Source: Candidatus Hecatella orcuttiae (GTDB lineage Archaea > Thermoproteota > Bathyarchaeia > Hecatellales > Hecatellaceae). From it: DNA of 64,000 bases. The DNA is taken from contig MTLY02000003.1 in assembly GCA_002011035.2 (NCBI GenBank), positions 256,001 to 320,000 on the forward strand, read 5' to 3'. Positions 1 through 64,000 of the stretch are shown in pieces. Numbering within the stretch: position 1 is the first letter of the stretch; the number at the start of each line of letters is the position of its first letter. A program made the position numbers and the translations under genes. The notes beneath the pieces are model-generated. The model made no database searches. It saw only the letters and a list, made by a program, of their open reading frames with translations, and was not told the origin of the DNA.

Positions 1-144
1 GCCTCTACGAGGCCGTGTTCGTGGTTGAGTGTTTCGGCAGCCACGACGTCTACGAGCTCATGGCTTTGGAGGACGAGCTGGCGAGGAGAGGCTACAGGGT
101 AAGGGAAAGCCTTCCGGAGGTCGTGAAGGTGGAGGAGGAAGAGG

Positions 145-369
145 TTGAAGGTTGAAGAGGTGGGGAAAGGCGTTTACAGGGTTTTCCCCGACAAGGACGA
201 CTACCTGATAATCTACACCAGCCGCGGAGCCGTGGACATCGACCTCAAAACCCTCACCATCGACCTGAACCCGGACGCCACGGCCAGCTTCAAGGTTACC
301 GGCTACGACAGGAAGCTGAGAGCCCTCACCCTTCACAAGCCCGAGCGGGCCTCTTTCGGGGTAGGGTGA
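145..369 (+). CDS. Hypothetical protein
   Basis: 74-aa ORF after a GGAGG-rich stretch; stop overlaps next start (TGATG). Confidence 0.5.
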   Translation: MKVEEVGKGVYRVFPDKDDYLIIYTSRGAVDIDLKTLTIDLNPDATASFKVTGYDRKLRALTLHKPERASFGVG

Positions 370-521
370 TGTGGGATAAGAGGATATGTGCCTCTTGCCT
401 CAGAAGACGAGGCTGCGCTTTGAAGAACACGCCCCTAAGGATGGCGTGGGTATGCTTCGAGCAGGACCCTGACCAGCCGCCGCCCGATAAGCGAGCAGGG
501 CTGCTGGAGGCGGATGTCTAA
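369..521 (+). CDS. Small Cys-rich, putative Zn-binding protein (50 aa)
   Basis: Own translation MWDKRICASCLRRRGC...WVCFEQ; CxxC plus two more Cys; ATG coupled to upstream stop. Confidence 0.4.
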   Translation: MWDKRICASCLRRRGCALKNTPLRMAWVCFEQDPDQPPPDKRAGLLEADV

Positions 522-558
522 GGCTCCCGGAGCTGAGGGCGGCTCTTCGGGGATACCC

Positions 559-2436
559 ATGGACAGCTCTAAGACAGACCAACCGACCAAGCAGGCTAAA
601 GGGCGACTCCGAGTCGACGGCCCCTTCCTCAAAGGCCTCATCGCCTGGATGCAGCGGGTGGCCGGAGAGGCCACCATCACCCTCGACGCCGAAGGCCTCC
701 GGTTCGCCTACATGGACCCCAGCCATGTGGCCATGGCCGCGGGCAGGCTGACGCCCCAGGCCTTCGCCGAATACGCGGTGGCCCAGGCCGGCTGCTTCGC
801 CGTGGACCTGGCAGACCTGGCGAAGGCGCTCAAAGGCGTCAAGAAAGGCGTGGAGGTCGGCGTCTCCGTGGACGAGAAACATGTGGCGGTAAGCTTCGAC
901 GGCGAAACCGTCCGCCTGCCGGTGCTGCCGCCCAGCGACGAGGCAGACCCACCCGAGCCCAAGCTGGCCCACGAGGCTCGGCTGAGGCTGATGCGCGGAG
1001 CCCTGCTGGACGCGGTGCGGAAGGCGGGGCAGGTGAGCGACCAGCTGGTCCTGAAGGCCACGCCCAACGCCCTCCTGGTCAGGGCGTTCAGCGAAACAGG
1101 CGACTACGAGAAAACCCTAGACCGCCACGGCGCATACATGCTGGACTTCCACAGCCCCTCCAACCGAACCGTCAAAGCCCTCTACGGAGCCTCGTTCCTC
1201 GAAGACCTCCTCACCTTCCCCGCGGAGCTGGTCACCGTCGAATTCTCCACCGAAAAGCCCGTGGCCCTCACCTTCGAGGACTACGCCTGGACGGTTCGAG
1301 GGTGGCTGGCTCCGAGGATCGGAGGCGAATACGAGCCCCGGGTCACGGTCAGGCTCTTGGAGGGCCACCCGGGAGTCTACGACGAGGACGGCCAGTTCCA
1401 CGGAGCCCAAGGCTTCAAGGCCGGTGAAATCGCCACCCTCCCCCGGTCTGCCGCGGCCAGGCTGCTGGAAGACGGCAGAGCCGCCCTGAAGCTGACCCCG
1501 GACCCGGCTGAGGGCGTGGAGCCCCTGCCCCTGGGGGCGGTGAAGCTGAAAAGGCGGAGCAAGGGCAAAGGGTGGCTGCTCAGCCGCAGCGGAGACACGG
1601 CCAAGGACGACGCCGAGCAGCTGGCAGGGAGGCTGCTGAAAGCCCTGGAGGCGGCGGAGGGGGACTACCCCGGCAGGCTGCTGGCCGCCGAGAAACCCTA
1701 CACCGGGCAGGAGGCCACCCTCTACGTCATGGCGGAGCGCAGCCGGAAAAGCTACGCCCACGCCGGCCGCTACGGGCTGCCGGTGGTGAAGGTTCTGGAA
1801 GTCGCCGAGGAACCCTTCGGCGAGCACCCGTCCTACGGCTACACCGACTGGAAGCCGCTGGAGGCGGAAGGCGAAGAAGCTGAGCAGGCTGCCAAGGCCG
1901 CTGCCGCCGAGCAGGCGGAGGAGGCGGAGGCTGGCGAGGAAGAAGGCGGAGGCTGCGAGTGGAGCCGCAGCGAGGAGGCTGACCGATACAGGGAGGAAAT
2001 GCGCCGTCTGGACGAGGAGCTGAGGAAACTCGGCCTCCTGGAGGAGCTGCGAGGCCTTGAAACCCTCAAAGTCAGAGAGCTGGCCGAGAGGGTGAAAGCC
2101 CAACCCGGCGAAGCCGTCCTCGCCACCCTAGACCGGGCCCTAGCCGTCCACGAGGAGTTCTACCGCAAACTCTACGCAGCCTACGGATGGAAACTCGAAG
2201 ACCTAAAGGAAGGACAGGCCCCCGAGGTCTCCGACATTTTAAAGATGAGGCGATGGCTCACGGGATTCCTGAAGCGGAAAGCCGAAAAACCCGAGCCCAA
2301 GCCCGAAGGCACAAGGCGGGCTAAGAAGGCGTGGGTGAAGATTTGGCTGAAGCGAGGCCGGAGGGACCGAGCCGAGCAGCTGGCCGACGAGCTGGGCATC
2401 AGCCTGGAGGCTGTGGAAAAGGAGCTGGAAGGCTAA
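559..2436 (+). CDS. PCNA-family sliding clamp fused to a GINS B-domain-like module and a long uncharacterised C-terminal region
   Basis: PCNA motifs MDPSHVAM, VDLADLAKAL, YGASFL, VEFSTEKP, WLAPRI, then VRLLEGHPGVYDEDG..GFKAGEIATLPRSAAARLLEDGRA; ATG 559 follows the TTCGGGGA motif. Confidence 0.85.
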   Translation: MDSSKTDQPTKQAKGRLRVDGPFLKGLIAWMQRVAGEATITLDAEGLRFAYMDPSHVAMAAGRLTPQAFAEYAVAQAGCFAVDLADLAKALKGVKKGVEVGVSVDEKHVAVSFDGETVRLPVLPPSDEADPPEPKLAHEARLRLMRGALLDAVRKAGQVSDQLVLKATPNALLVRAFSETGDYEKTLDRHGAYMLDFHSPSNRTVKALYGASFLEDLLTFPAELVTVEFSTEKPVALTFEDYAWTVRGWLAPRIGGEYEPRVTVRLLEGHPGVYDEDGQFHGAQGFKAGEIATLPRSAAARLLEDGRAALKLTPDPAEGVEPLPLGAVKLKRRSKGKGWLLSRSGDTAKDDAEQLAGRLLKALEAAEGDYPGRLLAAEKPYTGQEATLYVMAERSRKSYAHAGRYGLPVVKVLEVAEEPFGEHPSYGYTDWKPLEAEGEEAEQAAKAAAAEQAEEAEAGEEEGGGCEWSRSEEADRYREEMRRLDEELRKLGLLEELRGLETLKVRELAERVKAQPGEAVLATLDRALAVHEEFYRKLYAAYGWKLEDLKEGQAPEVSDILKMRRWLTGFLKRKAEKPEPKPEGTRRAKKAWVKIWLKRGRRDRAEQLADELGISLEAVEKELEG

Positions 2437-2479
2437 CCCCAGCCTCCCCATTTTTCGGGGGACGTTTCGGGGATACACC

Positions 2480-2644
2480 GTGCAGTATCTCAGGCTCTAT
2501 GCGGTGGTCAAGGACGCTCAGGTGGACGCTGAAGGGCAGGTGTGGCTGTGCCTAGCCCGCGTGCAGAGGGCTGTCGCCGAGCTCAACGTCAAAGCCCTCC
2601 GCGACATCCGAGGCAAACCCATAATTTTGACCGTGGATGTCTGA
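2480..2644 (+). CDS. Hypothetical protein (54 aa)
   Basis: GTG start after TTTCGGGGATAC; own translation MQYLRLYAVVKDAQVD...ILTVDV. Confidence 0.45.
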   Translation: MQYLRLYAVVKDAQVDAEGQVWLCLARVQRAVAELNVKALRDIRGKPIILTVDV

Positions 2645-2680
2645 CAGGTTTATATGCGAAAACAGGGGAAGTGTTCATGG

Positions 2681-3268
2681 ATGACAGCCCGAAGGTTCAA
2701 ACAGTCCCCGCTTGGGAGAAGCTTCAGAGACGTGGTCTCCGCCGCCTTGGAGCTCCTGGAGAGAAGCGGGCTGAGCTACGCCTTGACGGGGGGAGCTGCG
2801 CTGCCCTACTTTGGAAGGGCCAGGGCGACGGCGGACGTGGACCTGGTGGTGGAACACGACGAGGAGAAGCTGAGAAGATTCGTCGAGGAGCTGAACAGAG
2901 GCGGCTTCACCGTCCCTTGGGAGTGGGTGGAGCGGTCCTTGGAGGAGAAAACCCACTTCACCGTCCAGGACACGCTCTCCCCCTACCGGCTGGACGTCAA
3001 AGTCCTGCAGCCGGGAGAGGGTTTGGGGCGGACCGTGGAGGCGGTGGTGGACGGCAGGCCGATGCGCCTCACCGCCCCGGAGGAGCTGGTCGCCCTCAAG
3101 CTCCGCCTCGGCAGCGACCTAGACCTGGAGGACGCCCGGAGCATCGTAGCCCGGCAGGGAAGCCGCCTCGACGTGCAGTATCTGCTCAGAAAGGCGGAGG
3201 AGCAGGGAGTCAGGGAAAAGGCCGTTAAGCTTCTCGAAGAGGAGGGAGTTGAAGTTGGAGAGGCGTGA
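2681..3268 (+). CDS. Nucleotidyltransferase (AbiEii/DUF6036-like), putative toxin
   Basis: YALTGGAA..GRARATADVDLVV (GG..DxD) and PEELVALKL..DLEDA motifs; TATA-like TTTATAT at ~2649. Confidence 0.75.
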   Translation: MTARRFKQSPLGRSFRDVVSAALELLERSGLSYALTGGAALPYFGRARATADVDLVVEHDEEKLRRFVEELNRGGFTVPWEWVERSLEEKTHFTVQDTLSPYRLDVKVLQPGEGLGRTVEAVVDGRPMRLTAPEELVALKLRLGSDLDLEDARSIVARQGSRLDVQYLLRKAEEQGVREKAVKLLEEEGVEVGEA

Positions 3269-3524
3269 AGAGAGACGGCGGGCCGCCAAGGCCTCCGCGG
3301 AGGCTCTGAAAGGCTACGACCCGCTCCAAGTGGTCAGCGACCTCAGCGACTACGCCCTCAGCCTCGCCGAGGCCGGGATAAGGCAGCAGAACCCTAACAT
3401 GTCCGAAGAGCAGGTCAGGGAGGAGCTCCGCCGCCTGGCCGAGTGGAGCAGCCCCTCAGCCTGGCGGGGAAAGGCAGGGCAAGCCCGCCGCGGGGGCCAG
3501 TTTTCTTTCGGGGACCAGCCGTGA
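3249..3524 (+). CDS. Small helical partner of the nucleotidyltransferase (putative antitoxin)
   Basis: Overlaps the NTase stop; LAEAGIRQQNPNMSEEQVREEL resembles small proteins paired with this NTase family. Confidence 0.55.
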   Translation: MKLERREERRRAAKASAEALKGYDPLQVVSDLSDYALSLAEAGIRQQNPNMSEEQVREELRRLAEWSSPSAWRGKAGQARRGGQFSFGDQP

Positions 3525-3838
3525 AGTTCAGCGTCCGCCTTTTTTTCCACCTCCGCTCCCCGGACCCTTACCTCGACGCGAAAAGGGCAGCTCAGGCCGC
3601 CGCAGCCCGGCATGGAGCCGTCTTCGAAGGCGTGGACGACACCCTCAACGGCCTCTACGCCTCCCTGGAGCCGGGGGCCAAAGAGGTCATGGCCGCCTTC
3701 ACCGTTGAACAGCCCACGGTGGAGGAAGCCCGCGAAGCGGCTGAGAGGCTTTACCGCCGCCTCCAAGGCCGACTGCGCCTGGGGTTCATGGAGCTGCCCA
3801 ACCCGGAGGACAGGGTGGTTGTGGAGCGGAGTAAATGA
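3521..3838 (+). CDS. Hypothetical protein
   Basis: GTG start overlapping upstream TGA, preceded by TTCGGGGA. Confidence 0.55.
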   Translation: MKFSVRLFFHLRSPDPYLDAKRAAQAAAARHGAVFEGVDDTLNGLYASLEPGAKEVMAAFTVEQPTVEEAREAAERLYRRLQGRLRLGFMELPNPEDRVVVERSK

Positions 3839-4144
3839 AGTGCGCCTTGTTTTTTCTTCGGTATGGCGTTGTTCGGCGTAGGTGTTGCCACGATAGTTTA
3901 CTTGCTGGGGGCTGGACTGGGCCATGTACTACTCACTGGCACCTCCAGCCAACCTAATAACCCCAATCAGCACAGCCATGTAAAAACCATGGAAACTTTT
4001 GCGTCCCGAGGTGAAACCGCCTCTATCCTTCAGCGAGCCAAAACAGTTTTCAGGGGGCAGTAATCACAGTAAGTGTTGCTACAGTTGAATGTCGGAGTCA
4101 CTAAGTTGCCTTTTCCAGAAGGTTTTTAAAAAGCCACATATACA

Positions 4145-4402
4145 ATGAAAAACCGGAAGGTGGTGGGTGTGAGTGAAGAAAATAATGCAAAAAATTTGGC
4201 CCGTCGATATTTTGAAAACAAATTCGGAACAAGGATAGTAAAATTAACAATCGGCGAAGCTGTCAAGGGAGCCGAATCTGAACCAGATGTATGGTATGTC
4301 AACTTTGAGTTAGAGGTTACGGGGGAAAACCCGGTGGCCGGCGCCGTCCCAGTGAACGTAAGAATGGGCACCATAAAAGAGCCATCAGAAGGATGGTTCT
4401 AG
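4145..4402 (+). CDS. Hypothetical protein (AT-rich cargo)
   Basis: 85-aa ORF with TTTTTAAAA upstream. Confidence 0.5.
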   Translation: MKNRKVVGVSEENNAKNLARRYFENKFGTRIVKLTIGEAVKGAESEPDVWYVNFELEVTGENPVAGAVPVNVRMGTIKEPSEGWF

Positions 4403-4506
4403 CGGTGAAAAAAGCTGGAAAGTGGTAGAATGCAACAGTATAATCTCGCTGCCATATTAAGAAATCGTTAGGAGCGGAGAGAAAAACGAAGATAAAGTCT
4501 CTCTAT

Positions 4507-5520
4507 ATGCCTGATACATGTCTTCAGGGTGACGAATTTCCAGCACATATAATCTGGGATAAGTTAGACAAAGTTGAGATATCCATCAGATACCCAGAAA
4601 CAATAGAGGTCAAGGCGATTTATAATGTTCCAACAGATGGGATTGAAATCTCTGATGAGCGTTCTATTAAAATCACCGATTTCGAAGTAAACGGATATTT
4701 AGGAATCCTCTTCTGTTCTAGAATATTAGTCGACTTCAGAAAGCGTGAACGCGTACAATTCGAAATTTTAGATCTGCGAAACTCTTCTATAGAACGATTC
4801 ACGAGAGAAATTGATCTATTTAGGCCAGCCCTAAAACTTGAAAGCGTCCCCCCTAGACTCAACATAAAATATGATTCTTCTACCCGCTCCTATAAGATTG
4901 GTGACAAGATTCGCATAAGGAATCTAGGTGATGGAACTGCGCTTATTAGTGTTGGAGTAGGTGAGGGGGACTTCCAAAGACATTATCCCCAAGGAATTGA
5001 CGATTTTGCAAAGGCATTTGTGTGCGACTTGGAAATCAAATTAAACGTTATCAGGTCCGAATATCCCGAACACTCTTCGCTAATTGACAAATTCTTGTCT
5101 TTATTGAAACAGCCTATTACTCTTGACGGTAAAACGAAAGCAATAATTCAATCAGTTTTTAATGGTCTCGCAAGGGCGTTCGAGGAAAGCGAAGGCTTTT
5201 ATAACAACTTCGTCTCAGCGGTTGCGATTTCATATCTAAAGAATATCCAATTGATAACTGAGCTGAAAACCTTCATGGAGTATTTAAATTCAATAGGTGA
5301 GGGAAGAATCATTCTCGTAAATTCGGTGGATGTACTGAAAGCCAAAAGAACTTCAGGACGAATGCATCTAGTCATTCAAATTACTGATCTCGCCTACAAT
5401 GACTATCCCCCTATTGAACTCCCTTCTATCCCGGTAACATGCGAAGGTAGTGATGAAGTGCCGATTCACATGCTATTTGATTGGAAAGCGGGTCCCTTAA
5501 GGAGGGAAGAAGATGGTTGA
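4507..5520 (+). CDS. Hypothetical protein (337 aa, AT-rich cargo)
   Basis: Long ORF in AT-rich DNA overlapping the next gene; no motif recognised. Confidence 0.75.
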   Translation: MPDTCLQGDEFPAHIIWDKLDKVEISIRYPETIEVKAIYNVPTDGIEISDERSIKITDFEVNGYLGILFCSRILVDFRKRERVQFEILDLRNSSIERFTREIDLFRPALKLESVPPRLNIKYDSSTRSYKIGDKIRIRNLGDGTALISVGVGEGDFQRHYPQGIDDFAKAFVCDLEIKLNVIRSEYPEHSSLIDKFLSLLKQPITLDGKTKAIIQSVFNGLARAFEESEGFYNNFVSAVAISYLKNIQLITELKTFMEYLNSIGEGRIILVNSVDVLKAKRTSGRMHLVIQITDLAYNDYPPIELPSIPVTCEGSDEVPIHMLFDWKAGPLRREEDG

Positions 5521-6487
5521 AATTGGTGAAATTGGAGCAATTATTGGAACATGTTCTGCTCTAGCGGAAAAAGGCGTTGGGGAAATAATCAAGACTGCGT
5601 CGAAAATATACGAAACAATTAAAGGCTCCTACAAAGTCCTAAACCAAGAGATCGTGGTGCTCTGCCCTGAATCAGTCCAACACTTTTCTATCGCTTTCGA
5701 GGCCACAGGTGGATTCTTGAGTCAAAAGATTAAGTTTCCTTTTGGGAAACCACTTAGGGTGAGGCTTAGACCCTTGAGGTCATTGCAAGACCTATCCGAG
5801 GCAATCTTTCTTACTGAAGAAGGTTTTGAGATTAATACTCGGGGCATGCAAGCGGAGGACACTTTTCTATTAGATGTTGATTATAGGATTACAGACCCAA
5901 AATTCGTAGATGCTCTTGTCCAAAGAAATCACGCAAGAGAGTTACCGAAAGACAGAGAGAGCGAATACTGGATGCATGCTCAATTGAAACATCCTAAAGT
6001 CTTTCAGACAAAGTATGGTCGATTAGATCTCCGCGACGTAGATTTTAGCGTTAACGTTGGGATTAGTGAAGACATAAAAATGTCCATCCCTTCTGCGTTT
6101 AGAAGAGAACTAGAAGCTGGTGTGAAGCTTCTTATGGAACGGGACCCGCATAGGAAGTATATGCTCGGAAGAGAACATGTAAAGGCTATGAGAGCACGAG
6201 GCAAAGGAAAAAGTGTAATCGAACTTCTCGGAGATCTTCAAGATCTTTTCTTTCCAAGAACTTTCCGCAAGTTTGTTGAGGTGAAAAAAGACTTCCGTTA
6301 TTCTGAGTGCCACAGGGGGAGCGATTTCTATGAGACAGTACCTTTTCCAACATGGCCGAAGACTATGAAAGTCATATCTAGAACTGATCTTGGACTTGAA
6401 CGATACGCCGCAGAAGGAATTCTCGTGTATAAAAAGGCAGACTTTCTTGAACAGGTAAGCAAAATACTTGGCGTGAAGCTGAAGTAA
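5513..6487 (+). CDS. Hypothetical protein (324 aa, AT-rich cargo)
   Basis: Long ORF with GGAGG RBS, coupled to upstream gene; no motif recognised. Confidence 0.75.
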   Translation: MVEIGEIGAIIGTCSALAEKGVGEIIKTASKIYETIKGSYKVLNQEIVVLCPESVQHFSIAFEATGGFLSQKIKFPFGKPLRVRLRPLRSLQDLSEAIFLTEEGFEINTRGMQAEDTFLLDVDYRITDPKFVDALVQRNHARELPKDRESEYWMHAQLKHPKVFQTKYGRLDLRDVDFSVNVGISEDIKMSIPSAFRRELEAGVKLLMERDPHRKYMLGREHVKAMRARGKGKSVIELLGDLQDLFFPRTFRKFVEVKKDFRYSECHRGSDFYETVPFPTWPKTMKVISRTDLGLERYAAEGILVYKKADFLEQVSKILGVKLK

Positions 6488-6830
6488 TCAAAACACCAAT
6501 AGTAGTTATTATGTTTTAACGTTTTTATAATAGTTTTGACTAGCTGAGGGGACTTTAAAGTCGGAGCATAGATAAAGGGATAAAAGAATTAGAGATTACT
6601 TTGGTTCCGCTTTTCCTTCATATTTTTTGCGTAAGTTTCTCATATTCTTCGCTAACCCATCTGCTGTCTTCCTCGAAATCTTTGAGTATGCCTAGTTTTC
6701 GGTGCACTCCAGCCCCATGTCTGAGGTGGTTGGGGGTGCTCCTCGAACCTTGTAGGGGCCTCGGCGGAAAAGAGCCGGCGGCTTCTTAGAGCCACCATAT
6801 TTAAGGGCGCTGATTCTTTCGGGGATTACC

Positions 6831-7595
6831 GTGGAAAGCGCCTTAGGCTTGCTGTCGAAGATTTTTCTAGCGGTGCCCCTGTTGGCTGCGAAGCGCATGT
6901 ACCATGAGGCCCGGGACACCTGGAATCCGTATGTCGGCTGCCTGCACGACTGCCTCTACTGCAAGAAATCCTTCCAACGCCAAGTGGCCAGGGTCGGCCG
7001 CATCTTCGGCTGCGAGGGCTGCATCCGCTACCAGCCCCACTTCCACCCTGAGAGGCTGAGCCGCCGGCTGCCCAGGACAGGCCCCGGGCAGTTTATCTTC
7101 GCCTGCGACTGCGGAGACTGGACGTTCGCCCGCCCCGAGTGGAGGGCCGCCGTCCTCCGCCGCATAGCCGAGCTTCCCGACCGTACTTTTCTCATCCAGT
7201 CCAAGAATCCCGCCTGCTTCCAGAAGGACAGCTTCCCCCCCAACGTCATCCTGGGAACGACCATCGAAACCAACCGGGACGAGCTGGGCAGGGCGATCTC
7301 CAAGGCCCCGCCTCCCTCAGCCCGCTACGCCGCGATGGCCACCCTCCGGTGGCCGAGGAAGATGGTCACCGTGGAGCCCATCATGGACTTCGACCCCGAC
7401 ACCCTCCTGCGGTGGGTGAAGGACATCAGCCCCCTCTGCGTCTACGTGGGCTACGACAGCCGCCTCACCGGGCTGCCGGAGCCGCCCCGGGCAAAGACCG
7501 AAGCCTTCATGGCGGCCGTGGAGGAAGCGGGCATCCCGGTGAGGCGGAAGCTCATCAGAGAAGCCCAACCCAGCCGCCCCGGGTTGCGAGGCTAG
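6831..7595 (+). CDS. DUF5131 (phage Gp37/Gp68) radical-SAM-like protein
   Basis: TWNPYVGCLHDCLYC (CxxxCxxC), FLIQSKNP, NVILGTTIE, VTVEPI. Confidence 0.8.
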   Translation: MESALGLLSKIFLAVPLLAAKRMYHEARDTWNPYVGCLHDCLYCKKSFQRQVARVGRIFGCEGCIRYQPHFHPERLSRRLPRTGPGQFIFACDCGDWTFARPEWRAAVLRRIAELPDRTFLIQSKNPACFQKDSFPPNVILGTTIETNRDELGRAISKAPPPSARYAAMATLRWPRKMVTVEPIMDFDPDTLLRWVKDISPLCVYVGYDSRLTGLPEPPRAKTEAFMAAVEEAGIPVRRKLIREAQPSRPGLRG

Positions 7596-7897
7596 GGTCG
7601 CTTCTTTTTTCGGGGGAGCGGTTTGGCTAAGCTGTTCTTGGTCACGGAGGACAAGGAGCAGACATGGTTTCTGGTCGAAGCTGACTCTGTGGCCAGCTCT
7701 CTAAGGTGGCTGAAGGGAAGGCTTACCGATGCGTAAAGTCTTTACATCAGTGGCAATCTTAACAGTCTTTTTTTAACATGGGGGTCTTCTTTAGCATCGA
7801 TCACCATAAAAGCTAGGGAAATTGCAATTTCAGTGACTTCTTCTTCGGTTAGCTTTAAATTTTTCTCGTTTCCCAACAAGATAAATCCCCTAGGATT

Positions 7898-10456
7898 TTA
7901 ATTAGCTTGATTTAGGGTTATTGCAGGTGTGAAGGTTATATTACTGTTGCCGCCTTCGCTTTTCACTAGAATTCGATGGACTTTACTTGCGTCGATTCCT
8001 TCCAGTTGCGTATGAGTTATTAAAAAGATCTGTCTAAATGACTGATCCTGGATGAGGCTATTCATTACGCTTGGACGGCGCATGTAATCCAAGCTGGCGA
8101 GTGGTTCATCCATAATGAGGCAGTTGATTATCGGTGCTCTCAGTTTTTCTGTTTTGAATGGTCTAACTCTAGCCATCAGTCGGGAGATGGCCATTCGGAG
8201 GGCCAGGCCTAGTGCGACCTTATCGCCGCCACTCAGGTTTCCTCGAAACTTCTGAAAACCATCCATTAGGTCATTTAAAGTTAGGTCTACACCTATAGTT
8301 TCACGTCCACCCCTGACTACATGGGATGTTGAGTATATCTCTTGAACCTGATATCTGCCCGTCGTGAAAGCGAAAAGATAATTGTTGGTAGCATCTTTTA
8401 AAGCGCTGAAGAGGCGTGTCTGAATAATGTACTCTGATATGAAGCCGCCGACGGTTGTCCGAAGGTATCTAACATGTTTAAGTCTTTCTTCTTTCTTTTT
8501 CTTCTCCTTCTCTTTTTGGTTCAGCTGACTGATGGTCTCTTTTAAATATTTTAGCTCTTCCATCTGCTTTTTGACTTCCGCTTTAAGCTCTTTAACTCTC
8601 TCCGCATTATTCTGATAGTCTCTTTCTAATGCAATCCTTAAGTCTCTGAGGCTTTCAAGACTGTCTACTGCAAAGTCCTTTAATATCACCTCAACACTTG
8701 CGTATTTCAAGTCAGCCAGAATATTGTCAAGTTTTGATGTAGCTTCTTTCTTCGCTCTAATTAATTTGTTCCTTTTTCCCAGGTCTCCTTTGATTTCAGT
8801 GGCCGCCTTCTCTATCGCTTTTTGCTCTTTACCTATCTTCTTAGGAATCTCTTTCAAATCTCCCTCAAGTCGTTTTATTTCACTTTCGAGTAGAGCTCTC
8901 ACTGAAATTAGTTCATCAATATTCTGGATCTGATAAGTCTCCAAAAATTTCTCTAAGGATGGAAATCCGATGGATCCAAGTTTGTGTGTGAAGGAATTAT
9001 TTTCTTTTATTAACCTATTACATATCCCTTCGAGTCTCCTAAAGATTGAGAACAGATCGCGTAATGCTTTGCATTCTTTGTTTAGGTCTTTAAGTTTCTT
9101 ATCTGACCGTACTTTCTTTTCCGACATCTCGGCAACCGTTTGTTCAATACCTTTGAGCCGCTTTTCCAGCCTAGAGAGGATGTATTTCCTTTCATCATCT
9201 GAGACCACCGGTCTAAGACATGAGGGGCACTCGCCTTCTTTTTCAAGCCTCTCTGCACTTAATTCTTTAAATTTGACCTCTGCCTTGAGGAGAGCCATGT
9301 TATCTTTAAGCTTCTCTAGTTCTTTCTCAACTTCTTCCAGTTGGGCTTCTCTTTCCTGAAGCTGTTTCTCTACCGTTGGAGTCTCGTCTTTAACCCTGTG
9401 TGGGTGTTCCTCAGGCTTAAAATTTAGTGCTAAGTTCTCGTCTTTTACAAGTTCCTTTATCTGGCTCTGAAGCTCAACAATCTTTTCATGATGCCTATTG
9501 ATCTCCTTTATTTTATCTAGGGTCGGTATGTTCCCTAATTTTTCCGTGGCTCTTCGTAAATCCGCTTCTGCTTTTTCTTTATTTTCTTGTAGAGTTCTTA
9601 GCTCTTTTTCATGCTCGGCTTTTTCATCGGTGGATCGTCTGATCTTCTCCTCTAAATGTCCTAGTTCCTTCTCAGCTTGAGCGACATTATCCAATAGCTC
9701 TTTGATACTAGATATGGTGTCTTTTTCTGGAATTCTTTTAAGCTCAACCTCAATCTCGCGTTGGCTCTTTTCCAGCCGCTTCTTGTGTTCCTCAAGTTCA
9801 GATATCTTCTCTTCAAGTCGTTCCTTATCCCTTTCTTTATCGGGTAGCTTTGCCGTTTCTCGTTCGATCTCATGGATCTCCCTCTCTAAAGCTTTTTCAT
9901 CCTGCAGAAGTATATCGGAGTGTATCTGATCCAATTCGTCGAGGTTGAACAATGTGCTGATAATACTTCGGAGCAGTGTAGGTGGTGCGGTAGCTAGGGA
10001 ATCAACTTCCCCCTGTCGGATGAAGACAGTGTGCAATGCGTTCTCTCTCGATATGCCCATTAATTCTTCAAGCTTAGATTCTACACGTCCGCTACCCTCT
10101 TCCATTACTACGAATTTATCGCCAGAACGTCTGCTCAAAACCGCATCAGCACCTGTCTTTCCCCGCATGTATCTTCTGATAACCTGATATTCCTCACCAC
10201 CCACTTCAAATTCTAATGTTACCTTACATTCAGAGTGTTTCTTTTTCACAAGCTGGTCTTGTTTCTCAACCGGAACCGCAAGTGTTCCCCATAGAGCCCA
10301 TAAAATTGCCTCTATTAGACTGGTCTTGCCGCTCGAGTTTAAGCCTTCAACAACGAAGAGACCTTCAGGAAGACTCTGAGCGAAATCCCCAGAAGGTAGC
10401 TCAATCTTATCGAAAGGCTTAAACCGTTCGGCGATAAGCCTTAAAACCTTCATCAC
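7898..10456 (-). CDS. rad50: Rad50/SbcC-family SMC-like ATPase
   Basis: Walker A GLNSSGKTS, Q-loop FIRQGE, coiled coils around a CPSC zinc hook, signature LSGGD, Walker B IMDEP, H-loop ITH. Confidence 0.92.
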   Translation of the reverse strand: MMKVLRLIAERFKPFDKIELPSGDFAQSLPEGLFVVEGLNSSGKTSLIEAILWALWGTLAVPVEKQDQLVKKKHSECKVTLEFEVGGEEYQVIRRYMRGKTGADAVLSRRSGDKFVVMEEGSGRVESKLEELMGISRENALHTVFIRQGEVDSLATAPPTLLRSIISTLFNLDELDQIHSDILLQDEKALEREIHEIERETAKLPDKERDKERLEEKISELEEHKKRLEKSQREIEVELKRIPEKDTISSIKELLDNVAQAEKELGHLEEKIRRSTDEKAEHEKELRTLQENKEKAEADLRRATEKLGNIPTLDKIKEINRHHEKIVELQSQIKELVKDENLALNFKPEEHPHRVKDETPTVEKQLQEREAQLEEVEKELEKLKDNMALLKAEVKFKELSAERLEKEGECPSCLRPVVSDDERKYILSRLEKRLKGIEQTVAEMSEKKVRSDKKLKDLNKECKALRDLFSIFRRLEGICNRLIKENNSFTHKLGSIGFPSLEKFLETYQIQNIDELISVRALLESEIKRLEGDLKEIPKKIGKEQKAIEKAATEIKGDLGKRNKLIRAKKEATSKLDNILADLKYASVEVILKDFAVDSLESLRDLRIALERDYQNNAERVKELKAEVKKQMEELKYLKETISQLNQKEKEKKKKEERLKHVRYLRTTVGGFISEYIIQTRLFSALKDATNNYLFAFTTGRYQVQEIYSTSHVVRGGRETIGVDLTLNDLMDGFQKFRGNLSGGDKVALGLALRMAISRLMARVRPFKTEKLRAPIINCLIMDEPLASLDYMRRPSVMNSLIQDQSFRQIFLITHTQLEGIDASKVHRILVKSEGGNSNITFTPAITLNQAN

Positions 10457-11708
10457 TTTTCCTCCATTTTTTCATTGCCTCGACGAAGAGTTCAGTCAGC
10501 AGATTTAGGTTGTACTCCTTGGGAATGAGGTTCTTTTTCCTCTTTTCTTCTATGTAGTTTTTGAAGTCCTTCGCGGGATCTTCTATCAGATACTCTATGT
10601 CCACATAACTGATGCTGGGTGGTAAGGTTGAAGCCTTTATGGGTGGTCGGCCAATTTTTAGTTGAATTATATTCAGGTTCCTGTCTGAAAGCCCTTTATT
10701 ATATGCATAGTCGATTGCCTCAGAAATTTGGGTCACATTTCTACCAGATATTTCCCCTTCTAATGCTATCCTTACCCGCGCGGCCGTTTCGTAATCGTAC
10801 GGTTTTCTAAAGCCCAGATTATCCAGTAGGTTAAAGATTCTCTTTACGATATCATGGGAAGAATCGTCAAGCTGAACTTGAACCGTTTCATTTACCATAG
10901 GTCTTGGCAGAGTTAAATGGACTTGTCTAATATCCGGTGCTTTATCCTTGTCTGCTTGAACGATGAGAAAACCTTTCTTATGGTCTTTCTCGTCGAATTT
11001 CCATCTCTCCGTCGAGCCAGAAAACCATGCCTTTTCTGTGACGCGACGCATACAGTGTTCATGTCCAAGGGCAATATAGTCGAATTCCATATTTAGAATA
11101 GTTTGGTCAAGAGTTCCATCAATTGGAGAGCCGTGGGCTATCGCTATATTAATTTTGTCTTTGTCTAGTTTTATGCTCTTGAGCCACTGCTGGTACTCTT
11201 CATACAAACCTATGGTTTCAAGAGTTGATGGTTCAATGTATGGAAACGCATAAACTCTAACTTCATCTTTTATATCAGCATATAATGGTTGCTTTTCACG
11301 GAATGTCTCTCTGAAACTCCAGTAAGTAAAAGCTCGTGTGTTATCGAAGGCGATAGCATACTCGTCCAATGTAGAATGCTTATATTCGACGTAACGACCA
11401 TGATTTCCGTCGATGATTACAATGGGTATGTTTGCTGATTGGAGGTCTCTAAATGCTTTTGCAACAATTTTTCTAGCCATCTCTGGCGGAGGATAGGGAT
11501 TGTATGACCATGGAGAATCGAATAAGTCTCCAGAGTGAATAACGAGGTCAATCTCATCTTTCCGGTCAACAATCTCTTTTACAGTCATTTCCAATGCCTT
11601 GTAGAAGTCGTCCTCAACAGGACGAACTTCTTGCCCTATTGTTCCAGGTCTCACATCATCGGGTCTATGGCCCAGATGGGTATCGGAAACATGAGCTATG
11701 ACTACCAA
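10419..11708 (-). CDS. mre11: Mre11/SbcD metallophosphoesterase nuclease
   Basis: HVSDTHLG, GDLFD, GNHG, AHG, ALGHEH, SGSTE motifs; overlaps rad50. Confidence 0.92.
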   Translation of the reverse strand: MVVIAHVSDTHLGHRPDDVRPGTIGQEVRPVEDDFYKALEMTVKEIVDRKDEIDLVIHSGDLFDSPWSYNPYPPPEMARKIVAKAFRDLQSANIPIVIIDGNHGRYVEYKHSTLDEYAIAFDNTRAFTYWSFRETFREKQPLYADIKDEVRVYAFPYIEPSTLETIGLYEEYQQWLKSIKLDKDKINIAIAHGSPIDGTLDQTILNMEFDYIALGHEHCMRRVTEKAWFSGSTERWKFDEKDHKKGFLIVQADKDKAPDIRQVHLTLPRPMVNETVQVQLDDSSHDIVKRIFNLLDNLGFRKPYDYETAARVRIALEGEISGRNVTQISEAIDYAYNKGLSDRNLNIIQLKIGRPPIKASTLPPSISYVDIEYLIEDPAKDFKNYIEEKRKKNLIPKEYNLNLLTELFVEAMKKWRKSDEGFKAYRRTV

Positions 11709-11729
11709 AATTTATACCTCCCTAATTAG

Positions 11730-13499
11730 TTATAACACGGTTTTTGACCTTACCGGAGTTCCAGCCTTTGTCTGATACAGGGTCCTAGTCTTTTCATAGA
11801 GCGAGTCGAAAAGGGGTGTATAGATGACTAGTGGAGTATCTCGGTAACTTGCTGTTAGAATGATTTCACCTTTACCCAGAACTTTAAATTCGTTTTCAAA
11901 GCCGGTAATATCTTTGCTTGCATTAGAGATTGCTGCCCTTATCTCGTCTGCACTTGTTAAAGACATATTGAACTGTGTATTAATGCAGGATAAGATAATG
12001 TTATCCAGGGCTGTAACCTGCTGACTAATAACCGCCAAACCTAGCCGAAACTTTCGGCCCTGTCGGGCTATATCCTTGTATATGTTTTCAAACCTCATTA
12101 TACGAGGTGTCAGAACCGATGGGGCTTCTTCTACCGTTATCAGAATGGGAGGCAACTCGTCTATTCTCCTCATTTCTTGTTCATCTTTGGAGTAATATTT
12201 CTTGGCTATGGACTGCCCTTTATTTCCGACAAAGTGTTCCCTAAACGTTCGTGGAATTCTTCTCTTCAGAATTTGGGCTTTAAATTCGCTCCAATTTGTT
12301 GACGATTTGACAGCCTTTCTTAATTCAAAAATGGTCCTTGCGATTACTGTTGTGGAGAGGAATTGTTCTAAATCCGAAAGGAGGCTGGTGTTGAATATAA
12401 GAATTCTGCCCTGCTCCAAGGCTTCAATTATCTTTATTAAAGTTGATTGTTCTGGGTTATCTACAAAGATGGCTGAACGTCTCACGAATTCCAGCCGCCT
12501 TTCTACGGCATTTATTGTTACATCAGGATATCGACCGCTAAAGTCTTCACCTATTTGGGTAATCCAATTTTCGTGGAAGTGTGCATACAGAGCGTTCATG
12601 TAACTGACCATTTGGTCGCTGACTTCCATGATTGAGGTGATGTCCAGCGGTAATATTTCTTGGTAGGCAATTCTTACATCTAATGACAACCTTCGAACGG
12701 CCTCAGCTGCCGTTTCACGGTGGGGTGTAAGGTAATAAAAGTCTTTGAAGAGTTCTCTTTTCGCTTCATCAGGCATTGAGTCTACAATAGACTGTATCCC
12801 ATATTTTCTGATTCCCAAAGCAAACTCATCGTGGGGGTCTATGGCCAGCATTGAAGCTCTCTTACTATCACCACTCTGCCAAGACTTGAAGTTAAAGTCT
12901 ACCACCGATTTTAGGAAAACTAGGAGGAAATTTGACTTTCCAGCGCCCGTAGTTCCAAAGATCCCTATATGTGTTGAGATGTGTTCTAACGGCAGATTTA
13001 CTCTGACATTTAACACCTCTTCGCCTGCTAACAGGCTTCCTACAAAGATCTCTCCTTTCAGTTGACTGGATAGGATCTGTTCGATGGGTCTGTCACTTTT
13101 GTTAGGAATAGGCCGATAAATTATGGCAAAGTGTTCTGGAAGACGCCTAGGCATTTTAAAGTCCCATGAATGAGAACCTTCACCGCCAGCTTCAGCATAT
13201 CCGAGTAGTTTCCCTGTAAGGTAAAGAAGTTTCTCTTTCTCAGCGCTGGCTAGATAGGCATCTCCCTCTACCACAAGAGTATCTGCGACCTTGCTTAACT
13301 CCCTTATCCGTCTTAGAATATTTATACAATCCATAGCGCGAAACAGAAAGATTCTCTTTCGACCTCCTCGTGTTGAGGGGATGAGGAACAATTCGCCTAC
13401 GGCAACATCTTCATTTTTGGCTGATAAAGCCAATTCTGTGACTGAGCTCTCTGCTAATCTACCAAATCCTTCTGCCCATTTATCTATATCAAAACTCAT
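11730..13499 (-). CDS. herA: HerA-family DNA translocase ATPase
   Basis: HIGIFGTTGAGKS, IDPHDEF, ITVEEAP, IARQGRKF..ISQQ. Confidence 0.9.
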   Translation of the reverse strand: MSFDIDKWAEGFGRLAESSVTELALSAKNEDVAVGELFLIPSTRGGRKRIFLFRAMDCINILRRIRELSKVADTLVVEGDAYLASAEKEKLLYLTGKLLGYAEAGGEGSHSWDFKMPRRLPEHFAIIYRPIPNKSDRPIEQILSSQLKGEIFVGSLLAGEEVLNVRVNLPLEHISTHIGIFGTTGAGKSNFLLVFLKSVVDFNFKSWQSGDSKRASMLAIDPHDEFALGIRKYGIQSIVDSMPDEAKRELFKDFYYLTPHRETAAEAVRRLSLDVRIAYQEILPLDITSIMEVSDQMVSYMNALYAHFHENWITQIGEDFSGRYPDVTINAVERRLEFVRRSAIFVDNPEQSTLIKIIEALEQGRILIFNTSLLSDLEQFLSTTVIARTIFELRKAVKSSTNWSEFKAQILKRRIPRTFREHFVGNKGQSIAKKYYSKDEQEMRRIDELPPILITVEEAPSVLTPRIMRFENIYKDIARQGRKFRLGLAVISQQVTALDNIILSCINTQFNMSLTSADEIRAAISNASKDITGFENEFKVLGKGEIILTASYRDTPLVIYTPLFDSLYEKTRTLYQTKAGTPVRSKTVL

Positions 13500-13501
13500 T
13501 T

Positions 13502-14770
13502 TTATTCAAGTCCTATTCTTCGTCTAGGATTTAAGAGGGATTCCTCAGAAAAACCCTCTTCTTTACCTATTTCGATAACTCTCTCATAGAATAGATCTCT
13601 GTCCTCTCTAGTTAGGCTGCAGGATAGATGTGCAAAAGCTGGAGGACAAGGATAACCATACCATCTTGCGTCATGGGACATGAAGTCTATCTCTCGGAAA
13701 ATATTGATTTCATTCATTCGCATCTTTTCCGCGTTATTATCATAAATCTTTGACTCCCACCACCTACGGTCAAAGTCCACCCTAAACGCGGGCATTGAGC
13801 TGGTGAAGCTGAAAAGATACGTTACACCTAATTCGGGGGGTATGCGTCGCTTCCGACATATTTTCAACTTTCCACCAGGGTCATCATTTCCGGGAATCCT
13901 ACAAAACCAGTGAGCGTCGGGTCCATACTTCCTTCTCGCAAGTTGGATTATTTTCTCACCACCTGGGATCGTATGAGACTTACTGAGAGCCATAACAATT
14001 ACGCCTTCTTTTCGAGCCCTGAAGCACAAATCCCTCAACATATAATCATGGAGAAGGTGAGGGTAATCATATCTGGCCGGGAAGAGAAGAGTAAGAGTTG
14101 TGTCCAGTATCACGTATTTTAGGTTAAGGTTCGAGTCTAACGCCCTCTTTGCCATCGAAATTTCCGCAGACCACCTAAGCATGTCAAGTATTCTCTCAGG
14201 AAGATGAACTGGTGGACTGATAACGAAGTCGCTTATGTCTGATTTTCCATATTTCCTTAAAATTTTGTCAACCGAATCTAACTTACCCTTTGTATAGTCG
14301 ATGAAGTATGGGACCAACAAGTTATTCAAGTCATTGATCAGATAGACACGTTTCACATAATCAACAAAGTTTTGCCATAGAACATCCTCATCAAAAGACG
14401 ACCAGAAGGCCACGGTTAACCTTCCACCATCAGGAATATACCCTTGGTTCCTTAACTCTTTCAGCTCCATTATTCGACCATCATTTGTTCCCGTATTGTG
14501 AACCGTTAACCCCACAGTTATTAGATACAGGAAGACATCCTCATATTGAACTACTGGAGCCATACCACTTCCATCAACAGCCCCTATCAGAAAATCATTT
14601 TCAAATTTGTACCCTGATGGAAAGGGCTTAAAACTAACTAAAAGCTCTTCAATCCTCTGAAGATCGCTGTCAAATAGATTTGCCTGAGCTATGTCACGAT
14701 TCTTAATTTGGCGATAAGCAGACCGAACTTCATTTTCAAAGTCGGACGCGAAAGCCCGATCTGAAATCAT
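13502..14770 (-). CDS. nurA: NurA-family nuclease
   Basis: GAVDGS, ILDTTL, LSKSH and C-terminal GYPCPPAFAH; directly upstream of herA. Confidence 0.85.
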   Translation of the reverse strand: MISDRAFASDFENEVRSAYRQIKNRDIAQANLFDSDLQRIEELLVSFKPFPSGYKFENDFLIGAVDGSGMAPVVQYEDVFLYLITVGLTVHNTGTNDGRIMELKELRNQGYIPDGGRLTVAFWSSFDEDVLWQNFVDYVKRVYLINDLNNLLVPYFIDYTKGKLDSVDKILRKYGKSDISDFVISPPVHLPERILDMLRWSAEISMAKRALDSNLNLKYVILDTTLTLLFPARYDYPHLLHDYMLRDLCFRARKEGVIVMALSKSHTIPGGEKIIQLARRKYGPDAHWFCRIPGNDDPGGKLKICRKRRIPPELGVTYLFSFTSSMPAFRVDFDRRWWESKIYDNNAEKMRMNEINIFREIDFMSHDARWYGYPCPPAFAHLSCSLTREDRDLFYERVIEIGKEEGFSEESLLNPRRRIGLE

Positions 14771-14840
14771 TAAAGGAACCCTTCTTCTAAGGCTTGACCC
14801 ATAGATATATTAAGTTTTGATGATATTTATAATTAAAGGT

Positions 14841-14865
14841 ACCATAGATTGGTGCTATCTATGGT
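14841..14865. promoter_or_regulatory. Inverted-repeat operator in the divergent nurA/HTH promoter region
   Basis: ACCATAGAT-N7-ATCTATGGT overlapping the HTH start codon; extra half-site CCATAGAT at 14799-14806; TATA-like tracts at ~14805-14835. Confidence 0.6.
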
Positions 14866-15064
14866 TAGCAAATACGAAAAAATAATCTATGAGATGCTTA
14901 GCTCAGAGCCAATAACCCCTAATGAAATTGCCCAAAAACTAAAAATAACGTATAAGACTGCTCAGAGAGCACTATTACATCTAGCGCTTACAAAGGAAGA
15001 TATTGGATACAGAAACTCGGGGCGCATACACATTTTCTGGAAGAAAGACTTAGCAGAAGACTAA
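14861..15064 (+). CDS. Small winged-HTH transcriptional regulator
   Basis: PITPNEIAQKLKITYKTAQRALLHL HTH followed by a wing. Confidence 0.8.
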   Translation: MVSKYEKIIYEMLSSEPITPNEIAQKLKITYKTAQRALLHLALTKEDIGYRNSGRIHIFWKKDLAED

Positions 15065-15088
15065 ATTGAAGGTGAGGTTGAGCCCATC

Positions 15089-18000
15089 TTGGAAATTTTA
15101 GATAGACTTAAGAACAACATTTTTGAAGATGCATTATCATTTGACCTTCGTACCCAGGCAGAGTATTTATCTCTTACTCGAGATGTTGATTATCCTTTCT
15201 CGGCGTTAACCTCAAAGGCAAAACTATTGCCTCATCAAGTTGGAGTTGCCCATAAGGTCTTGAGCAGTATCAGGTCCGGCAGCCTATTGGCGGATGAAGT
15301 AGGGCTTGGAAAAACGATCGAGGCCGGCATGATTCTTAAGGAGTACTTATGTCGAAAGCAGATTAAGAAGATTCTAATACTAACTCCGGCGTCACTCACA
15401 ACTCAGTGGCGTGACGAATTGAAATCGAAATTTGACGAAGGTTTCGTCATATATGATCAAGAAACGAGGAAAAATCTAGAGAGACGGCATGAAAACATTT
15501 GGAAAGCATATGACAAGGTTATTTGCTCAATAGATACAGCTAAACAACAACGTTACCGGAAGGATATAGTAACCGTCAACTGGGATATTATAATAGTTGA
15601 TGAGGCTCATAAATTAAAGAACAGGAAAACCGAGAACTATAAGCTCTTAGAGGACTTACCTAAAAACCGCGTCTTTTTTCTGACCGCAACTCCGCTTCAA
15701 AATAAGCTAGAAGAGTTATATAATCTAATTAGCCTAATAGATGAGAAACTACTTGGAACGTATGACTCTTTCTCGATGAGATTTGTTGACGATACAAAAG
15801 GCTTGGTTCCTAATAATTTTGATGATTTGAAGCAACGTCTCCAAAAAGTAATGATTAGAAACAGGAGAAAAGATGTTTTTGGTGTAAGGTTCACGCAACG
15901 TTTTGGTGAAACAATTCCGTTTGAGTTGACTCCGGAAGAAAGAAGGCTGTACGACGAAGTGACAAAGTATGTCAAACAAGAATACTTGAAGGCTATGGAG
16001 CAGAACAAAGCTGGAAGAGGGTTTCTGCTCATTATCATGCAAAGAATGGTCTGTAGTAGTAGCTTCGCCATAAGAGATTCGTTAGGGCGTCGAATTCAAC
16101 GTCTGGTAAAGATCTCTAAAGAGTATGACATAGTGCCTAAGCAACCTTCTCTGACGAGCATCAGCCACCCATATTTTGAGGCTTTAGGCGTAAATCATAC
16201 TGCCACTAAAGATGAGATAAAAGCTGCTTATCGAACTTTGGCAAAGGAATACCATCCAGATATTTCGCCGCTACCTAAAGATGTTGCAGAGGAAAAGTTT
16301 AAGGAAATATCAGAGGCCTATGAGACGCTGACCGACGACAACAAAAGGAAGCGACTTATTGAGGAGCATGAGGATGCCGATATAAGTGATATCGCAAAAA
16401 ATTTCACTCTGCTTCAGATGGAGCTAGAAAAACTTAATCAACTTTATGAATTAGCAAGCAAAATCACCAAGAACAGCAAAGGCGAAAAACTTATTGAGGC
16501 CCTCGAAGCGTTGAAGCGAGAAGAGCCAAACGAGAAAGTTCTTATATATACCGAATTCAGGTCAACACAAAGGTACCTTTATGAGCTTTTGACCTCAAAA
16601 GGCTATGAAGTCGCAATATTCAACGGCTCAATGAGTGTAGAAGAAAAGGATGAAGCAGTTAAGCAATGGCGTGAGAACAAACAGATAATGGTCTCAACTG
16701 AATGTGGAGGAGAAGGAAGGAACTTTCAGTTCTGCCACATAATGTTTAACTACGACCTTCCTTGGAATCCTATGAGAGTGGAACAGAGGATAGGTAGAAT
16801 TCATCGGATAGGACAGGAGAAGAATGTGAAAATATTCAACTTCTCAACTAAAGAAACCATCGAAGAGTATGTGTTAGAATTACTCGAGACAAAGATTCAA
16901 CTGTTCAAGGAAGTTATCGGTGAGCTTGATCTAATACTAGGCGATATAGTCGAGGATGCCAATCTTGAGAGGGTGATAATGGAAATCTTAGTTAAGGCTA
17001 AGACTTCCCAAGAGTTGAAGGAGAACTTCGAAGAGCTTGGCAGAAAGATACAGATAGCAAGAGAAGAGTTTAAGAAGGGTCTTAAAGACCTCGATGAAAG
17101 GGTTTATGCCGGGTTTGACCTCTCAGTTTATCGCCGAGTGATGGGAACTGAGCTTGAAAATCTAGTAATGAAAGAGAGAATAGTCATAAAACGTTTTTTC
17201 CTAAACTATTTAAAGAGTAAAAATTTAGACTTTAGATATCTAGAGCCGGAAGAAGCAGTTATATTCCAGATACCAGAGGAGTTTAAAAATATTATAAGTG
17301 ATTTTGCGCAGAAGCAACGTCAATTTTACCTTAGAGAGCGAGATAGATTTTATGAATTGCTGGAAAAACCGCTTGAAATAGCTAAAGATATTCATGGGTT
17401 TATAGAGGATTGCGTGTGTAAGCTATGTAGTGGTCATACGATAAAATCCTGTTTCAATTGTTCAATTCATACGTATTTAGAGAATGTTGCCTTCCATGCG
17501 AATGCAGGATTTACTTCTATTCTGAAAAATGACCTTGACTATGTAACTTCTAATCGCTTTCGAGAGGATGTAGAAGGAAGAATTCTCAGAGGCAAGATCA
17601 AGGCTAGAGCTACATTTTCACCTGAAGTTGCACAGCAAGAAAACATTGAGTTGATCACTATTGGAAACAGGTTAGTCGAAAATGCGATTGAGGAATGCAA
17701 AAAGAAAGGACTGACCACCAAAAAACTGATAGACCTAAGCAAACATACGCTTAGAGGGTTTGAAAAATACAGTGGATTAAGAGGAATATTATTTAATTTT
17801 AAGGTTTCTTTCGAATCCTTCGATAAGAAAGAAGAGTTAATTCCAATTGTGATCGATTTAGACCATATGAAATATGAAGAAGAACTCTCAGGTGAGGTTA
17901 ATTGGCTTTATAGCACCGAGCTTTTAGACCAAATTGCCATTAAATCAGATGAAGTCGACGAGGCCTATCAATTGGCGGTAAACGAGTTAAACACTAAGGT

Positions 18001-18364
18001 AAAAACTGAACTCGAAAAGATAAGAGGGAAGAATAAGATGTATTTCGAGGATGAGCTAAACAAGATTGAAACATACTACGACGATATTAGACACACCATG
18101 ATTTTGAAGGAACGTGAATTGGAGGATAAATACGTAGACCTGATAGGCAGAATAAGGAACAGCCGTGAATTTGAAGCCAGAGAAAAATACAGAGAAGAAC
18201 AGAGGAAAATTGAGATTCAACTAACGAAGTTGAGAAACGAAAATAACAGATTCTGGGAGGAGATGGTTAATAAAAGAGCTAAAGAGCTGAAAAAGCTTGA
18301 AGAACAAAATACAATAAAAACTAAGATAGAATTAATTAATTCAGCCCTCATTAAAATCAGTTGA
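15089..18364 (+). CDS. SNF2-family helicase (RapA/YqhH/DrmD-like) with an inserted DnaJ J-domain
   Basis: [54 protein letters not shown]; J-domain [36 protein letters not shown] at ~16172-16351. Confidence 0.92.
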
Positions 18365-18377
18365 GGGTCCCCGACTG

Positions 18378-21300
18378 ATGCGGAAGGAACAGGCTGAAGA
18401 AAAAATCCGCGAGTTGGTTGAGAGATATGACTCAATAATTAGAGAAGGAAAGAAAAGTTCTTTCAGCGAGCAGGATGTTAATAGGGTTTTCATAATTCCA
18501 TTTATCAGAGCCTTAGGCTGGGATACTGACAATATTGATGAAGTGAAGGAGCAACGAAGAACGTTAACAGGTCCAGCTGATTACTCGCTTAATGTGGAGA
18601 AGAGACCCAAGATAGTTCTGGAGTTAAAGAAATTCGTGGAAGATCTTGATACCCGACGGGTCATAAAGGGAGGCAGGGAGGAAAGCTACCCTGAACAGGC
18701 TATGCGGTATGCTTGCTATTTAAAAACAGATTGGGTTGTCCTAACCAATTTCGAGGAAATACGACTTTACTACGCTTGGGAGATAAAGCCCGAAGACGGC
18801 TTGATCTTTAAACTGAAATATCATGAGTATTTAGATAATTTTAATAGATGGCTGTGGCTGCTTTCCAAAGAAAGTGTTACTTTAGGTGTTCTTGACCAAT
18901 ACCAAAAGAGAAGGATACGGAAAGATATAGATGTAGAAGTTCTTGAAGACCTGCTTGACTGCAGGAGATATCTTATAGACAACATCAGCAAAAATAACCC
19001 AGCTTTAACGAGAGAGAACCTTAAGGACAGCGTTCAGCGAATCCTCAATAGGCTTGTCGTTATTCGTGTTGCTGAGGATAGGAACATTATAGGTGCAGAC
19101 AGCTTATGGAAGGAGCTTGATGCGTGGAAAACTAGAGGGCTTCCTACATCTTTCATGCGAAGCTTAAAAGGCCTCTTCCGAGACTTCGACGACATCTACA
19201 ACAGCAAACTGTTTGAAAAACACGAATGCGAAGACTTGAAGATAGACAATGAAACACTAGAAAAAGTCATTGAAATACTTTATAAATACAATTTTGACTT
19301 GATTTCTGCTGATGTGTTAGGGGCGATCTATGAAGACTATATTGGGCACATACTTCAAGAGGCAGAAAAAGGCATAGACATCGTGGAAAGCCGTGAAACA
19401 AGAAAAAAGGCCGGGATCTTTTATACTCCGACACATGTTGTTGAATACATTAGGAGAGCTATTAAAAGGCAAAAATCCTGAGGAAGTTTCTAAGATAAAA
19501 GTTTTAGACCCGGCATGCGGCTCGGGATCATTCTTAATTAAAGCTTTTGACGCTCTGAAAGAATATTACGATTGGTATAATAAAACTATTGAGAAAAAAG
19601 CCTTAGGCTCAATCGCTGAATATGGCAACCTGATTCAAGATGTAGAAAAGAGAATTGTTATTGAAAATCTTTTTGGTGTTGATCTAGACCCCCAGGCTGC
19701 AGAGATAGCAGCAGTAAACCTTATGTTAAAGGCACTAAAAAAGGGTGAAAGGTTGCCATTGATTCTTGGAGACAACATAAAATGCGGCAATTCTCTAATA
19801 TCGGGATCAGAAAAGCTAAGAGAATACTTCGGAGATGATTGGAGTTTAGAGAGGCCTTTTAATTGGGAGAAAGAATATGTTGAAGTGTTTAAAGAGGGGG
19901 GTTTTGATGTAGTTGTTGGCAATCCACCTCATGGAGCCAAACTTTCACAACAAGAGAGGGATTTCTTCTTTGACGTTTATCAAGTAGCAAAAGGTTACAA
20001 GAATTCAGCTTCTCTGTTCATTGAACGCGCCACTCAGTTGCTAAAACCTCTAGGGACAATGGGACTTGTTATCCCTAAATCGTTAACGTTCTCGGAAAAA
20101 TGGAAGGCGACGAGAGAATTTATTCTCCAAAACCTCAGATTGATCGAGATCGTTGATATCAGTAAAGCCTTTCCGGGTGTTCTTCTTGAACAAATAATAA
20201 TCATTTGCCGAAAGGATCCAATGCAAAGCTCTAGTTATAAGGGAACAAGCTTAACATGGGAAAGAATCCTTGAAACTTATACAATACCTCTCTCCCTATG
20301 CAAAGAACTAGATATTTTTCCTATACATGTCGACCAGCACTCTCTCACTATATATAAAAAGGTTATGAAGAAATCTTTCCAACTCAAGGAAATATCCAAA
20401 ACTTTCAGAGGACTACCGGTACAAAGTAAAGCTACAATCATTCAGGGAGAGAACTCAGAACCTCTGTTGAGAGGTGATGATATCAAGCGATACTATCACG
20501 CAACTCCACAAACATTCATCGACCGAGATGCCTTAAAAGAGGATAGCAAGAAAATAACTGATATGAGAAAGCCGAAGATTATTTCCCAAAGAATCATTGC
20601 CCATGTCTTAAAGCCTAAGGATAGAATTATAATAATGTCAACTATAGATGAAGAAGGTTTACTCAATGTTGATACTGTTGAAAATACGATTTTGACGGAT
20701 CCTCAATATGACCTCAAATATATCCTCGCATTCTTAAACTCAAAACTTGTTTCTTGGTTCACGTACACGTTCATATTTAACAAGGCGGTTAGAACGATGG
20801 ACTTCGATGATTACTATGTAGGAAAGATACCAATCTATCCGGCCACACCTGATCAGCAGAAACTAATAACAGAAGTAGTCCAAAAAATGTTAACACTCAC
20901 CTCACGCATTAAGGAAATAGATACAGACTTCCAGAAGCGCGTTAACAGTATACCACGGGAGAAAGATACCACTTTCAAAGATTACTATCTAAAATATAGT
21001 AGTGACAGAACGCCTCTAATACCATCTAATGTGAAAGGACAAATTAAGTCTCTTAAAGTTGAAGAACAGGGGCACCAGTTAGTCATAAAAGTTGACTACA
21101 TAGAGAAGGACGGGAACAGGGAAAAGCAACACAGTGATGTAGAAGTTTTTAGATGCGAAATCGAGAATGAGCCGATTAGAAAATTCCTTTTCTATTCTGT
21201 CTCAAATTATGGAAAAACTCTTGGGAGTGGAAACATCTGGTACAAGATTCAGAACATTCCCCTGGCTAAATTCCACAAAAATGAGGGGCAAAATGAAAAA

Positions 21301-21492
21301 GTTGTGGTTAAACTTATTAATGATTACTTGAGAGCAATTAATAACCGAAGACTGTTGCAACAAGAAATTCAAGCCACGGATAAAATACTAGATGAAAAAA
21401 TCTATAAACTCTACGATCTAAATCAGGATGAAATATCCTTAATAGAGAGTTCTATACAGCGATATTTTGTTGAGGAATCCTTTTACATCTAA
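18378..21492 (+). pseudogene. Type IIG restriction-modification enzyme (HsdR_N-like nuclease + N6-adenine MTase + TRD), frameshifted at ~19445
   Basis: ORF1: LGWD, PADY..ELKK, QAMRYA, LTNF, LGAIYE, GIFYTP. ORF2: VLDPACGSGSFL, GVDLD, GNSL, FDVVVGNPPH, TaqI_C-like YILAFLNS. The two frames meet at AATACATT. Confidence 0.85.
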
Positions 21493-21603
21493 AGAATTAC
21501 CCTACCAAACTAAGGCTTTCATCACTTTCCATGGGAAGATGCATGTTTAAAGACTTATCATGGTGGCTGCCATGGATGTTGATTACTTCATTGAGTATTA
21601 TTA

Positions 21604-22490
21604 GGTTAATGCATAATTCGTTTTTCTTCCTTTTATTCTTTGGCGTCTGATGAGTCGTCTCCTAACCCTTAGGCGTCTCTCCGCAAAGGTCGATTTGGCT
21701 TCTCTGGCTGGGGTTGAGGTTTCCTACTCCGGGCTTGGGCCTAGGCATTACCCTGTGAGGGCTAGTTCCTTGCTTTGGTTTTGATGCACCTTCTGGCTGT
21801 GCCTTCGGAGACCATGCTGGCCGGGTATCTCTCGGCTCACAGGGATGTGGCTGAGGCCTGCGGCTTCAACCGAAACCCTAAGAGCCATAGGGGGGCTCCC
21901 AGCCAGTCGGCTCTGAACAGGTTCAAGCACAGGGTCGGAGTTGAAGGCTTCCAAAGTGTCTTCGAGGAGCTGGCCCAAGGCCTCATGAAGGCTGGTGTGG
22001 CCAAGGGCCGATGGGTTGCCGTGGACTCCTCGGCTGTGAAGGCCTACTTCCGCGGCGACCCAGATGCGCGGTGGGGCTATACAGATGTGGATAAGCCCTT
22101 CTTCGGCTATAAGCTCCATATCCTCATCGACGTTAAGACCGAGCTGCCCGTAGCCTTCAGAATCACCCCGGGCAACGTCCACGACAGTCAAGAGTACCTA
22201 AACCTCTTGGAGGATGCGGAGGAGGCCGACCCTGAGCATGCTTACGGGGATGCTGCCTACGACTCCGAAGCCCTCAGGGAGACATCCAGAAGCCTCTACA
22301 ACCTAGAGCTCCACACACCCAGAAACCCGAGACGTAAGGGTGGAAGGCCCGAAACAGCAAGACCCTGAAGCGCATGCTGTCAGCAGTGGAACGGAGCTTC
22401 TCCCGGCTGAAGCTCTTCCGCCTCAAAGACCTCAAGGTGAAGGGCTTCACATCCACAGCCATCCACATCCTCCTCGCCCTAGTAACCATG
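21604..22490 (+). mobile_element. Degenerate IS (IS4/IS5/IS982-like DDE transposase) with two frameshifts and no right end
   Basis: VAVDSS, FFGYKLH, PGNVHDS, YGDAAYDS and, in another frame, AVERSFSRLK; ATG at 21650; frameshifts at ~21763 and ~22350. Confidence 0.8.
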
Positions 22491-22633
22491 CCCCAGACCT
22501 GGCTAAGCTGAAGGGGAGGGAAAACTATTACAGGCTCAGAGTCGGCGACGTCAGGGTCGTGTTCAAGATAGACAAGCCTGCAAAGACCATATACGTCGAA
22601 AAGATAGGCTACAGAGAAGCAGTCTACAGATAA
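22491..22633 (+). pseudogene. C-terminal fragment of a RelE/ParE toxin
   Basis: DLAKLKG..YYRLRVGDVRVVF..IYVEKIGYREAVY with no N-terminus, abutting the truncated transposase. Confidence 0.75.
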
Positions 22634-22995
22634 CGTTGCAGCATCGTCGAAGCCGGAAGGCTACCTTTTCTTCGGCCTCAGCCTGACCTCGTCGCCCGCA
22701 CGCTCAAACTCCAATTCTTTGTCGACTAGGTCGCTTACGTCGAAATCTGCGGGGAACTCATTATCCATTACCTGCATAAAATCTCCTCCTAATCTTTAAA
22801 ATCATTCCATCGCCCAGCTCATTCCACGGTTCCGTTACAACCTCAAAATCAAGCTCAGTTTCAAAAGCACTCATTTTTCCTCCTCGCCTTGACGTATTAA
22901 AGCCCCTTTTATCTAGAACGTTTTTAGCTAAAAAACTCTACGACTACGTCTCACAAGGTGACTGGTAAATAGTTTTTCAGAGTAGATGGCATTTT

Positions 22996-23017
22996 ACAGG
23001 CGGCTGGATTTGAACCC
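22996..23017 (-). other. tRNA 3'-end-like fragment (possible att site)
   Basis: Minus strand GGGTTCAAATCCAGCCGCCTGT (T-loop + T-stem + acceptor-like), 80 bp downstream of the integrase stop. Confidence 0.4.
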
Positions 23018-23096
23018 TCAATTTACCCTCTCAGCCCCAGTACCACTTCGCTGGGCGTCGGGGTTGCAAAGCGGCGTGCTGGCACTCCAAACCCCG

Positions 23097-24029
23097 TCAC
23101 CTAACAGGGCGTTCAGGTCCGTAAGGGGATAGGTAGGGCTCTGCTTTCAGGTAGGCCCGTTCCAGCTCCGGCCGCGGCGGAATGAAGTAGGCGACCCTCA
23201 GCCGGCCTAGGCTGTGGCCCATCATGTATTCGACCACGGCCTCGTTGACTCCCGCCAGCTTGGCCATGGTGTTGAACCACTTCCGGAGTGAGTGGCAGGT
23301 TATCTGACCGTCGACTCCGGCTTCGGCGGCCAGCCCTGTGACCAGCCGGCGGGCTGTGCGGTCGCTGATGGGGAAGACCCTCTCTTCTGCGCTCGGTTTC
23401 CCGTCCTCTTGGAAGTAGGCTTGGAGGGCGCTGCAGGCGTCCCGGCCTAGGAAGGTTTCAAACCACCCTTGGGTTTTCTGCCTCCGCAGCCGCAGGTAGA
23501 CAGGCCGTTTTCCAGCCTCCAGCTCGGTTTTGACGGCGCCGTAGGTGAGGGCCAGCAGGTCCGCCTCGGAGAGGCCGCTCTGAGCCTGGCAGAGCACGTA
23601 GGCCCGCCCGCGGGGGTCCGCCAGGTCGCACATGGCCCTGAGCTCCTCCCGGCTGGGCACCCGGCTGGCGGTCTCCGTCCAGCTCTGCGGAGCCTTCACC
23701 TTGAGGGGGAGGTAGTTGGCCGTGAAGAAGCTGCGCACCGCGGCGTGGGCGAACGCGGCGGAGCTCCGGCGGAGGCCCTCCCTGCGCTGGAGGTGGTTGA
23801 ACCAGGCTGTGAGCCGCTCCTCCATCCTCCGCCGGACGGCCTCATCCTTCGCCTCCAGCTCCCGGCGCCGCCGCTCCACCAGCTCATCGGGGGACATTTT
23901 GACGAACCCGCAGAACCTTCGCAGCCAGAGCCCGTAGGCCCGCCGGGTGTTGGGGCTGCCGGAGTGTTCCCCGGCCAGCCTCTCGAACCACCGCTCCACC
24001 GCTTCGCCGCCCGGCTCCTGAGGGCCCAC
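23097..24029 (-). CDS. Tyrosine recombinase/integrase
   Basis: SPNTRRAY, QSGLSEADL, RQKT, HSLRKWF, MMGHS, VAY. Confidence 0.9.
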   Translation of the reverse strand: MGPQEPGGEAVERWFERLAGEHSGSPNTRRAYGLWLRRFCGFVKMSPDELVERRRRELEAKDEAVRRRMEERLTAWFNHLQRREGLRRSSAAFAHAAVRSFFTANYLPLKVKAPQSWTETASRVPSREELRAMCDLADPRGRAYVLCQAQSGLSEADLLALTYGAVKTELEAGKRPVYLRLRRQKTQGWFETFLGRDACSALQAYFQEDGKPSAEERVFPISDRTARRLVTGLAAEAGVDGQITCHSLRKWFNTMAKLAGVNEAVVEYMMGHSLGRLRVAYFIPPRPELERAYLKAEPYLSPYGPERPVR

Positions 24030-24801
24030 TTAACCCACCTGAGAGAAAAATTGTCCGATTTTCTTACGCAGCCCTTTTTTTGTGGGTGGAAGTGTTGCGC
24101 AGAAGATTCGCCGTGGAAAGGGGGCGCAGGTTCAGGGAGCCTGTGCGAAGAATTCCGCCGCGCCAGTTGACGCCCTCCATCAGGAAGATGCTGGTGGGCG
24201 ACGCTAGGGACGCAGCCGTCTTTCGCGTTGTCCACGAAGGTTTGAAGCACGGCGCAGACATCACCCCCTGCTCTTTTATGTAGGCCTTCAATTCGCGTTC
24301 CACTTTTTCGGGTGAAGGCCGCAGGTGTGACACCCACCGAGGAGCAGGTGAAGGAAATCCTGGATGAAGTGACATACGGCGCCGATGTCCACGGCTTGGT
24401 CGAATCGGTGCTTGAGCAAGCCCTCAAAGCAGATTTGGGAGAGAAAATCAGCAGAAAAGTCGAAGTCGACGTTAAAATCGAAAGACAGGGCTGAATCCGC
24501 CGGGCTGCCTTTATTTTTCAGCGGAAATTCAAATTTTAAAAAAAATTGTAGGATAACCCACATTTTTTGACCGATTACAATAAATAATCGGACACCCCGT
24601 TTTTAGGCCTGTTTTGGGCTTTTTTCTGCCTGCTGAGGCTGTTTCAGGGCTTTTCCCCGAGGCCCCTCAGGCCGGCCTCTGTGGGATAGGAGGGGGTATA
24701 GTTCTATAAAATTATAAAATCATATTAGCTTATCAAGGACGACCCCCCGGGCCAGACTTGTCGTACAGTCACACTGTCACACATTTTTCGGTTGAAGGGC
24801 C

Positions 24802-25248
24802 ATGGGAGACTACACCAAGATGACTCTATACCTTGGAAAGGCGGAAGTAGGGGAAAAACTCGAAGCAGCCGTGAAGGCGCTGGGCTACCGGAGCATCAGC
24901 CACTGGGCCTCGGAGCAGGCCAGGAGGGCCATAGCCGAAGCCGAAGGCAGCCGGGGTCAGGGTCACCCCCGCCCCTCCGGCCGAGACAGGGAGGCCCTCC
25001 TAGCCGAGCTGGTCTCCGTCCGCGAAAGGGCGCAGCGGCTGAGGGCCAAGCTGGGCGGGGAGCTGCCCGCCCTCAGAAAACTCTACGCCCAGCTGGGCGG
25101 CGACGAGAAGGAGCTGAGCAACCTGGACGAGGCCCTGCCCCGGGTCTACGCCCACTACCGGGGGCCGCTGGAGAAGGCCGTGGTCTTCGAGCAGTACGCC
25201 CGGCTGAGCAGGCGGGTCTTCGAGCTGCGGCGGCAGCTGGGAATATAG
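24802..25248 (+). CDS. Putative RHH/CopG-like regulator with coiled coil
   Basis: KMTLYL..KLEAAVKALGYRSISHW pattern. Confidence 0.55.
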   Translation: MGDYTKMTLYLGKAEVGEKLEAAVKALGYRSISHWASEQARRAIAEAEGSRGQGHPRPSGRDREALLAELVSVRERAQRLRAKLGGELPALRKLYAQLGGDEKELSNLDEALPRVYAHYRGPLEKAVVFEQYARLSRRVFELRRQLGI

Positions 25249-25499
25249 CCCGCCCGCTTTTTTCTCCCGAGAAAACCTTGGCCGGCAGGACGCCCAAGCC
25301 GTTGCTCCGCATCTGGCTGGCCTTCACCACGGCCGGCGGAGAGCTCAGACGCTGGAGCCTCCTCGTCTTCAGGGCCCCGCCCAGCACCCTGAGGTCTGAG
25401 ACTCGCCAAGCGTCAGCCTGTTCGACAGTCGAAAAGGCCATAAAGGGTAGAGGAGAGTGAAACTGTTACCCGGCTGGGATTTTAACAAAAAGTCAGAAG

Positions 25500-25515
25500 C
25501 CCGGCCAGGGCGCCA
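25500..25515 (+). repeat. Putative attR of element 1: 3' end of a tRNA-Asp/Glu
   Basis: CCCGGCCAGGGCGCCA resembles archaeal tRNA-Asp 3' ends (from memory); lies at the MGE-to-housekeeping switch; partner copy not in window. Confidence 0.55.
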
Positions 25516-25731
25516 AATCATTTCTCCCTAATTTAGTCCCTCCGACTGTAGCAGACTGGCGGCTCATAGTTGGCAAGAGATAAAAGAAAAAGATAGGGTT
25601 AAGTATGCGCAGGAAGTGAGTATGTTAATGAGTGTTAAATATTCTTGAAAGAAAAATCTAGCGTTACAAAAGTGGATGGGTGTGGAGGTAGACGGAGGGA
25701 GTTTGAACAGCCGTAAAAGGAGAGATAATGT

Positions 25732-26763
25732 ATGACGTCAGACAGATTGACACAGATGGCGGAGCTGCATGGGTGTAACTGTAAACTTGGAGAGCGGGAC
25801 TTGAAGTCCTTGCTTGAAGCCTCTGGGATGTTCGTCCCCGAGTCAGGAAGCCTTCTCTTGGGGCCTGGTGACGATGCGGGGTCTATACGGGTTCGCGGCG
25901 ATCTCGCCTATGTGACCCACTTGGACTTTTTCACTCCCATTGTGGATGACCCTTACCTCTACGGGAAGATTGCCGCCTGCAATGCGGCCAGTGATGTTTA
26001 TGTGAAGGGTGCTGTTCAAAACGTCGGGCTGCTGGTTATAATGGGGTTCCCCTTGGAGGTTTCCAGAGAAACCATGCAAAAGGCCCTTGGGGGAATACGG
26101 GATTTCTGCTCGGAGACAGGCGCCCAAATATTGGGGGGTCATACCATAATAAATCCCTGGCCTCTCCTAGGAGCTGCTGTTACGGCGACGGCTTCCCCCA
26201 GTCAGATAATCCGTAACTCCACCGCTAAACCGGGAGACCTTCTCTTCCTGACTAAGCCCCTCGGCACCCAGCCGGCTATGGGGGCTGTGAGGAGTCTGGC
26301 GCAGATGAAGGAAGAAATAACCTCCGTCTTGTCGGAGGATGAGGTTTTAGCCGTGGGAGACTTCGCAGCGGAGCTCATGTCCACTCCCAATAAGGGAGCG
26401 GCGGAGGCCATGCTGGAAGTGGGGGTTAACGCAGCGACGGATATCACTGGCTTCGGCCTTTTAGGCCAAGCAAAGACCATGGCGAAACGGAGTGGGGTGG
26501 ACATTCTGATCAGCCGAATACCGGTCATCAAAGGAACGTTAGAGCTCTCTCGGCTCTTCGGCTACGGTTTAGAAAAAGGAGAGGCGGCGGAAACTTCGGG
26601 AGGGGTTTTGGTTTCTGTTTCACGAAGTCGGAGAGAGCTGTTCGTTCGCAGTCTTGAAAAGCGGGGTATCCCCGCCTACCAAGTCGGCGTGGTTGAAGAG
26701 GGGAAAGGCACGGCGGCCGTAGAAAAGGATATTGAATTAATCGAGGTCCCTCCCCCTCGCTGA
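25732..26763 (+). CDS. selD: Selenide, water dikinase (Cys form)
   Basis: HGCNCK, GDDAG, DFFTPIVDDP, NAASDVY, GGHT, LTKPLGT, TDITGFGLLG, ETSGG. Confidence 0.92.
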   Translation: MTSDRLTQMAELHGCNCKLGERDLKSLLEASGMFVPESGSLLLGPGDDAGSIRVRGDLAYVTHLDFFTPIVDDPYLYGKIAACNAASDVYVKGAVQNVGLLVIMGFPLEVSRETMQKALGGIRDFCSETGAQILGGHTIINPWPLLGAAVTATASPSQIIRNSTAKPGDLLFLTKPLGTQPAMGAVRSLAQMKEEITSVLSEDEVLAVGDFAAELMSTPNKGAAEAMLEVGVNAATDITGFGLLGQAKTMAKRSGVDILISRIPVIKGTLELSRLFGYGLEKGEAAETSGGVLVSVSRSRRELFVRSLEKRGIPAYQVGVVEEGKGTAAVEKDIELIEVPPPR

Positions 26764-26788
26764 GGGGTCTGAAAACATATTGGATGTG

Positions 26789-27493
26789 TTATCTTTTCCC
26801 GCCAGTAGCCGGTTTCCGCTTCAGCGTGCTTGAATCCCTAGATGATTCTGGGGCGGCGTTTCCCTTTTTCTTGGCCTCCATAAGGAAGGAGAGAAAGTAG
26901 AGTTTACGGCCGGAGACGTTTTCCACGAAGGATTCTTCCCGGGTTTCCAGTATTCGGAAGTGCTTGGAGAAGTATCCTCTGATGTCGCTTACCTTAAAGT
27001 GGTTCCAAGCCGGGCCGTTCCGCCAGCTGAAACAAGTCATGAAATATCGGCCCCCCTCCGCGAGCACCCGGTGGAGACCTTTGATGAACCTCTCTCTACG
27101 CTGAGGTCTGATGTGGTGGAAGCACCCTCGGTCGAAGATGAAGGTGAAGAAACCGTCTGGGTACTTTAGGTTCGCAGCGTCCCCGGCGGTAAGATGGCAG
27201 ACAGCTCCCTTCTTTCTACATCTCTGTTTCGCCATGTCGACGGCGGTGGGGGAGATGTCTATTCCGTAGACTTCGAAGCCTTGGACTGCTAAGTATATGG
27301 TTTGGGTTCCTAAGCCGGAGCAAATGTCGAGGACGCGTCCTCTGGCTATTTTTCCCTTTTCCACAAGCTCTACTAGATTGCTGTCTGGCTTGCCGGTTTC
27401 CCAAGGCAGCCTGTCGGGGGCGTATTTTCTGTAGAAGCTCTCCCACCCCCACTTGACATCCTCAGAAGAGCCGCTCATGACGGTCACATCCAT
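26789..27493 (-). CDS. Class I SAM-dependent methyltransferase (TPMT/TehB-like)
   Basis: LPWET, VLDICSGLG, GIDISPTA, FDRGCFHHI. Confidence 0.85.
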   Translation of the reverse strand: MDVTVMSGSSEDVKWGWESFYRKYAPDRLPWETGKPDSNLVELVEKGKIARGRVLDICSGLGTQTIYLAVQGFEVYGIDISPTAVDMAKQRCRKKGAVCHLTAGDAANLKYPDGFFTFIFDRGCFHHIRPQRRERFIKGLHRVLAEGGRYFMTCFSWRNGPAWNHFKVSDIRGYFSKHFRILETREESFVENVSGRKLYFLSFLMEAKKKGNAAPESSRDSSTLKRKPATGGKR

Positions 27494-27621
27494 TTCAAGG
27501 TTTTTGGGAGGTATACGGGATTTCTTTTAAAAGTTTCCGCTTCGGCTTCTCTGCGGCGTGGAGGCTCTGTTGAAGGTAGGTTAATATCGGATGCAGGGAA
27601 TAGCCTTGTTGGGATGGTTTT

Positions 27622-27981
27622 ATGGAAGCTGTTTGGGAGAAGCCTGTGATAGTGTTCTTCAGGGAGAAACTCAGCAAGCCTGAAACTGAGCCCTTCGCCG
27701 TGGTTAAAGCTCGAAGGCTGACGGTGAATCGAAGCGATAAAACCGGCGCGTACAAGGGGAAGATAACCGATTTCTTCACCTACATGGGTGATGTGGACGT
27801 TATCTCGCCGGCTAAGAGCCCCTATGTGCTGTGCTGGATGGATGACAGGGAAGACGACTTCGGGAAGGCTTGGAGGCGCTTAACCGGAGTGACTTTCCCC
27901 CGGGGGTTGAGCTTCAAGGTTAAAGCTGGCAAACGCACCTATCAAGCAGCGTTTGAGGCTAAACATGCAAAACTGGAGTAG
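27622..27981 (+). CDS. Hypothetical protein
   Basis: 119-aa ATG-started ORF filling the gap between neighbours. Confidence 0.65.
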   Translation: MEAVWEKPVIVFFREKLSKPETEPFAVVKARRLTVNRSDKTGAYKGKITDFFTYMGDVDVISPAKSPYVLCWMDDREDDFGKAWRRLTGVTFPRGLSFKVKAGKRTYQAAFEAKHAKLE

Positions 27982-28078
27982 ACTCCCAGTCATCGGCCAA
28001 GTAGGCAGCCGGTTTAGAGCTCCCGGCTGTGCTCTGCATGTTTTCTAGCATTCATCTGGTTTAGAGAGGTAGGCTAAC

Positions 28079-30157
28079 TTGTCCTCTGAGAGAGGGGAAG
28101 ATGACGGGAAAAGGACTCCCAATGCCTTGATAAGGGAGAAGAGCCCCTACCTGCTCCAGCATGCTTACAACCCTGTAAACTGGCAAGCGTGGAATGAGGG
28201 GGCTTTAAAACGCGCCAAGCTGGAGGATAAACCCATCTTCTTAAGCATCGGCTACTCCGCATGCCACTGGTGTCATGTCATGGAGAGGGAGTCCTTTGAA
28301 AACCTGGAAACAGCCAGAATCCTCAACGAAAACTTCGTCAGCATAAAGGTAGACCGAGAAGAGCGGCCAGATTTGGACGAAGTCTACATGAAGGCTGTTC
28401 AGCTGATGACAGGCTCCGGAGGTTGGCCTCTCAATGTCTTCCTCACACCAGACCTGAAGCCCATCTTCGGCGGAACCTACTTCCCCCCGGAGCCGAGGCA
28501 TGGTTTACCCCCCTTCAAGGAGGTGCTTCTGAGCGTGGCGAGGCTTTGGCGGGTGCAACGGTCGCAGATTGAAAGCCGCGCGGAGCGGATGTTTCAAGCT
28601 TTGCAGGGATTGTATCTGCAAAAACCGGGGAAGGAGACACCTTCCGAGGGCCTTCTAGACGGCGCCTACGAGCAGCTGGTACTTCAATACGATTCAACCT
28701 ACGGAGGGTTCAGCCGGGCTCCCAAGTTTCCCATGCCCAGCCATCTTTCCTTTCTCCTCCGATACCACTTCAGAAGACGGGAAAGCCTAGCCTTGAGCAT
28801 GGCGGCCAAGACCCTCAGAGCCATGGCGAGGGGCGGCATCTACGACCAACTGGCAGGAGGCTTCCACCGCTACTCCACCGACCGGTTTTGGCTGCCCCAC
28901 TTCGAAAAAATGCTCTATGACAACGCCCTGTTGGCGAAGGTCTACTTGGAGGTCTTCCAAGCCACCGGCGAGGCCTTCTTCGCCCAAGTCGCCCGGGAGA
29001 CGCTGGAGTGGGTGCTGCGGGAAATGACCAGCCCTCAGGGAGGCTTCTATTCCGCCATAGACGCTGACACCGAGGGCGTAGAAGGCGCCTTCTACCTGTG
29101 GACTGTGGAAGAAATGAAGGCGGTGCTAGGTGAGCGGGAGGGAGAAGCAGCTTGCCGCTATTACGGCGTCACCCAGCATGGAAACTTTGAAGGCAAAAAC
29201 ATCCTCTACTTGGCCGGCCGAGCTGACGATGAGGAAACCTCCGAGGAGATGCATAAGATTCGGTTGAAGCTTCTGGAAGCCAGAAACCGGCGGACCCGTC
29301 CGGCTGTGGACGACAAGGTCATCACCGGGTGGAACGGCCTCATGATAGCCGCCATGGCTTACGGGTACCAAGTGCTCCGGGAGCAGCGTTTCCTCCAAGC
29401 CTCTGCCTCCGCTGCAGATTTCATCTTAAATAACCTCCAAAAACAGGGACGGCTGCGGAGGCGTTACTGCGCCGGTGAAGCGGCTGTGGAGGGAATGCTG
29501 GAGGATTACGCCTGCCTCATCCTCGGGCTGCTTGACCTTTACGAGGCTGACTTCAACCCTCGATGGCTTCGAGAAGCCCTCAGGCTCAACGAGGTCATGG
29601 TGGAGGTTTTCTCAGACCGGGGAGGGGGAGGATTCTTCCTGAGAAGCGAGGAGAATGTAGGGTTGAAGCTGCCGGTGAAGGACGCCTACGACGGCCCCAT
29701 GCCCTCCGGTAACTCCTTGGCCGCCTCAAACCTTCTAAGACTTGCTGCCTTGACGGGGAGGGAGGACCTTCGAACCCTAGCCGGAAACGTGTTCAAGGCC
29801 TTCTCCACGCAGCTGGAAGAAAACCCCACAGCGCACACGCAAATGCTCTGCGCCCTAGACTTCTACTTAAGCAACCCTATGCAGATCGTGCTCGTAAGTC
29901 CCCGCGGCGCAACCGGGGGTGAAGAATTCGCCGCGGAGATCAGCCGCCACTACCTGCCCCACAAGGTTGTAGTCTCCGTTCCTGAAGAAGATGCCGGCCG
30001 GGAGCTTGTGGAAATGATTCCTCTCCTAGAGAGCAAGAGGTCTCTTTCCGGAAAGCCCACCGTCTACATCTGCGAGGCCTTCACCTGCCGGGTTCCCGTC
30101 ACCGACTTAGAGGCCTTGCGCCGGGAAATGGCCTCCTTGGCTGCGGGGGCTAGATGA
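28079..30157 (+). CDS. Thioredoxin-domain protein, YyaL/SSP411 family
   Basis: [51 protein letters not shown]. Confidence 0.92.
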
Positions 30158-30941
30158 GGCTTTTGATGAATCCGCCGTCCACTTGGATCACAGCCCCGGT
30201 TACGTAGCTGGCTCTTTCCGAGGCTAGGAAGACGACCACGTCGGCTATTTCTCGAGGCTGCGCCATCCGCCCCAGGGGGATGCCTGCCTCCCAGCCTCGG
30301 AGAACCTCCTTGTAGGGTCTACCTGTTTCCTCGGCTTGCGCCTTGGCCAGCTGCTGAACTCTTTCCGTCAGTGTCCACCCCGGGCAGACACTGTTCACCG
30401 TGATGCCGTAGGGAGCCAGCTCGTTGGAGAGGGTTTTGGTCAAGCCGAGGATCCCTGCCCTGACCGCGTTGGACGTGACCAGCCGCTCGGCAGGCTGCTT
30501 GGCGGCGAAGGAAGCCATGTTGACGATCCGCCCCCATCGCTGCTTCTGCATGCGAGGAATCACCTTATGGCAGATGTGGACGACGCTCATCAGCAAGGAG
30601 TTCACAGCGTTTCTCCAAGCTGTTTCCGTGGTTTCTGAAAACGTGGAGGGAGGAGGCCCCCCGGTGTTGTTGACCAAGATGTCCACGCTGCCGAATTTCT
30701 TCACCGTCTCAGCCACCAGCCTTTCTATGTCGCCGCGGTTATTCAGATCGGCCTGAACCGCCAAAACCGAGGCCTCAGCGGCGGAGCGAAGCTCCTCGGC
30801 GGCCTCCCTCAGCTGAGCCTCGTTTCTAGCGCAGATGGAAACATTCACTCCTTCTTGGGCTAGGCCTAGGGCTATGGCTTTTCCGATGCCTCTGCTGGAC
30901 CCTGTCACTAGAGCTGTGCGCCCTTTCAATCCCAGCTCCAA
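30150..30941 (-). CDS. SDR family oxidoreductase
   Basis: [29 protein letters not shown]. Confidence 0.9.
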
Positions 30942-30954
30942 AACCTCAGCCTCC

Positions 30955-31194
30955 TCACATGCGGTGGACGTGTCTGACTTTCCCCAGCCCCGCGGGCTCC
31001 ATGTTGAAGATGATGGTTTTCAGGTAGGTCATTTCTTCAATGCTGTAGCCTATGCCTTCTCTCCCCACTCCTAAGTCTTTCCACTTCACCCCGCTGAATA
31101 TCCTGAGCAGGGAAATGCCTTCGGCGCCCCGTTTCAGCAAGGGGTCGGGGAAGCTGTCTAGGCTGATGTTTAGATCGAATTTTTCAGAACCCAA
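30955..31194 (-). CDS. Hypothetical protein (79 aa)
   Basis: Strong GGAGGAGG RBS before TTG; co-oriented with the SDR gene. Confidence 0.65.
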
Positions 31195-31326
31195 CTAAAC
31201 CTCCTCCTTGTAAGAGATCTGAAAAGGCGGGAAGTTTATATGTAGATCTAGGGTCAGCTGTCTTTCCATGCTTCCGGCGGTGGGAACACTCCAGAGATTT
31301 TCACCTATTCTGAGGGATGATCCAGC

Positions 31327-32019
31327 CTAAAGGCCTGAGGCCAGTTCTAAGAGGGCGATGACGGCTACACCTAGGATCACCATCAAGACCACCTGAACGT
31401 TGAGAACCCTGTGAGCCTCGGGTAGAAGCTCCCCTGCGCCAATATAAAGGAACTCTCCCGCCACGAAGGCGATGATAAGCCCGTAAACCTCCTCGGGAAG
31501 GAGAACCGAAAGGGAGGCGCCCGCTGGGTAGAGCATCGCCGCGACGCCTAGGACAGTGAGAATTTTCACCGAACTGTAGCCTTCGCTCTTCATGACCACG
31601 GTGGTGGTTAAGCCTTGGGGCACCTCGTGGACCACCACAGCCAAGGCTATGAACAGCCCTAAGAGGGGGTTGGTGAAAAAACCCACGGCTATGGCTACCC
31701 CGTCGACGAGGTTGTCTAGGGTGATTCCCAGCAGCGCCGGCAGTCCTATGCGCTCGATTCTGCATTCTTTTTCTCCGCAGGTGTGGATGGTGACGGCCAT
31801 TTCGATGAGGTAGAAGGAGAAGAAGCCCAGCCCTATGATAAGCCAGTTACCGGCGGGGTTGGCGGCGGGGATCATCTCGAAGAGGGCTGTGCCTATGACG
31901 ATGCCTGAAGCAAAGCCGACCACGTACCTGAGGTTGAACTTCACCCTCGGATGGAGGGGGAGAAGCCCGCTGAGAATGGTGGCGGCGCCGGCGATGCCTG
32001 CGTAGACAAGATACAGCAT
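31327..32019 (-). CDS. ZIP family metal transporter
   Basis: GFASG, LDNLVDG, VVHEVPQG, AGEFLYI; multiple TM helices. Confidence 0.88.
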   Translation of the reverse strand: MLYLVYAGIAGAATILSGLLPLHPRVKFNLRYVVGFASGIVIGTALFEMIPAANPAGNWLIIGLGFFSFYLIEMAVTIHTCGEKECRIERIGLPALLGITLDNLVDGVAIAVGFFTNPLLGLFIALAVVVHEVPQGLTTTVVMKSEGYSSVKILTVLGVAAMLYPAGASLSVLLPEEVYGLIIAFVAGEFLYIGAGELLPEAHRVLNVQVVLMVILGVAVIALLELASGL

Positions 32020-32028
32020 GGTTTTCCC

Positions 32029-32914
32029 TCACTCGGCTTTTCCGTGCACCTCGCCCAGTTCCTTGTACTCTTCGCTTTCCATCTGCAGGGTGGTATGCCT
32101 GATCCTGTATTTTTTCTCCATCTCCGCCTTGATGCTGTTCATAATCTGCTCGCTGTCTTTCAGGTGCCGCTTATCGACGACGATGTGGGCGGTCAGGTAG
32201 TGCATGTAGGAGGTGATGCTCCAGACGTGGAGGTTGTGCACGTCTCTGACCCCCGCAATCCCCTTTATGGTTCGGTCGATTTCCTTCAGGTTCATTTTCC
32301 GGGGAGCCCCTTCGAGGAGAATGTGGACGACCTCCCTCATCATCCGCCCGGTGTTGAAGATGATGATGAAGGCGATGGCGACGCTGAGAAGGGGGTCAGC
32401 GTAATACCAGCCGGTGAAATACATGAGAATCCCCGCAGCCACCACCCCCACGGAGGACAGGGCGTCGCCCAGCACGTGGAGGAAAGCTGCCTTAACGTTC
32501 AAGCTCATCATACATGGCATATGCTCACCGACCTCTTGGCTTTGGTCCTCTGCCTTCTAGCCGGGAAGATGGCCCTCAAGCCACCCACTTGGGATAAGAC
32601 CTTCGGATACTACCGGGTGGAAATCCTATCCGCCTTAGCCAACGGCATCACCCTCATCCTCGTAACCTTCTACATCTTCTACGAGGCCTACCGCCGGTTT
32701 GTGTCTCCCGTCGAAGTTCGCACCGTTGAGATGATCATCGTCGCCGTAATCGGCTTGACGGCGAACCTCGTGTCCATGACGCGTCGCTGAGCAGGGCGAG
32801 GCTGCCAGATATTATTCCGCCGAAGATTTCAACCGCCATGATTCCCGCGGTTACGCCGATGGCGATCTGCAGGCTTTTCTGCTCAGTCCGCTTTTCTCTG
32901 CTGGGGTTGCCCAT
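32029..32914 (-). pseudogene. Cation diffusion facilitator (CzcD-like) with internal segment ~32513-32781 inverted
   Basis: N-term ..GSLALLSDA and C-term SLNVKAAFLHVLGD..HNLHVW on the minus strand; middle WHMLTD..TFGYYRVEILSALANG..NLVSM on the plus strand. Confidence 0.88.
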
Positions 32915-32986
32915 GTGTACACCGCATTTTCCGTTGAGCTTCAACATTCACCTAAATCAGGCTGCTGATTCTCTAGACGTAACGGC

Positions 32987-33388
32987 TCAAAAGAATTTTG
33001 CAGGCGGCGATATGGGCGGGTGGAGGAAAGGTATCCCTATCAGGGCGAAGGCGAAGGCTAAGGCCACCATGATCACCACCAGCATAAAGACAGCCAGAAG
33101 CGCTATGCCGAAAGCCCCCAGCCAGCCTGTCTGAAAAAACGACCTGATGAGCGCCAGCCAGATGATGAAGACCAAGAACCCTCCGATGATGGGGGTGAAA
33201 AGCGCTGCTAAGAGAACAGAGAAGAGGCTGATGACCACGACGCCGACAAGGGTTAAGGCAAGAGCCTGAGGATAGGTCGCCCTGCTGCCCGCGACAACCC
33301 GGGCTGCAAAGAAGACGGAAAGAGCAGTGATCAACCATACAGCCACGCTTATGATGAGGAAGCCGGCTAGGTTGATGAGCGGCAGCAT
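32987..33388 (-). CDS. Membrane protein (about 4 TM, Yip1-like)
   Basis: Hydrophobic 133-aa ORF. Confidence 0.7.
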   Translation of the reverse strand: MLPLINLAGFLIISVAVWLITALSVFFAARVVAGSRATYPQALALTLVGVVVISLFSVLLAALFTPIIGGFLVFIIWLALIRSFFQTGWLGAFGIALLAVFMLVVIMVALAFAFALIGIPFLHPPISPPAKFF

Positions 33389-33486
33389 ACAATGGACTAA
33401 GATAGAACGGAGTAATTATATCTTTGGAAAGACCTCGCTCCCCCGAGGCTAAACTATAAATGCTCCCTGAACAACGCATCAAAGTC

Positions 33487-33906
33487 ATGGGCTCCATCAA
33501 GTACTACGCCGCGCCGGATGTGAGAGAACTTTTCGAGAACATCGTAACCAAGCTAGGCTTCAGCCATGTGGACTGTGGCAAAATCAGCTTCTTCCGGAGT
33601 CAAGGCTCGAAAAGCCGGTACACCGTCGCCCGAGTCTACGGGCTTCCGAGAATTTGGCAGCAGGCCTTAGGCCTTGAACCGCACTACGTGCTGGAGGTAA
33701 TCTCAGAAAGATACGACAGACTAACCGAGGAGGAAAAAGAGAAAACCCTCATCCATGAGGCTCTCCATATTCCCAGAGGCTTTCAAGGTGGTTTCAGGCA
33801 TCACAAGGGAAACATCGACAAAAGAAAGATTGACAGACTTCACAAGGCCTACAGGAAATGCTTTGCAGCCTCAGCCTCGCAGAGTATATCCGTTACTAAA
33901 CATTAA
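33487..33906 (+). CDS. Putative metallopeptidase
   Basis: TLIHEALHIP (HExxH), RSQGSKS..ARVYGL. Confidence 0.8.
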   Translation: MGSIKYYAAPDVRELFENIVTKLGFSHVDCGKISFFRSQGSKSRYTVARVYGLPRIWQQALGLEPHYVLEVISERYDRLTEEEKEKTLIHEALHIPRGFQGGFRHHKGNIDKRKIDRLHKAYRKCFAASASQSISVTKH

Positions 33907-33939
33907 ATAAGCCTCTCTAACTGCTGGTTTGAAACAGCC

Positions 33940-35076
33940 ATGAAAAAAGAGTGGGTTATTCTCTTCGTTTCCTTTTTCACCGCCTTCTCCTACCTTTTCG
34001 CTCTTCAGTCCTACCCACCCATAATCCCCCAGGTGATGGAAGAGTTTGCGCTGTCGTACACCGCGGCCAGCTTGCTGATGTCCTTGGTGACCTTGGCAGG
34101 AATCTTCCTGTCGCTGCCCGCTTGGGTTTTTATCTTCAAATGGGGGCTTAAAAAAGTCGGCGCTCTAAGTCTCGCCCTCTGCACGTTGGGGGGTCTTGTC
34201 ACTTTTCTCAGCGGCTCCTTTCTCATGCTGGGGTTGGGGCGGGCTATCTTGGGTGTGGGCGGCGCTTTGATCAACATCATCAGCTTCGCCATGGTGCCTC
34301 TTTGGTTTCCTAGGAAACATAGGGGAAAAGCCATGGGCATCAAAGGACTGGATATGCCTGTGGCCACCGTGGTCGCTTTGAACTTCCTTCCTCTGGTGGC
34401 GGCAAGCTACGGCTGGAGAGCCAGTTTCGCAGCCTCCACCCTTCTCCTCCTAGCGTCCACGGCGGTCTTCATTCTTCTGTTCGAGGATAGGCCGCTGGGA
34501 AACTCGGCGGCCAAGATGTTCGAGGGCCTCTGGAACAGGCAGATGTGGCTTTTGGGGGCAGTCTGGTGTTTCGTCAACATGGGGACCATAGCCTATTCTA
34601 CTTGGGCTGGAACCTTTTTCCTCCAGCTTAAAGGTGTCCCCGCCCACTTGGCTTTTTTCATGGCGGGCATTTTGATGCTGACTGCTCTACCGTTAAATCC
34701 CGTGGTTGGAACCCTATCCGACAGGTTGGGGAAGAGAAAAATATTCATCACTCTCTCGATGGCTCTCATGGGAGTTTCCTTCACGCTCATCGCCTTCCTC
34801 TCCCTTCCTCTGCTCTTTTCAGCAGTAGTCTTGCTGGGATTTTCCGCCTTCTACGCTCCAGTCATCTTCGCTTCGACCTCCGAGCTTCTTCCAGAGGAGA
34901 AAGCAGGATTAGGCTTCAGCATCCTGTTCACCTGCGGTTTTGCGGGGACCTTCCTTGGCCCTTTCTTAGTGGGATATATTCAAGACGCATTCCCTGGAGG
35001 TACTCCCAGCTTCTTAGCCATGGCCGTTTTCTCCGTTTCAGCATTGATGTGCAGTAGGCTTCTGAAGGTGCGTTGA
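33940..35076 (+). CDS. MFS transporter
   Basis: About 12 TM; GTLSDRLGKRK; WFP..RGKAMG. Confidence 0.88.
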   Translation: MKKEWVILFVSFFTAFSYLFALQSYPPIIPQVMEEFALSYTAASLLMSLVTLAGIFLSLPAWVFIFKWGLKKVGALSLALCTLGGLVTFLSGSFLMLGLGRAILGVGGALINIISFAMVPLWFPRKHRGKAMGIKGLDMPVATVVALNFLPLVAASYGWRASFAASTLLLLASTAVFILLFEDRPLGNSAAKMFEGLWNRQMWLLGAVWCFVNMGTIAYSTWAGTFFLQLKGVPAHLAFFMAGILMLTALPLNPVVGTLSDRLGKRKIFITLSMALMGVSFTLIAFLSLPLLFSAVVLLGFSAFYAPVIFASTSELLPEEKAGLGFSILFTCGFAGTFLGPFLVGYIQDAFPGGTPSFLAMAVFSVSALMCSRLLKVR

Positions 35077-35188
35077 AAATCTCTTCCCTTTGCTTGGCTT
35101 CATATTTAACCCTCTCAGCCTTCACGTTATGTCAGTGGCGAAAAATTCTAGGCTGACGGTGACGCGGATTTAAGGTGTGGAGTTATAA

Positions 35189-36082
35189 ATGGACTCAGCC
35201 GGACTGCCTCGTTTCCCTGCTTTCAAGCCTTTGGAGCTGAGCGATCGGGCGATGGTGGAGAAGGCCTTCCGGGAAAACCAGCCTCAGATTTCCGAGCACA
35301 CTTTCACCAACCTTTTCGTTTGGCGGGGATCTAAAGAGGTTTTCCTCTCCCAGCTTGACGACTTTCTCCTCGTCCGGAGAAAACATCGGGGAAAATATTT
35401 TTTATTCCCTCCCATCGGGTGGAGAAGTCTTTCCAGCGTGGTAGAGGAGTTGAAATCTCTGGCCGGGGGTGAAACCCTAGAATTCTACGGCCTAACCTCG
35501 GCTCAGGCGGAGGAGCTCAGGCGGAAGGGCTTCCAGATCACGTCAAGCCGCGCCGATTGGGACTACGTCTACCTAGTCAGCGACCTAGTCAACTTGCCCG
35601 GCCCGAGGTTTTACAGTAAACGGAAGGAAATCCAGAAATGCCTTTCGAACCACAAGTGCGAATACAAGGCCCTCACGTCAGAGATTCTCAGCGACTGCCT
35701 CAGCCTTCAAACCCGATGGTGCAATGTGAAGCACTGCGAAGCGGAGCCGGGGCTTACGGGGGAAAACTAAGCCATCCGAGAAGTTTTCACCCATTACGGG
35801 GAGTTGAATGTTTTCGGGGGAGCCATCTACGTCGACGGCTGCTTAGAGGCTTTTGCCCTCGGGGAAAAACTGAACGAGAACACTGCGGTGGTGCACTTTG
35901 AGAAAGCCAACCCTGAGATAAGAGGCCTCTACCAGCTGATAAACCAGTGGTTCTGCAAGAACGTCCTCCAAGGTTTCACCTACGTAAACCGGGAGCAAGA
36001 CCTGGGCAGCGAAGGTCTCAGGAGGGCGAAGATAAGCTATCGCCCTCACCACATGGTGGAAAAATTTTTCGCAACAGGATAA
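35189..36082 (+). pseudogene. DUF2156 / phosphatidylglycerol lysyltransferase-domain protein with in-frame TAA at 35768-35770
   Basis: SEHTFTNLFVW, DYVY, then past the stop in the same frame VVHFEKA, GLYQ, NREQDLG..GLRRAKISYRP. Confidence 0.85.
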
Positions 36083-36223
36083 AAGACGGCTAGAGAATGT
36101 TACTAGTTTTGAAATGTTTTACAACCACGAAATGGCCGTAAAGGTTTCTTGAACGATAAGTTTAAATGCGAAGTTTGTTGGTATTTTGCTGTCGCAAATT
36201 TTCCCTTGAGGAGATCATATGAC

Positions 36224-36493
36224 TTGAGAAAGCTTGGGAAGACTTTACATGTTTCTCAAGCTACAGGGAATGTGATCGTTAAAGCCTCAGTTAACCCTAA
36301 GATTGGAGAAAAAGTTTTCGACGGAGACCTTAAACTGGTGGGCTCCGTCTTCGACGTCTTCGGACCTGTGACGTCGCCCTACGTTTCCGTCAAACCCGTT
36401 CAACCTCTCCCCAAGGGATATGAAAAAACTCTCTTTTTAAGCGACCAAAAGAAGGAGCGAAAAAGGAAAGGGGAGCGGTTGAAATCTGTCTAA
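36224..36493 (+). CDS. gar1: H/ACA RNP subunit Gar1/Naf1
   Basis: VGSVFDVFGPVTSPYVSVKP; GAGGAG RBS; gar1-tfb synteny. Confidence 0.85.
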   Translation: MRKLGKTLHVSQATGNVIVKASVNPKIGEKVFDGDLKLVGSVFDVFGPVTSPYVSVKPVQPLPKGYEKTLFLSDQKKERKRKGERLKSV

Positions 36494-37412
36494 AAAAGTT
36501 TTAGTTAAAAACAGAGTTTGCCCGGAGTGCGGGGACCCTAGGCTGATGAGCGACTACGACCAAGGTGAACTGGTCTGCATGAGCTGCGGCTACGTCCTCG
36601 ACGACAAAATCGCCGACACAGGCCCGGAGTGGAGGGCCTTCGACGATGAGCAAAAAGCCAAAAGGACCAGGGTGGGGGCTCCGCTTACCTACACGATCCA
36701 CGACAAGGGGCTTTCCACTCTCATCGACTGGCATAACAAGGATACTTCCGGCCGGGACCTCTCCCCGGTGCAGATGAGCCAGGTTTTCACGTTGAGGAAA
36801 TGGCAGCGGAGGACTAGGGTGGCGGATGCCTCAGAGAGAAACCTCGCCTTCGCCCTTTCCGAGATGAGTAAGATTTCCTCATCCCTCAACCTCCCCAAGA
36901 GTATTCTGGAAACAGCCGCGGTCTTCTACCGGAAGGCTGTGAGGAGGAGGCTTATCAGGGGCAGGTCTATTCAGGGTGTAGCCGCTGCCACCATCTACAT
37001 GTCCTGCCGGAAATGCAACATCCCCCGGACGCTGGATGAGATCGCCCAAGCTACCCCTGTGGGGAAGAAGGAGATCGGCCGCTGCTATCGGTTTTTAGCC
37101 AAGGAGCTGGATGAGTTCATTCCGCCCATCTTCCCGTCCAAATACGTGTCCAAGATCTCCAACCAGCTCTCCATCATGGGGAAGGCCGAGCTTGTAGCCG
37201 CCACCATCCTAGAAATCGCCAGCAGCCTCCGCCTGACCAGTGGAAGGGGCCCCACCGGCGTGGCGGCCGCCGCGGCGTACATAGCCTCGGTGCTCGCTGG
37301 GAACAGGAAGACTCAGAGGGAGGTGGCCTTGGTGGCCAATGTCACCGAGGTCACCATCAGAAACCGGTATAAGGAGCTCATGGACCGCATTCAGATAAAA
37401 GTTAAGCTTTAA
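36486..37412 (+). CDS. tfb: Transcription initiation factor IIB (probable CTG start)
   Basis: Zn ribbon CPECG..ELVCMSCG starts upstream of the first ATG (36546); DTGPEWRAF, LRKWQ, ERNL, GRSI, VTEVTIRNRYKEL. Confidence 0.95.
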   Translation: MSKKVLVKNRVCPECGDPRLMSDYDQGELVCMSCGYVLDDKIADTGPEWRAFDDEQKAKRTRVGAPLTYTIHDKGLSTLIDWHNKDTSGRDLSPVQMSQVFTLRKWQRRTRVADASERNLAFALSEMSKISSSLNLPKSILETAAVFYRKAVRRRLIRGRSIQGVAAATIYMSCRKCNIPRTLDEIAQATPVGKKEIGRCYRFLAKELDEFIPPIFPSKYVSKISNQLSIMGKAELVAATILEIASSLRLTSGRGPTGVAAAAAYIASVLAGNRKTQREVALVANVTEVTIRNRYKELMDRIQIKVKL

Positions 37413-37545
37413 GAAAAATTTTCCCTCAGCCCTGTTTTCGGAGGCTGAAAAGTTTTCACTCTCCCGTATCCAACGGGATAACTTTACTGCCTACCCTTCT
37501 CTAATAGATGGGGTGAAAGAAATTCACCCCGTCGCCTAGACGTGG

Positions 37546-38736
37546 GTGCGGCTGGATAGGAGAAGGTGCGCTGGTGTGGAGAGACGCACGCTCTTGGGGT
37601 TGAATTTCAACGTTTTCCTTCTAGGTTTAGTAAGCTTCCTCACCGACGTCAGCAGCGAAATGGTCATGCCCATTCTGCCTCTTTTCATCGTCTCCCTCGG
37701 CGGCGCCGGGCTGGCCGTAGGCCTGATAGCCGGGCTGAGTGAGAGCGCCTCCAGCGTCCTCCGGGTTTTCTCAGGCTACTGGTCTGACCGGTATGGGCGG
37801 AGAAAGCCCTTTGTGGCCTCTGGCTACGCGGCTTCCGCGGCGGCTAAGCTTTTCTTCCCCCTCTCCACAACTTGGGCTCACATCCTAGTCCTCCGGCCTT
37901 TGGAGAGGGTGGGTAAGGGGTTGAGGACGGCTCCCCGAGACGCCATCATCGCTGAGTCCCTAGCCTCCGGGGTGAGGGGGCGGGGTTTCGGTGTTCACAG
38001 GGCCATGGACACTTCCGGGGCTATCCTAGGCTCGGTTTCAGCCTTCCTCCTCTACTGGTTTTGGGGCTGGGAGCTGAGGCCGATTCTTTGGGCCGCGGCC
38101 TTGGTGGCCTTCTCCTCCTTGGTTCCCCTCTACTTTGTGGGGGAGAGGAGGTTTAAGCCTCAGGCTAAGACCTTTAAGCTCAGCCTAGCCGGGCTGCCGG
38201 GGAACTTGAAGCTCTTCGTCGCCGCGGCCACAGTCTTCGCCATGGGAAATCTCAGCTATATGTTCCTCATTCTGAGAGCTCAGGAGCTCTTCGCGGGGAG
38301 AGCCGCTGTGGCCGTGCCGCTGCTGCTCTACGTCCTCCTCAACGTGGTCTTCGCCACCCTAGCTGTTCCCTTCGGGGTGCTCTCTGACAGGATAGGGCGG
38401 AAAGGGGTGCTGTTCGCCGGGTACGTCCTCTTCGCCTCCGTCTGCTTGGGTTTCGCCGCCCTCAGCTCCCTGCCCGCCTACGTCGCCCTGTTTGTCCTCT
38501 ACGGGGCGGTCTACGCCTTGGTGGAGGGAAACCAGAGGGCCTTCGTGGCGGACTTCGACGTGAAGGAGCTGAGGGGCACAGCCCTCGGGGTTTTCCACAC
38601 CTCGGTAGGCCTCGCTGCCCTTCCAGCTAACTTCCTTGCAGGAGCGCTCTGGCAGTATGTCAGCCCAGCGGCAGCCTTCGCCTACGCAGCTGCCCTTTCC
38701 ATGGCTGCGGCTCTGCTTCTGTTGAGGGTGAAGTAG
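37546..38736 (+). CDS. MFS transporter
   Basis: VSFLTDVSSEM, SDRYGRRKP, RVGKGLRTAPRDA, HRAMDT. Confidence 0.9.
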   Translation: MRLDRRRCAGVERRTLLGLNFNVFLLGLVSFLTDVSSEMVMPILPLFIVSLGGAGLAVGLIAGLSESASSVLRVFSGYWSDRYGRRKPFVASGYAASAAAKLFFPLSTTWAHILVLRPLERVGKGLRTAPRDAIIAESLASGVRGRGFGVHRAMDTSGAILGSVSAFLLYWFWGWELRPILWAAALVAFSSLVPLYFVGERRFKPQAKTFKLSLAGLPGNLKLFVAAATVFAMGNLSYMFLILRAQELFAGRAAVAVPLLLYVLLNVVFATLAVPFGVLSDRIGRKGVLFAGYVLFASVCLGFAALSSLPAYVALFVLYGAVYALVEGNQRAFVADFDVKELRGTALGVFHTSVGLAALPANFLAGALWQYVSPAAAFAYAAALSMAAALLLLRVK

Positions 38737-38760
38737 GCTTGTTTCCTCAAACTTCTGGGG

Positions 38761-40074
38761 CTAGGGCTCGGTGAGCCTCGAGGGTAGAATGTCCCGTTTC
38801 ACGATGTCTTCGTAGGTCTCCCGTCTTTGGATAAGCTCCACGCCATGCTCGCTGAGAAGCAGGGTCGGCGGCCGGGGGTAGGCGTTGAAGGTGGAAGCGG
38901 CCACTTGGCAGTAGGCTCCCACGTCTAGGAAGGCTATGATGTCGCCTTCCTCCACCCGGGGCACCCTGCGGTTTTTGGCGAGGATGTCCCCTGCGAAGCA
39001 CAGAGGCCCGGAGAAGTGGACGGCTTCCTCCTCCGCCCTGTCCGCCTTGTTGGCGACGGCAGCCTCATAGTGCCGGTTGAATTCTGTGAAGATGCCGGGG
39101 AGCAGGTTGGTGGAGGCGTCGACGGAGGCAAACTTGCCGGCGGGGGTGTCCTTCACGTTTCCCACTCGGGCTAGGAGAACCTCCGAGTCGCCTACCAGAC
39201 ACCTCCCCGGCTCGAGGATGAGCAGAGGCTCCCCCAGCCGGCTGAGCCTAGGCCTCAACGCCCCCACCAAGGCCTCGGCTATGGCCTCCGGAGCTAGGGC
39301 AGGGTCCTCCGGCTTGTAGGGGATGCCGTAGCCGCCTCCGAAGTCAAGGCATGTGGGGGTGAAGCCCAGCTTTTCTTTCAGGAGTTCCACAAAGTCCAGA
39401 ACCCTCTCCACAGCCTCGGTGAAGGGTTCGGTGGAGAGAATCTGGGAGCCGATGTGGAAGTGAACTCCCACGGTTTCCACGTTCTTCATCCTCAGAGCGG
39501 CTTCGTAGACTCGGAAGGCGGCTCCGCTGGGAATGTCCACCCCGAACTTGCTTTCTTTTACAGCCGTAGCAATGTAGGGGTGAGTCGGCACCTGGATGGA
39601 GGGGTTCACCCTCACCATTATCTTCGGGGTTTTACCCAAGCTTCCCGCTGCCTCATCTAGCTTTCTGAGCTCCGAAAGAGAGTCGACAACGATGAAGCCC
39701 ACGCCAGCCTTGAGGCTTTGGGTGAAATCCTCCCCGGTTTTGTTGTTGCCTGTGAGAACCAGCTTCTCCGGAGGGATGCCGGCTGAGAGGGCGATGCGGA
39801 CCTCACCTCCCGGCAGAACCTCGGCTCCCGCGCCCTCCTGCGCCAGTATCCTCACCACTGCTAGGGTGAAGTTGGCCTTGACCGCGTAGGCTATGAGCAC
39901 CTTTTCGTAGCGGCCGCGGAAAGCGCTGTGAAGCTGCCGGTACTTTTCGCGGATGCGGGCTTCTGAGACCACGTAGAGGGGTGTGCCGTAGCTGTCAGCT
40001 AACTCCACCAAGTCGTAGCCGTCCAGTGTCAGCCGGCCTTCTGGGTTGACGGCGAAATGTTCATGCTTAACCAT
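38761..40074 (-). CDS. lysA: Diaminopimelate decarboxylase (LysA family)
   Basis: YGTPLYV, YAVKAN, SKFG, HFHIGSQ, GGG, EPGR, GPLC, GAY. Confidence 0.85.
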   Translation of the reverse strand: MVKHEHFAVNPEGRLTLDGYDLVELADSYGTPLYVVSEARIREKYRQLHSAFRGRYEKVLIAYAVKANFTLAVVRILAQEGAGAEVLPGGEVRIALSAGIPPEKLVLTGNNKTGEDFTQSLKAGVGFIVVDSLSELRKLDEAAGSLGKTPKIMVRVNPSIQVPTHPYIATAVKESKFGVDIPSGAAFRVYEAALRMKNVETVGVHFHIGSQILSTEPFTEAVERVLDFVELLKEKLGFTPTCLDFGGGYGIPYKPEDPALAPEAIAEALVGALRPRLSRLGEPLLILEPGRCLVGDSEVLLARVGNVKDTPAGKFASVDASTNLLPGIFTEFNRHYEAAVANKADRAEEEAVHFSGPLCFAGDILAKNRRVPRVEEGDIIAFLDVGAYCQVAASTFNAYPRPPTLLLSEHGVELIQRRETYEDIVKRDILPSRLTEP

Positions 40075-40320
40075 TTCTCTTTTCCTCTCACCTACGCTGA
40101 GCTGTCACCATTTTTTGATGGCGGCCCTCAGAAAAAGCAGCGCAGCACGCTGCCTTGCCGAGGTTTGCGAGCGGAGGGGGTCTTAATCTAACCTCTTAGA
40201 TGTAAATATATAAAAAGTTAGTTTAGACAAAATTCTAGCCGCGGACCGGGTCCAAAGAAGAGGTTTTCCCACTTTAGAGGCGACAAGCCATATATGGGGG
40301 GTCCGCCTTAACTATAGCTA

Positions 40321-40550
40321 GGCCGCCGGGGAAGCCCGGCTTCTTACCGGCTTGGTGGGGGAAGCCTTGCCAAGCCAGGTAAGAGTCGATATCGCAGCAT
40401 ACCTCGAACGGCTTCGCTCAGGGGACTGGGCTTGAAACCCTGAGTGAAACCCGCCCTAGTATGCTGCGAAGACGGAGGATACCGCCGGCAACGAGCGAAA
40501 ATTGGGCGGTAGCCGGTGGGAATCACCAGCTGGGACCCAGAGGCGGTCGA
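40321..40550 (+). ncRNA. Unidentified highly structured RNA (~230 nt)
   Basis: TATA-like ATATAT at 40290-40295; five hairpins with G-U pairs favouring the plus strand; complementary ends GGCCGCC/GGCGGTC; T-tract at 40557. Confidence 0.65.
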
Positions 40551-40618
40551 ACCTAATTTTTCCCTAGGAACTGAAAGGTTGAGTTTCACGGTTTCTAAAA
40601 ATTTCCCATGTCAGTCTT

Positions 40619-41302
40619 TTAGATCGTTATGCCCTTATCGGTGATTTTGAACGGCACCCACGATGTGCTGTGTTTGACGCCTTTCATGGAGTAGACGCGG
40701 AGGTATCTTTTCAACTCTCCTCCCTTTTCATCCATTTTCATCTCTAAAACCCCGTCGAAGATGAAGCGGAGGAAATTCATGAAATGCTCGTCGTGGATGC
40801 CGCTTTCGAGAGTGAAGAGGCCTGAACCCTTACTCTGCTTTATCCTAGCCAAGAGGATGGGCAGAAACTTCTGGCCTGTCCCAGGCCCCGCCTCCATAGC
40901 CAACGTGGAAACAGAGTCAAAAACAACTCTGAAGCCAAGCCAGTTTTTTCTGGCTTCCTCAAACGTTATGCTTAACTGAGAAGGGCTGGCAAGCGTGTCC
41001 ACGAAATACTTGCAGGCGCATTCAAAACCAAACCGCTTAGTGTAACAGTCCACATGTCTCAATCTGTCAGCCGCTAGGTAAGGTTCAACGTCGAAGCCCA
41101 TGAAATTCATGCTCGCCTTGAACGTTTCCGGGCTTTCATCGGTTAAAACGCAGAGAACTTGTTCCCCTCTTTTCAGACTGTTCCGGATGAAATGTTTGGT
41201 GAAGATGCTTTTCCCAACTCCCGGCGGGCCGACGAGAAGAAGCACTCCGCTGGGAATAGGGCCTTCCACTAATTTACGGGCTCCGGGAAAAACTTCTGAC
41301 AT
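40619..41302 (-). CDS. KaiC/RAD55-family ATPase
   Basis: GPPGVGKS, TDESP, VVFDSVS, FDGVLEM, SMKG..HST. Confidence 0.88.
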   Translation of the reverse strand: MSEVFPGARKLVEGPIPSGVLLLVGPPGVGKSIFTKHFIRNSLKRGEQVLCVLTDESPETFKASMNFMGFDVEPYLAADRLRHVDCYTKRFGFECACKYFVDTLASPSQLSITFEEARKNWLGFRVVFDSVSTLAMEAGPGTGQKFLPILLARIKQSKGSGLFTLESGIHDEHFMNFLRFIFDGVLEMKMDEKGGELKRYLRVYSMKGVKHSTSWVPFKITDKGITI

Positions 41303-41316
41303 GCGGCCCCTCCTGT

Positions 41317-42120
41317 CTACATGGGTTTTGGCTTTTCGAAGAAGTTTATCTGAAATTCGCAGTAGGGGTCGCCTTTGGCTTCGCAGAGGCTTTCTTTCCC
41401 ATGGCAGACCATGTCAGGTTCTAGATGTTGAAGCAATCCGGCCCAAAAACCGCGTTGGAAGTCGCAAGCAGGCTCCGTGGACTTTCGCTCGACGCTTTCA
41501 AAACTGCCACGGAGGCGGATGACAGCTTTTTTCTTAGGTTCGAAGGAGGCTGTCTCAATTTTATTTGCCCATCCCGAACTTGTGGTGGCTTCCACCACCT
41601 TGTTGAACAACTCCTTTCCTGCGAAGCCTTTCTCCGCCACCTTTTTGGCGAAGATGCCTCCCGCCTCCTTCCCCGCTCGGTAGAGCATGAGGGAAACTGC
41701 CCTCGGCTGGTACATTCGCTCAAGCCCTTCCCGAAGTCCGCGGAATATTCCCAAATCCAGACTGATATGCCTGAAGGCCCTGCTCAACGATGAACGCTCC
41801 CGCCATAGCATGGCAATCAAGCTTAGGGCGATCACCGTCAAGAGTATTTTGGGGCCAATCCATATTTTCAAAACTCCCGGATACCATCGGGCTGGGAGAA
41901 CCGCAGCCTGACCCGGATTGGTTGCCACGGTTAAGAAAAAATAGATTTCCTGCACCGTCAGAAAAAGGGATGCCATAACCATGAAAAGAAAGGGGCTTCT
42001 CAATTCCCCAGTGGAAACTTTAAACTGTTTGACGAAGTATCCGAATAAACCAGCCCACAAGCAAATGTTCAAAATGTAAACCGCTAAAACAAAAAACCAA
42101 TAACTCAATCTACTGACCAA
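41317..42120 (-). CDS. Membrane-anchored V4R-domain protein
   Basis: Three N-terminal TM segments; LYRAGKEAG, SGW, SFE, CDFQRGFWAG, E..CEAKGDPYCEF. Confidence 0.82.
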   Translation of the reverse strand: MVSRLSYWFFVLAVYILNICLWAGLFGYFVKQFKVSTGELRSPFLFMVMASLFLTVQEIYFFLTVATNPGQAAVLPARWYPGVLKIWIGPKILLTVIALSLIAMLWRERSSLSRAFRHISLDLGIFRGLREGLERMYQPRAVSLMLYRAGKEAGGIFAKKVAEKGFAGKELFNKVVEATTSSGWANKIETASFEPKKKAVIRLRGSFESVERKSTEPACDFQRGFWAGLLQHLEPDMVCHGKESLCEAKGDPYCEFQINFFEKPKPM

Positions 42121-42272
42121 TAATCTTTTCCTAGAAAGAAATTTAAACTTTGCCTAAAAAACAGATTACGGCGCCTCACGCCTACACTCCTTCCAGTTGA
42201 AAGGTTTTAGCGCGGGAGCGTCAAAACTAAAAAGGTTGAACCTAAAACCTGTTTAGGGAGGGCCGTCCCCTC

Positions 42273-42293
42273 GGGGCCGTGGGCTAGCCTGGT
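42273..42293 (+). repeat. attL: duplicated 5' 21 nt of tRNA-Pro
   Basis: GGGGCCGTGGGCTAGCCTGGT identical to 55078-55098. Confidence 0.92.
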
Positions 42294-42362
42294 TTAACTT
42301 ACGATGTTACCGTAGCATAAACTTTATTAGAGAGGTTTGCGAAGAGTATTTTTTGAGGAGAA

Positions 42363-43685
42363 GTGTCCAGGGTAAGAGATTCTAAGGGGCGTTTTCTGAG
42401 GCAGGAGCACAGCTATTCCGCGTTGATGGGCTACCCTCAGGTGCGAAATTGGATAGACAATTACAGGAGCAAGGAGACCCGGGAAGCCTACATGCGCTGT
42501 TTGGAGACGGTGGTCAAGGAGACGGGGCTGTCCCCTGGCAGGTTGGTTAAGCTTCCAGTAGACAGGGCTAGGCACGCGGTCATGGGGGTGGTTCGGAAGC
42601 TTGTGCAGGATGGTAAGCTTACCATGGCCAAGCAGATTCAGATAGCCTTGAAGGGTTTCTTTGAGGCCAACGACAAGGAGCTTAAATTCAAGAGGGCGGA
42701 GCAGGTGAAGAGGGTTTCCAAGAAAGTTCATGCCCAAATCACCCCCACCCAGGAGGAAATCTACCGGATGGTCGACGCCCTGCCGGAGAAGAGGAACAAG
42801 GCCATTATACTGTGTCTTTTCCAGAGCGGTGTCCGGGTGGGCTGCCTCTGCCGGTGGACCTATGGACTGGTCAAAGACCAACTTTACCCTGAAATAAAGG
42901 TCCCCACGGTCTTGAAGATCACCAACGAAATCGACACCAAACTAAGCGGCTACGGGCTCCCCTACTATTACACTTTCCTCCAAGCTGAAGCAGCCCAAGC
43001 CTTGAGAGACTACTTGGATGAGCGAAAAGCCAAGGAGGGAGAGCTTAAGCCGGAGGACCCTGTTTTCGCCCCCCTGACAAGCAAGGCTACCAAGGAGGGC
43101 ATCGACGAGGTTAGAGTTTTAGAAGTGGTGAAGAGGGCGGCGAAAAGCATAGGCCTAGACCCCCGAGGCGTTTGGACCCACACCCTCCGAAAAAGCTTCA
43201 GGAAGGTCCTCTACGCCGCCAACATCGAAGACGACATGGCTGAAGCCCTGATGGGCCACAAGCTCCGGGGGTCGAAGGAAAGCTACTTCGACAAGAAAGA
43301 CCTGAGAGAGATTGCGGCCAACTACATGAGGGCTAACTTTTCAAGGGCCACCGTGCAGGTTACAGAGGAAGCATGGAAGGAAATCCGACGTCAACAGCTA
43401 CGCCGCGACATGAAGGAGCTTTACGGCGTCGACTTAGAGGAGCTTCTACGCCCCAAGATTGCGAAGATGAAAAGGCCGCTCACCATAGACGAGGAACTGG
43501 AGACCCTTGAATCCAAAGTTCGAGAGCTGTGGGGTATGAAACTGGCCAAGAAGCAAGAACCCAACGGCAGCGGCTTGGAACACCGCATAGTCCGCGAGGT
43601 GGAACTAGTCGACCTCCTGAACCAAGGCTGGGAAATGGTTAAGGAGCTAAGAGACGGCAGGATCCTAGTGAGAAAATCCGCCTAA
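42363..43685 (+). CDS. Tyrosine integrase
   Basis: QSGVRVG, HTLRKSF, LMGHK, ESYF. Confidence 0.92.
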   Translation: MSRVRDSKGRFLRQEHSYSALMGYPQVRNWIDNYRSKETREAYMRCLETVVKETGLSPGRLVKLPVDRARHAVMGVVRKLVQDGKLTMAKQIQIALKGFFEANDKELKFKRAEQVKRVSKKVHAQITPTQEEIYRMVDALPEKRNKAIILCLFQSGVRVGCLCRWTYGLVKDQLYPEIKVPTVLKITNEIDTKLSGYGLPYYYTFLQAEAAQALRDYLDERKAKEGELKPEDPVFAPLTSKATKEGIDEVRVLEVVKRAAKSIGLDPRGVWTHTLRKSFRKVLYAANIEDDMAEALMGHKLRGSKESYFDKKDLREIAANYMRANFSRATVQVTEEAWKEIRRQQLRRDMKELYGVDLEELLRPKIAKMKRPLTIDEELETLESKVRELWGMKLAKKQEPNGSGLEHRIVREVELVDLLNQGWEMVKELRDGRILVRKSA

Positions 43686-43969
43686 TATTTAGGAGGGACT
43701 TTTCCCCCAACGATGGTCTCTATCTCTCTTTTCCGTTCTTTATTGAGCAGAAACATGTCCTCATGGGGCTTCTTGTACCTTTGAAGTAAACCCTCCTTAG
43801 CGAGTTTTTCCACCTCATCCTTATACCAGCTGGTAGGGTAACATTTAGGCAAACCTTTCGGAATGTCGGTTTCCGCTATGTAGTTTCTACCCCAATTCCT
43901 ACCCATGACCAGCTTCTCGATGATGAGCCTTCTGATCTCCTTTCGTTCATCCTCGGAGGGTTTTCTCAT
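43682..43969 (-). CDS. Small winged-helix-like hypothetical protein
   Basis: ATG at 43969; EVEKLAKEGLL pattern; divergent from the wHTH gene. Confidence 0.6.
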   Translation of the reverse strand: MRKPSEDERKEIRRLIIEKLVMGRNWGRNYIAETDIPKGLPKCYPTSWYKDEVEKLAKEGLLQRYKKPHEDMFLLNKERKREIETIVGGKVPPKY

Positions 43970-44060
43970 AAAGTACTTTACCTTAAAGTAATATTTAAAG
44001 GTATTTTCAGTAATGCTTATATAGCCAACCACCAACTAACTAACATGAAGGTACCCGGCT

Positions 44061-44369
44061 ATGGAAAGGAAACCTGTGATAGAAGGAACGTTCAGCCGCC
44101 TCTTCGAAACACCCTTAGGCCGGGTGCTGGACGTGCTCATTCTCCACCGCGGCTACGACCTCTCCCTCAAAGAATTAGCCAACTATGCGGGCATTTCCCC
44201 GAAAACTCTCTGGAAGACCATGGCCAAACTCGAAAGCCTAGGCATCGTCAAACATACCCGCCGAATCGGCAACGCGAAAATGATCACCTTTAACCAAGAC
44301 TCTAACCCCCTAGGAGAACATCTTATCGCCCTAGAATATAGTATACCCCTCAAAGAAATGGAAAGTTAA
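44061..44369 (+). CDS. Winged-HTH regulator
   Basis: LSLKELANYAGISPKTLWKTMAKLESLGIVKHTRRIG. Confidence 0.82.
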   Translation: MERKPVIEGTFSRLFETPLGRVLDVLILHRGYDLSLKELANYAGISPKTLWKTMAKLESLGIVKHTRRIGNAKMITFNQDSNPLGEHLIALEYSIPLKEMES

Positions 44370-44600
44370 ACCTTCTCCGATACGCAAGTTATAAAGCTGA
44401 ATCTGCATTTCCCCGGAGCCTTCAAGCATATCACCTACTCCCCGGAATGGAAAAAGCCGGCGTTCACCAGCTAGTGCCTATCAATCCCCCAAATACCCTC
44501 TGTTAGGCACTGGAAAACCCCTACGTGGTGACTGTGGAGGTCTGAAACGGTGAAACCCATAAAATCAAGGAAATGTAGGAAACTAAACTAGATGGTTCGC

Positions 44601-45014
44601 TTACCTCAATTGTTTGATGGCTTTATCTATGATTTCAATTGCTTCTTTGAACCTTTTCTTGTTGAAATCCAACATGGATATGCCCATCGGGGGGTCTGGA
44701 CTATGAGAAAGTCCATGAATTGTCTCATCGTACGTATTCCTAATGATTCTATAAGTCTTTGCATCTAACTTCCGAACAAGGTCCGGTGTCAAATATGAAT
44801 AGATCTCCCTATGATAGTTGCGACCGCCGGTAAACCCGCTTTCTAAGTCTGAGGCTATGTCGCTTCTAATAATCTCAAGTTCTTCCCTTATACGTCGCTT
44901 TAATTCGGTTTTTTCATATTTTTGTACCCAAGAATAATGAGCTATGGAAGCCAAAAATCCGATAACTATGCCTAGACTTATCGAAAGGAGAGATGCCCAA
45001 AGAATTTCCATCAA
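44601..45014 (-). CDS. Hypothetical protein with N-terminal TM helix
   Basis: Hydrophobic N-terminus; AT-rich. Confidence 0.6.
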   Translation of the reverse strand: MMEILWASLLSISLGIVIGFLASIAHYSWVQKYEKTELKRRIREELEIIRSDIASDLESGFTGGRNYHREIYSYLTPDLVRKLDAKTYRIIRNTYDETIHGLSHSPDPPMGISMLDFNKKRFKEAIEIIDKAIKQLR

Positions 45015-45112
45015 TTTAGGTTACCAACTATATATAGTGCTCTATCTTGTTTAGGCTTTTTTCATGTCTTTACGTTTATTAAAGGGTTTTTCCTTAAACT
45101 TCTCGAGAAAAA

Positions 45113-45241
45113 ATGGAAAAACCTGATAGATGCCCAAAATGCGGAAAAGTCCGTAAAGGATACGTATTCCCTGCTGGACCTCAACCACCCCAAAACGTCG
45201 AATATTGCGATTGCGAACCCGAGCCACCCTATGCTAAGTAG
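45113..45241 (+). CDS. Zn-finger micro-protein (42 aa)
   Basis: Own translation MEKPDRCPKCGK..EYCDCEPEPPYAK; TTTATTAAA about 30 nt upstream. Confidence 0.55.
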   Translation: MEKPDRCPKCGKVRKGYVFPAGPQPPQNVEYCDCEPEPPYAK

Positions 45242-45364
45242 GCTTTCTCAAAAGTTGTGTCCATCCTTGTTCAATGCTGACCAAATTTTTGGACCGCATT
45301 CAAAGCAAAGGATGTTGAGAGGGGACCCTAGCCAAAAATTTGGCGAGGGTAAAGCTGTTGAGGT

Positions 45365-45523
45365 TTAGAGTTTTTTAACCAGCATATCCCCGTCGGTAAC
45401 GGTTACACCCAACAAGTCGCCTTCTTTTATCTCTAGGGCCTCCACCACTTCTTTTGGGATGGTCATTCGTAGGCTGTTCCCTATTCTTGTAACCTTGACC
45501 TTTAACATTATTGGCATGCTCAT
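45365..45523 (-). CDS. AbrB/MazE/SpoVT-family DNA-binding protein (52 aa)
   Basis: Own translation KVTRIGNSLRMTIPKEVVEALEIKEGDLL. Confidence 0.85.
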   Translation of the reverse strand: MSMPIMLKVKVTRIGNSLRMTIPKEVVEALEIKEGDLLGVTVTDGDMLVKKL

Positions 45524-45631
45524 AAGTTATACAAGGGTTATACTTAAATATAAGTGTATCCCTAATTATAATTGCGGATATACTCCGTATAACAAGAGAG
45601 ATGGGTAAAAGTATGGGGGTGAGAAAAAGGG

Positions 45632-45886
45632 TTGCCTAAGAAAAACTATGTGCAAAGAAAATTCCTGAACCCAATTGACCTGCACGTCTCCGTTCCCGGA
45701 GGCCTCTGGGAGGAACTCAAACGCCTGTTCTACGACCCCAGCTTCCACGTGGATGACAGCCATTTCTTAACGAGGATTCTGGAGGAATACCGCGACTACA
45801 AGTGGCCAAGAAAAGCCCTCTTAAATTTGGTTGAGTTGCACCGTGAAGAACTTGGCAAAGAAAAGGGGGTGAGCAAAGGGCCTTGA
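45632..45886 (+). CDS. Putative RHH regulator
   Basis: LHVSVPGGLWEELKRL..SHFLTRILEEY. Confidence 0.55.
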   Translation: MPKKNYVQRKFLNPIDLHVSVPGGLWEELKRLFYDPSFHVDDSHFLTRILEEYRDYKWPRKALLNLVELHREELGKEKGVSKGP

Positions 45887-46056
45887 ACGACTATGTATTA
45901 GGCGCTCTAGAAACCTTGGCTTGGGTTCGAAAACAGATAGAAGCTGGGAGGAAGCCCGCGGAGCTTAAAGCCGAAATCAACAGCCTTCTCAAAGAGATCC
46001 TAGACAACGCGGCATTGCACGCTCTAGGCAAGGTTAAAGCCCAAGCCACCATCTAA
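45883..46056 (+). CDS. Hypothetical protein (57 aa)
   Basis: TTG overlapping upstream TGA; own translation MNDYVLGALETLAWVRK.. Confidence 0.55.
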   Translation: MNDYVLGALETLAWVRKQIEAGRKPAELKAEINSLLKEILDNAALHALGKVKAQATI

Positions 46057-46380
46057 AACCTCCCTCTACCCTATTTTTTTAGAAAATTTATGTCTAAAAT
46101 TTTAGTCAAATACTCGAGAAAATTTTAAAATTTTCGATCAGAAGTTTAAAATCGATGAAGTTCCCTATCTTTACTAACTACGTAATGAGGGTGATCGCGG
46201 ACTTGTACTCCGGTTGGATCGGGCATGGGCGGCCCAATAATTTCATTCCGCGATCCGTATGAGTGAAAGGACTGTCCTCCGAAAGCTTTTTTCCTTTGTT
46301 CACTCGAGCTTAAGGACTTTTCAAAATCCCAAACTTTTAGAGGGGGGTCGAGACGGCTGAACAGAAAAGATTGTGCATCT

Positions 46381-46650
46381 TTGATTTTAGAAGTACTCAA
46401 AAAGGCTGAGAGGCCGCTAGACGTAAAGAAAATTCAAGAACTAGCCGGCATCGCCCATTGGTCAGTTGCCTTGAACCACTTATTACAGTTGCTAATTGAG
46501 GGCCAAATAGCCGGCTTCAAGACCAGCAAATCATGGATATTCTTTCTCCCGGAGAACCTTCCTAAAACTCTTCTTGAGGAGAAACTCCAACCCAAAAACA
46601 CGCTTGGGGGGACTGTATACGGCTTGAGAGAGGTGAAAGGTGAATCATGA
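46381..46650 (+). CDS. Winged-HTH protein
   Basis: ILEVLKKAERPLDVKKIQELAGIAHW..EGQIAGFKTSKSWIF. Confidence 0.7.
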   Translation: MILEVLKKAERPLDVKKIQELAGIAHWSVALNHLLQLLIEGQIAGFKTSKSWIFFLPENLPKTLLEEKLQPKNTLGGTVYGLREVKGES

Positions 46651-47528
46651 GCGAAAAGACCCCCACACCCTCTCCACGAGAGGATGTTTTCGCCATCATG
46701 GAGAGGAAGGACGAGGACCAGATTATTGCGGAACTGAAGGGGGCCTACCTGGATGAATTCGTCTACTCGTTCGAGCATGGTGATCGTCGTGTAGTTGGGC
46801 TTTCATGGTCAGGGGTAAAGGAGATAGCGTGGCGGCTGGGTTCAATCAGCGTAGACGACCTAACCGTTGAGGATAAGGGTGATTTTTGGCTAGCCAAATG
46901 CTCTGCGACTGACCACGTGAGAGGGAACCGGCGTTGGGGAGCCGCGGTCCAACCCAAAAAAATCGGCGACAAAGAAGACGTGTTTGCCCTCCCTAAGGCT
47001 GTTTCCAAAGCTCAACGAAATGCTATCAGAGCGGTCATCCCCGAGGCTATGATTAAGACATTCATAGACCGGTTTCTCGAAGAGAGCCGAACCAAGCAAC
47101 CATCTCCTACCCCTTCCGCAGAGGTTAAAACCGCCGCTGAAAAATCGTTGGCAGCCAATAATTTGGGCGAAATAACAGAGCTTAAAGCAAATGATGTTCC
47201 GCTGGCCATCTTAACCGTTAAACATGATGAAGCTTTCCTTACGCCTCAGCAGAAGTTTCATCTTTCCACGCCTCCTTGGGGCTCGTTTTTTGTAGCTAAG
47301 GTTTTGGAAGCTATGGTGGCGAAAGATGCCGAATTGGCGATGAAGGGGGAGATAGGACCGACCGATTTGTTCAGCTATAACATCGATGAAGAGGGGGGAA
47401 TTCTGCGAGAGGTGTATGTGCGAAACTGGAGAACAAAGGAAAGGCTTTCTCAGATTAAGAACGCAGCACGATGGACCCTAAGTAAAATGCTGGAGCGGAG
47501 TAAAACGCCGCAGGCTGGGGGCTCCTAG
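46647..47528 (+). CDS. Putative single-strand annealing protein (Rad52/Redbeta/ERF-like)
   Basis: GLSWSGVKEIA, beta-rich core, ALPKAVSKAQRNAI helix, Pro-rich linker. Confidence 0.5.
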   Translation: MSEKTPTPSPREDVFAIMERKDEDQIIAELKGAYLDEFVYSFEHGDRRVVGLSWSGVKEIAWRLGSISVDDLTVEDKGDFWLAKCSATDHVRGNRRWGAAVQPKKIGDKEDVFALPKAVSKAQRNAIRAVIPEAMIKTFIDRFLEESRTKQPSPTPSAEVKTAAEKSLAANNLGEITELKANDVPLAILTVKHDEAFLTPQQKFHLSTPPWGSFFVAKVLEAMVAKDAELAMKGEIGPTDLFSYNIDEEGGILREVYVRNWRTKERLSQIKNAARWTLSKMLERSKTPQAGGS

Positions 47529-47529
47529 C

Positions 47530-48417
47530 ATGGAGTATGAGAGCATCGTAAGTTGGACGCGGGGTATCATAAGCCAGTATTCCATGGCCCTCACTTTGCG
47601 GCAGATCTACTACCGGTTGATTAGCCAACATCCCAGCATCCCCAACACGAAGAGCACCTATAACATGCTCAGCAAAATCTTGGTTAAAGCCAGGGAGCGG
47701 GGCGACATTCCTGAAGACGTCATCGAGGATCGGAGCAGGGAAACGATAGGCGGCGAAGGGTGGACATGGGACAGCCCCGACGACTTTCTTGAATACGTTA
47801 TGGAGGATTTCTCCTCCAAGTGGATGAGCTACAGTCGAAGCCTATGGGCTAGTCAACCTTGCTATGTGGAAGTTTGGGTGGAGAAAGACGCTCTTTCCCG
47901 GATAATCAGCGACGCTGTGGACGGTTTTAGGGTTAGAACTGCACCGAGCCGGGGCTATTCAAGCTTCACCTACGTGAGGGATGCGGTGAAACGGTTTGAA
48001 GGCTTACCCAACCGGTGGGTCGTAATATTGCATTTCTCGGACCATGACCCCAGCGGCTTGGATATGACAAGGGACCTTCAGGAGCGCTTTGACAGGTACG
48101 GTAACGGCCTCGAAATCCACGTGGAAAGGGTGGCCCTAACCTATGAACAAGTTCAAAAATACGGTTTGCCGCCAAACCCCACCAAGCGGGCGGACACCCG
48201 AAGCAAGGGCTACATCAGCCGATATGGGGATGGGTGCTGGGAGCTTGACGCCATAGAGCCTGACGAGCTTCAGCGGATGGTTAGAGCATCGGTGGCGAAG
48301 CACATCGTTCCCGAAGTTTGGAAGGGAGCTGTGGATAGGGAGGAGCAGGAGCGGGAACGTTTGAGGGTGAAATTTGAGGAATTCACCCGGCTTTTGAAGG
48401 GGAACGACCATGACTAG
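47530..48417 (+). CDS. TopoVI-A/Spo11-like TOPRIM protein (Mini-A-like)
   Basis: LTLRQIYYRL, VEVWVEKDAL, SRGYSS, HFSDHDPSG, ERVALT, WELDA. Confidence 0.78.
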   Translation: MEYESIVSWTRGIISQYSMALTLRQIYYRLISQHPSIPNTKSTYNMLSKILVKARERGDIPEDVIEDRSRETIGGEGWTWDSPDDFLEYVMEDFSSKWMSYSRSLWASQPCYVEVWVEKDALSRIISDAVDGFRVRTAPSRGYSSFTYVRDAVKRFEGLPNRWVVILHFSDHDPSGLDMTRDLQERFDRYGNGLEIHVERVALTYEQVQKYGLPPNPTKRADTRSKGYISRYGDGCWELDAIEPDELQRMVRASVAKHIVPEVWKGAVDREEQERERLRVKFEEFTRLLKGNDHD

Positions 48418-49939
48418 TTTTTACTATGACCATTTTATCCCCTACGTTCAAAATAAGGTGAAGTGGGATGATCCCCTAGTTGACACCATCGCCAGGGTGG
48501 GTTTCTCCGCCTTCACCGACAATCCTTTAAACCTGTTTTTGAAGGGCCCCTCCAGTATTGGCAAGTCATATATTGTGAAGCATACCTTAGCTGCTTTCCC
48601 AAAGAAATGTAAATGGAACTTAGGGGGGATAAGTCCCAAGGCTCTAATCCACGACCCAAGGGCTGTTTTGGTCGATGAGGAGGGCAACATCCTCGAGCCC
48701 CCCACTGTTTCCAAGAAAGATGGCCCTGAAGCTTGGGAGGAATATAAAAGCAAGTTAAAACGCAGCCGGTATCTGATAGATCTTAAAAATGTTATTCTAA
48801 CTTTCCTTGAAAGCCCAAGCGAAGACACCTTCAACATGCTGAGGCCTATCCTAAGCCATGATGAAGTGGAAATAGAATACCGCATAGCCCCAAGAGGGCA
48901 AAGTGAGACTCATACCAAGAATATTGTGGTGAAAAACTGGCCTGCCATGATCTGTGCTACGACAGACAAGGATTATTTAGAGGACTTGGCCACCCGGAGC
49001 ATAACCGTAACCCCGAATGAATCCATTGAAAAATTCGCCGAAGCGCATAAAGTCACCGCGAAAAAGTATAGCATGCCCTCTTTACCCCAAGAGGACCTAG
49101 AATTTAAAGCTATCCGGGACTGGATAGCTCAAAAAATAGGTTCCGGCGTAAATGTTGTTTCCCCTCAGGCTGAAATGGTGGCTGTGTGGTTTCCCCACAA
49201 TTTAGCCCGAGACATGAGGGACTTCGACAAATACCTGAGCTTCGTAATTGGCAATTGCATCATACACGAGGAAGACAGGCCTAAGATTCGAATCAACAAG
49301 CTATGGGAGTTCACCATCACAACTTTGGATGATTTCTTGGCGATCGACCGTTTTTGGAGCCAAATTATCAAAACTACCCGGATGGGGATCTCCGCTGGGG
49401 CCATCGAACTATATGAGAAGGTCCTTATTCCCCTTAGTGAGGAAGGCATTAATCTTAACACAATAACCATACGTGAAAGGTATTCCGAAGTTTTCAAAAA
49501 ACCCATAGCTCCCTCCAACCTTTCAGGCAAACTGAAAGAGCTTCTAAATTTGAACTTGATCGAAGAGGCGACCGACGAGGCGGACCGTAGAAGAAAGCGG
49601 TATATCCTCATAGACAGTGATAAGGCTGAAAATGTTTCAAATTACTTCAGTAATCGATTGGTGGGCTTATTTGACCAAGACATCCTCAATATGTGGTTAG
49701 ATTCTCTAAAAAATTATTTCACGCAAAAAGGACTTTGTAAAGAATCATTCAACTACGAGTTCATCTACAAAGGTGATGTTATAAAAACTGAATTTTTGCT
49801 GAAATATCTTAACTCTTTCAATTTAGTTCAAAAAACCAATTCAAGCTTAGAAATTAAATCAAAAAACGAAATGAAACATTCTGAAGGAAATCTCGAAACA
49901 CTTCAAATTAAAACTTTTAGGGAGGCTGAAACTGGTTGA
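48410..49939 (+). CDS. P-loop ATPase (putative replicative helicase) with C-terminal wHTH
   Basis: NLFLKGPSSIGKS, LRPILSHD, ICATT, LATRS, LKELLNLNLI..DEADRRRK. Confidence 0.7.
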   Translation: MTSFYYDHFIPYVQNKVKWDDPLVDTIARVGFSAFTDNPLNLFLKGPSSIGKSYIVKHTLAAFPKKCKWNLGGISPKALIHDPRAVLVDEEGNILEPPTVSKKDGPEAWEEYKSKLKRSRYLIDLKNVILTFLESPSEDTFNMLRPILSHDEVEIEYRIAPRGQSETHTKNIVVKNWPAMICATTDKDYLEDLATRSITVTPNESIEKFAEAHKVTAKKYSMPSLPQEDLEFKAIRDWIAQKIGSGVNVVSPQAEMVAVWFPHNLARDMRDFDKYLSFVIGNCIIHEEDRPKIRINKLWEFTITTLDDFLAIDRFWSQIIKTTRMGISAGAIELYEKVLIPLSEEGINLNTITIRERYSEVFKKPIAPSNLSGKLKELLNLNLIEEATDEADRRRKRYILIDSDKAENVSNYFSNRLVGLFDQDILNMWLDSLKNYFTQKGLCKESFNYEFIYKGDVIKTEFLLKYLNSFNLVQKTNSSLEIKSKNEMKHSEGNLETLQIKTFREAETG

Positions 49940-50106
49940 AGTGTCCCATCCTGCCAAATCACAGTACAGACATCGACGGGCGTTGCTCAAGGGAAGCCTT
50001 CTGCCGGTATGCCCGCCTCCCAGAGTGTCCGCGCCGCCGCGGCAGAGCAAGGGAGGGAAAGCCGTAGTGGCCTCCCTTTTTCATGTTCACGTTCATGGTG
50101 TAAAAG

Positions 50107-50319
50107 ATGAAGAGAAAGAAAACCCTCCAAACTGAGGAAGCGGTTCCGAGCTACGCCGCAGATGGCCCCTGGCCATTCCCTTGGGTGTCCATCAGACTGG
50201 AAAGTGAAGGCGAGGCCTTCAACATCACCCTGCACACCCTCGTTTCCGTCGACGCCATGGCAAAAAGCGTTGAGAAAATCGCCGACGAGTTGAGGAAGTT
50301 GAGGGGCTTGAAAATATGA
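50107..50319 (+). CDS. Hypothetical protein
   Basis: 70 aa; stop overlaps next ATG. Confidence 0.55.
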   Translation: MKRKKTLQTEEAVPSYAADGPWPFPWVSIRLESEGEAFNITLHTLVSVDAMAKSVEKIADELRKLRGLKI

Positions 50320-53300
50320 GCCAACAGGAAGCCCAAAAGAAAAACGGCGAACCCTTAACAGCCGTCGCCTACGTGGACACTTCCAAACTCCCCAAAGGTT
50401 ACCGGTGGTCAGGGACACCGGGCCGGTCGGCCATTCTTACGCCCCGCGGCGTGGCGATTCCCCCGCCGGGTCCTAGAGGCTACGAAACCTACGGGTCAGC
50501 GGAAAAAGAGCAGCGAGAATTTGAACGGTTAGCCACGAAAATCGAGATCCGCGGAGGCCCCAAAGCGGGGAGAGCCGTCACCGTCACAGGCCTCGCCCCC
50601 GGCGAAACCGTGGAAGAGGCTGCCCGCCGGGCGGCTAGGGAGCATGTGAAATTGGCCACAGGCAGAGAGCCTAGGGTCCAAATCGTCTACGGAGCCCGGG
50701 TGGCTGCGAGAGGCGGGAGAAGGGTGGTTGAACCCGTAGCGGGGATAGTCCAACCCACTGGCGTACCCGTGTTCGCCTTGAAAGCTGAACTCACCCCGAA
50801 AGCCAAACGGGAAGTCGAAGCCTTCCTAGCGGGAACCCCCTACAAGGAGCCGGAGTTGAGGGAAACACCGGAAGGCGTCGAACTAGCCTACAAGGTGGAG
50901 GAGCCCGGTGAAACCTATTGGGTGGTGGAAGGCTATCCTGAGCGGCGGTTTGCCACCGAGGCGGAAGCCCGAGCCTTCGCCGAACTGGTATCAGGCCCAA
51001 GAGCCGAATTGGCAGCGGACCTAGGAGGCAGGGAGGGGGCGATCCCCCTAGCCCCCGGCATCTTCAAAACCATCGAGGACACCGTGTTCGACCCCGACGC
51101 GCCCATCCTAGGTTATGTGGAAATTCCCCGCAAACCTTTGGCTGTTCACCCCCTCGGAGCCTACCCGGCTCCCTTCACCACTTACAGGGAAGCCCGGCCT
51201 TTTACCAGCGTTTTTGAAACCCCAACCGGGGAAACCATGGTCGAACCCGACGTCTTCGCTGAACCGCCTTCTCTGCCCAAATCCTTAACCGAGCAGCGGC
51301 TTGAGAAGCTTTTCGCCCTAGAGAAAATGCTGGGAGAGCTTGAGGGACCTCCTGAAGAGTTCGCCGCCCTCGGAGCCTACGCCATAGGGGTCCCCCCGAC
51401 CAAGGAGGAGTTTGAGGCTGTCACAGGCTACCGGCCTGAAAGGGAGGCCGCCCAGCTTCTCGGCAGGTCCATAATCGAGTATGAGAAGGCCTTCGCCGCG
51501 CCCGTCTACGGCATCACCGAGAACATCGTTAGAACCGTGGAAGACATCCACGGAGCGGTCACGGGAAGAGAGCTTTTCCCCATCCCCTATGCCGTGAGGG
51601 TGAAGGCTGCCCCTGAAGAATTCCTGTCCCTAGAAGCCCGCGCCGTCACGGGGAGGATTTCGAAGAAAGAACTGGAAGCCGTCGCCGCCTACAGGCCTGA
51701 GTTCAGGTTTGAAGTCGTCCCTGAACTTGAAAAACCCTACACGCCGAAGCCCTACGCCCCCACAGCCTTCCAAGCGGTCCTCACATCGGTTCTGGAAACT
51801 GGAAAACCCCTAGCCGAACCTCCACCTGAAGCCCTCCCAGGTTTGGGGAGGTTGGCTGTCGGCGTTCCCCCCACCGAGAAAGAACTTGAAGCCATCACCG
51901 GCTACCGCCCCACCGTTAGGCCCGTCCTTTCCAAGGAGATGCGGCGGCTGCTCAAACCTGAGATGCGGGGTTACGCGTTGGGCTCCCTTCTCTACGAGGC
52001 CGCGCTGTGGTATGGAATAAGCAAACCCTTGGAGAAAGGGCTTAGGCTCACCTCCAAAGGTATAGGCAAAATAGTTGAATATTATAGGGCTCCCTTCAGA
52101 CCAAGGGTTCCTCCCACAACCAGATACGTTGAACGAGTCCCCGGGGCCCTAGTTAAGAGGGTGGGGTATCCGAAGAGAACTCAGAAAACTTTCCGGGAAA
52201 TCCCCTATACGAGGCTTGGCGTGGAAGACCTTAAAGTGGTCCCTCCTGAAGGGTACAGGCCTCCCTTGGCTAGCCATTTACGGGTCATCGAGGTGACCGC
52301 AAAGCGGCAGGCCAAGCTTCCAGAATATTTCGTGATAACAGCCAAAGACGTAACTGATGTAATCCCATCCAAAGAGGCGGTTTCCCTATTTCCCAAAATC
52401 TTGGGGAAAACCCGTAGAATCCAAGTCCCTCCAACCCAGGCGACGGAGTTCATCTTCAGAATTAAGAAGGGCAGAATCCGGTTGGTGGCGGAGGTTCCCT
52501 CGACCATGCGCGGTGTCCCCATAGCGATGAGGCCTTGGAAGAGGGTAGGGGGTCTACAAGAAACCTTAGGCCCTAAGTTTCGATGGACCCCCGTCAAACC
52601 TAGAGCTAGGGAGATTCTGAAGATTGAAGAAGAGTTCACCAAGGAAGTAGGCTACAAACCTCGAACACCGATTCCCCCCAGCCGCCAAACCTTCCTAGCC
52701 CCGCCTCCACCGGGGAGGCCCTATGAAGCCATACCCGCCCCGCCTCCCTCGGTCATGGAGAAAGCCGTCGAAGCCGTGGACCCCTTCGCCCGGTGGTCCC
52801 CCATCCTAGCCGCCCAAGCCTACCTCCAACCCCGGGTCACGTATCCCAAGGGAACCGACATGTGGGCCCGGTTGGAGGGGAGGTTTAAACTCCCACCCGA
52901 ATACCGAACACCCACCAAGTTAGGCGTAGCCCCCACCCGCAAGCCTAAGTTTAAACCCTACCCCAAACCGTACCCCGCCATCCTCCGCATGAGAAAAAGA
53001 GGGAAACTCTTCGAAAGGGGAACCGTCGGGTTTAATGTCGACGTGGACCGCGCCTTACGCCCCTTAACAAAGATAACCCGCCAACCCGCCCGCAAACCTA
53101 AGGAGGCCCCCGCCGCCGACATCGCCCAAGAGATCTTCCCCAGGATGAGGGAGAGGCCCACCGTCGGGGTTACGCCCACTCCCCGTTTTAAGGTGGCCCC
53201 TGGGCAGAGGGTAGGCGTCATGCCCCGGCAGCTTCTCAGACAGGTTGCTGAAACTGTTCAAATGCAGGTTGAGCGCCCATGGGAGAGAAGACGGATACGC

Positions 53301-53507
53301 CGTCCTCCACCGCTGTTCCTGTTTCCCCCCCGACGTGGGAAAACTAAGAAGACACTCTTGCCTGAATGGCGCTACAAGGAATACCGACACTACATAGGCG
53401 ACCCGTTTCAGGGAATGAGGGGTCCCCTCAAAAACTTGAACGCCTTCTTGGCCGGCAAGAAGCCGGCGAAAAAGAAGGGGAAACGCAAGAAGCGGAGGAA
53501 AAGGTGA
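50316..53507 (+). CDS. Large Pro/Arg-rich protein (1063 aa) with internal repeats and basic tail
   Basis: Uninterrupted ORF coupled at both ends; GVPPT..E.EA.TGYRP repeats; KKPAKKKGKRKKRRKR tail. Confidence 0.8.
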   Translation: MSQQEAQKKNGEPLTAVAYVDTSKLPKGYRWSGTPGRSAILTPRGVAIPPPGPRGYETYGSAEKEQREFERLATKIEIRGGPKAGRAVTVTGLAPGETVEEAARRAAREHVKLATGREPRVQIVYGARVAARGGRRVVEPVAGIVQPTGVPVFALKAELTPKAKREVEAFLAGTPYKEPELRETPEGVELAYKVEEPGETYWVVEGYPERRFATEAEARAFAELVSGPRAELAADLGGREGAIPLAPGIFKTIEDTVFDPDAPILGYVEIPRKPLAVHPLGAYPAPFTTYREARPFTSVFETPTGETMVEPDVFAEPPSLPKSLTEQRLEKLFALEKMLGELEGPPEEFAALGAYAIGVPPTKEEFEAVTGYRPEREAAQLLGRSIIEYEKAFAAPVYGITENIVRTVEDIHGAVTGRELFPIPYAVRVKAAPEEFLSLEARAVTGRISKKELEAVAAYRPEFRFEVVPELEKPYTPKPYAPTAFQAVLTSVLETGKPLAEPPPEALPGLGRLAVGVPPTEKELEAITGYRPTVRPVLSKEMRRLLKPEMRGYALGSLLYEAALWYGISKPLEKGLRLTSKGIGKIVEYYRAPFRPRVPPTTRYVERVPGALVKRVGYPKRTQKTFREIPYTRLGVEDLKVVPPEGYRPPLASHLRVIEVTAKRQAKLPEYFVITAKDVTDVIPSKEAVSLFPKILGKTRRIQVPPTQATEFIFRIKKGRIRLVAEVPSTMRGVPIAMRPWKRVGGLQETLGPKFRWTPVKPRAREILKIEEEFTKEVGYKPRTPIPPSRQTFLAPPPPGRPYEAIPAPPPSVMEKAVEAVDPFARWSPILAAQAYLQPRVTYPKGTDMWARLEGRFKLPPEYRTPTKLGVAPTRKPKFKPYPKPYPAILRMRKRGKLFERGTVGFNVDVDRALRPLTKITRQPARKPKEAPAADIAQEIFPRMRERPTVGVTPTPRFKVAPGQRVGVMPRQLLRQVAETVQMQVERPWERRRIRRPPPLFLFPPRRGKTKKTLLPEWRYKEYRHYIGDPFQGMRGPLKNLNAFLAGKKPAKKKGKRKKRRKR

Positions 53508-53746
53508 TGGTGTCGAAGAGGTTGGTTAAAATCACCCTCCGAGCCCGCAGGAAGGGGCCCCCTGTTTGCCGGTACTGCCATCGACCCCTCCAGCCTAGGG
53601 AACGGGCCTGGAGGTATGTCACCCGATATGGCGTCGTCTACGCTTGCCCAACCTGTGAGGAAAACCCGGTCATCACCCCTGTGCTCCCCGTTCCCCGCAA
53701 AAAGAAACCCGTTCAGGTGGAACTACCGCTTGGAAGGCCCTCTTAA
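53507..53746 (+). CDS. Zn-finger protein
   Basis: CRYC..CPTC; ATG overlaps upstream TGA. Confidence 0.65.
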   Translation: MVSKRLVKITLRARRKGPPVCRYCHRPLQPRERAWRYVTRYGVVYACPTCEENPVITPVLPVPRKKKPVQVELPLGRPS

Positions 53747-54068
53747 AGCCCAAGAGGAAAGGCTGCGGAGAGAGTTGCGGAGGCTTGAACGCAGCCTAGG
53801 CCTAGTTCCAGGTGAGTTACGCCTAGAATGGATGCCGACGGAAGACGGAAAAGAAAACGACGGTGAAGTGAAAGGGGGAACTGTCCGCATTTATGCTAAA
53901 GATTTTAAAAAGGCCAAACAGACCCTCAAACATGAGTTAGTGGACTTGGTCCTGTCAAGGTATGAGCAGCCTTGGAGGGACTTGGCTTTCACCCTTCTTG
54001 AAAACTTCACCAAGTCCCAATATCGACGAAAGGAGGCTTTGGTCGAACGGCTTTGCAACCTAATTTAG
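53730..54068 (+). CDS. Hypothetical protein (metallopeptidase-like fold possible)
   Basis: TTG start after AGGTGG; GEVKGGTVRIY..TLKHELVD. Confidence 0.6.
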   Translation: MEGPLKAQEERLRRELRRLERSLGLVPGELRLEWMPTEDGKENDGEVKGGTVRIYAKDFKKAKQTLKHELVDLVLSRYEQPWRDLAFTLLENFTKSQYRRKEALVERLCNLI

Positions 54069-54156
54069 GCGGAAAGGCGGCCCTCCAAAAAGGGCCAAGG
54101 GTCGGCCTCCCTTTTCCCTTGGTTTGGCCATGGCCCACCGCCCCGCAAACAAGGAG

Positions 54157-55065
54157 ATGGTGAAACTGGAAGTGGTTGAAGAGGAGGTTGAAGAGGAAAA
54201 GGGCTTAGCCGCCGCCAGCCTCTTCCGGCAAGCCTATAAGAACCATGGCTACGTGCAGCTTTTCATCATCGGCCCCCAAGGCGTAGGCAAGACCACCTAC
54301 TCCTTGCAAATAGCTTGGGAAGTCTACCGGAGCCTCCACCCGCAACTAACCGACCAAGAAGTTTGGGACCTAGTCTTAGACCGGCTTTTCTTCGACGTTC
54401 GCCCTTCCATCGCCCTGTTCCGGTGGGCTCGGCAACACGGCAAACGCATCCCCCTGGTAATCTACGATGACGTAGGCGTCCACCTGTCCAAGTACACTCC
54501 GTTTCAGAAGGGAGGCTACGGGGTGGTGAAGGCTGTGGCCTCTCTCTTCGACACCATAAGAACCATCTGTAACGGTGTGATCATCACCAGCCCTAAGCTT
54601 CACAGCATAAAAGCGGTGCAGGAGCTTTCCTGGTACAAGGCTAAAATCTTCAAAACCGATGACGGCCTAATCCGCCAAGCTAAGGTTTGGGAGTACACCG
54701 AGGAAGTGTGGGGGGACCCTTGGCATTCATGCATAATAACGGATGACTTCTACCTGTGGCTCCCTCCCGACGTGAGAAAACGCTATGAAGAAAAACGAGG
54801 GGAAACCGTCGACGCCATCTTGGATGAGTGTGAACGAGCCCTAACCAAGACTCCGAGATATACTTTAAATTGCTGTGAAGTATATGAGCTATACCGGGAA
54901 TGTGGTAACTTGAGAGAAACAGCTAGAAGGTTGAATAAGCCTTATTCAACCATCCAGGGAGCCTTAGACCGCCACCGCCGACACACAGGGATGAACGACG
55001 ACGCCTCAAGGGTTTATGGTAATGCTCCCGGAAAAATCCACATTCCTGAAGAATCAAAAAATTGA
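54157..55065 (+). CDS. SSV1 B251-like ATPase with C-terminal HTH
   Basis: GPQGVGKTTY, LFFD, RIPLVIYDDVGVHLSKY, IRT..GVIITSP; NLRETARRLNKPYSTIQ HTH. Confidence 0.78.
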   Translation: MVKLEVVEEEVEEEKGLAAASLFRQAYKNHGYVQLFIIGPQGVGKTTYSLQIAWEVYRSLHPQLTDQEVWDLVLDRLFFDVRPSIALFRWARQHGKRIPLVIYDDVGVHLSKYTPFQKGGYGVVKAVASLFDTIRTICNGVIITSPKLHSIKAVQELSWYKAKIFKTDDGLIRQAKVWEYTEEVWGDPWHSCIITDDFYLWLPPDVRKRYEEKRGETVDAILDECERALTKTPRYTLNCCEVYELYRECGNLRETARRLNKPYSTIQGALDRHRRHTGMNDDASRVYGNAPGKIHIPEESKN

Positions 55066-55077
55066 ATATGCTACGTT

Positions 55078-55186
55078 GGGGCCGTGGGCTAGCCTGGTCT
55101 ATGCTTGGTGGCTTGGGCCCACCAGATCGCCGGTTCAAAAGGGCGCAGGCGAAGGCTGAGCCCTGAAACTCCGGCCGGCCCCACCA
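55078..55186 (+). tRNA. tRNA-Pro(UGG) with 30-nt intron at 59/60 (55140-55169); 5' end is attR
   Basis: Acceptor GGGGCCG/CGGCCCC-ACCA; anticodon TGG 55114-55116; strict BHB with TTCA/TGAA helix and AAA/ACT bulges. Confidence 0.95.
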
Positions 55187-55254
55187 CAGAGCTGAAGTTT
55201 TCCAAGCCTAGGCCCAAAAAACTTTAAGGTTCAGGGCGGCTCTGATCTAATCGC

Positions 55255-55407
55255 GCCGGGGTCGCCTAGAAGCACCCCTAAAGGGTGTTGGGAAACCTGG
55301 TAGGGCGCAGTTCCCGCGCGAAGGGAGCCCAAGCCTGCTAACCGGCTGAGGCAGCGAGTCTGTGGCTCGTTGGAGCCTCATGGGTTCAAATCCCATCCCC
55401 GGCGCCA
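55255..55407 (+). tRNA. tRNA-Ser(GCU) with three introns (55270-55295, 55311-55332, 55341-55356)
   Basis: Removing three BHB-like inserts gives a full cloverleaf: GCCGGGG/CCCCGGC, CAGGC-CTGCTAA-GTCTG, long variable arm GGCTC/GAGCC, ATGGG-TTCAAAT-CCCAT. Confidence 0.9.
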
Positions 55408-55477
55408 CCAACCCCACCCCTGAGGGTTGCAGCCGGGCAGCCGGCTTGCTGTCTGTTTCTGTCTCTCCAAAAAAAAA

Positions 55478-55509
55478 GCTATACCATATTTGGCCAAATA
55501 TGGTATAGC
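55478..55509. repeat. Perfect 32-bp palindrome
   Basis: GCTATACCATATTTGGCCAAATATGGTATAGC equals its reverse complement. Confidence 0.95.
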
Positions 55510-55533
55510 CGGCGTGGGGGTTCTTCCAAGGGC

Positions 55534-55821
55534 TCAGCTTATCTTCGCGGGTTTAAACCTAGGAAGTCTGATGGACTGGTAGGTTCTTTTCCCAACCCAG
55601 CTGGAGAGCAGAACTCTGGTGCTGACCCTGTCCCTCACCGTCCGGTATCCGAGGATGAGGGTTACCTTCCCGTTTTCATGCCGGCAGGAAAAGATTTTAG
55701 CGTGGCGCTTCAGTCTGCAGGTAAGCCTGTAGAGTTCAGCTAAGCCTATGGAGGGGAAAACCTCCTTCCAAACCTCCAGTTTCTCCCGAACCTTCCTCCG
55801 GAGGCTGGGCTTCCGAGACAT
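55534..55821 (-). CDS. Small basic hypothetical protein
   Basis: 95-aa ATG ORF with TTATAA about 30 nt upstream. Confidence 0.5.
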   Translation of the reverse strand: MSRKPSLRRKVREKLEVWKEVFPSIGLAELYRLTCRLKRHAKIFSCRHENGKVTLILGYRTVRDRVSTRVLLSSWVGKRTYQSIRLPRFKPAKIS

Positions 55822-55994
55822 GGGTAACCGAAGCTTATACCCCTCCGAGGCTTATAAGTTGCTATTTAACACCTGTAAAACACTCGGCCGAAAAGGTTCC
55901 TGAAAGCTCGCAGGGAAGGGAAACGTTTAATTTCGTTCCCCGCCCACTATAAGGTCCAGTTGGCAGCGGAGCCAAAACTGGAAGTGAAAGCCCC

Positions 55995-57164
55995 TTGAAG
56001 GAAATGGCGGAGAGAGGCAGAACCCTCACCCGGCCCCTCTACCGGGAGCTAAAGGACTACGCCGCCCAGCTGGGAATCCGGGACATGATCTACCTCAACA
56101 TAGGGGAGCCTGATTTCCCCACGCCTCTGCCCATCGTGGAAGCGGCTAAGAAGGCGATGGACGAAGGCTTCACCCACTACACCGAGGAGCGGGGAATCCT
56201 CGAGCTGAGGGAAGGCATAGCTGAAAGGCTGAAGGCTGAAAAAGGATTGGACATAGACCCCAAAGAAGGCATCCTCATAACCAACGGAAGCTCCGACGCC
56301 ATTTTCCTCACCATCCTAAGCCTCGTAGACCCCGGGGACGAAGTAGTTCTCCCCGAACCCTACTACCCGCCCTTCCTCTCAGCCATCAAGCTGGCCTCCG
56401 GAAAGCCAGTGACGCTTCCCCTGAACAGAGACACCCTCACCCTCGAGCCTGACCAGGTGGCAGCCGCGGTGGGGGCGAAGACCAAGCTCATGGTGGTCAA
56501 CAGCCCCTGCAACCCCACGGGCATGGTCTACGGGAAAGACGTCCTCAAAGCTGTGGCGGAGCTGGCTGTGGACCACGATTTTTATGTGGTCTCCGACGAG
56601 GTCTACGACAGGTTCGTCTACGACGGAGCGGAAAGCCTCAGCATAGCCGCCTTCCCGGGGATGACGGAGCGAACCCTCATCCTCAACAGCTTCTCCAAAA
56701 CCTACGCCATGACCGGGTGGAGGATAGGCTACGTGGCCGGAGACGGGCAGAGGGTCTCCCGAATCCTCCGGGTGAAGGGCGCGGGAAACGTCTGCCCCAA
56801 CTCCATAGCCCAGAAGGCAGCCGTGGCCGCGTTGAGGGAGGGAGAACCCTACGTGGCTCGGATGCTGAAGGAATACGCGGAGCGAAGACAGCTGGTCTGG
56901 GAAGCCCTACAGCGGCTGCCTGCCTTCCGATGCCCCAAACCCCAAGGCGCCTTCTACTTGCTCCCCGATGTCTCCGCTGTCGAAAAGGACTCCCTCAAGT
57001 TTGCGAAATACCTCATCAAGGAAGCCCACGTGGTGGTGGGTCCGGGGGTAGCCTTCGGCCCCAGCGGAGAAGGCCGCATCAGAATCTCCTACTCAGCCTC
57101 CAAGGAAAACCTAACCCAAGCCTTTGAGAGGCTCAGGCAGGCTGTGGAAAACTACGGAGGCTGA
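55995..57164 (+). CDS. Class I/II PLP-dependent aminotransferase (AspC-like)
   Basis: GEPDFPTP, NSPCNPTG, SDEVY, SFSKTYAMTGWRIG. Confidence 0.92.
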   Translation: MKEMAERGRTLTRPLYRELKDYAAQLGIRDMIYLNIGEPDFPTPLPIVEAAKKAMDEGFTHYTEERGILELREGIAERLKAEKGLDIDPKEGILITNGSSDAIFLTILSLVDPGDEVVLPEPYYPPFLSAIKLASGKPVTLPLNRDTLTLEPDQVAAAVGAKTKLMVVNSPCNPTGMVYGKDVLKAVAELAVDHDFYVVSDEVYDRFVYDGAESLSIAAFPGMTERTLILNSFSKTYAMTGWRIGYVAGDGQRVSRILRVKGAGNVCPNSIAQKAAVAALREGEPYVARMLKEYAERRQLVWEALQRLPAFRCPKPQGAFYLLPDVSAVEKDSLKFAKYLIKEAHVVVGPGVAFGPSGEGRIRISYSASKENLTQAFERLRQAVENYGG

Positions 57165-57192
57165 ACCTCCACCCTTCCAAGGGGGGCGCTGT

Positions 57193-57777
57193 TTGAAGCT
57201 ATTGGTCCTCAACAATAAGAGTGAAACCTTGGAGCAGCTTTTAGGCTTTCTCGAAGACCGCGGCCTCTCCTACCATGTCAAAACCCCCATGGAGCCCCTC
57301 AGCCTTCAAAACTACCAAGGCGTCATCATCTCCGGAGGAGTCCTCCCGGGCGGCCGGTACAGGGAGATGTTAGAATGGTACAGGCGGCTTCTGAACTCCA
57401 CACTTCTCCCCACCTTGGCCATCTGCCTCGGGCTGAGGATTCTCGGCTACTGCTACGGCTCCAGGATGAGGAGGCTGGAGAAGGCGGAAAAGGGAGTGGT
57501 AACCCTCCGCTTTTTCCGAGAGTTCCCCCTAACCCCCGGGAGAAAGGAGCTGACAGTCTACGAGGACCACGACTATGAGCTTCTCTCCCTCCTCGAGCCT
57601 CTGGAAAACCACGCCAGCTCCCCCACCTCCAAGATTCAAGCTGTGAAACACAAGGCCAAACCTCTCTTCGGAGTTCAGTTTCACCCCGAGGTGGCAGCTG
57701 GAAACGAAGGCTCCATTGTTCTAGAAAACTTTGTAAAACTGTGCTCTGAAAGGCAACCCAGCCCCGGTGGCTCCTGA
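57193..57777 (+). CDS. Type 1 glutamine amidotransferase (GuaA subunit A-like)
   Basis: IISGG, LAICLG, GVQFHPE. Confidence 0.85.
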   Translation: MKLLVLNNKSETLEQLLGFLEDRGLSYHVKTPMEPLSLQNYQGVIISGGVLPGGRYREMLEWYRRLLNSTLLPTLAICLGLRILGYCYGSRMRRLEKAEKGVVTLRFFREFPLTPGRKELTVYEDHDYELLSLLEPLENHASSPTSKIQAVKHKAKPLFGVQFHPEVAAGNEGSIVLENFVKLCSERQPSPGGS

Positions 57778-57841
57778 GGCAAGTGAAGCCGGTATCTTCA
57801 TGTCCCCTGAACAAGCTTAGAAAATAGGGGAGGCAGCGGAA

Positions 57842-58627
57842 CTGGGCGAGGAAATCCGAGAAGGCGACGACGTGGTCCTATACTTGGATGGGAGAAGAAG
57901 GTACCTAACTCGGGTTAAGAGAGGCAGCACCCTCCACACCCACAAAGGCTACTTGGCCCACGACGACCTGATAGGCAAGGCCTTCGGCTCCCCCATCCAG
58001 AGCAGCCTAGGAGCCCGGTTCGTAGCCCTTAAGCCCACCCTCAGGGACTACCTCCGGAAGCTGGCAAGGAGAACGCAGGTCATGTACCCCAAGGACATGG
58101 CCCTCCTCCTGGTCTACGCCAACATAGGCCCAGGGGCCAGGGTTGTGGAAGCCGGCACGGGCAGCGGAGCCTTAACCAGCCTTCTAGCCTTCTACGTCAA
58201 GCCGGAGGGCAGAGTTTACAGCTACGAAACCCACGGCGAGTTCCTTGAAACTGCGCGGAGAAACTTGGAGAGAACAGGCCTCCTGGAGTTTGTCACCCTC
58301 AAGGAGGGGGATGTCACCCAAGGCATCGAGGAAACCCAGGTAGACGCTGTGGTGTTAGACCTAGCCACCCCCTGGCTGGTGGTCCCCTACGCCTTCAAGG
58401 CTTTGAAACCCAGCGGAGCCTTCGCCTCCTTCAGCCCCACCATTGAGCAAGTGGTGAAAACCGTGGAAGTCTTGAACCACCATGGATTCGTGGACTTGGA
58501 AACGGTGGAGTGCATGACCCGGAGGTATCAGGTGGAAAGGGGGAGAACACGGCCTGAAACCTTAGCCGTAGCCCACACAGGCTATCTGACCTTCGGCCGA
58601 AAAGCCGTCTCACAACATGGGGAGTAA
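57842..58627 (+). CDS. trmI: tRNA (adenine-N1)-methyltransferase (probable CTG start)
   Basis: HTHKG, RRTQVMYPKD, EAGTGSGALT, LDLATPW, FSPTIEQV, HTGYL. Confidence 0.92.
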   Translation: MGEEIREGDDVVLYLDGRRRYLTRVKRGSTLHTHKGYLAHDDLIGKAFGSPIQSSLGARFVALKPTLRDYLRKLARRTQVMYPKDMALLLVYANIGPGARVVEAGTGSGALTSLLAFYVKPEGRVYSYETHGEFLETARRNLERTGLLEFVTLKEGDVTQGIEETQVDAVVLDLATPWLVVPYAFKALKPSGAFASFSPTIEQVVKTVEVLNHHGFVDLETVECMTRRYQVERGRTRPETLAVAHTGYLTFGRKAVSQHGE

Positions 58628-58650
58628 ACCAAGCCTTCCCTGAGAAAGTT

Positions 58651-59334
58651 TCAGAGGTGCAGACCGCATTCTTTTTTGTCCCTACCCCTCCACCTCCCAG
58701 CCCGAGGGTCTTCGCCGGGAGCCACGGGTGTGGTGCACAGGGTGCAGCCGATGCTGGGGTAGTTTCGGTCGTGGAGAGGGTTGTAAGGAACATGGTTTTC
58801 GGTGATGTATTTCCAAACATCCTTGAAAGTCCAGTGGACGAGGGGGTTCACCTTCACCAAGCCGAATTTTCTATCCCTTTCCACCACGGCTGCGCTGGCT
58901 CGGGTGGGCGACTGCTCCCGCCTTATCCCCGTCACCCAAGCTTCCAGCCCCGCCAGCGCCTTCTTCAGCGGTTCAACTTTCCTGATCTGGCAGCACAAGT
59001 CCGGGTTCCGCTGGTAGAGGTTTTCACCGTAGAGCTCCCTCTGCCTCTCGAGGGTGAGCTCGGGGGCGTATCGTTCAGGTTTGATGCCGTATTTTTCCGC
59101 AGCCTTCTCTATCAGTTCGTAGGTTTCCTTGAAGAGGAGGCCTGTGTCGATGTAGAAAACCCTCATCCGGGGGGTCATCTTGGAGATCATGTCCAACAGG
59201 ACCATGTCCTCGGCTCCGAAACTGCAGGCGAAGGCTATGGTCGGATAAAACCTGTCCAACGCCCACCGGAGAGTCTGCTGGGGAGGCTGACCTTCAAACT
59301 TTCTGCGCAGTTCCTCCAACTCCTCATCCTTCAT
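58651..59334 (-). CDS. cysH: APS/PAPS reductase
   Basis: SFGAED, DTG, CCQIRKVEPL, TGIRREQS, YPSIGCTLCT, RAGRW, ECGLH. Confidence 0.92.
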   Translation of the reverse strand: MKDEELEELRRKFEGQPPQQTLRWALDRFYPTIAFACSFGAEDMVLLDMISKMTPRMRVFYIDTGLLFKETYELIEKAAEKYGIKPERYAPELTLERQRELYGENLYQRNPDLCCQIRKVEPLKKALAGLEAWVTGIRREQSPTRASAAVVERDRKFGLVKVNPLVHWTFKDVWKYITENHVPYNPLHDRNYPSIGCTLCTTPVAPGEDPRAGRWRGRDKKECGLHL

Positions 59335-59379
59335 CTTCCCCGCCTCTTTTCCACCGGATATCTTCAACAGTTTCCCCTC

Positions 59380-60480
59380 CTAGCTTTCTTTTAAAGGCAG
59401 CCCATCCGCCGGCTGGGCTGGGCTGATGACCAGAGACCTGAGCCTCCGGGGCACAGGACGTCCCCTCTGGGCGAGGAGTCCGAAGACCATCAGCCCTATG
59501 ATAGTGCACACGAGGAGTGTCATCTCCCCCAAGGTGAACGCAACAGCGCTAAGCCTCAGCAGTTCGATTACCCTGCCTGTGAGGACGTAGCCCAGCCTTA
59601 GGGCGGCGCCGATGATAGCCAAAAGTATGGAGTAAGCAAGGATCAATCGGATGGAAGGGCCCCGCACATACCGTGTCGCCTGAGCTCCGATCTGCGCCCC
59701 CACCGCCGCGCCCACCAGCATGATGACGGCGGCGGTGAGGTCGACGTTGCCGCTCATGGCATGCCTCAGGCTGCCGAAACCTCCGGACAGGCTCATGATG
59801 AAAAGGTCTGTGCCCACAGCCATGAAGGTGGAGCAGCCGAGGCCGTAGGCGAGAGCCGGGGTCCTCAGAAATCCTCCGCCCACACCGAAGAACCCGGAAA
59901 GGGTTCCGGTGGCAAAGCCCAGGAAGAGGACCACCCAGAAGGAGGCGGAAACCTTCGCAGCCTTAAAAGACACCATAGGCCGCCATTCCAGGGAACGGAT
60001 TCGCTTGGAAAGGCCGGAGGCGTAAACTTCCGAGGGGAGGGGTTTTCCTTCGTCGTACCATTTGTCCAGAAGTTTGATGGATTTACGGCTTTCCCACGCC
60101 ATGAACGACCCGATGCCCACCAGCATGGCCAAGGAGGCGCCCAGCACAGCCACATCTGACAGGCCAGTTCCCTTCAGGTGGTTCAAAATCCGAACACCCA
60201 ACTCGATGCCTAGGAGGGTGCCCGCCACCGTCAGGAGGCCCAGTTTCACGTCCACGTTGCCCAAGTGCCAATGTCTGATGCTGGAGATGACGGATTTTCC
60301 GAAGATGTGGGTGATGTCCGTGCCCACGGCCAGATGCCCGGGGAAGCCGAAGACGATGAGGGCGGGAGTCACCATGTAGCCGCCTCCTATGCCTATGAAG
60401 CCTCCGACCACGCCCACCGTGAAGCCTATGAAAACCAGTAGAATAGGGGAAACTTCAACCCCGGAGGCAGCTGGCAGCAC
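59380..60480 (-). CDS. Sulfite exporter TauE/SafE family
   Basis: Duplicated GFIGIGGG / GFFGVGGG..AVGTD halves. Confidence 0.88.
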   Translation of the reverse strand: MLPAASGVEVSPILLVFIGFTVGVVGGFIGIGGGYMVTPALIVFGFPGHLAVGTDITHIFGKSVISSIRHWHLGNVDVKLGLLTVAGTLLGIELGVRILNHLKGTGLSDVAVLGASLAMLVGIGSFMAWESRKSIKLLDKWYDEGKPLPSEVYASGLSKRIRSLEWRPMVSFKAAKVSASFWVVLFLGFATGTLSGFFGVGGGFLRTPALAYGLGCSTFMAVGTDLFIMSLSGGFGSLRHAMSGNVDLTAAVIMLVGAAVGAQIGAQATRYVRGPSIRLILAYSILLAIIGAALRLGYVLTGRVIELLRLSAVAFTLGEMTLLVCTIIGLMVFGLLAQRGRPVPRRLRSLVISPAQPADGLPLKES

Positions 60481-60493
60481 CCTACATCAGCCC

Positions 60494-60718
60494 TTAGGAA
60501 AGCGCAGACTTATCCTTCCCCTTCTCGAAACGGAAGGCTTCGGTGAACTTCTGTCCTGCCATGCCTAAGGAAAAGCCAAGTATAAGCATTATGGTTATTA
60601 CGAAGACGGCGGAAAGAGGAGCGCCGCCCTGAAAAACACCGGCGGAATCGTGGAAGAAAGAGGTGTTGATAACAGCGTGTAAAACTAGAAGGGAAACAGC
60701 TCCCCAAAGAACCAGCAT
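60494..60718 (-). CDS. Small two-TM membrane protein
   Basis: Two hydrophobic segments; directly upstream of the TauE gene. Confidence 0.55.
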   Translation of the reverse strand: MLVLWGAVSLLVLHAVINTSFFHDSAGVFQGGAPLSAVFVITIMLILGFSLGMAGQKFTEAFRFEKGKDKSALS

Positions 60719-60854
60719 AAGGAATGCTTTCCCGTTAACAGTAAACCTTCTTTCAGAGGTCCCGGCAAACTAAATCCCTTCTCATGGTCCCTGCCCTCGA
60801 AGGATGGTGTAAATTATAACATTGTTATATTTAAATTTTAAACCAAAAAACCGC

Positions 60855-62126
60855 CTAAGCCTTATATCTAAGTAGGGCGGCGACGCCTCCGAAGGATTTC
60901 AGCAACATCTCTCCCTCCTCGTGGGAAGTCGAAATCATCTCAACCTCCCCATTGGACTTTTCCGCCAGCTCAGTTAAGGCGTCGATGAGGTCTGTTTTCT
61001 CCCCCAGTTGAAGGGCGGCGACGCCGCATCGGGGGCAGGGTTTCTTGGAGGTTTCAGCCTCTAGGCTGAGCAGCTCCCCCTCTTTGACAGTTCGCTGCTC
61101 GGAGAAGCCGCAGGCGGAGCACTTCACGGTGACGGCGAGGAGGTCTAATTCTTCCGAAAGCAGCAGAACCCTGACCGAGCCGGCTTCCAGATGTTTCCGA
61201 ACCTCCTCCACACCGTAGACGGCTAAGCCTGAGTCTCGGCCCAGCTCTCCGAGGAACTGCTGGACGAGCTCCCTCTCCTGCACATATCGGACGTTCTTCA
61301 GGATTTCAGGGGCCTTGGCCATGACTTCCTTGACCCCCTGCTCATCCACGTAGGCCGTGTCCACCACAGCCAAGACCTTGTCCTGAAGCGTGTAGTGGAG
61401 GTATCTGCCTTCGACGAAATCCTGCTTGGTGGGACCGGGGCCTCCTATGATGATACCCTTCAAGTCAGGGATGTCCGAGAAAATCTGAGCAGCATAGCTG
61501 GCCGCCCTCTTGAAGTACTCGTTGATCTCCACTTCCCTAAGCCTTTCAAACCTTCGAGCCGACTGGCCGCCGGCCCGGTGTTTGCCGGCAATGCCTGAAC
61601 TGATGGACTTGACAATTTCCAGCCGCTTACCCCTGAGGATGGCGTAGGTGGCGCCGCTTCCGTCGATGACCATTATCCCGTAGGTAGCCTTCTCTTTGAG
61701 GATGTCGAAGAGAGGTTCTAGGTGGAAACGGGAGTCGCAGCGGTAAAGGTAAACGCCGATGGGTTCCGGGGGAACCAAGACGTAGAGCTCCATTTTCTCT
61801 GAGCCCGGGGGCCCCTGGGCTACGGCTCCGCAGAAAAGCGCCAGCCCGGTGGGTGGCACTTGGTCTATGAGCTTCAGCCTCTGAATGGCTTTCTCAATGG
61901 CGGACTGGACATTGTGGCGGGTGGTCCGAGATTTAATATTGGAGGCGGTTCCGTACTCCTCCCGCAGGTTGGCTATGACATCGCTGACCTGGCGGCCTGG
62001 GGGAATGTAGAGGGTGATAAGCTCGGTGTGGCGGCCTTCCTTGGAGGCCAAGTCCTCCAGCAGCCTCTTGGCTTTGAAAACGCCCACGGACCGGCTTTGT
62101 TTACCTGTATTCTCCATCCTAGTCAT
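60855..62126 (-). CDS. prf1: Peptide chain release factor aRF1
   Basis: TASNIKS, YRCDSRF, AGGQSARRF. Confidence 0.96.
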   Translation of the reverse strand: MTRMENTGKQSRSVGVFKAKRLLEDLASKEGRHTELITLYIPPGRQVSDVIANLREEYGTASNIKSRTTRHNVQSAIEKAIQRLKLIDQVPPTGLALFCGAVAQGPPGSEKMELYVLVPPEPIGVYLYRCDSRFHLEPLFDILKEKATYGIMVIDGSGATYAILRGKRLEIVKSISSGIAGKHRAGGQSARRFERLREVEINEYFKRAASYAAQIFSDIPDLKGIIIGGPGPTKQDFVEGRYLHYTLQDKVLAVVDTAYVDEQGVKEVMAKAPEILKNVRYVQERELVQQFLGELGRDSGLAVYGVEEVRKHLEAGSVRVLLLSEELDLLAVTVKCSACGFSEQRTVKEGELLSLEAETSKKPCPRCGVAALQLGEKTDLIDALTELAEKSNGEVEMISTSHEEGEMLLKSFGGVAALLRYKA

Positions 62127-62337
62127 AGGAAAACCGCTTCCCAGAAAACACGCCCTTAACGCTCGGCTTTTGGAAAAGTTTCCGTCGGCTGATTTCCTGA
62201 CAGGTTATTCCCTAACTCATAGCCCGGTGAACACCAGCAGTCCATAATGCGGCTTCATGGGTTTTAAGGTTTATGGGCCGGGAAGCGGAAATTTCTTATT
62301 CTAAAGGCTTCTAGTTTACTAAGCGAAGGGACAGCCT

Positions 62338-63018
62338 TTGAAACTGGTCATCAAACTGGGCGGCTTTCTTTTCCCCCAGAAACCCAGCTCTCGCAGGCTG
62401 AGGGAATACGCTGGAGTTTTAAAGAGGCTGGCTGACGAAGGACATCGCCTCCTCGCCGTCACCGGAGGCGGAGGGCTGGCGAGGAGCTACATCAACCTAG
62501 CCCGGAAGCTGGGAGCTGATGAAGGAACCTGCGACCAGCTGGGCATCGAAGCCTCCCGGATGAACGCTCGCCTGCTGGCCTTGGCCCTCGACGACTACGC
62601 TTTTCCCGAAACCCCCACCACTCTAGGGGAGCTGAAAAAGTTTTTCCAAGGGGGGAAAATCGTGGTCATGGGCGGCTTGACACCCGGCCACTCCACCATG
62701 GCTGTGGGGGCTTTGGCGGCGGAGGCTGTGAAGGCGGACTGCTACATCATCGCCAGCGACGTGGACGGAATCTACACCGCGGACCCTAAGGTGGATGAGG
62801 AGGCTGAAAAACTGGAGGAAGCCTCCACCGCCCAGCTGCTGGAGATGGCGATGAAGAAAAGACTGTGGGCAGGATCCTACCAGCTGGACCCTTTGGCCTT
62901 GAAGGTTTTAGACCGTTCGAGGATACCCGCCTACTTCATCGACGGAAGGAAAACTGAAAACCTAGTCAAGGCGGTGATGGGGCTGAAGGTGGGCACCCGT
63001 ATCTCCGCCTCCCGGTGA
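62338..63018 (+). CDS. pyrH: UMP kinase
   Basis: VIKLGG, TGGGGLARSYI, DQLGI, GGLTPGHST, DVDGIYTADP. Confidence 0.92.
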   Translation: MKLVIKLGGFLFPQKPSSRRLREYAGVLKRLADEGHRLLAVTGGGGLARSYINLARKLGADEGTCDQLGIEASRMNARLLALALDDYAFPETPTTLGELKKFFQGGKIVVMGGLTPGHSTMAVGALAAEAVKADCYIIASDVDGIYTADPKVDEEAEKLEEASTAQLLEMAMKKRLWAGSYQLDPLALKVLDRSRIPAYFIDGRKTENLVKAVMGLKVGTRISASR

Positions 63019-63090
63019 AAGGGCGGGCTGGAGAGGCTTCCATTTAAATATAGGTCGGTTTTCAGAATAAACCCAAGAGGGGCTGCGGGG

Positions 63091-63360
63091 TTGCTGGAGA
63101 GGATTTTCGGCAGCAAGACGCAGACGAGGTTGTTGGAGTATTTTCTGGCGAACCCCAACAAGGTCTTCAACCAAGCTGGGCTTTCCCGTTTTCTGAACTG
63201 CTCTCCTTCTTCGGTGGCAAGGCTCATCCAGCCTTTGGTGAGGGAAGGAATCCTCGCCTACGAGCAGATCTCCGGGCAGATGAAGGTCCTAGCCCTCAAC
63301 ACCGAGTCGGAGAAAGTGAAGCTCCTGCTGGAGTTCTACGAGAAATACAAAGCTCTTTGA
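63091..63360 (+). CDS. Winged-HTH regulator
   Basis: IFGSKTQTRLLEYF..LSRFLNCSPSSV..LVREGIL. Confidence 0.8.
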   Translation: MLERIFGSKTQTRLLEYFLANPNKVFNQAGLSRFLNCSPSSVARLIQPLVREGILAYEQISGQMKVLALNTESEKVKLLLEFYEKYKAL

Positions 63361-63379
63361 CCCGAAGGCCGCCCGGGAT

Positions 63380-63622
63380 TTAGGAAGTTTTCCTGATGAG
63401 AAAGTGAAAATCCTTACCTGTCTTCCAAACTTTCAAAAGTTCATTTTCAGTCCTTCTAGCCCAGCTTCGAACATCCTCTTCCGAGGCAGGGTCGTCGGCT
63501 ATGACCTCCAAGACTTCACCCTCAGCCATCCCTCCGACTTCCGCCGCTGTTCTGAGGACGGGCTCAGGGCATGTGAGGCCGCGGGCGTCCAGCACTTTGT
63601 CAGGTCTCGGGCTTTTTTCCAA
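63380..63622 (-). CDS. tusA: Sulfurtransferase TusA family
   Basis: LDARGLTCPEPV, LEVIADDP..DVRSW. Confidence 0.9.
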   Translation of the reverse strand: MEKSPRPDKVLDARGLTCPEPVLRTAAEVGGMAEGEVLEVIADDPASEEDVRSWARRTENELLKVWKTGKDFHFLIRKTS

Positions 63623-63782
63623 CCCACTCCTCCTCCGAGGCGGCTTATGGAGATGGGGAGTTGGAAGTTTTTGAATTTTTTGGTAACACTCCGGGCCCGA
63701 ATTAGATAGGGTTAAGTTTAAGGGTTCAACTAATTAACTGAAAGCCTAAAGGTTCGTTTGGGGGTTATAAATTCTGCTCCTC

Positions 63783-64000
63783 GTGGTCGGTGAGCCTGTA
63801 AAGCGGTGGAAGTGCGCCTACAAGGCCTGCGAGGCCCTCTGCTGCAGGATGGAAAGGGAATTAACCCTGAAGGATATAAGGGAAATCTCCAAAGCCGCCG
63901 GGAAAAAGGTGGAAGACTTCGTTCAGGTTAAACCCAACAGGAGAGGCGCTGTACCTTTCACTCTAAAAAGAAAAAGGGGCCGATGCGTCTTCCTCCAAGA
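63783..64000 (+). CDS. YkgJ-family Cys-cluster protein (partial, runs off window)
   Basis: Own translation WKCAYKACEALCC..LTLKDIREI..GRCVFL. Confidence 0.7.
   Translation, partial: MVGEPVKRWKCAYKACEALCCRMERELTLKDIREISKAAGKKVEDFVQVKPNRRGAVPFTLKRKRGRCVFLQ

What the first reader, a model, noticed from the sequence alone, without database searches (positions are those of the whole stretch)
559..2436. Mobile-element PCNA fused to a GINS B-domain-like module and a long tail
Seen: a complete PCNA (MDPSHVAM...WLAPRI) continues in frame into VRLLEGHPGVYDEDG..FKAGEIATLPRSAAARLLEDGRA, then an unknown domain, an acidic linker and a helical basic tail. Established: archaeal PCNA normally ends right after LAPR, and the second segment follows the Gins51 B-domain pattern (VR...G..GPFK.GD...LP...A..L...G.A) that binds GAN/Cdc45. 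Inference: an element-encoded adaptor that tethers a clamp to the host CMG helicase, or inhibits or hijacks the host replisome. I know of no described PCNA-GINS-B fusion.
Basis: partly seen in the sequence, partly recalled or inferred. Interest (0 to 1): 0.78.

Follow-up and report, generated by a model that had tools for sequence, protein, structure and literature searches.

The report
Mobile-element sliding clamp with GINS hook
An integrated mobile element in a Bathyarchaeia genome encodes a DNA sliding clamp fused to a copy of the small GINS domain that normally hooks the replicative helicase and polymerase together, which suggests, without proving, a built-in way to plug into the host replication machinery.

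Summary
ORF 514-2436 (640 aa; alternative start at 559) is one uninterrupted gene. Contigs from four runs cross the clamp/tail junction without indels, and three diverged homologues share the architecture.

Domains:
- Residues 33-271 are a PCNA clamp.
- Residues 270-330 are a true homologue of the Gins51 C-terminal (B) domain. hhalign gives 90% against the host's own Gins51. 3ANW and 5GHR are the top two of 48,161 chains (Z 8.4 and 7.3). One family member passes Pfam's Gins51_C cut-off.
- After that come an α/β domain with no match, an acidic linker and a helical module.
- The protein ends in a conserved basic-aromatic tag. A second protein of the same element and several small proteins elsewhere carry the same tag.

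The gene lies in a 52.5-kb island bounded by an 18-bp duplication of a tRNA 3' end. It is a core gene of a rare element family: 3 clusters among 1.84 billion representatives.

Binding of the hook to host RecJ/GAN or PolD DP1 is inferred, not shown. The same Pfam domain also occurs in extracellular solute-binding proteins of these archaea, so the fold alone does not prove replisome binding. I rate it a new variant of a known kind (element-encoded PCNA). I found no description in print.

The parts
514..2436 (+). Whole gene, 640 aa (625 aa if it starts at ATG 559): PCNA clamp with a 370-aa multi-domain tail
   Evidence: ORF list and translation. GGAGG at 506-510 lies before ATG 514. The exact protein is seen on 7 contigs, the longest 1,267,205 bp. 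Contigs of 4 runs cover it without indels.
610..1326 (+). PCNA sliding-clamp domain (residues 33-271), ending in the LAPRI motif
   Evidence: NCBIfam sliding-clamp models, best E 2.8e-31 over residues 33-271, below the curated subfamily cut-offs. Pfam PCNA_N 29.1 bits against a cut-off of 20.3. 29 PDB PCNA sequences at E<=0.001, best 9.5e-17. 35% identity to the host PCNA.
1321..1503 (+). Gins51 C-terminal (B) domain homologue (residues 270-330)
   Evidence: Pfam Gins51_C E 0.018 in this protein; homologue P0004 passes the cut-off with 27.5 bits against 27. It is the second-best Gins51_C hit in the whole genome after the host Gins51. hhalign to the host Gins51: 90.3%, aligned to residues 131-176 of 182. 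Foldseek: 5ghr_B and 3anw_A, probability 1.00, rmsd 1.8-1.9 A. VIA-align: 3anw_A Z 8.4 and 5ghr_B Z 7.3, ranks 1 and 2 of 48,161 chains.
1540..1860 (+). Conserved alpha/beta domain of unknown fold family (residues 343-449; order b-b-a-b-b-b-b)
   Evidence: AF2 model with mean pLDDT 83.3. Conserved in all 4 aligned homologues. Best structural matches are weak: VIA Z<=4.4, Atlas TM<=0.45.
1870..1956 (+). Acidic low-complexity linker (residues 453-481)
   Evidence: 10 D+E against 1 K+R. Length and sequence vary among homologues.
1957..2283 (+). Helical module (residues 482-590). It is replaced by other inserts in homologues and occurs on its own in P0005 and P0009.
   Evidence: phmmer hits P0005 (E 1.9e-6) and P0009 (E 9.6e-4) cover tail residues 170-327. 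AF2 model is all helices with pLDDT 87. Only generic helical-bundle matches, Z<=7.5.
2299..2433 (+). Conserved C-terminal basic-aromatic tag (residues 596-640; core KAW[IV]KI[WH]L followed by a second helix)
   Evidence: 12 invariant columns in 5 sequences. Found at the C-terminus of 9 proteins in a 5.8-billion-protein search: 4 PCNA fusions and 5 small proteins. Also found in a second protein of the same element, P0016, at G000:C3:246567-246641, E 1.1e-6.
6831..7595 (+). DUF5131 gene, syntenic with the gene downstream of the fusion in metagenome elements L006 and L007
   Evidence: Pfam DUF5131 30 bits. tblastn 38.8% identity to the L006/L007 ORFs.
23097..24029 (-). Tyrosine recombinase near the right end of the island
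   Evidence: Pfam Phage_integrase and Phage_int_SAM_1.
25500..25517 (+). Right copy of an 18-bp direct repeat (putative attR). The left copy is the 3' end of a tRNA gene at G000:C3:229010-229027, 52.5 kb upstream.
   Evidence: It is the only exact repeat of >=18 bp at a distance >3 kb within C3:228001-284000. The alignment shows the repeat is the T-arm/acceptor end of the ARAGORN tRNA.

Best explanation
The gene encodes the sliding clamp of an integrated mobile element of a Bathyarchaeia archaeon.

Shown:
- The N-terminal 270 residues are a PCNA.
- The polypeptide continues into a homologue of the Gins51 C-terminal domain, then a conserved alpha/beta domain, a flexible acidic linker and a variable helical module.
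- It ends in a conserved C-terminal tag that other proteins of the same element family also carry.
- No polymerase, primase or helicase was detected among the element ORFs scanned.

Inferred:
- The PCNA part forms a ring that the host clamp loader puts on element DNA.
[quoted passage not shown] In this protein the Gins51C-like module hangs from the front face of the ring on each subunit. It would capture the host's PolD and/or GAN-CMG, giving the element privileged access to a host replisome.
- The shared C-terminal tag gathers other tagged element proteins, or DNA, onto the same scaffold.
For: Clamp.

Gins51C homology rests on five independent lines:
- Pfam: sub-threshold in P0001, above the cut-off in homologue P0004.
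- It is the second-best hit in the whole genome after the host Gins51.
- hhalign gives 90.3% to exactly the C-domain of the host Gins51.
- A profile built only from the fusion tails matched at E<=0.001 in 118 of 401 genomes of the phylum. Most matches lie at the C-terminal end of open frames of about 158-231 aa, which I take to be Gins51.
- Fold: 3ANW_A Z 8.4 and 5GHR_B Z 7.3 are ranks 1 and 2 of 48,161 chains. PriS-CTD and eukaryotic GINS subunits follow.

A Gins51C HMM scores the four fusion segments at 27-43 bits. An HMM of the solute-binding-protein modules scores them at 21-28 bits.

The beta-strand that contacts GAN in T. kodakarensis (D163, M164, I166; PMC5100581, passages) reads E-I-A-T-L-P here. 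In cellular Gins51 of related genomes it reads D-V-A-T-L-P or N-I-A-T-L-P. The acidic residue is E in 4 of 4 fusions.

Candidate partners exist in the host: archaeal RecJ (460 bits against a cut-off of 360), PolD DP1 and Gins51.

Element context:
- 62-65% GC against a 52% genome.
- Shared gene order with metagenome contigs L005-L008: ligase, small Cys proteins, fusion, DUF5131.
- tRNA-end duplication and an integrase.
- An ATP-dependent ligase was the only other replication enzyme Pfam or PHROGs found in the element ORFs scanned.

Tag: present in a second protein of the same element.
Against: - No binding was measured or predicted with support.
- Pfam's Gins51_C domain is also present, above its cut-off, in 6 of 6 extracellular SBP_bac_5 proteins examined. 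The Gins51C HMM scores those modules higher (median 50 bits) than the fusion's. The module is therefore reused outside replication.
- The position equivalent to I166 is T, A, D and D in the four fusions. The position equivalent to V170, a DP1N contact (PMC9023282), is S in all four.
- P0001 itself is below Pfam's cut-off (15.3 against 27 bits).
- The element looks partly decayed. Its ligase, and a gene related to L006 70-804, each match their homologues in two different frames. The clamp gene may therefore no longer be in use in this host.
- Trimer formation and loading by RFC were not tested.
- The scan for replication genes covered only ORFs of 50-70 aa or more, with Pfam and PHROGs. A divergent primase or helicase could have been missed.
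Confidence: 0.5

Rival explanations
1. Structural or adaptor tail without replisome capture. The Gins51C-like module is a generic small interaction or spacer module, as in the stalks of the solute-binding proteins. The tail serves another task, for example holding element proteins that carry the same C-terminal tag, or tethering the clamp to element DNA or a particle. The protein is still a clamp, but its partners are element-encoded.
For: Gins51_C modules occur in 6 of 6 SBP_bac_5 proteins examined, just before a coiled coil and a membrane anchor. Small phage proteins of the same fold are common in BFVD. The tag is shared with P0016 in the same element and with 5 small proteins elsewhere. The alpha/beta domain and the tag are as conserved as the B-like module.
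Against: The fusion's module scores higher with the Gins51C HMM than with the SBP-module HMM in 4 of 4 cases. It is fused to a replication protein. The GAN-contact strand resembles that of cellular Gins51.
Confidence: 0.27
2. Decoy or inhibitor. The Gins51C-like hook titrates GAN and/or PolD away from the host GINS, or the variant clamp poisons host PCNA rings, to shut down or redirect host replication. The binding is the same as in the best explanation but the consequence is the opposite.
For: In T. kodakarensis, Gins51C alone binds GAN tightly and binds either GAN or the GINS core, not both (PMC5100581, passages). A free extra copy would therefore compete. The clamp is only 35% identical to the host PCNA.
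Against: A decoy would not need a complete clamp, a 300-aa further tail, or a tag shared with other element proteins. The element keeps a ligase, a classic clamp client, next to the fusion in homologous contigs.
Confidence: 0.15
3. Artefact or dead gene: the long frame arises from an assembly error, or from a frameshift that joins PCNA to a downstream gene.
For: High-GC DNA gives long chance frames. Two other genes of the element match their homologues in two different frames.
Against: The same fusion exists in three diverged homologues from other samples. Contigs of 4 runs show no indel at the junction. GC3 is 0.82 throughout.
Confidence: 0.02

Closest known systems
PCNA copies encoded by archaeal viruses and integrated elements (for example T. 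kodakarensis PCNA2/TK0582 in TKV3, and PCNA-like proteins of Asgard viruses)
   Same: An extra, divergent clamp carried by a mobile element next to a chromosomal PCNA (PMC3914693 and PMC11529989, passages read). Among its best PDB sequence matches is T. kodakarensis 'sliding clamp 2', 3lx2.
   Different: The PCNA structures matched here are ordinary-length chains of 244-276 aa, apart from two longer entries. This protein carries 370 further residues with four additional modules. In the passages I read, no element PCNA with a GINS domain is mentioned.
Gins51 C-terminal (B) domain of archaeal GINS (PDB 3ANW, 5GHR/5GHS, 7E15)
   Same: Same fold and detectable sequence homology. Both sit at the end of a flexible connection to a larger replication protein.
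   Different: It is attached to PCNA rather than to the GINS A domain, so the protein is not a GINS subunit. The residues equivalent to I166 and V170 differ. Partner binding is untested.
Psf1 B domain in the eukaryotic CMG-Pol epsilon complex
   Same: The homologous module links Cdc45 and the Dpb2 N-domain of the polymerase (PMC9023282, passages). Eukaryotic GINS chains are among the fold matches, with Z 5.3-5.5.
   Different: It is part of a stable helicase complex, not of a clamp.
PriS C-terminal domain
   Same: Another replication protein carrying the same small module at its C-terminus (1zt2_A, Z 5.6). The PriS next to Gins51 in L014 ends in a similar sequence.
   Different: The function of that copy is not known to me (recalled). 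The carrier protein is different.

Membership tests
PCNA / archaeal DNA polymerase sliding clamp | Sequence match to clamp models over both halves of the protomer | tested here: met
   NCBIfam clamp models cover residues 33-271 (E 2.8e-31) but lie below the curated subfamily cut-offs, 108.7 against 239 bits. Pfam PCNA_N is above its cut-off, 29.1 against 20.3. 29 PDB PCNAs match.
PCNA / archaeal DNA polymerase sliding clamp | Closed trimeric ring that is loaded on DNA and binds PIP-box clients | not tested
   No oligomer model or assay was run.
Gins51_C (PF22090), GINS B domain | Pfam gathering score | tested here: inconclusive
   P0001 scores 15.3 bits against a cut-off of 27, so it is not met. 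Homologue P0004 scores 27.5 against 27, so it is met. hhalign of the family to the host Gins51 gives 90.3%.
Gins51_C (PF22090), GINS B domain | Small beta-sheet plus helix fold of solved Gins51C | tested here: met
   3anw_A: Z 8.4, rmsd 2.4 A over 57 residues. 5ghr_B: Z 7.3. These are ranks 1 and 2 of 48,161 chains. Foldseek probability is 1.00. Model pLDDT is 83.
GINS subunit (Gins51/Gins23) | Helical A domain that builds the GINS tetramer | tested here: not met
   No GINS A-domain family was reported for the protein by Pfam or NCBIfam. The module follows a PCNA. The protein is therefore not a GINS subunit.
Gins51C as GAN / DP1N hook | Binds the RecJ/GAN DHH domain and PolD DP1 N-domain | not testable with these tools
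   Only sequence comparison of the contact strand was possible (against PMC5100581 and PMC9023282).
PIP-box PCNA client motif (for the C-terminal tag) | Q-x-x-[LIVM]-x-x-[FYWHL]-[FYWHLI] (the loosened canonical pattern scanned) | tested here: not met
   No match to this pattern in the tail of P0001, P0003 or P0004. The tag fits only a relaxed pattern, K-A-W-V-K-I-W-L.
Helix-turn-helix DNA-binding domain (for the C-terminal tag) | Match to an HTH family; three-helix unit with a recognition helix | tested here: inconclusive
   Only sub-threshold Pfam hits: Sigma70_r3 0.011, HTH_10 0.017. The third helix is acidic, and it is missing in the small tagged proteins P0008 and P0013-15. The fold searches of the C-terminal model covered mainly its residues 1-119.

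The most novel reading that the evidence does not exclude
The protein is the organising hub of a minimal hijacking kit. It would be a clamp that carries its own copy of the GINS hook. On element DNA it would replace GINS as the bridge between host PolD, RecJ/Cdc45 and the clamp. Its conserved C-terminal basic-aromatic tag would be a previously unknown docking signal that brings the other tagged element proteins onto the same ring. That would be a new way for a mobile element to assemble a replisome from host parts without encoding any polymerase or helicase. It would also be a natural experiment on how clamp and CMG can be coupled.
Probability: 0.22. Interest if true: 0.82.

Novelty: new variant of a known kind. 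Interest (0 to 1): 0.62.

Why it matters
Element-encoded PCNAs are known, but their purpose is mostly unclear. This one shows its likely partners in its own domain layout. It carries the one small module that, in archaea and eukaryotes, joins the helicase co-factor (GAN/Cdc45) and the replicative polymerase (PolD DP1 / Pol epsilon Dpb2).

If the hook is functional, it gives a directly testable model of how a mobile element with no polymerase or helicase recruits a host replisome. It also gives a compact reagent for probing clamp-CMG-polymerase coupling in a lineage (Bathyarchaeia) with no genetic system.

The side observation that Pfam's Gins51_C domain also sits in extracellular solute-binding proteins widens what this 'replication' domain can do.

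Tried and rejected
- Complex prediction: host RecJ residues 1-345 + host DP1 N-domain + the B-like module. Score 0.00; the verdict was 'no answer', so it is evidence neither way. Two earlier hand-ins of a two-chain version were not accepted because the queue was full.
- RNA evidence: no RNA holder was listed for window 900-1900.
- Word-based search with the whole protein found only its own cluster.
- Scans with the fusion alignment found no relative in the species-genome contigs or in IMG/VR. The metagenome scan gave 4 loci.
- The phylum scan found no second genome with the whole tail. Only G000 matched profile positions 2-179 among 401 genomes.
- Middle alpha/beta domain: no convincing match. 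Foldseek PDB best was ANT(4') nucleotidyltransferase, probability 0.3-0.6. VIA Z<=4.4. BFVD gave nothing for this part. Atlas TM<=0.45, with MecA-, SOUL- and GyrI-like rows all under the bar. It was never folded alone, so I do not claim a new fold.
- C-terminal helical module: only TPR-like or generic helical-bundle matches.
- C-terminal tag: PDB sequence profile gave only sub-threshold hits, with the E2 peripheral-subunit-binding domain at 0.051. Pfam gave HTH-like hits, also sub-threshold.
- Strict PIP box in the tail: none.
- Rfam did not call the tRNA that ARAGORN found at L004 2939-3025.
- Earlier findings of the scan were not open.
The HMM comparison was then run from stored files.
Full report
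**1. Observation**

The window's first 4 kb are 62-66% G+C against 51-52.5% for the three contigs of the genome. ORF 514..2436 on the + strand translates to 640 residues without a stop, with GC3 of 0.82.

Two starts are possible:
- ATG 514 follows a GGAGG at 506-510 and overlaps the stop of the upstream 51-aa ORF by 8 nt.

Homologues begin to align at about residue 27.

The exact protein is on record on 7 contigs, the longest 1.27 Mb.

Logan contigs of 4 of 4 runs laid on 400-2600 show no insertion or deletion. Two pieces from studies not flagged as the possible source bridge the clamp/tail junction: X6, 1171-1726, and X7, 1037-1629. The 'stop after LAPRI' refutation therefore fails as far as contigs can show.

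**2. The clamp**

Evidence that residues 33-271 are a PCNA:
- They match NCBIfam sliding-clamp models, best E 2.8e-31. The score is below the curated subfamily cut-offs, so this is a divergent clamp.
- Pfam PCNA_N is above its cut-off.
- 29 PDB PCNA sequences match at E<=0.001, including T. kodakarensis 'sliding clamp 2'.

The genome has a second, ordinary PCNA of 249 aa on another contig. It is 35% identical, lies next to a 361-aa ORF that I did not scan (it looks PriL-like to me by eye), and ends two residues after LAPR.

**3. The post-PCNA module**

Residues 270-330 are a homologue of the Gins51 C-terminal (B) domain. The lines of evidence are independent of each other.

- (a) Pfam Gins51_C hits residues 301-323 at E 0.018, below the cut-off. 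In a six-frame search of the whole genome this is the second-best hit after the host's own Gins51: 18.9 against 59.8 bits. The homologue P0004 passes the cut-off with 27.5 against 27 bits, covering model positions 2-47 of 48 (also listed in the precomputed column).
- (b) hhalign of the four fusion segments against the host Gins51 (182 aa) gives probability 90.3%. The alignment falls exactly on residues 131-176.
- (c) A PDB sequence-profile search puts Gins51 (5ghr_B) first of 177,635 sequences. E is only 0.35, not significant alone.
- (d) An AF2 model of residues 270-453, built on 4 sequences, has pLDDT 83.3 and pTM 0.70.
  - Foldseek finds 5ghr_B, 3anw_A and 5ghs_D at probability 1.00, rmsd 1.8-1.9 A over 50-54 columns. 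Human, Saccharolobus and C. elegans GINS chains follow at about 0.9.
  - VIA-align, which does not depend on Foldseek, ranks 3anw_A (Z 8.4, rmsd 2.4, 57 residues, chain residues 130-186) and 5ghr_B (Z 7.3) first and second of 48,161 chains.
  - Next come PriS 1zt2_A (Z 5.6), eukaryotic GINS chains (Z 5.3-5.5), and ribosomal chains that I take to be protein bL9 (Z about 5).
- (e) Reciprocally, a profile built only from the fusion tails matched at E<=0.001 in 118 of 401 genomes sampled from the phylum.
  - Most matches cover profile positions of about 7-55 at the C-terminal end of open frames of about 158-231 aa. I take these to be Gins51.
  - I confirmed that identity only for the host copy and for L014 (54.5 bits; it lies next to a primase-like ORF). 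The rest is inferred from length and position.

**4. A caveat found on the way**

The same scan hit open frames of about 680-850 aa. Six of six that I examined are SBP_bac_5 extracellular solute-binding proteins. Each carries one or two Gins51_C modules above Pfam's cut-off (27.4-71.3 bits), just before a coiled coil and a C-terminal membrane anchor.

The module is therefore reused outside replication in these archaea.

I built one HMM from 25 Gins51-type segments and another from 8 SBP modules, all derived from stored files:
- The four fusion segments score 27.2-42.8 bits with the Gins51 HMM.
- They score 21.3-27.6 bits with the SBP HMM, lower in 4 of 4 cases.
- The Gins51 HMM scores the SBP modules even higher (median 50 bits).

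Both sets were picked with the fusion profile, which biases them. The fusion's module is thus closer to Gins51 than to the SBP copies, but fold and family membership alone do not establish a replisome partner.

**5. What Gins51C does (literature, passages read)**

- In T. kodakarensis, Gins51C is the mobile hook that binds the DHH domain of GAN, the Cdc45/RecJ homologue. D163 and the M164/I166 pair, on its fourth strand, are required (PMC5100581).
[quoted passage not shown] V148D/V170D abolishes this. The arrangement mirrors Psf1C-Cdc45-Dpb2N in yeast (PMC9023282).

Here the corresponding strand reads E-I-A-T-L-P. The acidic residue is E in 4 of 4 fusions and the next residue is I or V. The I166 position is T, A, D and D, and the V170 position is S in all four.

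Cellular Gins51 segments of related genomes read D-V-A-T-L-P, N-I-A-T-L-P or D-I-A-T-I-P at the same place. The window's copy therefore looks like a local Gins51 on that strand.

The host has the candidate partners:
- an archaeal RecJ, 460 bits against a cut-off of 360;
- PolD DP1;
- Gins51.

**6. The rest of the tail**

- *Residues 343-449* fold with confidence into a b-b-a-b-b-b-b domain. It is conserved in all homologues and has no convincing structural relative. I could not fold it alone.
- *Residues 453-481* are an acidic linker.
- *Residues 482-590* are a helical module. Homologues carry other inserts here. The module occurs alone in P0005 and P0009.
- *The last 45 residues* are the most conserved part, with 12 invariant columns in 5 sequences.
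  - A search of longer proteins found this tag at the C-terminus of 9 proteins. Four are PCNA fusions (P0002, P0003, P0004, P0012). Five are small proteins of 127-154 aa: P0006, and the Cys/His-rich P0008 and P0013-15.
  - In the window's genome a second protein of the same element, P0016 (176 aa, G000:C3:246129-246659), ends in the tag (E 1.1e-6).
  - The tag fits only a relaxed PIP-like pattern, not the loosened canonical pattern that I scanned.
  - It gives only sub-threshold HTH and E3-binding-like hits.
  - Its third helix is acidic, and it is absent from the small proteins. I read the tag as a shared docking or oligomerisation signal. Its partner is unknown.

**7. Element and host**

- RecJ relatives carry Bathyarchaeia titles in most of the 80 loci listed, including the 20 best. 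The host is therefore a Bathyarchaeia archaeon.
- The high-GC segment spans about C3:243000-260000, interrupted by a low-GC insert with a DNA methylase.
- tblastn shows a gene set shared with metagenome contigs L005-L008, which have 40-49% GC: a Cys-rich protein, a 244-aa protein (phrog_1221), an ATP-dependent DNA ligase, a small Cys protein, the fusion, and DUF5131 at window 6876-7568.
- In this genome the ligase, and a gene related to L006 70-804, each match their homologues in two different frames. The copy may therefore be decaying.
- The only exact repeat of >=18 bp at long range within C3:228001-284000 pairs the 3' end of a tRNA gene (C3:229010-229027) with window 25500-25517. A tyrosine recombinase lies at 23097-24029. 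My own estimate of chance expectation for such a repeat is about 0.02. The fusion gene thus lies inside a 52.5-kb, GC-mosaic integrated island.
- Apart from the ligase, Pfam and PHROGs found no polymerase, primase or helicase in the high-GC element ORFs that I scanned.

**8. Rarity**

- Exhaustive phmmer of the tail against 1.84 billion representatives gave 8 proteins at E<=0.001. Only three clusters (P0002, P0003, P0004) have the whole tail.
- Each of the 7 clusters looked up has 1-2 members and no name.
- No relative turned up in the GTDB species contigs or in IMG/VR.
- Only G000 among 401 phylum genomes matched the whole tail.

**9. Verdict**

The functional claim remains an inference. My preferred model is an element clamp that uses a Gins51C-type hook to capture host PolD and/or GAN-CMG, and a shared tag to gather element proteins (confidence 0.5). 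The rivals are a non-replisome adaptor tail (0.27), a decoy (0.15) and an artefact (0.02).

Four literature searches, and the passages read in PMC3914693, PMC11529989 and PMC3307487, show element-encoded PCNAs but no PCNA-GINS-domain fusion. Supplements were not opened.

Noticed in passing
L015 1306-3180(-), L016 1-1902(+), L017 1216-3174(-), L019 1441-3354(-), L020 1333-3183(-), L024 1309-3138(-): Extracellular SBP_bac_5 solute-binding proteins in genomes of the host's phylum carry one or two Pfam Gins51_C modules (27.4-71.3 bits, all above the cut-off) just before a coiled coil and a C-terminal membrane anchor. A 'replication' domain is being used outside the cell. I know of no description of this (recalled; not searched).
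   Followed up: partly
L003 8547-8840 and 8881-9417 (G000:C3:248547-249417); also L003 10723-10851 and 10917-11357: The element's ATP-dependent DNA ligase, and a gene related to L006 70-804, each match their metagenome homologues in two different reading frames. These are likely frameshifts, so this integrated copy may be decaying.
   Followed up: partly
L003 6129-6659 (G000:C3:246129-246659), protein P0016: A 176-aa protein of the same element ends in the same basic-aromatic C-terminal tag as the PCNA fusion (E 1.1e-6). Small Cys/His proteins of 127-136 aa from other samples carry it too.
   Followed up: partly
window 25500-25517 and G000:C3:229010-229027: An 18-bp direct repeat equal to the 3' end of a tRNA gene brackets a 52.5-kb, GC-mosaic island, with a tyrosine recombinase at window 23097-24029. 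ARAGORN could not assign the tRNA's anticodon, and Rfam did not call the tRNA.
   Followed up: partly
window 7898-14770 (-): A low-GC (about 41-43%) block inside the island encodes an SMC/Rad50-like ATPase (852 aa), a Mre11-like phosphoesterase (429 aa), a HerA-like helicase (589 aa) and a 422-aa ORF with no Pfam family. It may be a horizontally acquired repair or defence module rather than the host's own operon.
   Followed up: no
window 15089-21492 (+): An SNF2-family helicase with an inserted DnaJ domain (1091 aa) is followed by an HSDR_N/MmeI_N-like protein and an Eco57I/MmeI-type methylase-specificity protein. This looks like a type IIG/ISP-style restriction or defence cluster. A DDE transposase fragment lies at 21775-22368.
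   Followed up: no
window 2654-3268 and 3249-3524 (+): Directly after the fusion gene come a DUF2204 nucleotidyltransferase-like gene and an overlapping Rv0078B-related antitoxin-like gene (the latter below Pfam's cut-off). This may be a toxin-antitoxin pair of the element.
   Followed up: no
window 2368-2401: Other contigs in runs X1, X3 and X7 match this 34-nt stretch of the tag-coding region with 3 mismatches. The same communities therefore hold further genes with a similar tag.
   Followed up: no
L003 13297-14253 (+) and 14236-14814 (-): A low-GC insert inside the high-GC element carries an N4/N6 DNA methylase and a convergent 192-aa ORF with no Pfam family. It may be a restriction-modification cassette.
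   Followed up: no

Follow-up and report, generated by a model that had tools for sequence, protein, structure and literature searches.

A probable mosaic island in Candidatus Hecatella orcuttiae: an additional NurA-HerA-Mre11-Rad50 operon back to back with an SNF2 and type IIG restriction-methylase module

Several described systems resemble parts of the locus presented here. The closest is the archaeal HerA-NurA-Mre11-Rad50 resection operon of Sulfolobus, Pyrococcus/Thermococcus and, by homologues, Asgard archaea, in which the same four families are encoded in one operon. RapA (HepA) is the RNA-polymerase-associated SNF2 ATPase of E. coli. SNF2 proteins also belong to class 1 DISARM (DrmD, with the methylase DrmMI), to BREX (BrxHI) and to Hma (HmaA), and MmeI/Eco57I-like type IIG enzymes combine nuclease, N6-adenine methylase and specificity domain. 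TdpAB, a HerA/NurA-like pair, is part of a modification-based system. In bacteria, the main role of NurA-HerA complexes is the degradation of viral dsDNA, according to a review (PMC13748450). The methylation-associated defence system (MADS) consists of a methylase and two ATPase-nuclease modules, and its MAD3-MAD4 are OLD-like, as described in PMC13662399.

The locus under study is a block of about 14 kb (about 7600-21700) within the window, i.e. the whole 64-kb stretch of DNA analysed. Its GC content is 35-45%, compared with 52% in the archaeal host genome. Island genes have GC values of 0.37-0.42 and GC3 values of 0.36-0.43, whereas GC3 of the flanking genes is 0.70-0.87; in 2-kb windows, GC of the whole genome has a mean of 0.519 and a 5th percentile of 0.429. 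The composition borders at about 7600 and 21700 are sharp, and both are bridged by contigs from independent runs. Gene composition, 2-kb windows and borders thus bear out the AT-rich block of the first-pass annotation, and the conclusion that it is foreign and accessory to the host genome is supported. The tetranucleotide distance between the two halves of the block is 0.197, compared with median distances of 0.42 and 0.52 to the remaining genome; at 0.17-0.22, further islands of low GC in this genome are similarly close. The transposase fragment at the right border is GC-rich (GC 0.59), unlike the adjacent block, and its NCBIfam IS1182 score of 92 bits is below the cut-off of 270. The region also holds integrase-like, IS, ParE-like and DUF5131 genes. 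All features are listed in the table.

Table. Features of the AT-rich block and its right border (window coordinates)
Feature	Coordinates	Strand	Length (aa)	Basis and remarks
Rad50-like ABC ATPase	7898..10456	-	852	Pfam SMC_N 51.6 bits; coiled coil and zinc hook
Mre11 phosphoesterase	10419..11708	-	429	Pfam Metallophos 57 bits
HerA hexameric translocase	11730..13499	-	589	Pfam DUF87 62 bits
NurA-fold nuclease, small divergent subfamily	13502..14770	-	422	AlphaFold model and Foldseek
Divergent intergenic region	14771..14860	none		TATA-like AT boxes and operator-like repeat; putative promoter and operator
Candidate small winged-helix regulator	14849..15064	+	71 (67 from ATG 14861)	Sub-threshold Pfam
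RapA-like SNF2 ATPase with J domain	15089..18364	+	1091	Pfam SNF2-rel_dom, Helicase_C, DnaJ
Type IIG restriction-methyltransferase	18378..21492	+		Pfam and PADLOC PDLC03604; one-base frameshift near 19450
IIG N piece	18378-19481	+	367	Pfam HSDR_N/MmeI_N; nuclease D68...ELK84
IIG C piece	19393-21492	+	699	Pfam Eco57I/N6_Mtase/TaqI_C; gamma-class N6A methyltransferase and TaqI_C specificity domain
IS1182/IS5-type DDE transposase fragment	21775..22368	+		Pfam DDE_Tnp_1; right border of the block

The genes on the minus strand share with the archaeal resection operon the zinc hook and ABC motifs of Rad50, the phosphoesterase motifs of Mre11, the Walker A motif of HerA and the NurA fold. Island Rad50 contains Walker A (GLNSSGKT), Q-loop (RQG), a CPSC zinc hook at residue 410, LSGG, Walker B (LIMDE) and H-loop (ITH), and its PDB matches are Rad50 structures, including the zinc-hook fragments 1l8d and 6zff. 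In Mre11 the motifs DTH, GDLF, GNH and GHEH are all seen, and the PDB matches are Mre11 structures (3auz/4tug, E about 1e-9). Walker A of HerA reads GTTGAGKS; the nearest ESM Atlas cluster of this protein is 83% archaeal, with Promethearchaeota the commonest. NurA has no family match in Pfam (its NurA family included), NCBIfam or PADLOC and was identified by its fold: the AlphaFold (AF2) model (pLDDT 85.4, pTM 0.86) gave S. solfataricus NurA (2ygk) as best Foldseek match (E 1.5e-8), followed by TdpAB and the T. kodakarensis HerA-NurA complex. Residues D66, E203, D223 and H381 are invariant in an alignment of 14 sequences, and only 71 cluster representatives among 1.84 billion are related to this NurA at E<=1e-3. 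All four genes are open, and their catalytic motifs are intact wherever checked, so that the operon proposed by the first-pass annotation is indeed complete and motif-intact. In contrast to the known operons, this set is an additional one that lies on AT-rich DNA of foreign origin, and none of its four proteins comes near the NCBIfam equivalog cut-offs (Rad50 models, for example, give 104-136 bits compared with cut-offs of 700-1087, among them 136 against 700). The gene order nurA-herA-mre11-rad50 is a further listed difference. Like NurA, Mre11 is matched by no PADLOC model.

A separate nurA-herA..mre11-rad50 locus of the host lies at C3:115979-123133 and adjoins gatE; the island thus does not hold the sole, vertically inherited resection operon of this genome. 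Eleven of the 14 genomes of the order, among them all eight of high quality, contain host-type Rad50. Island and host Rad50 share 23-24% identity, and the identity of island proteins to host paralogs is 21-31% in short or partial alignments. Island-type NurA was found solely in the source genome, both among the 14 genomes of the order (656 bits over the full length; at most 34 bits in the others) and, at E<=1e-10, in a set of 401 genomes from the phylum. Because the host keeps its own resection locus and island NurA was not found in the other genomes searched, the island operon constitutes an accessory second set.

The two operons diverge from a common intergenic region. Between nurA and the HTH gene there are 78 nt, and a start of the latter at ATG 14861 would widen this gap to 90 nt, in agreement with the divergent spacing of about 90 bp noted previously; a promoter function of this region is plausible. 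A repeat ACCATAGAT-N7-ATCTATGGT at 14841-14865 overlaps the HTH start, and a copy of CCATAGAT occupies 14799-14806, at a distance of about 30 nt upstream from where nurA starts; it is the third of three copies in the window, all of them within 14799-14864. The repeat at 14841-14865 is a perfect inverted one of 9 nt (I5). The small regulator has Pfam matches to PF0610-like_N (1.8e-6), HTH_11, TrmB and MarR_2, every one of them below cut-off. It is possible that the operator-like palindrome in the common intergenic region allows for a local co-regulation of both operons.

Next to the wHTH gene, the predicted SNF2 protein with J domain is present as annotated. The J domain (Pfam DnaJ 362-422, 74 bits; about 360-425 overall) sits between the two motor lobes, and the SNF2 motifs as well as the HPD at residue 389 are intact. 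E. coli RapA makes up the top four Foldseek matches of the model (pLDDT 68; about 1160-1180 columns) and aligns over nearly the whole protein, C-terminal part included; relatives of the island protein carry Pfam RapA_C. The island protein differs from RapA by the inserted J domain, a segment rich in Cys and a long coiled coil at its C-terminal end, by an NCBIfam score of 245 bits compared with the RapA cut-off of 576, and by its context, which is a restriction-modification gene instead of housekeeping genes. In PADLOC it is matched best by BrxHI (375 bits), DrmD (360 bits) and HmaA (276 bits), and its neighbour is an adenine methylase-type gene, as in DISARM, BREX and Hma. However, island scores miss the equivalog cut-offs of DrmD (368, for DrmD_b, compared with 950; 321 compared with 610) and of PglX (116 compared with 500), and Pfam and PADLOC detected none of DrmA/B/C, PglZ, BrxC, DUF1156 and DUF499 among the 11 island proteins scanned, which agrees with the lack of drmABC and BREX genes noted before.

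The type IIG gene encodes an N-terminal PD-(D/E)xK nuclease, a helical spacer, a gamma-class N6-adenine methylase and a TaqI_C-type specificity domain, and among the PADLOC models REase_MTase_IIG fits it best. Its N and C pieces align with one and the same profile (PDLC03604), at positions 6-370 and 364-658, respectively. The reading frames overlap, and the break falls between the motifs FYTP and LDPACGSGSF; relatives on archaeal plasmids are single ORFs of about 1180-1200 residues. Contigs of four runs from four studies (X1, X3, X4, X5) have the same sequence without a single difference. Methyltransferase motif I reads DPACGSG; motif IV reads NPPH, which is listed as a further difference from type IIG enzymes. 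Thus, the tightly packed wHTH-SNF2-IIG operon of the first-pass annotation exists with all three genes, although the third is split into two overlapping frames, and the suggested first cut by the restriction enzyme is not supported, the enzyme needed for it being frameshifted here.

In order to survey the linkage of the two operons, 14 metagenome loci with island-type NurA, four genomes with SNF2 relatives and two archaeal plasmid relatives of the IIG enzyme were considered; the contigs of the closest relatives, NurA P0002 (50% identical) and SNF2 P0017/P0018 (63% and 53% identical over residues 300-1091), were left out. HerA follows NurA in all 11 metagenome loci that reach far enough, and Mre11-Rad50 are present in all seven that reach them. 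Identities to the island proteins are 49-60% for HerA, 33-42% for Mre11 and 41-48% for NurA; as NurA is no more similar than this, these loci say little on recent history. The window NurA is nested among their NurA sequences in a tree. Their neighbours are class I tRNA synthetase, ThiF, two UQ_con, Vps23/UEV, VPS28, EAP30 and PolB genes, a set known as the Asgard ESCRT/ubiquitin cluster; Promethearchaeota are also the commonest Atlas neighbours, and one relative is named Helarchaeota. Searches with tblastn for the HTH, SNF2 and IIG proteins gave no match in the 14 loci, ten of which have at least 1.7 kb upstream. Relatives of the SNF2 protein occur beside Hsp70-like genes, UvrD/RecD helicases or, on haloarchaeal plasmids, a DUF1156 methylase with DUF499, and none of the four genomes carries island-type NurA. 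Each of the two plasmid IIG relatives stands alone, without an SNF2 neighbour. Since the two gene groups are together in no other sequence examined, a single new defence system is unsupported, and so is the interpretation of the seven genes as one conserved system.

It is nevertheless conceivable that the block forms one functional unit, in which the wHTH would co-regulate both operons, the SNF2-aided IIG enzyme would mark self and cut unmethylated DNA, and Mre11-Rad50 with HerA-NurA would destroy cut DNA or repair self-inflicted breaks. The close divergent starts, the CCATAGAT cluster near both of them and the uniform composition of the block argue for this model; its design would resemble MADS as outlined in PMC13662399, there are weak PADLOC matches to mad2, mad3 and mad8, and TdpAB is the second-best structural match of NurA. 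We consider it unlikely: the linkage is absent from every related locus or genome examined, cassette relatives lie among chromosomal genes, contigs of four runs agree on a frameshift that separates the nuclease part of the IIG gene from its methylase part, and NurA matches no PADLOC model. The parallels to MADS and TdpAB are those of design only; MADS membership is contradicted by a MAD2 score of 67.5 bits compared with a cut-off of 720, the mad3 and mad8 matches are partial, neither a kinase nor other mad genes were seen in the island, and MAD3-MAD4, being OLD-like, differ from Mre11-Rad50.

Alternatively, the cassette alone could be an anti-invader nuclease machine directed against linear or broken foreign DNA, the SNF2-IIG genes being mere defence-island neighbours. 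Its position as an extra copy on foreign DNA amid integrase-like, IS, ParE-like and DUF5131 genes, the role that the review cited above assigns to bacterial NurA-HerA, and the match to TdpAB agree with such a function, which is nonetheless very unlikely, as the nearest relatives are chromosomal and non-defence with a full, repair-typical Mre11-Rad50 pair, PADLOC matches neither Mre11 nor NurA, and the sequence features fit defence and repair alike. Just as improbable is that the cassette is a neutral passenger on a donor chromosomal fragment with a housekeeping operon beside a restriction-modification island, which moved as one piece and is at present in decay, its first visible lesion being the IIG frameshift. 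This lesion, the chromosomal relatives and the host's own resection genes fit; the four open resection genes with intact checked motifs and the intact SNF2 and HPD motifs do not, and identical sequence in runs of four studies speaks against rapid decay, although it is still compatible with neutrality.

We conclude that the block is probably a horizontally acquired mosaic island, composed of an Asgard-type end-resection operon and an SNF2/restriction-modification defence module, each of which occurs separately elsewhere. The back-to-back arrangement at 78-90 nt, the intergenic repeat through which a single regulator might control the two promoters, and the compositional likeness of the halves count against this reading. 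The mosaic island would comprise as module 1 the complete, apparently intact NurA-HerA-Mre11-Rad50 operon, whose nearest relatives form a chromosomal operon of low-GC Asgard-type archaea, and as module 2 the wHTH, RapA-like SNF2(J domain) and now frameshifted IIG genes. Their adjacency may reflect the build-up of foreign DNA in regions of this kind, and not membership in one conserved seven-gene system. Module 2 would be a defence-type unit, in which the methylase/nuclease marks self DNA, the helicase partner assists and the small regulator sets the timing. Module 1 would work as in archaea: Mre11-Rad50 would bind and trim DNA ends, and HerA-NurA would move along duplex DNA from an end and degrade it. 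Acting in this way, it would therefore provide the host with a second end-processing machine.

The gene set described for this stretch in the first-pass annotation, namely a minus-strand nurA-herA-mre11-rad50 operon (in the following, the cassette) and a plus-strand operon encoding a winged-helix protein (wHTH), an SNF2 ATPase with a J domain and a type IIG restriction-methylase, was found by ORF map and family scans to be a correct and careful observation. The interpretation of both operons as a single new defence/repair system of seven genes was not supported, as the linkage was absent from the available sample and the restriction gene is broken. The best-supported reading is that the island is a horizontally acquired mosaic, in which an intact end-resection operon of Asgard type would have been combined with a defence-type wHTH-SNF2(J)-IIG operon.

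Genes of the island and further resection loci of the host genome (C1 and C3 are host contigs)
Feature	Position	Strand	Remarks
Rad50-like protein	7898-10456	minus	852 aa; ORF map and family scans
Mre11	10419-11708	minus	429 aa; ORF map and family scans
HerA	11730-13499	minus	589 aa; ORF map and family scans
NurA-fold protein	13502-14770	minus	422 aa; ORF map, structure match
nurA/wHTH intergenic region	~14771-14860		
Winged-helix candidate		plus	71 aa; wHTH matches all sub-threshold
SNF2 ATPase	15089-18364	plus	1091 aa; Pfam DnaJ at residues 362-422, HPD at 389
Type IIG restriction-methylase	18378-19481 (N piece), 19393-21492 (C piece)	plus	frameshift near 19450
Host loci besides the island (L017, L018, L019; host genome G000)	C3:115979-123133; C1:230323-232909; C1:158549-161240		own resection locus and two herA-nurA pairs

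The AT-rich character of the block was corroborated: from ~7600 to ~21700 the GC content is 35-45% with sharp edges, compared to a mean of 0.519 for 2-kb windows of the genome (5th percentile 0.429, 99th percentile 0.629). The GC3 value of the block genes is 0.36-0.43 versus 0.70-0.87 for neighbouring genes, and the flanks are unusually GC-rich. Among the flank genes are an integrase-like recombinase, an IS fragment, a ParE-like ORF, DUF5131 and a 640-aa PCNA fusion; the whole neighbourhood of the block is a mosaic. Both borders are spanned by independent contigs. Neither attachment-site direct repeats around the block nor tRNA genes in the 64-kb window were found. The tetranucleotide profiles of the two operons are alike; this likeness is unspecific, as a similar closeness is seen for other low-GC islands of the genome. 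Two contig joints from public sequencing runs were set aside as weakly supported, one in run X5 (7556 to 14419/14420, side of 21) and one in run X4 (8760 to 9580, side of 21); sides below 30 often stem from other organisms or repeats. A short contig of 1281 nt and high depth touches positions 8485-8517 in several runs; this contig and the joints skipping 7556-14419 may originate from a repeat or from another organism.

Further features of the surroundings are listed here as observations in their own right. Between a second AT-rich block (4000-6700, 36-44% GC) and the main block lies the GC-rich DUF5131 gene (6831-7595). This second block holds the overlapping ORFs 4507-5520 (337 aa) and 5513-6487 (324 aa), for which neither a Pfam, NCBIfam or PADLOC match nor a relative in the fetched loci was found. 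The 640-aa protein (514-2436) is in its N-terminal part, up to about residue 270, a divergent PCNA sliding clamp that scores below all NCBIfam cut-offs, fused to ~370 aa of unknown sequence; its gene lies in a segment of 66% GC, above the genome's 99th GC percentile. On the right flank (21775-24029) are a fragment of an IS1182/IS5-type transposase, an ORF resembling ParE toxins (22340-22633; Pfam 22.9 bits, marginally under the threshold of 23) and a tyrosine recombinase, which reaches 61 bits with the XerA model, far short of the cut-off of 220. The region 42363-55065 may be a second integrated element: a further integrase gene (42363-43685) precedes a stretch of lower GC (44-50%) with several large ORFs lacking a Pfam match (46647-49939; 50316-53507, 1063 aa; 54124-55065).

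That the cassette is complete and motif-intact, as had been proposed, was borne out for Rad50, Mre11 and HerA by the motifs checked and for NurA by its fold. The Rad50-like protein possesses the ABC ATPase motifs (GLNSSGKT as Walker A, RQG as Q-loop, LSGG, LIMDE as Walker B and ITH as H-loop) as well as a zinc hook (CPSC at residue 410), and it matches Rad50 head and hook structures in the PDB. In the island Mre11, which is alignable to Mre11 of M. jannaschii, the phosphoesterase motifs checked (DTH, GDLF, GNH, GHEH) are intact, as is the Walker A motif of HerA. For the 422-aa protein, no Pfam, NCBIfam or PADLOC model matched, even at E-values up to 5. An AlphaFold model, built with an alignment of 14 relatives, reached a pLDDT of 85.4 and a pTM of 0.86; its top PDB match, as determined by Foldseek, was S. 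solfataricus NurA (2ygk, E 1.5e-8, probability 1.00), and other best matches were the TdpAB complex and the HerA-NurA complex of T. kodakarensis. Because the best PDB matches are of this kind, the protein was assigned to a divergent subfamily of NurA-fold nucleases. Residues D66, E203, D223 and H381 are invariant in a 14-sequence alignment and are putative residues of the NurA catalytic site. The island proteins thus resemble the characterised archaeal Mre11-Rad50/HerA-NurA resection machinery in the Rad50 motifs with the CxxC hook, the Mre11 motifs and the NurA fold, but they differ in staying below the curated NCBIfam equivalog cut-offs (Rad50 136 bits vs 700, Mre11 53 vs 500, HerA 65 vs 970), and NurA lacks any NCBIfam match.

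The idea that the cassette might be the genome's only, vertically inherited resection operon can be discarded: the host has a separate nurA-herA..mre11-rad50 locus of its own, which adjoins gatE, and the island NurA was not found in the sampled relatives of the host. The host genome comprises 1.75 Mb, contains the archaeal markers TFIIB, eRF1 and GatE, and encodes four HerA/NurA pairs in total, island pair included. The host's own Rad50 occurs in 11 of the 14 genomes of the order and in 8/8 of those with high quality, mostly at 46-62% identity. Of these 14 genomes, only that of the host contains the island NurA at full length; across the phylum, 401 genomes were sampled and one gave a match at E<=1e-10. 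Given the host's own locus, the conservation of its Rad50 and an identity of only ~21-31% between island proteins and host paralogs, the cassette is therefore neither the sole resection operon nor a recent duplicate.

The subfamily to which this NurA belongs is small, with 15 proteins recovered by a word-indexed search and 71 (E<=1e-3) by a HMMER search of 1.84 billion representatives. A scan of metagenome contigs with NurA yielded 14 loci; HerA follows NurA in all 11 that are long enough, and Mre11 and Rad50 are then present in 7/7 of sufficient length. Identities to the island are 41-48% for NurA, 49-60% for HerA, 33-42% for Mre11 and ~29-35% for Rad50. In the fetched loci L025-L028 (35-36% GC) the cassette has a ubiquitin/ESCRT-I/II gene cluster, of the type that marks out Asgard archaea, on one side and a family B DNA polymerase on the other; neighbours also include a class I tRNA synthetase, ThiF, VPS28, EAP30 and two ubiquitin-conjugating-type proteins, one of them with a UEV/Vps23 core. 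The polymerase of L025 has an intein with a LAGLIDADG domain. At L034 and L035, the neighbours are KaiC, transporters, Usp and SAM synthetase, and the surroundings of both groups of loci are ordinary chromosomal ones. In the ESM Atlas, the taxon seen most often among the neighbours of HerA and NurA is Promethearchaeota, and one NurA relative is labelled Helarchaeota by its source. A maximum-likelihood tree was computed from 35 NurA sequences, without the relative P0013 and without fragments below 380 aa. In it, the window NurA is sister to the relative P0002 (99/97); the two are nested within the clade that contains the Asgard-context loci, with deeper forks at only 88/80-83 and long branches for some sequences. 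In the review PMC13748450, uncharacterised NurA homologues are described as widespread in Asgard archaea. Gene context, Atlas neighbours, the Helarchaeota label, the review and the tree support a putative Asgard-type origin of the cassette.

The genes of the plus-strand operon are closely spaced. For the type IIG gene, the proposed identity was retained on the basis of Pfam and a PADLOC profile, but the gene is not intact: nuclease, methylase and specificity domains are all present, but the frameshift falls between the nuclease and methylase regions, and the single polypeptide with all three domains that characterises a type IIG enzyme is not encoded. The frame shifts directly after ...FYTPTHVVEYI and picks up again as ...GELLKGKNPEEVSKIKVLDPACGSGSF; the first frame accounts for positions 6-370 of one PADLOC IIG profile, the second for positions 364-658. 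At this site the contigs of four public runs show no difference and no gap; three of the four, which may be the source of the assembly, are not independent, and contigs lose rare variants. In the C piece, methylase motif IV reads NPPH (residue 177); NPPY/F/W are more usual. Because the restriction gene is broken, the reading as one system is further weakened.

The best PADLOC matches of the SNF2 protein were BrxHI, DrmD and HmaA, and it scored below the NCBIfam cut-offs for both DrmD and RapA. Its full-length model reached moderate confidence values (pLDDT 68, pTM 0.45), with the J-domain region at pLDDT <50. The best Foldseek match is E. coli RapA over ~1160-1180 alignment columns; eukaryotic remodellers align at the motor only. 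The J domain (residues ~360-425, with HPD) sits between the SNF2 lobes. Among 120 relatives listed, the window SNF2 alone carries Pfam DnaJ; in P0017, the closest relative, the third helix of the J domain is retained, and the first part and the HPD are missing. Since P0017 keeps only this helix III remnant and the others are listed without DnaJ, only a very small clade has the insert. The host genome encodes its own DnaJ, which implies an Hsp70 system, and the J domain may recruit Hsp70 to the SNF2 protein. In a bacterial relative of 35% identity, an Hsp70-like gene (L020:6137-8089) overlaps the SNF2 start. Together, the J domain, the P0017 remnant and the Hsp70-like gene hint at a recurring SNF2-Hsp70 connection.

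Membership of DISARM, BREX, MADS and Lamassu/Wadjet was rejected, as core genes were not found among the proteins scanned or cut-offs were not reached (PADLOC, NCBIfam). In agreement with the earlier statement that drmABC and BREX genes are not visible, PADLOC gave no DrmB or DrmC (DISARM class 1) and no PglZ or BrxC (BREX) match among 11 island-region proteins; the DrmA match is a lower-ranked, generic helicase match of the SNF2 protein itself. In NCBIfam, the scores stayed short of the DrmD cut-offs, and the PglX score of 116 bits missed the required 500. For MADS (mad1-mad8), MAD2 scored 67.5 bits versus a cut-off of 720, and the PADLOC matches of mad2, mad3 and mad8 were weak only. The Rad50-like protein gave generic matches to LmuB (101 bits) and JetC, with no LmuA or JetA/B/D match among the 11 proteins.

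A conserved system of resection, SNF2 and IIG genes should recur, and no such recurrence was seen; in the available sample the two operons are linked nowhere else. Queries with HTH, SNF2 and both IIG pieces (tblastn, E<=1e-5) gave no match in the 14 NurA-anchored loci, which reach at least 1.7 kb upstream of NurA in 10/14 cases and more than 6 kb in 7/14. A scan of genome contigs with SNF2 gave four loci (32-47% identity), and neither the cassette nor an IIG gene is close to any of them (0/4); besides L020 with its overlapping Hsp70-like ORF, they include L021, where the SNF2 relative has UvrD/RecD-type helicases and a Fic gene as neighbours. Both sets of loci leave out the contigs of the closest relatives (NurA P0002; SNF2 P0017, P0018 and P0019); P0002 is 50% identical to the island NurA, and P0017 and P0018 are 63% and 53% identical to the SNF2 protein over residues 300-1091. 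The SNF2 relatives of haloarchaeal plasmids are shorter (39-43% identical); one adjoins a DUF1156 methylase and DUF499, another adjoins other genes, and the cassette-SNF2-IIG linkage occurs in 0/2. Two IIG relatives on archaeal plasmids are single ORFs of ~1180-1200 aa, neither with an SNF2 neighbour (0/2). Island-type NurA was found neither in the four genomes with SNF2 relatives nor in 401 genomes from the bacterial phylum to which genome G413 belongs, two sets without a positive control that carry little weight. Viral contigs scanned with the NurA alignment and with the SNF2 protein gave nothing, and keyword searches of the open-access literature gave no description of such a linked system or of an SNF2-J fusion.

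The best remaining argument for one system is a palindrome in the intergenic region of 78-90 nt. AT-rich TATA-like boxes ~25-35 nt ahead of each start are putative promoters of the two operons. The element CCATAGAT occurs three times in the 64-kb window, each time in this region; the copy number itself is not unusual (at least three copies in 14/100 shuffles), and the clustering of all three within 66 nt is striking. Two copies form the perfect palindrome ACCATAGAT-N7-ATCTATGGT, which spans the HTH ORF's ATG at 14861, and the third copy (14799-14806) is near the nurA promoter. This arrangement looks like a candidate operator for the small regulator, and it could touch both promoters. Weighing this against the linkage data, we regard a local cooperation of the two operons as unlikely. 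Also improbable is the more specific proposal that an Asgard-type resection machine was captured into a defence operon pair, with a wHTH-controlled divergent promoter common to it and SNF2(J domain)-IIG. Here, the operator and the third half-site at the nurA promoter would serve wHTH control, a chaperone-recruiting SNF2(J domain) motor would partner the type IIG methylase/nuclease, and methylation-based discrimination would be linked with a pair of dedicated ATPase-nuclease modules; such an arrangement would be an archaeal analogue of MADS made from repair proteins. If the operons cooperate, they would exemplify repair machinery recruited to carry out the degradation step in a defence based on methylation.

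Under the preferred reading as a horizontally acquired mosaic, the cassette would provide this archaeon with a second end-resection machine. If this is true, all four genes of a break-resection operon can be transferred together from one archaeal phylum to a distant one and remain intact next to the host's own set. It would further mean that a small, very divergent NurA subfamily exists, which is missed by Pfam, and that a RapA-like SNF2 motor can bear a J domain, a hint of Hsp70 recruitment by a defence-associated helicase.

Follow-up and report, generated by a model that had tools for sequence, protein, structure and literature searches.

What does a J-domain, a small domain that switches on the chaperone Hsp70/DnaK, do between the two ATPase lobes of an SNF2 helicase? 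This question is raised by a gene located in the 64,000-nucleotide stretch of DNA from an uncultured archaeon that we analysed (the window), whose product is here termed SNF2-J. The reading that we favour, to which we assign about an even chance, describes SNF2-J as a horizontally acquired RapA/DrmD/BrxHI-like dsDNA translocase with a working inter-lobe J-domain that would recruit DnaK.

Domain organization of SNF2-J

SNF2-J is encoded on the forward strand by a single open reading frame (15089-18364) which starts with a TTG codon and whose translation comprises 1091 residues. The protein letters that a first-pass annotation had assigned to positions 16172-16351 are an exact translation of the DNA and are in frame within this reading frame. 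The placement of the insert between the RecA lobes is borne out by Pfam, where PF00226 is flanked by PF00176 and PF00271 (Table 1), with the described RMVCSS motif (residues 319-324) located ahead of the J-domain and the intact HPD motif (residues 389-391) between helices II and III. The J-domain covers positions 2-61 of the 63 positions of the Pfam profile with an E-value of 1.1e-20 and a score of 74.0 bits, compared to a cut-off of 27.8, and it scores 80.5 bits when the whole genome is scanned, which at 74-80 bits is lower than the 107 bits of the host's own DnaJ. Both motor lobes score above their Pfam thresholds and the motifs I (GKT), II (DEAH) and VI (QRIGRxxRxGQ) are intact, with residues that are invariant in alignments of 12 and 60 rows, which together place the protein among the SNF2 ATPases. 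The linker connecting the lobes is 128 residues long in SNF2-J and 27-110 residues in 59 relatives. As this site varies in length, and since the J-domain is preceded by a linker containing Pro, Ser and Thr, the domain should be exposed. A pair of in-frame repeats (16331-16364 and 16466-16499, 71% identical) found in this part of the gene probably reflects chance.

The region following the motor (residues 640-1091) matches no Pfam family and no nuclease family in either Pfam or PADLOC. A lead to its identity is provided by the best Protein Atlas cluster, where RapA_C is found on 12% of the members. Some relatives carry Pfam RapA_C, and a weak third stretch of the profile aligns to residues 609-708 of RapA, which is not significant by itself (i-Evalue 84). 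The Cys cluster reported in the first-pass annotation is real and consists of residues 775, 777, 780, 788 and 791; in the alignment, it is part of an insertion of about 100 residues that is common only to SNF2-J and the related proteins P0003-P0005. The last 132 residues contain 46% Glu, Lys, Arg, Asp and Gln, no Pro and two Gly, a composition that is compatible with long helices.

Table 1. Features of the SNF2-J locus, in positions of the window
Feature	Position	Strand	Evidence or remark
Low-GC island carrying the helicase gene	4100-21700		GC 0.35-0.46 vs 0.5-0.68 outside (composition profiles)
Putative winged-helix regulator, 71 aa	14849-15064	+	separated by 24 nt from the downstream helicase gene
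SNF2_N, ATPase lobe 1	15272-16042	+	PF00176 SNF2-rel_dom, residues 62-318, E 1.2e-39, 136.6 bits
Walker A GKT	15308-15316	+	motif in lobe 1
DEAH	15599-15610	+	motif in lobe 1
Pro/Ser/Thr-containing linker, residues 336-361	16094-16171	+	sequence; precedes the J-domain; length differs among relatives
J-domain, residues 362-422	16172-16354	+	PF00226 DnaJ; HPD at 16253-16261
Helicase_C, ATPase lobe 2	16487-16813	+	PF00271, residues 467-575, E 1.1e-23, 84 bits
C-terminal region, residues 640-1091	17006-18361	+	possibly RapA_C-like; ends in a charged helical tail
Cys cluster, CxxC-x7-CxxC core	17411-17461	+	alignment columns 801-900, Cys positions
MmeI-like type IIG RM gene, N-terminal part (nuclease, helical spacer, methyltransferase start)	18378-19481	+	PADLOC, Pfam
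Type IIG gene, C-terminal part, other frame (methyltransferase and TaqI_C specificity domain)	19393-21492	+	PADLOC, Pfam

Properties and origin of the inserted J-domain

Judged by its sequence, the inserted J-domain is intact and canonical. In the PDB, 43 distinct J-domain sequences with solved structures match it with E-values of 1e-8 or lower; one of these is 5nro_B, a chain with the J-domain of DnaJ from an entry describing a DnaK complex. In an alignment of 42 rows, composed of 41 DnaJ proteins and the insert, all 20 invariant columns are kept, to which belong the Lys and Arg of helix II and, in helix III, the KFKE motif. With the score above the Pfam threshold, the HPD motif, the residues of helices II and III and an Hsp70 partner encoded in the genome, the protein belongs by its sequence to PF00226 and would be a class C J-domain protein. 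Two peculiarities, an unusual helix II motif and a loop after HPD that is longer by two residues, are also found in the nearest DnaJs (75-77% identical to the insert) and can thus be regarded as features of working DnaJs. The mean identity of the insert to the 41 canonical J-domains is 0.66, within their own range of 0.64-0.74 (host DnaJ 0.64), with the caveat that 40 of the 41 comparison rows had been chosen as best hits to the insert.

Identities of up to 77% to class A DnaJ proteins identify this family as the source from which the domain derives. The possibility that the host's dnaJ gene had donated the domain recently was considered and rejected, as the insert is only 61% identical and its GC3 is 0.38 compared to 0.61. 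In detail, the J segment has a GC content of 0.411 and a GC3 of 0.383, in agreement with the rest of the gene (GC 0.382, GC3 0.39-0.41), whereas the J part of the host dnaJ shows values of 0.50 and 0.613. This agreement means that the insertion is old, and the fact that an old insert is still canonical argues for purifying selection.

The search for dnaK and grpE that had been proposed in the first-pass annotation revealed the complete set of partners, with DnaK scoring 771 bits, DnaJ encoded adjacent to DnaK and GrpE scoring 158 bits, in a genome with an estimated completeness of 97%. DnaK is found in 27 of 61 genomes sampled from the phylum. The whole genome of 1.75 Mb contains only two J-domains and a single match to SNF2-rel_dom, which is SNF2-J itself. 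Since the nearest DnaJs differ from the host DnaJ (61% identity), the fit of the insert with the host DnaK is an assumption of our interpretation.

Relatives of SNF2-J and the fate of the insert

A search for the combination of SNF2_N, DnaJ and Helicase_C, the architecture emphasized in the first-pass annotation, did not identify a second SNF2 protein with a J-domain among the proteins searched, which leaves one natural sequence in this set with an intact insert. In P0003, which is 67-70% identical to SNF2-J, a gap of 26 residues removes helix I together with the greater part of helix II, and the HPD motif is replaced by RLN. Its match to the Pfam DnaJ profile is confined to positions 37-61 and remains below the cut-off (22.5 bits), and the alignment identifies this segment as a decayed remnant of the same insert at the same site. 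The same site probably also harbours a decayed remnant in P0004 (56-58% identical to SNF2-J), where Pfam does not find a DnaJ match. In a quick tree of 23 rows, from which the linker columns had been removed, the three proteins form one clade with an SH-aLRT support of 98. Since these two, the closest relatives of SNF2-J, have let the insert decay and have lost J function, the J-domain is dispensable for the core job of the family. DNA scans of metagenomes and genomes retrieved only distant relatives with 30-47% identity. The gene is found in none of the 13 other genomes of the order and in only two of 400 other genomes sampled from the phylum.

These relationships form the basis of the main competing explanation, which we consider somewhat unlikely. 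It assumes that the J-domain was captured a single time, by an ancestor of this small clade, and is without function in the present host, where it would persist as an independently folding, in-frame domain in a tolerant linker, slow to disappear and on the same path of decay as in the two closest relatives. The remnants in P0003 and probably P0004, the common clade of the three proteins, a linker that tolerates between 27 and 110 residues, the single known intact instance and the frameshift in an adjacent gene described below are all in line with such a passenger. It is difficult to reconcile with the retained HPD motif and invariant J positions, and with an insert that is as near to canonical DnaJs as those are to one another, subject to the selection of rows noted above. 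Its composition has also fully ameliorated to that of the gene, in a clade that has diverged to 56-70% identity, and neutral drift of a segment of 60 residues would not be expected to leave an identity of 75-77% to working DnaJs.

Genomic context

The helicase gene is located, next to a transposase and a tyrosine recombinase, on a low-GC island whose continuity is broken by a GC-rich segment (6900-7700). The small reading frame preceding it shows only weak matches to helix-turn-helix families, all below the Pfam cut-offs (PF0610-like_N with 28.5 bits compared to 33, HTH_11 and TrmB). At a distance of 13 nucleotides from the end of the helicase gene follows a type IIG restriction-modification gene, and both are probably part of one operon. 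The restriction-modification gene is split by a frameshift, with the frames switching at about 19440-19455. The two parts match consecutive regions of the PADLOC profile REase_MTase_IIG (positions 6-370 with an E-value of 1.3e-45 and positions 364-658 with an E-value of 4.7e-48), and they carry the Pfam families HSDR_N and MmeI_N in the first case and Eco57I, N6_Mtase and TaqI_C in the second. The frameshift in this neighbour raises the possibility that the module is undergoing decay in the present host.

Two other assignments in the surroundings were abandoned. The label NurA for a reading frame of 422 residues at 13502-14770 finds no counterpart in Pfam, NCBIfam or PADLOC and no PDB hit with an E-value better than 0.08, and tblastn did not detect a match between this reading frame and the NurA loci of the host. 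Weak hits to mad2, mad3 and mad8 had suggested a MADS-like island, which was dropped given that MAD3-MAD4 is described as an OLD-family ATPase-nuclease module (PMC13662399). A comparison of the flanks in 13 sister genomes was uninformative, since a paralogue of the PCNA-fusion type forms the left flank, whereas the gene on the right was not found in 12 of them. Short two-copy repeats that could serve as attachment sites occur at chance level only, and the window contains neither Rfam families nor tRNAs.

The defence-like setting of the gene, together with the inter-lobe site of the J-domain, at which the binding of a 70-kDa chaperone might plausibly obstruct the closure of the lobes, lends some appeal to a second alternative, which we nevertheless consider improbable. 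Here, rather than delivering DnaK to a client, the J-domain would make the helicase, along with its restriction partner, respond to the state of the chaperone system, as for example if DnaK kept the motor inactive until it is titrated away by a virus or stress. A precedent is offered by bNACHT25, a defence protein that is reported to need the host DnaJ to sense phage, but which has no J-domain of its own and uses DnaJ in trans (PMC12169576). Relatives of SNF2-J work without a J-domain, and no feature of the sequence separates sensing from plain recruitment.

The weakest of the explanations, whose probability we regard as negligible, is that the insert results from a chimera created in assembly or from a wrongly called reading frame: nothing was found in its favour in this metagenome-style assembly with an estimated contamination of 4.25%, whereas Logan contigs of the runs X6 (15881-16490), X7 (16106-16370) and X5 (14800-16324), from three different further studies, span one or both junctions with no deviating letter and no gap, an identical protein is on record from seven plus three contigs, including one of 1.27 Mb, a homologous remnant is found at the same site of an independent metagenome protein and the GC and GC3 values of the insert agree with those of the flanking coding sequence. 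The whole stretch is spanned by contigs of the run X1, from which this DNA may originate. To the extent that contigs allow a judgement, the artefact is thereby refuted.

Proposed mechanism and implications

As its functional interpretation, the first-pass annotation had proposed a translocase that either recruits DnaK or senses chaperone status. This proposal is partly supported, by a J-domain that is real, intact and inserted between the lobes and by the presence of DnaK, DnaJ and GrpE, and it is weakened by the decay of the insert in the two closest relatives. The architecture of SNF2-J, encountered in no other protein searched, suggests a motor that would summon the chaperone to the place on DNA where it operates. 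In the favoured case, where a working J-domain recruits DnaK, the domain would be an ancient acquisition from a class A DnaJ and would reside on a flexible loop between the lobes. With the motor engaged on DNA, its HPD loop might dock on ATP-bound DnaK and trigger the hydrolysis of ATP, upon which DnaK would clamp a polypeptide beside the motor. The client could be a protein that is met or stripped by the motor, such as RNA polymerase, a nucleoid protein or a viral replication protein. It could alternatively be a partner of the motor or the motor itself, for its assembly, release or stabilisation, as described for plant DNAJs acting on PICKLE. The weakest part of this proposal concerns the biological setting, for which the neighbouring genes would make defence or restriction directed against foreign DNA most likely. 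Since the neighbourhoods of the more distant relatives vary (including DNA ligase, an RNase H-like protein and a deacetylase, with one DISARM-like case only) and neither PglZ nor DUF1998 is encoded in the genome, a role in defence is deduced from adjacency at one locus.

A more far-reaching version of this proposal, which we consider unlikely, regards SNF2-J as the first case in nature of a Snf2 motor fused in cis to the J-domain of an Hsp70 co-chaperone and thus as a machine with two engines, where pulling on DNA and unfolding by Hsp70, both driven by ATP, would hit the same roadblock, with DnaK being fired onto it where the translocase stalls. The coupling would be recurrent in archaea and eukaryotes and the decay of the insert would track transfer into hosts without DnaK. 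If true, this version, in conjunction with the PICKLE-DNAJ-HSP70 system of plants, would imply that the coupling of Snf2 and Hsp70 proteins arose independently in both domains of life.

Among ATP-driven remodelling machines, SNF2 motors and Hsp70 chaperones rank with the most widespread, and a physical link between them was reported just recently, in plants and in trans. The archaeal fusion would constitute a 'Rosetta stone' case which predicts that both machines cooperate on DNA-bound proteins, and it may offer a compact system, contained in a single polypeptide, for the question of how an inter-lobe J-domain couples the firing of a chaperone to translocation. It would add the J-domain to the modules accepted at the inter-lobe insertion site of SNF2 proteins and the SNF2 motor to the modules that target class C J-domain proteins to their clients. 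With the intact insert confined to one lineage and decayed in its sister lineages, this significance is limited.

Comparison with known systems

In its sequence, the motor of SNF2-J is RapA/DrmD/BrxHI-like. The best solved relative of its ATPase core is RapA (HepA), a bacterial SNF2 ATPase associated with RNA polymerase, with an E-value of 1.9e-47 when the single sequence is used and of 3.2e-76 with a profile of the clade, and a resemblance of the C-terminal domains that is weak but consistent. The score for the NCBIfam equivalog of RapA stays well below its cut-off (245.2 compared to 576 bits), and the N-terminal region by which RapA binds RNA polymerase is missing, with residue 18 of SNF2-J located opposite residue 132 of the 974-residue chain 4s20_K and the alignments to other full-length RapA chains beginning at RapA residues 125-132. 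RapA, in turn, contains neither a J-domain nor the insertion with the Cys cluster, and SNF2-J is found in an archaeon.

The strongest profile matches were obtained for the helicases of BREX and DISARM (PADLOC BrxHI with 2.8e-112 and DrmD with 9.2e-108), the NCBIfam model DrmD_b scoring 368 bits, although the equivalog cut-offs are missed by far (368 compared to 950 and 321 compared to 610 bits). A further likeness is the adjoining gene of a PglX/DrmMI-like adenine methyltransferase. This PglX-like protein is the sole adjacent BREX-like protein, with no PglZ found in the genome, and no DUF1998/MZB protein (DrmB) of DISARM was detected in the 97% of the genome that is covered. Other components of either system are absent among the island reading frames scanned, placing SNF2-J outside both systems, and a J-domain in the DrmD or BrxHI families is not described in the literature searched. 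The PADLOC profile of HmaA, an SNF2 helicase that is reported to act in antiphage defence and to carry an additional effector domain (PMC11232893), aligns to residues 15-644 with an E-value of 1.5e-82. In HmaA the extra domain is a PD-(D/E)xK nickase at the C-terminus, whereas in SNF2-J no nuclease was detected and the J-domain is located inside the motor, which sets it apart from the Hma family.

With respect to the site of insertion, Rad5, Rad16 and HLTF, which carry a RING domain, and Ino80 with its Rvb1/2-binding insertion all accommodate an accessory module in the region between the helicase motifs III and IV, which would also be that of the J-domain in SNF2-J. The PDB matches of the SNF2-J core include chains of Rad5 and Ino80, and the likeness concerns the region only, since the inserted module is a RING or Rvb-binding element instead of a J-domain.

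The combination of a J-domain with a helicase in one polypeptide is known from the polyomavirus large T antigen, whose J-domain recruits Hsc70. This precedent, cited in the first-pass annotation, is right in kind, although large T is a hexameric SF3/AAA+ helicase of an animal virus with its J-domain at the N-terminus, in contrast to the SF2-type SNF2 motor of an archaeon with a J-domain between its lobes. A closer analogue is the Arabidopsis CHD3 protein PICKLE, an SNF2-family motor that, like SNF2-J, is tied to Hsp70 by a J-domain. Its DNAJ partners (DILL/JDP) are reported in two preprints to bring in HSP70-1 in trans, to stabilise PKL and to stimulate both ATP hydrolysis and remodelling by this motor (bioRxiv 10.64898/2026.09.10.750567, 10.64898/2026.09.14.751395). 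There, the J protein is a separate polypeptide of a eukaryote and the motor acts on nucleosomes, whereas SNF2-J is a fusion in cis found in an archaeon, and the homology of the two systems is limited to the two domains that they share.

Domain organization and family assignment

The SNF2-J helicase (P0002) is encoded on the plus strand at 15089–18364 and comprises 1091 residues, which, according to the ORF list and its translation, start at a TTG codon and continue in a single frame through the J segment. The placement of a J-domain between two helicase lobes, proposed in a first-pass annotation, is reflected in the order of Pfam families, all scoring above threshold, and translation of 16172–16351 returned in frame the same 60 residues that had been quoted as J-domain (see table). 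The HPD motif is indeed intact, the Cys cluster described at the same time was located, and Walker A (GKT) and DEAH motifs are both found in the protein. Together with the Pfam match, 43 distinct solved J-domain sequences matching the J segment at E ≤ 1e-8, the DnaJ chain of 5nro among them, exclude a chance similarity to J-domains at the level of sequence comparison.

Domains and motifs located in the SNF2-J helicase
Feature	Residues	Nucleotides	Strand	Source	E-value	Remarks
SNF2-rel_dom	62–318		+	Pfam	1.2e-39	above threshold
DnaJ	362–422		+	Pfam	1.1e-20	74.0 bits, cut-off 27.8; profile positions 2–61 of 63
HPD	389–391	16253–16261	+	sequence		
Helicase_C	467–575		+	Pfam	1.1e-23	above threshold
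Cys cluster	775–791		+	sequence		

The insert resides in a linker bounded by the conserved R335 and K464, which spans 128 residues compared to 27–110 in 59 relatives and exceeds the median of about 74 by approximately one J-domain. Accessory modules between SNF2 lobes are known from Rad5/Rad16/HLTF and from Ino80. An in-frame imperfect direct repeat (16331–16364 and 16466–16499; 34 nt, 71% identical, 135 nt apart) pairs the last part of the J-domain with the conserved helix preceding helicase motif IV; it is probably a product of chance, with about one such nearby pair expected per 21 kb, or could alternatively be a trace left by the capture. Around residues 725–840 (17300–17650), the protein contains an insertion of about 100 residues built around a CxxC-x7-CxxC core. 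This probable zinc knuckle is limited to P0002 and its relatives P0003–P0005 and missing in the other eight sequences of a 12-row alignment.

Among proteins of solved structure, RapA comes closest to the core (1.9e-47; clade profile, 3.2e-76), with a weak additional stretch matching its C-terminal domain and an Atlas lead to RapA_C, and the protein falls short of the equivalog cut-offs for RapA, DrmD and DpdE by wide margins. Its top profiles in the defence library are BrxHI, DrmD and HmaA; since neither PglZ nor DUF1998/MZB was found in the genome, an identity of the locus as BREX or DISARM was rejected. On an IMG/VR contig labelled viral (7917–17106), a 961-residue full-length distant relative of the helicase is followed by a 1041-residue N6_N4 methyltransferase and a 1061-residue ResIII/SWI2_SNF2 helicase, a trio that is DISARM-like. 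The SNF2-J helicase is the sole SNF2 protein of the 1.75-Mb genome, went undetected in the remaining 13 genomes of its order and occurs in two of 400 other sampled genomes of the phylum, both copies without J-domain. The host is an archaeon: its genome encodes PCNA and HerA-NurA pairs, and the named relatives of the helicase are archaeal MAG proteins.

Integrity of the locus and genomic environment

The stretch was found in eight public runs from seven studies, of which those sharing year and habitat may represent one campaign. Four runs were compared over 14800–18500 as contigs, not raw reads: X1, a possible source of the window DNA, spans the entire region, X6 (record 9, 15881–16490) and X7 (record 16, 16106–16370) extend through the J segment beyond both of its junctions and X5 (record 2, 14800–16324) crosses the 5' junction, in all cases with no differing letter and no gap. 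With the identical protein recorded from 7 + 3 contigs, the longest of 1.27 Mb, this sequencing support excludes, as far as contigs can show, that the insert is an artefact.

The gene is located in a low-GC block of about 17.6 kb (about 4100–21700; GC 0.35–0.46 compared to 0.5–0.68 in the genome), which is adjoined by a DDE transposase and a tyrosine recombinase. The transposase fragment (21775–22368), with a host-like GC of 0.6, lies at the right edge and the recombinase/integrase (minus strand, 23097–24029) 0.7 kb beyond; no attachment repeats or tRNA were found flanking the block. A small putative HTH gene is found 24 nt upstream of the helicase, and 13 nt downstream begins an MmeI-like type IIG restriction-modification gene (18378–21492), which is split into two overlapping ORFs (18378–19481 and 19393–21492) that match consecutive positions, 6–370 and 364–658, of a single PADLOC profile. 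The frame switch (about 19440–19455) shows no long homopolymer, and the split may reflect a genuine frameshift, an error in sequencing or a programmed event. Divergently oriented from the helicase (7898–14770, minus strand) are additional, highly divergent Rad50-, Mre11- and HerA-like genes, which score far under NCBIfam equivalog cut-offs (HerA, 65 versus 970 bits), and a 422-residue ORF of no detectable family. This set could constitute an accessory DNA-end-processing or defence module travelling with the helicase; two further HerA-NurA pairs are encoded elsewhere in the genome, on contig C1.

Within the island, ORFs 4507–5520 and 5513–6487 have no matches in Pfam, NCBIfam, PADLOC or PHROGs. 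A GC-rich stretch (6900–7700, 0.65) interrupts the island and appears to be host-like DNA that was inserted later; its ORF (6831–7595) shows a DUF5131 match barely over the Pfam cut-off and a weak match to 'radical SAM mobile pair protein A'. At 514–2436, a 640-residue ORF carries a PCNA N-terminal domain (residues 36–124) followed by about 370 more residues; the matches in relatives are ordinary PCNAs of about 250 residues, and the genome encodes its own ordinary PCNA at C1:397042–397764. The ORF is an accessory PCNA-fusion paralogue.

Distribution, origin and decay of the insert

A whole-protein search scored 8000 candidates and yielded 7828 relatives at E ≤ 0.001, and among the 120 listed, PF00226 was found in none besides the query. 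From 1.84 billion cluster representatives, 126,692 matches were obtained; among the 150 listed, only that of P0004 (query residues 388–1090) extends into the J/linker region, nearly all others ending near residue 340 or restarting past about 405. Scoring on residues 352–430 alone in proteins of 600–1910 residues returned only the query (24 candidates), and a local phmmer comparison of the J segment with 258 relatives detected P0003 alone (E 2.8e-12), besides a marginal match to P0004 (0.063). No J-domain was found by tblastn in 96 loci of relatives (80 viral loci, 13 contigs from metagenomes and genomes and 3 loci from the phylum; the window's own loci left out), and DnaJ is not among the families listed for the nearest large Atlas clusters. 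The literature searched contained no prokaryotic J-domain-helicase fusion, and 'helicase' and 'SNF2' are both missing from the main text of a survey of about 280,000 J-domain proteins (PMC10410713).

A search of longer proteins with the 75-residue J region gave 1015 matches among 1093 candidates; 119 of the 120 matches listed were without SNF2 or helicase family, the remaining one being the query itself; most of those listed carry the full class A set of DnaJ, Zn-finger and C-terminal domains, the top ones being 75–77% identical. In a 42-row alignment, the insert agrees at all 20 invariant columns. Because its unusual helix II motif and a loop after HPD that is longer by two residues are also present in the nearest DnaJs, both features are traits of a working DnaJ lineage and not damage. 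The mean identity to 41 DnaJ J-domains, 40 of which were picked as best matches to the insert, is 0.66, within the DnaJs' own range of 0.64–0.74 (host DnaJ, 0.64). The composition of the J segment (GC 0.411, GC3 0.383) equals that of the rest of the gene (GC 0.382, GC3 0.39–0.41), unlike the J part of the host dnaJ (GC 0.50, GC3 0.613), to whose product the insert is only 61% identical (37/61). The domain is therefore no recent copy from this host's dnaJ and has resided in the low-GC gene long enough to acquire its composition.

The metagenome protein P0003 (1073 residues, 67–70% identical) contains the same insert minus 26 residues, a deletion that removes helix I together with the greater part of helix II, with HPD changed to RLN. 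From helix III into the first part of helix IV, 15 residues are identical to the window protein; Pfam DnaJ scores 22.5 bits, under the cut-off, at profile positions 37–61 only, and in BLASTP residues 365–417 align with the latter half of the J segment at 62% identity. The remnant (residues about 360–405) is what we would expect if J activity had been lost and helices kept for a structural role. P0004 (56–58% identical) retains no more than a faint likeness at the insert site and has no Pfam DnaJ match, and P0005 (46–50%) has a short unrelated linker. In a quick maximum-likelihood tree of the 23 closest of 60 aligned rows, with linker columns removed, P0002–P0004 are grouped (SH-aLRT 98) in an unsettled internal order, with P0005 outside. 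The simplest history is a single capture in the lineage leading to P0002–P0004, with later decay in two of the three known descendants.

Functional implications

Both dnaK and grpE, whose presence in the host the first-pass annotation had left to be checked, are encoded in the genome (DnaK, 771 bits), with dnaJ adjoining dnaK; J-domains number only two in the whole genome. DnaK is patchy across the phylum (27 of 61 sampled genomes), so that the fate of the insert may plausibly be tied to host DnaK; the hosts of both J-less helicase relatives within the phylum have DnaK.

We give about even chances to the helicase being a DNA translocase that recruits DnaK via a working J-domain exposed on an inter-lobe loop. 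As proposed from the sequence initially, this role is supported in part by the architecture, two intact modules, an old and canonical insert and the presence of DnaK, DnaJ and GrpE, from which binding and client are extrapolated: the exposed domain would bind DnaK, whose candidate clients might be roadblock proteins, the restriction partner or the motor itself, in a setting that would presumably be defence. The main rival, in which the J-domain is a passenger en route to decay, draws on the already decayed inserts of P0003 and P0004, and we regard it as rather unlikely in light of the intact insert. A role as sensor or guard, by analogy with bNACHT25 and DnaJ as described in PMC12169576, appears improbable.

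Among known systems, the nearest functional analogue is the plant protein PICKLE together with DNAJ partners and HSP70-1, as described in two preprints (bioRxiv 10.64898/2026.09.10.750567, 10.64898/2026.09.14.751395). Polyomavirus large T provides a looser one.

Follow-up and report, generated by a model that had tools for sequence, protein, structure and literature searches.

A 12.8-kb integrated element of a Bathyarchaeia archaeon with a fusellovirus-type ATPase and no recognisable capsid gene

Boundaries and integration module

The element occupied positions 42273..55098 (12.8 kb) of the window, i.e. the whole 64,000-nucleotide stretch of DNA that was analysed, and was integrated in a proline tRNA gene of its host, an uncultured Bathyarchaeia archaeon. 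It was flanked by a direct repeat of 24 nt with one mismatch (42273-42296 and 55078-55101). The exact att core comprised 21 bp (42273-42293 and 55078-55098), and the element ended with the core at 55098. The core had two matches in the window (≤2 mismatches), a number reached (≥2) in 0 of 100 shuffles, and two forward and no reverse matches in the whole 1.75-Mb genome (≤1 mismatch). The left site, attL (42273..42296, plus strand), consisted of the core and 3 nt with one mismatch and was a copy of the 5' end of the tRNA gene. The right core formed the first 21 nt of tRNA-Pro(TGG) (55078..55186, plus strand), which encodes its own CCA and carries a T-loop intron of about 30 nt. Because of this intron, the gene was missed by ARAGORN and Rfam on the native sequence; ARAGORN detected it after in silico removal of 28-32 nt within the T-loop.

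A tyrosine integrase of 440 aa was encoded intact at 42363..43685 (plus strand). It matched PF00589 above the gathering score (E 3.1e-9, 37.3 bits, cut-off 27.1) and phrog_216 (E 7.6e-14), with a weak XerA-like match in NCBIfam. Candidate catalytic residues (VRVG, HTLR, MGH, ESY) were picked by eye from the translation, without an alignment. The att core lay outside the integrase gene, 67 nt upstream. The feature set of a tRNA-targeting element was thus present, with flanking direct repeats, one of them in a tRNA gene, and an intact integrase beside one att site; we take this arrangement to be of the pNOB8 type. Between the att repeats, 16 intact genes were found, all with open reading frames. 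The contigs examined showed the integrated form only, and neither an excised circle nor an empty site was seen. Identical copies of the element were present in the contigs listed for X1 and X5, two runs from two studies, of which X1 is possibly the source of the assembly. The element is complete and is predicted to be mobile, integrating and replicating by its own genes, and the two att sites, the intact integrase and the complete 12.8-kb element reported in the preliminary description all held up.

A gene at 53730..54068 (plus strand, frame open from 53616) encoded a protein of about 112 aa with an RHExxDY motif that was conserved in the alignment. Its start is most likely the TTG at 53730 (112 aa), which corrects the earlier call of a small protein. 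The gene was rejected as an orphan, its family being found in 40 of 401 Bathyarchaeia genomes; integrase homologues occurred in 118 of the 401 (E ≤ 1e-10). An integrase homologue (22-27% identity) lay within 3.3 kb of the family gene in seven of the 12 loci fetched (L090-L092, L095, L097, L100, L101), and at a distance of 6-65 nt in five. As in the element, the ~112-aa gene stood at an operon end facing the integrase, and the neighbours were plasmid-type replication genes (PrimPol+PriCT_1, MCM, Cdc6-like, Hjc). No structural families were found in 41 neighbour ORFs scanned. Unlike the element, none of the 12 loci encoded the ATPase described below, and no other element gene was shared at E ≤ 1e-3. 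The integrase and the ~112-aa gene are a module common to many Bathyarchaeia integrative elements, in which the ~112-aa protein may serve as a recombination-directionality factor or as another accessory to integration. No published account of this module came to light, short of a dedicated literature search.

Regulators and the replication/recombination operon

Several small genes followed the integrase. A possible wHTH protein of 117 aa (43682..44035, minus strand; start perhaps at an internal ATG) had a weak PADLOC AbiEi match (E 0.0048) and no match in Pfam or PHROGs. The next gene encoded a MarR-like winged-helix regulator of 102 aa (44061..44369, plus strand; HTH_11, E 6.6e-7, above cut-off). 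An AbrB/SpoVT (MazE-fold) regulator of 52 aa (45365..45523, minus strand; PF04014, E 4.4e-13) was divergent from the rightward operon. No family was found in Pfam, PHROGs, NCBIfam or PADLOC for a 137-aa protein whose one hydrophobic segment is N-terminal (44601..45014, minus strand) or for two small ORFs (45632..46056, plus strand) of 84 aa (45632-45886) and 57 aa (45883-46056). The first gene of the replication operon encoded a putative wHTH protein of 89 aa (46381..46650, plus strand; HTH_52, E 0.0045, below cut-off). The element thus encodes two or three wHTH proteins and one AbrB-type regulator, a repressor-type set with genes on diverging strands, in agreement with the cluster of small regulators noted before, the second wHTH being a weak assignment.

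The operon continued with a single-strand annealing protein of 293 aa (46647..47528, plus strand), of which the N-terminal ~150 aa were conserved. In its AlphaFold2 (AF2) model, built from a 24-sequence alignment, residues ~50-150 had a pLDDT >90. Foldseek matched the model to human RAD52 (E 3.4e-5, probability 1.00) and further to Mgm101, Red-beta and RecT. Across RAD52 chains, E-values were 3.4e-5 to 4.4e-4 and TM-scores low (0.23-0.36), because the N-terminal half alone aligns. The protein is predicted from this model to have the Rad52 N-terminal beta-beta-beta-alpha fold.

A protein of 295 aa (47530..48417, plus strand) resembled the A subunit of type IIB topoisomerases and matched phrog_6247 (E 2.5e-70) and 84 phage records at 34-39% identity. 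Its translation contained LRQIYY, VEKD (Toprim E), DHDPSG and CWELDAI. It has the features by which Topo mini-A is defined in the excerpted text of PMC7671362: a length of ~300 aa, a catalytic Tyr after Arg and an aromatic residue, Toprim E and DxDxxG, an xWELDAL box, and no B subunit nearby. Accordingly, none of the 16 element proteins had a GHKL or Bergerat-fold match in Pfam.

The last gene encoded a P-loop replication helicase of the MTBMA_p00010 type (509 aa, 48410..49939, plus strand) with 1489 relatives and a C-terminal MarR-like wHTH (profile against PDB, E 2.4e-4). The family is often fused to primases; seven of 12 sampled relatives carried PrimPol, AEP or PriCT_1, and it includes Atlas PF27228 and Toprim fusions. 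Judged by sequence, the helicase would derive from a primase-helicase lineage. It had no match in the phage collection and no relation by hhalign to SMF1_0013, an SMF1 protein annotated with a primase C-terminal fragment. The replication/recombination operon named in the preliminary description could therefore be specified as a Rad52-fold protein, a Topo mini-A and a P-loop helicase.

The right-hand operon, its ATPase and the search for coat genes

Five genes, encoding 70 aa, 1063 aa, a Zn ribbon, the ~112-aa protein and an ATPase in this order, formed a translationally coupled right-hand operon. The stop of the 70-aa ORF (50107..50319, plus strand) overlapped the following start (ATGA, 50316-50319). 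The orphan protein of 1063 aa (50316..53507, plus strand) took up a quarter of the element. It was basic, strongly so in its C-terminal half, contained 12.2% Pro, no Cys and three EFEAVTGYRP-like repeats, and had no signal or TM segment. No homologues were found, and the mean pLDDT of its AF2 model was 38.5. Its basic, proline-rich composition points to binding or condensation of the element's DNA as the likeliest role. The Zn-ribbon protein (79 aa, 53507..53746, plus strand) carried CxxC...CxxC and had a weak NCBIfam Zn-ribbon match (E 0.0034). Its start most likely lies at 53507, overlapping the preceding stop (TGATG, 53505-53509). All four gene products listed earlier for this region (1063-aa protein, Zn finger, small protein and B251-like ATPase) were present, with the starts of the Zn ribbon and the small protein revised.

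The ATPase (313 aa, 54124..55065, plus strand) was an AAA+ protein of the fusellovirus B251 ('DnaA-like') type with a C-terminal HTH-like extension (HTH_38, weak, E 0.0044), presumably a DNA-binding tail. It matched phrog_5484 (E 8.1e-37), and its Walker A and B motifs were aligned (alignment A1). In tblastn it matched 67 fusello-, gutta- and bicaudavirus records (best SMF1, 35% identity, E 4e-27), in line with the previous statement that B251 homologues occur in fuselloviruses and related elements. When the 16 element proteins were searched against every ORF of SMF1, of APOV1 and of the collected loci, the 47 matches of the ATPase were the sole real ones; the AbrB-type regulator had four weak matches and the 1063-aa protein a spurious one. 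The viral contribution appears limited to this one gene. An A154 partner was not detected (BLASTP against SMF1_0007, E 3.8; tblastn, nothing; hhalign with 11 upstream partners, probability 0.1). The gene at the A154 position, directly upstream of the ATPase, belongs to the integrase-associated ~112-aa family.

Only five of the 401 Bathyarchaeia genomes contained the ATPase. At loci L056 and L058 it lay beside small two-TM proteins and a protein of 736-856 aa with hydrophobic ends. A 75-aa ORF of L058 with two hydrophobic segments matched phrog_11172 ('virion structural protein', E 1.3e-8). At L057 the ATPase was paired with mini-A, without a two-TM protein. The closest copy (68% identity) came from a sister genus, where it immediately follows a two-TM gene of 97 aa within a 2.4-kb island that lacks an integrase. 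The ATPase is a mobile module, because DNA similarity to this copy stops at the ORF ends. That island shows that such modules decay in place, and together with the lack of an excision product in the contigs it would fit a defective provirus. The element would then descend from a spindle-shaped virus and, having lost the coat and fibre genes, persist as a fixed remnant. We consider such a remnant quite improbable, however: all 16 ORFs are undisrupted and lie close together, the two att cores agree over all 21 bp, the right-hand operon has no pseudogene fragments or spare space, the remaining gene set is not fuselloviral, and the element is identical in the contigs of two studies (with the reservation on run X1 given above).

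Neither Pfam nor PHROGs revealed structural families among the element's proteins (E ≤ 0.01), and no ORF of at least 30 aa contained two hydrophobic 19-mers. Both tests detected the coat protein of the Bathyarchaeia locus L058, which served as the positive control. No known capsid family was found in the element, with a good structural model for only one of the unknown ORFs; the 1063-aa orphan and six small ORFs were left without a fold. The preliminary description, which had seen no recognisable capsid gene, is thus borne out. Archaeal coat proteins are often small and helical, and many of these escape every sequence method. The host genome (97% complete) yielded neither a helper nor a coat gene: phrog_11172 and phrog_5402 had no match there, in a search that was weak since the phrog_5402 control matched nowhere, and tblastn with the putative structural proteins from loci L004, L056 and L058 gave no match (E ≤ 0.01).

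Relation to known viruses and plasmids

The element resembles Fuselloviridae (SMF1, NC_020882) and Guttaviridae (APOV1, HE580237) in its tRNA-gene integration, its genome size (12.8 kb, compared with 14.8 kb for SMF1 and 13.8 kb for APOV1) and its ATPase. Beyond the ATPase, however, it has no gene in common with SMF1 or APOV1, and a small VP1/VP3-type coat protein with two hydrophobic helices and an end-filament protein are lacking. In Fuselloviridae the SSV-type integrase gene is split by integration, whereas the integrase gene here is intact with att upstream. The integrase had no BLASTP match (E < 0.01) to those of SMF1 and APOV1, the latter annotated as SSV-type in its record. The absolute core of Fuselloviridae besides the ATPase includes A154, VP4, A82, A92, C166 and B115 (PMC9608457, in part); apart from the ATPase, no element protein matched any SMF1 ORF. 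Too few genes are common for the element to cluster with either family.

Were the element a temperate virus that is autonomous and represents a new family, with virion proteins that cannot as yet be recognised, the 1063-aa protein could be a nucleoprotein or shell component, or a 57-, 70- or 84-aa helical ORF the coat, and the ATPase would serve to deliver the genome into particles. Fuselloviridae have the ATPase as a core gene, and it is also present in Guttaviridae and Bicaudaviridae (PMC9608457, in part), reports to date link mini-A to viruses (PMC7671362, in part), and the size of the element matches APOV1 and SMF1. The five tightly coupled right-hand genes resemble a late module, and in size and position the 1063-aa orphan would suit a large virion protein; however, it lacks the signal or anchor segments of the large ATPase-adjacent proteins in L056 and L058. 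The absence of two-TM proteins and structural families, an integration module typical of elements with plasmid-type replication genes, and the single gene of 16 common to any described archaeal virus family make a new virus family rather unlikely. Among the options offered previously, we therefore favour a satellite or capsid-less element over a virus family, because the integration module is common to plasmid-type elements and the ATPase is the sole spindle-virus gene.

Among the archaeal 'dark matter islands', small integrated elements without a capsid gene have been proposed to be integrated satellite viruses (Makarova et al. 2014, PMC4158269, in part), and the SSV 'DnaA-like' ATPase (arCOG07960) is among the commonest families of these islands. 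They share with our element the small size, an integrase, a primase-helicase-derived helicase, fusellovirus-shared genes and the lack of a capsid. In contrast, those in the excerpted description are built on an arCOG07809 primase/SF1-helicase protein, and mini-A, a Rad52-like annealing protein (SSAP) and the 1063-aa orphan are absent from it (PMC4158269).

A close parallel in kind is pSSVx, which like pSSVi is a plasmid-virus hybrid and a satellite of Sulfolobus spindle viruses. It also carries the B251-type ATPase gene and no coat gene (PMC9608457, PMC4158269, both in part), and AbrB-type and wHTH regulators (C68, AbrB-like; Stf76, wHTH; reference list of PMC9608457). Both are small elements, circular in pSSVx and predicted to be so after excision here, with a replication protein of the primase-helicase lineage, and the pSSVx-type combination of no coat genes and an own plasmid-type replication protein is present here. 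The host is, however, a member of Bathyarchaeia rather than Sulfolobales, and the element integrates by a tyrosine integrase with att outside the gene. Whereas pSSVx carries the fuselloviral B251 and A154 pair, the A154 partner was not detected here, and the replicon combines Rad52-like SSAP, mini-A and a stand-alone MTBMA_p00010-type helicase instead of a pRN-type PrimPol-helicase. The size of pSSVx is ~5.7 kb, compared with 12.8 kb here, including the 1063-aa orphan, and no helper was found in the host genome.

On balance, we lean towards a capsid-less plasmid-virus hybrid, possibly helper-dependent. As the ~112-aa family and integrase homologues adjoin plasmid-type replication genes, we read the backbone as plasmid-like and integrative, with a viral ATPase acquired in the same way as by pSSVx. 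Against this hybrid reading stand the eight ORFs without assigned function, including the 1063-aa one, the missing helper, the undetectable A154 partner, the lack of an excised circle or empty site in the contigs and the fact that B251-type ATPases are otherwise a virus hallmark. In such a hybrid, the integrase would excise the element, possibly steered by the ~112-aa protein, and the 12.8-kb circle would replicate by its own helicase with host primase and polymerase. The ATPase may act at the element's origin, initiating replication, or it may pass the DNA on to particles formed by a spindle-shaped helper virus. In the latter case the element would spread as a satellite; otherwise its spread would be only vertical or by unknown means.

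The only described spindle-shaped Bathyarchaeia provirus is Huangdivirus ('Huangdiviridae'; PMC10541130, in part). Compared by description, it is likewise integrated in Bathyarchaeia and has a tyrosine integrase and a spindle-virus-type AAA+ ATPase, but it is reported to encode VP1-/VP3-type two-helix coat proteins and VP2, none of which were found here. Spindle-virus-like contigs are also present in other Bathyarchaeia genomes (L056, L058).

Integration site and integrated state

The element comprised 12.8 kb and 16 genes between two copies of a 24-nt direct repeat with one mismatch (42273–42296 and 55078–55101), which bears out the two att sites given in the preliminary description. The integrase reported there as intact is indeed so: a 440-aa tyrosine integrase, with the att core 67 nt upstream of its gene. 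The exact 21-nt core (42273–42293 and 55078–55098) was present in two copies in the window (≤2 mismatches), a number reached in 0 of 100 shuffles, and had no further copy in the whole host genome (≤1 mismatch; 1.75 Mb, three contigs, 97% complete). No tRNA was called at attR by ARAGORN or Rfam (E ≤ 0.1). The right repeat copy formed the start of a 109-nt sequence whose acceptor stem was perfect and which also had a TGG anticodon arm and ended in CCA, and when 28–32 nt were taken out of the T-loop in silico, ARAGORN called a tRNA-Pro(TGG) from position 55078. The gene (55078–55186, encoded CCA) was missed by both programs because of its T-loop intron of about 30 nt. The insertion site of the element is therefore the 5' end of a tRNA-Pro gene with an intron. 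A contig of sequencing run X7 showed T>C at 55109, and contigs diverged past 55407–55412.

Both flanks consisted of ordinary host genes (V4R and KaiC-like on the left, aminotransferase and GATase on the right). An empty site was sought in six sister genomes at the aminotransferase orthologue (57–62% identity) and in approximately 6 kb upstream of it. Neither the left-flank genes nor the tRNA lay beside the orthologue in any of the six, so there was no synteny usable for an empty site. No joint corresponding to a circular junction or an empty site was reported in the Logan contigs of four runs. Contigs from two studies held the integrated state only: one from run X1, possibly the source of the assembly, spanned the whole element, and run X5 spanned both junctions. 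No RNA run holding the element was listed. The host contig carried two CRISPR arrays outside the window (G000:C3, approximately 237.8–238.5 kb and 699.5–701.3 kb), with differing repeats in at least 9 and at least 24 copies, respectively, spaced 71–76 nt apart. None of the host spacers matched the element, and a search for the element elsewhere in the genome gave chance matches of 18–22 nt at most.

The fusellovirus-type ATPase and the coat-gene question

The right-hand operon, previously read as a 1063-aa protein, a Zn finger, a small protein and a B251-like ATPase, was recovered as a 70-aa ORF, the 1063-aa ORF, a 79-aa Zn ribbon, a protein of about 112 aa and the 313-aa ATPase, with translational coupling at 50316–50319 (ATGA) and 53505–53509 (TGATG). 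The stop codons of the helicase, 70-aa, 1063-aa and Zn-ribbon genes were TGA or TAA, none of them TAG. The assignment of the ATPase held as well: it matched phrog_5484 (E = 8.1e-37) and, by tblastn, 67 records, all at less than 60% identity, with the fusellovirus reference SMF1 (NC_020882) on top (35%, E = 4e-27). By organism name, these records belonged to Sulfolobus (57) and, with two each, to Sulfolobales, Betafusellovirus, Acidianus, Bicaudavirus and Aeropyrum. In the ATPase, as in its two closest relatives, the C-terminus was extended, and the extension gave a weak HTH_38 signal. PMC4158269 counts the SSV 'DnaA-like' ATPase as one of the most common families in the dark-matter islands of archaea.

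Among the 401 genomes of the class, the ATPase was rare (5 genomes), and its surroundings varied. On two contigs (L056, G002:C12, 8.3 kb; L058, G125:C26, 4.5 kb) it stood with small two-TM proteins and a protein of 736–856 aa with hydrophobic N- and C-termini, which is a spindle-virus layout. In L056, the ATPase gene was directly followed by that of a 62-aa CxxC protein, and a HELTH motif was present in a further, 126-aa protein. The locus L057, on a contig cut at the left, combined an ATPase (26% identity) with a gene in the position of A154, the fusellovirus and pSSVx partner of B251, a Topo mini-A (32% identity) and a gene resembling integrases, and had no two-TM proteins. It is a second Bathyarchaeia element joining a B251-type ATPase and Topo mini-A (G282:C51, 1–11200), with several small Zn-finger or basic ORFs, and host pyruvate:ferredoxin oxidoreductase-like genes began at 11461. 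A 97-aa two-TM gene followed by a 68%-identical ATPase formed a 2.4-kb island between host genes at L004 (G003:C184, 1896–4300), where DNA similarity to the element ended at the borders of the ATPase ORF. This island lacked an integrase, and the pair resembles either a remnant or a module that has been domesticated. The fusellovirus-type ATPase circulates in Bathyarchaeia both with and without adjoining coat genes. Metagenomic relatives numbered 45 (25–37% identity). Nine of them were inspected; a conserved 115–163-aa gene overlapped the ATPase start in most, and some had small multi-TM proteins nearby.

That the element has no recognisable capsid gene, as first described, was upheld by the absence of any match to a Pfam or PHROGs structural family among its 16 proteins, 11 of which had no Pfam family at all (E ≤ 0.01). 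A hydropathy scan of ORFs of at least 30 aa on both strands found one hydrophobic segment in four ORFs and two in none. As a positive control, the 75-aa two-segment ORF adjoining the ATPase of L058 matched phrog_11172 'virion structural protein' (E = 1.3e-8); since it was found by the same scan and library, both tests can detect a Bathyarchaeia coat protein. Judged from typical sizes, an HK97 or double-jelly-roll protein would hardly fit, because no unassigned ORF other than the 1063-aa one exceeded 150 aa. Decay of a former provirus would leave an element without coat genes; given the intact integrase and both att sites, we consider this quite improbable.

The 1063-aa ORF had a GC pattern of the coding type, which supports a real gene. 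Its product was rich in proline (12.2%) and arginine (10.1%), free of cysteine and of hydrophobic segments, and carried three EFEAVTGYRP-type repeats; the net charge of residues 501–1063 was about +74. No homologues were found in phages (tblastn), in genome and viral contigs (pattern scans) or, credibly, in the 61 or 401 genomes of relatives. A search of 5.8 billion proteins returned the protein itself alone, and the ESM Atlas gave no match. A weak match in the related genome G047 (E = 5e-4) was spurious, as it fell in a host aminotransferase. By sequence comparison, the protein is a true orphan. An AlphaFold2 single-sequence model was unusable (pLDDT 38.5, above 80 at residues ~188–228 only). 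A new family of temperate Bathyarchaeia viruses could have its first member in this element, with a particle built around the 1063-aa protein or a small helical ORF and without a membrane-type coat protein. We regard this as unlikely; if true, a spindle-virus ATPase and a phage-type mini-A/Rad52 replication set would occur together in one virus, whose virion architecture would have no known counterpart.

Replication, integration and the plasmid-like backbone

The predicted replication/recombination operon was confirmed as four co-directional genes, encoding a putative wHTH protein, a 293-aa protein, a Topo mini-A and a 509-aa P-loop protein. For the 293-aa protein, a model built with 24 homologues had an N-terminal domain (pLDDT above 90) that matched human RAD52 (Foldseek E = 3.4e-5, probability 1.00), followed by Mgm101, Red-beta and RecT. 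The protein is thus of the single-strand annealing kind and not a coat protein. The mini-A matched phrog_6247 (E = 2.5e-70), was 34–39% identical to 84 tailed-phage records and carried the subfamily motifs listed in PMC7671362 (Tyr, Toprim and WELDA(L/I)). The same paper reports Topo mini-A so far as virus-associated; here its gene also accompanies a plasmid-like backbone.

The 509-aa protein represents the helicase portion of a replication protein of the primase-helicase kind. It had 1489 relatives, with an N-terminal PrimPol, AEP or PriCT_1 domain in 7 of 12 sampled; in the Atlas it is linked with PF27228 (MTBMA_p00010) as well as with Toprim-primase fusions, and its C-terminus was MarR-like. 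It had no match in phage or plasmid collections, and pattern scans gave no close relatives in genome or viral contigs, the viral scan counting two relatives. Aligned with SMF1_0013 and with the 485-aa protein of L057 (hhalign), it shared nothing beyond the P-loop. Sequence searches of PDB chains with the annealing protein, the mini-A and the helicase yielded no useful match.

Downstream of the integrase lay a 117-aa ORF (−), a wHTH regulator, a 137-aa single-TM protein (−), an AbrB/MazE-fold regulator (−) and two small ORFs. PADLOC found no defence family in the element, the 117-aa ORF alone giving a weak AbiEi-like match. The integrase family was present in 118 of the 401 Bathyarchaeia genomes (E ≤ 1e-10), the weakest of which may be Xer-like. 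The eight loci with the closest integrases (39–55% identity) had no further gene in common with the element.

The ~112-aa gene, in the A154 position upstream of the ATPase, was tried as an A154 homologue and showed no relation to A154-type proteins. Its family occurred in 40 of the 401 class genomes; the alignment, which began at about residue 44 of the long ORF, fits a TTG start at 53730. Of 12 loci fetched, seven had a homologue of the element integrase nearby, mostly convergent, at a distance of 6–65 nt in five loci, 583 nt in another and 3.3 kb in the last; in three of the other five, the ~112-aa gene was close to a contig end. Neighbouring genes included PrimPol+PriCT_1, MCM, Cdc6-like, PrimPol-wHTH and Hjc genes, and the ATPase was found at none of the 12. 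This previously unnoticed family accompanies a widespread Bathyarchaeia integrase, and its product is a candidate excision factor. At one such locus (L092, G067:C14), type III CRISPR-Cas genes (Cas_APE2256/Csm6-like and RAMP/Cmr3-like; 12982–15342) lay a few kb from the module.

Bathyarchaeia are among the most abundant archaea of sediments, and to our knowledge their mobile elements are barely described. Four virus families of the class, with one spindle-type provirus, are proposed in PMC10541130. The backbone of the present element is an integrative plasmid-like one of a type common in Bathyarchaeia, with a private replication/recombination set, and it took up one spindle-virus gene. In this logic it resembles pSSVx, likewise a plasmid-like backbone with an acquired spindle-virus gene. 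We lean slightly towards a capsid-less hybrid. Small capsid-less integrated elements have been proposed as satellite viruses in PMC4158269, and if the element is helper-dependent, the pSSVx-type satellite lifestyle would extend beyond Sulfolobales; no helper-type gene was found in the host genome. An autonomous new virus, in line with the reported virus association of mini-A and at odds with the missing coat gene, is rather doubtful; particles formed by the element alone would represent a new virion type.

Other features of the window

A low-GC (37–46%) stretch at 4000–22400 looks like a defence island. It encoded SMC_N/Rad50-like (852 aa), Metallophos/Mre11-like (429 aa) and HerA-type DUF87 (589 aa) proteins and a 1091-aa SNF2 helicase into which a DnaJ domain is inserted; these were followed by an HSDR_N protein, by an Eco57I/MmeI-type methylase that carries TaqI_C, and then by a DDE transposase (21775–22368). 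In an adjoining stretch of 67% GC lay a second, shorter tyrosine recombinase of 310 aa (23097–24029, −; Phage_integrase and SAM-like N domain), a weak match of the element integrase (G000:C3:279151–279750). A 640-aa ORF at 514–2436 (+; 64–68% GC), with PCNA_N at residues 36–124 as its sole domain match, would, if real, encode an unusually long PCNA-like protein.
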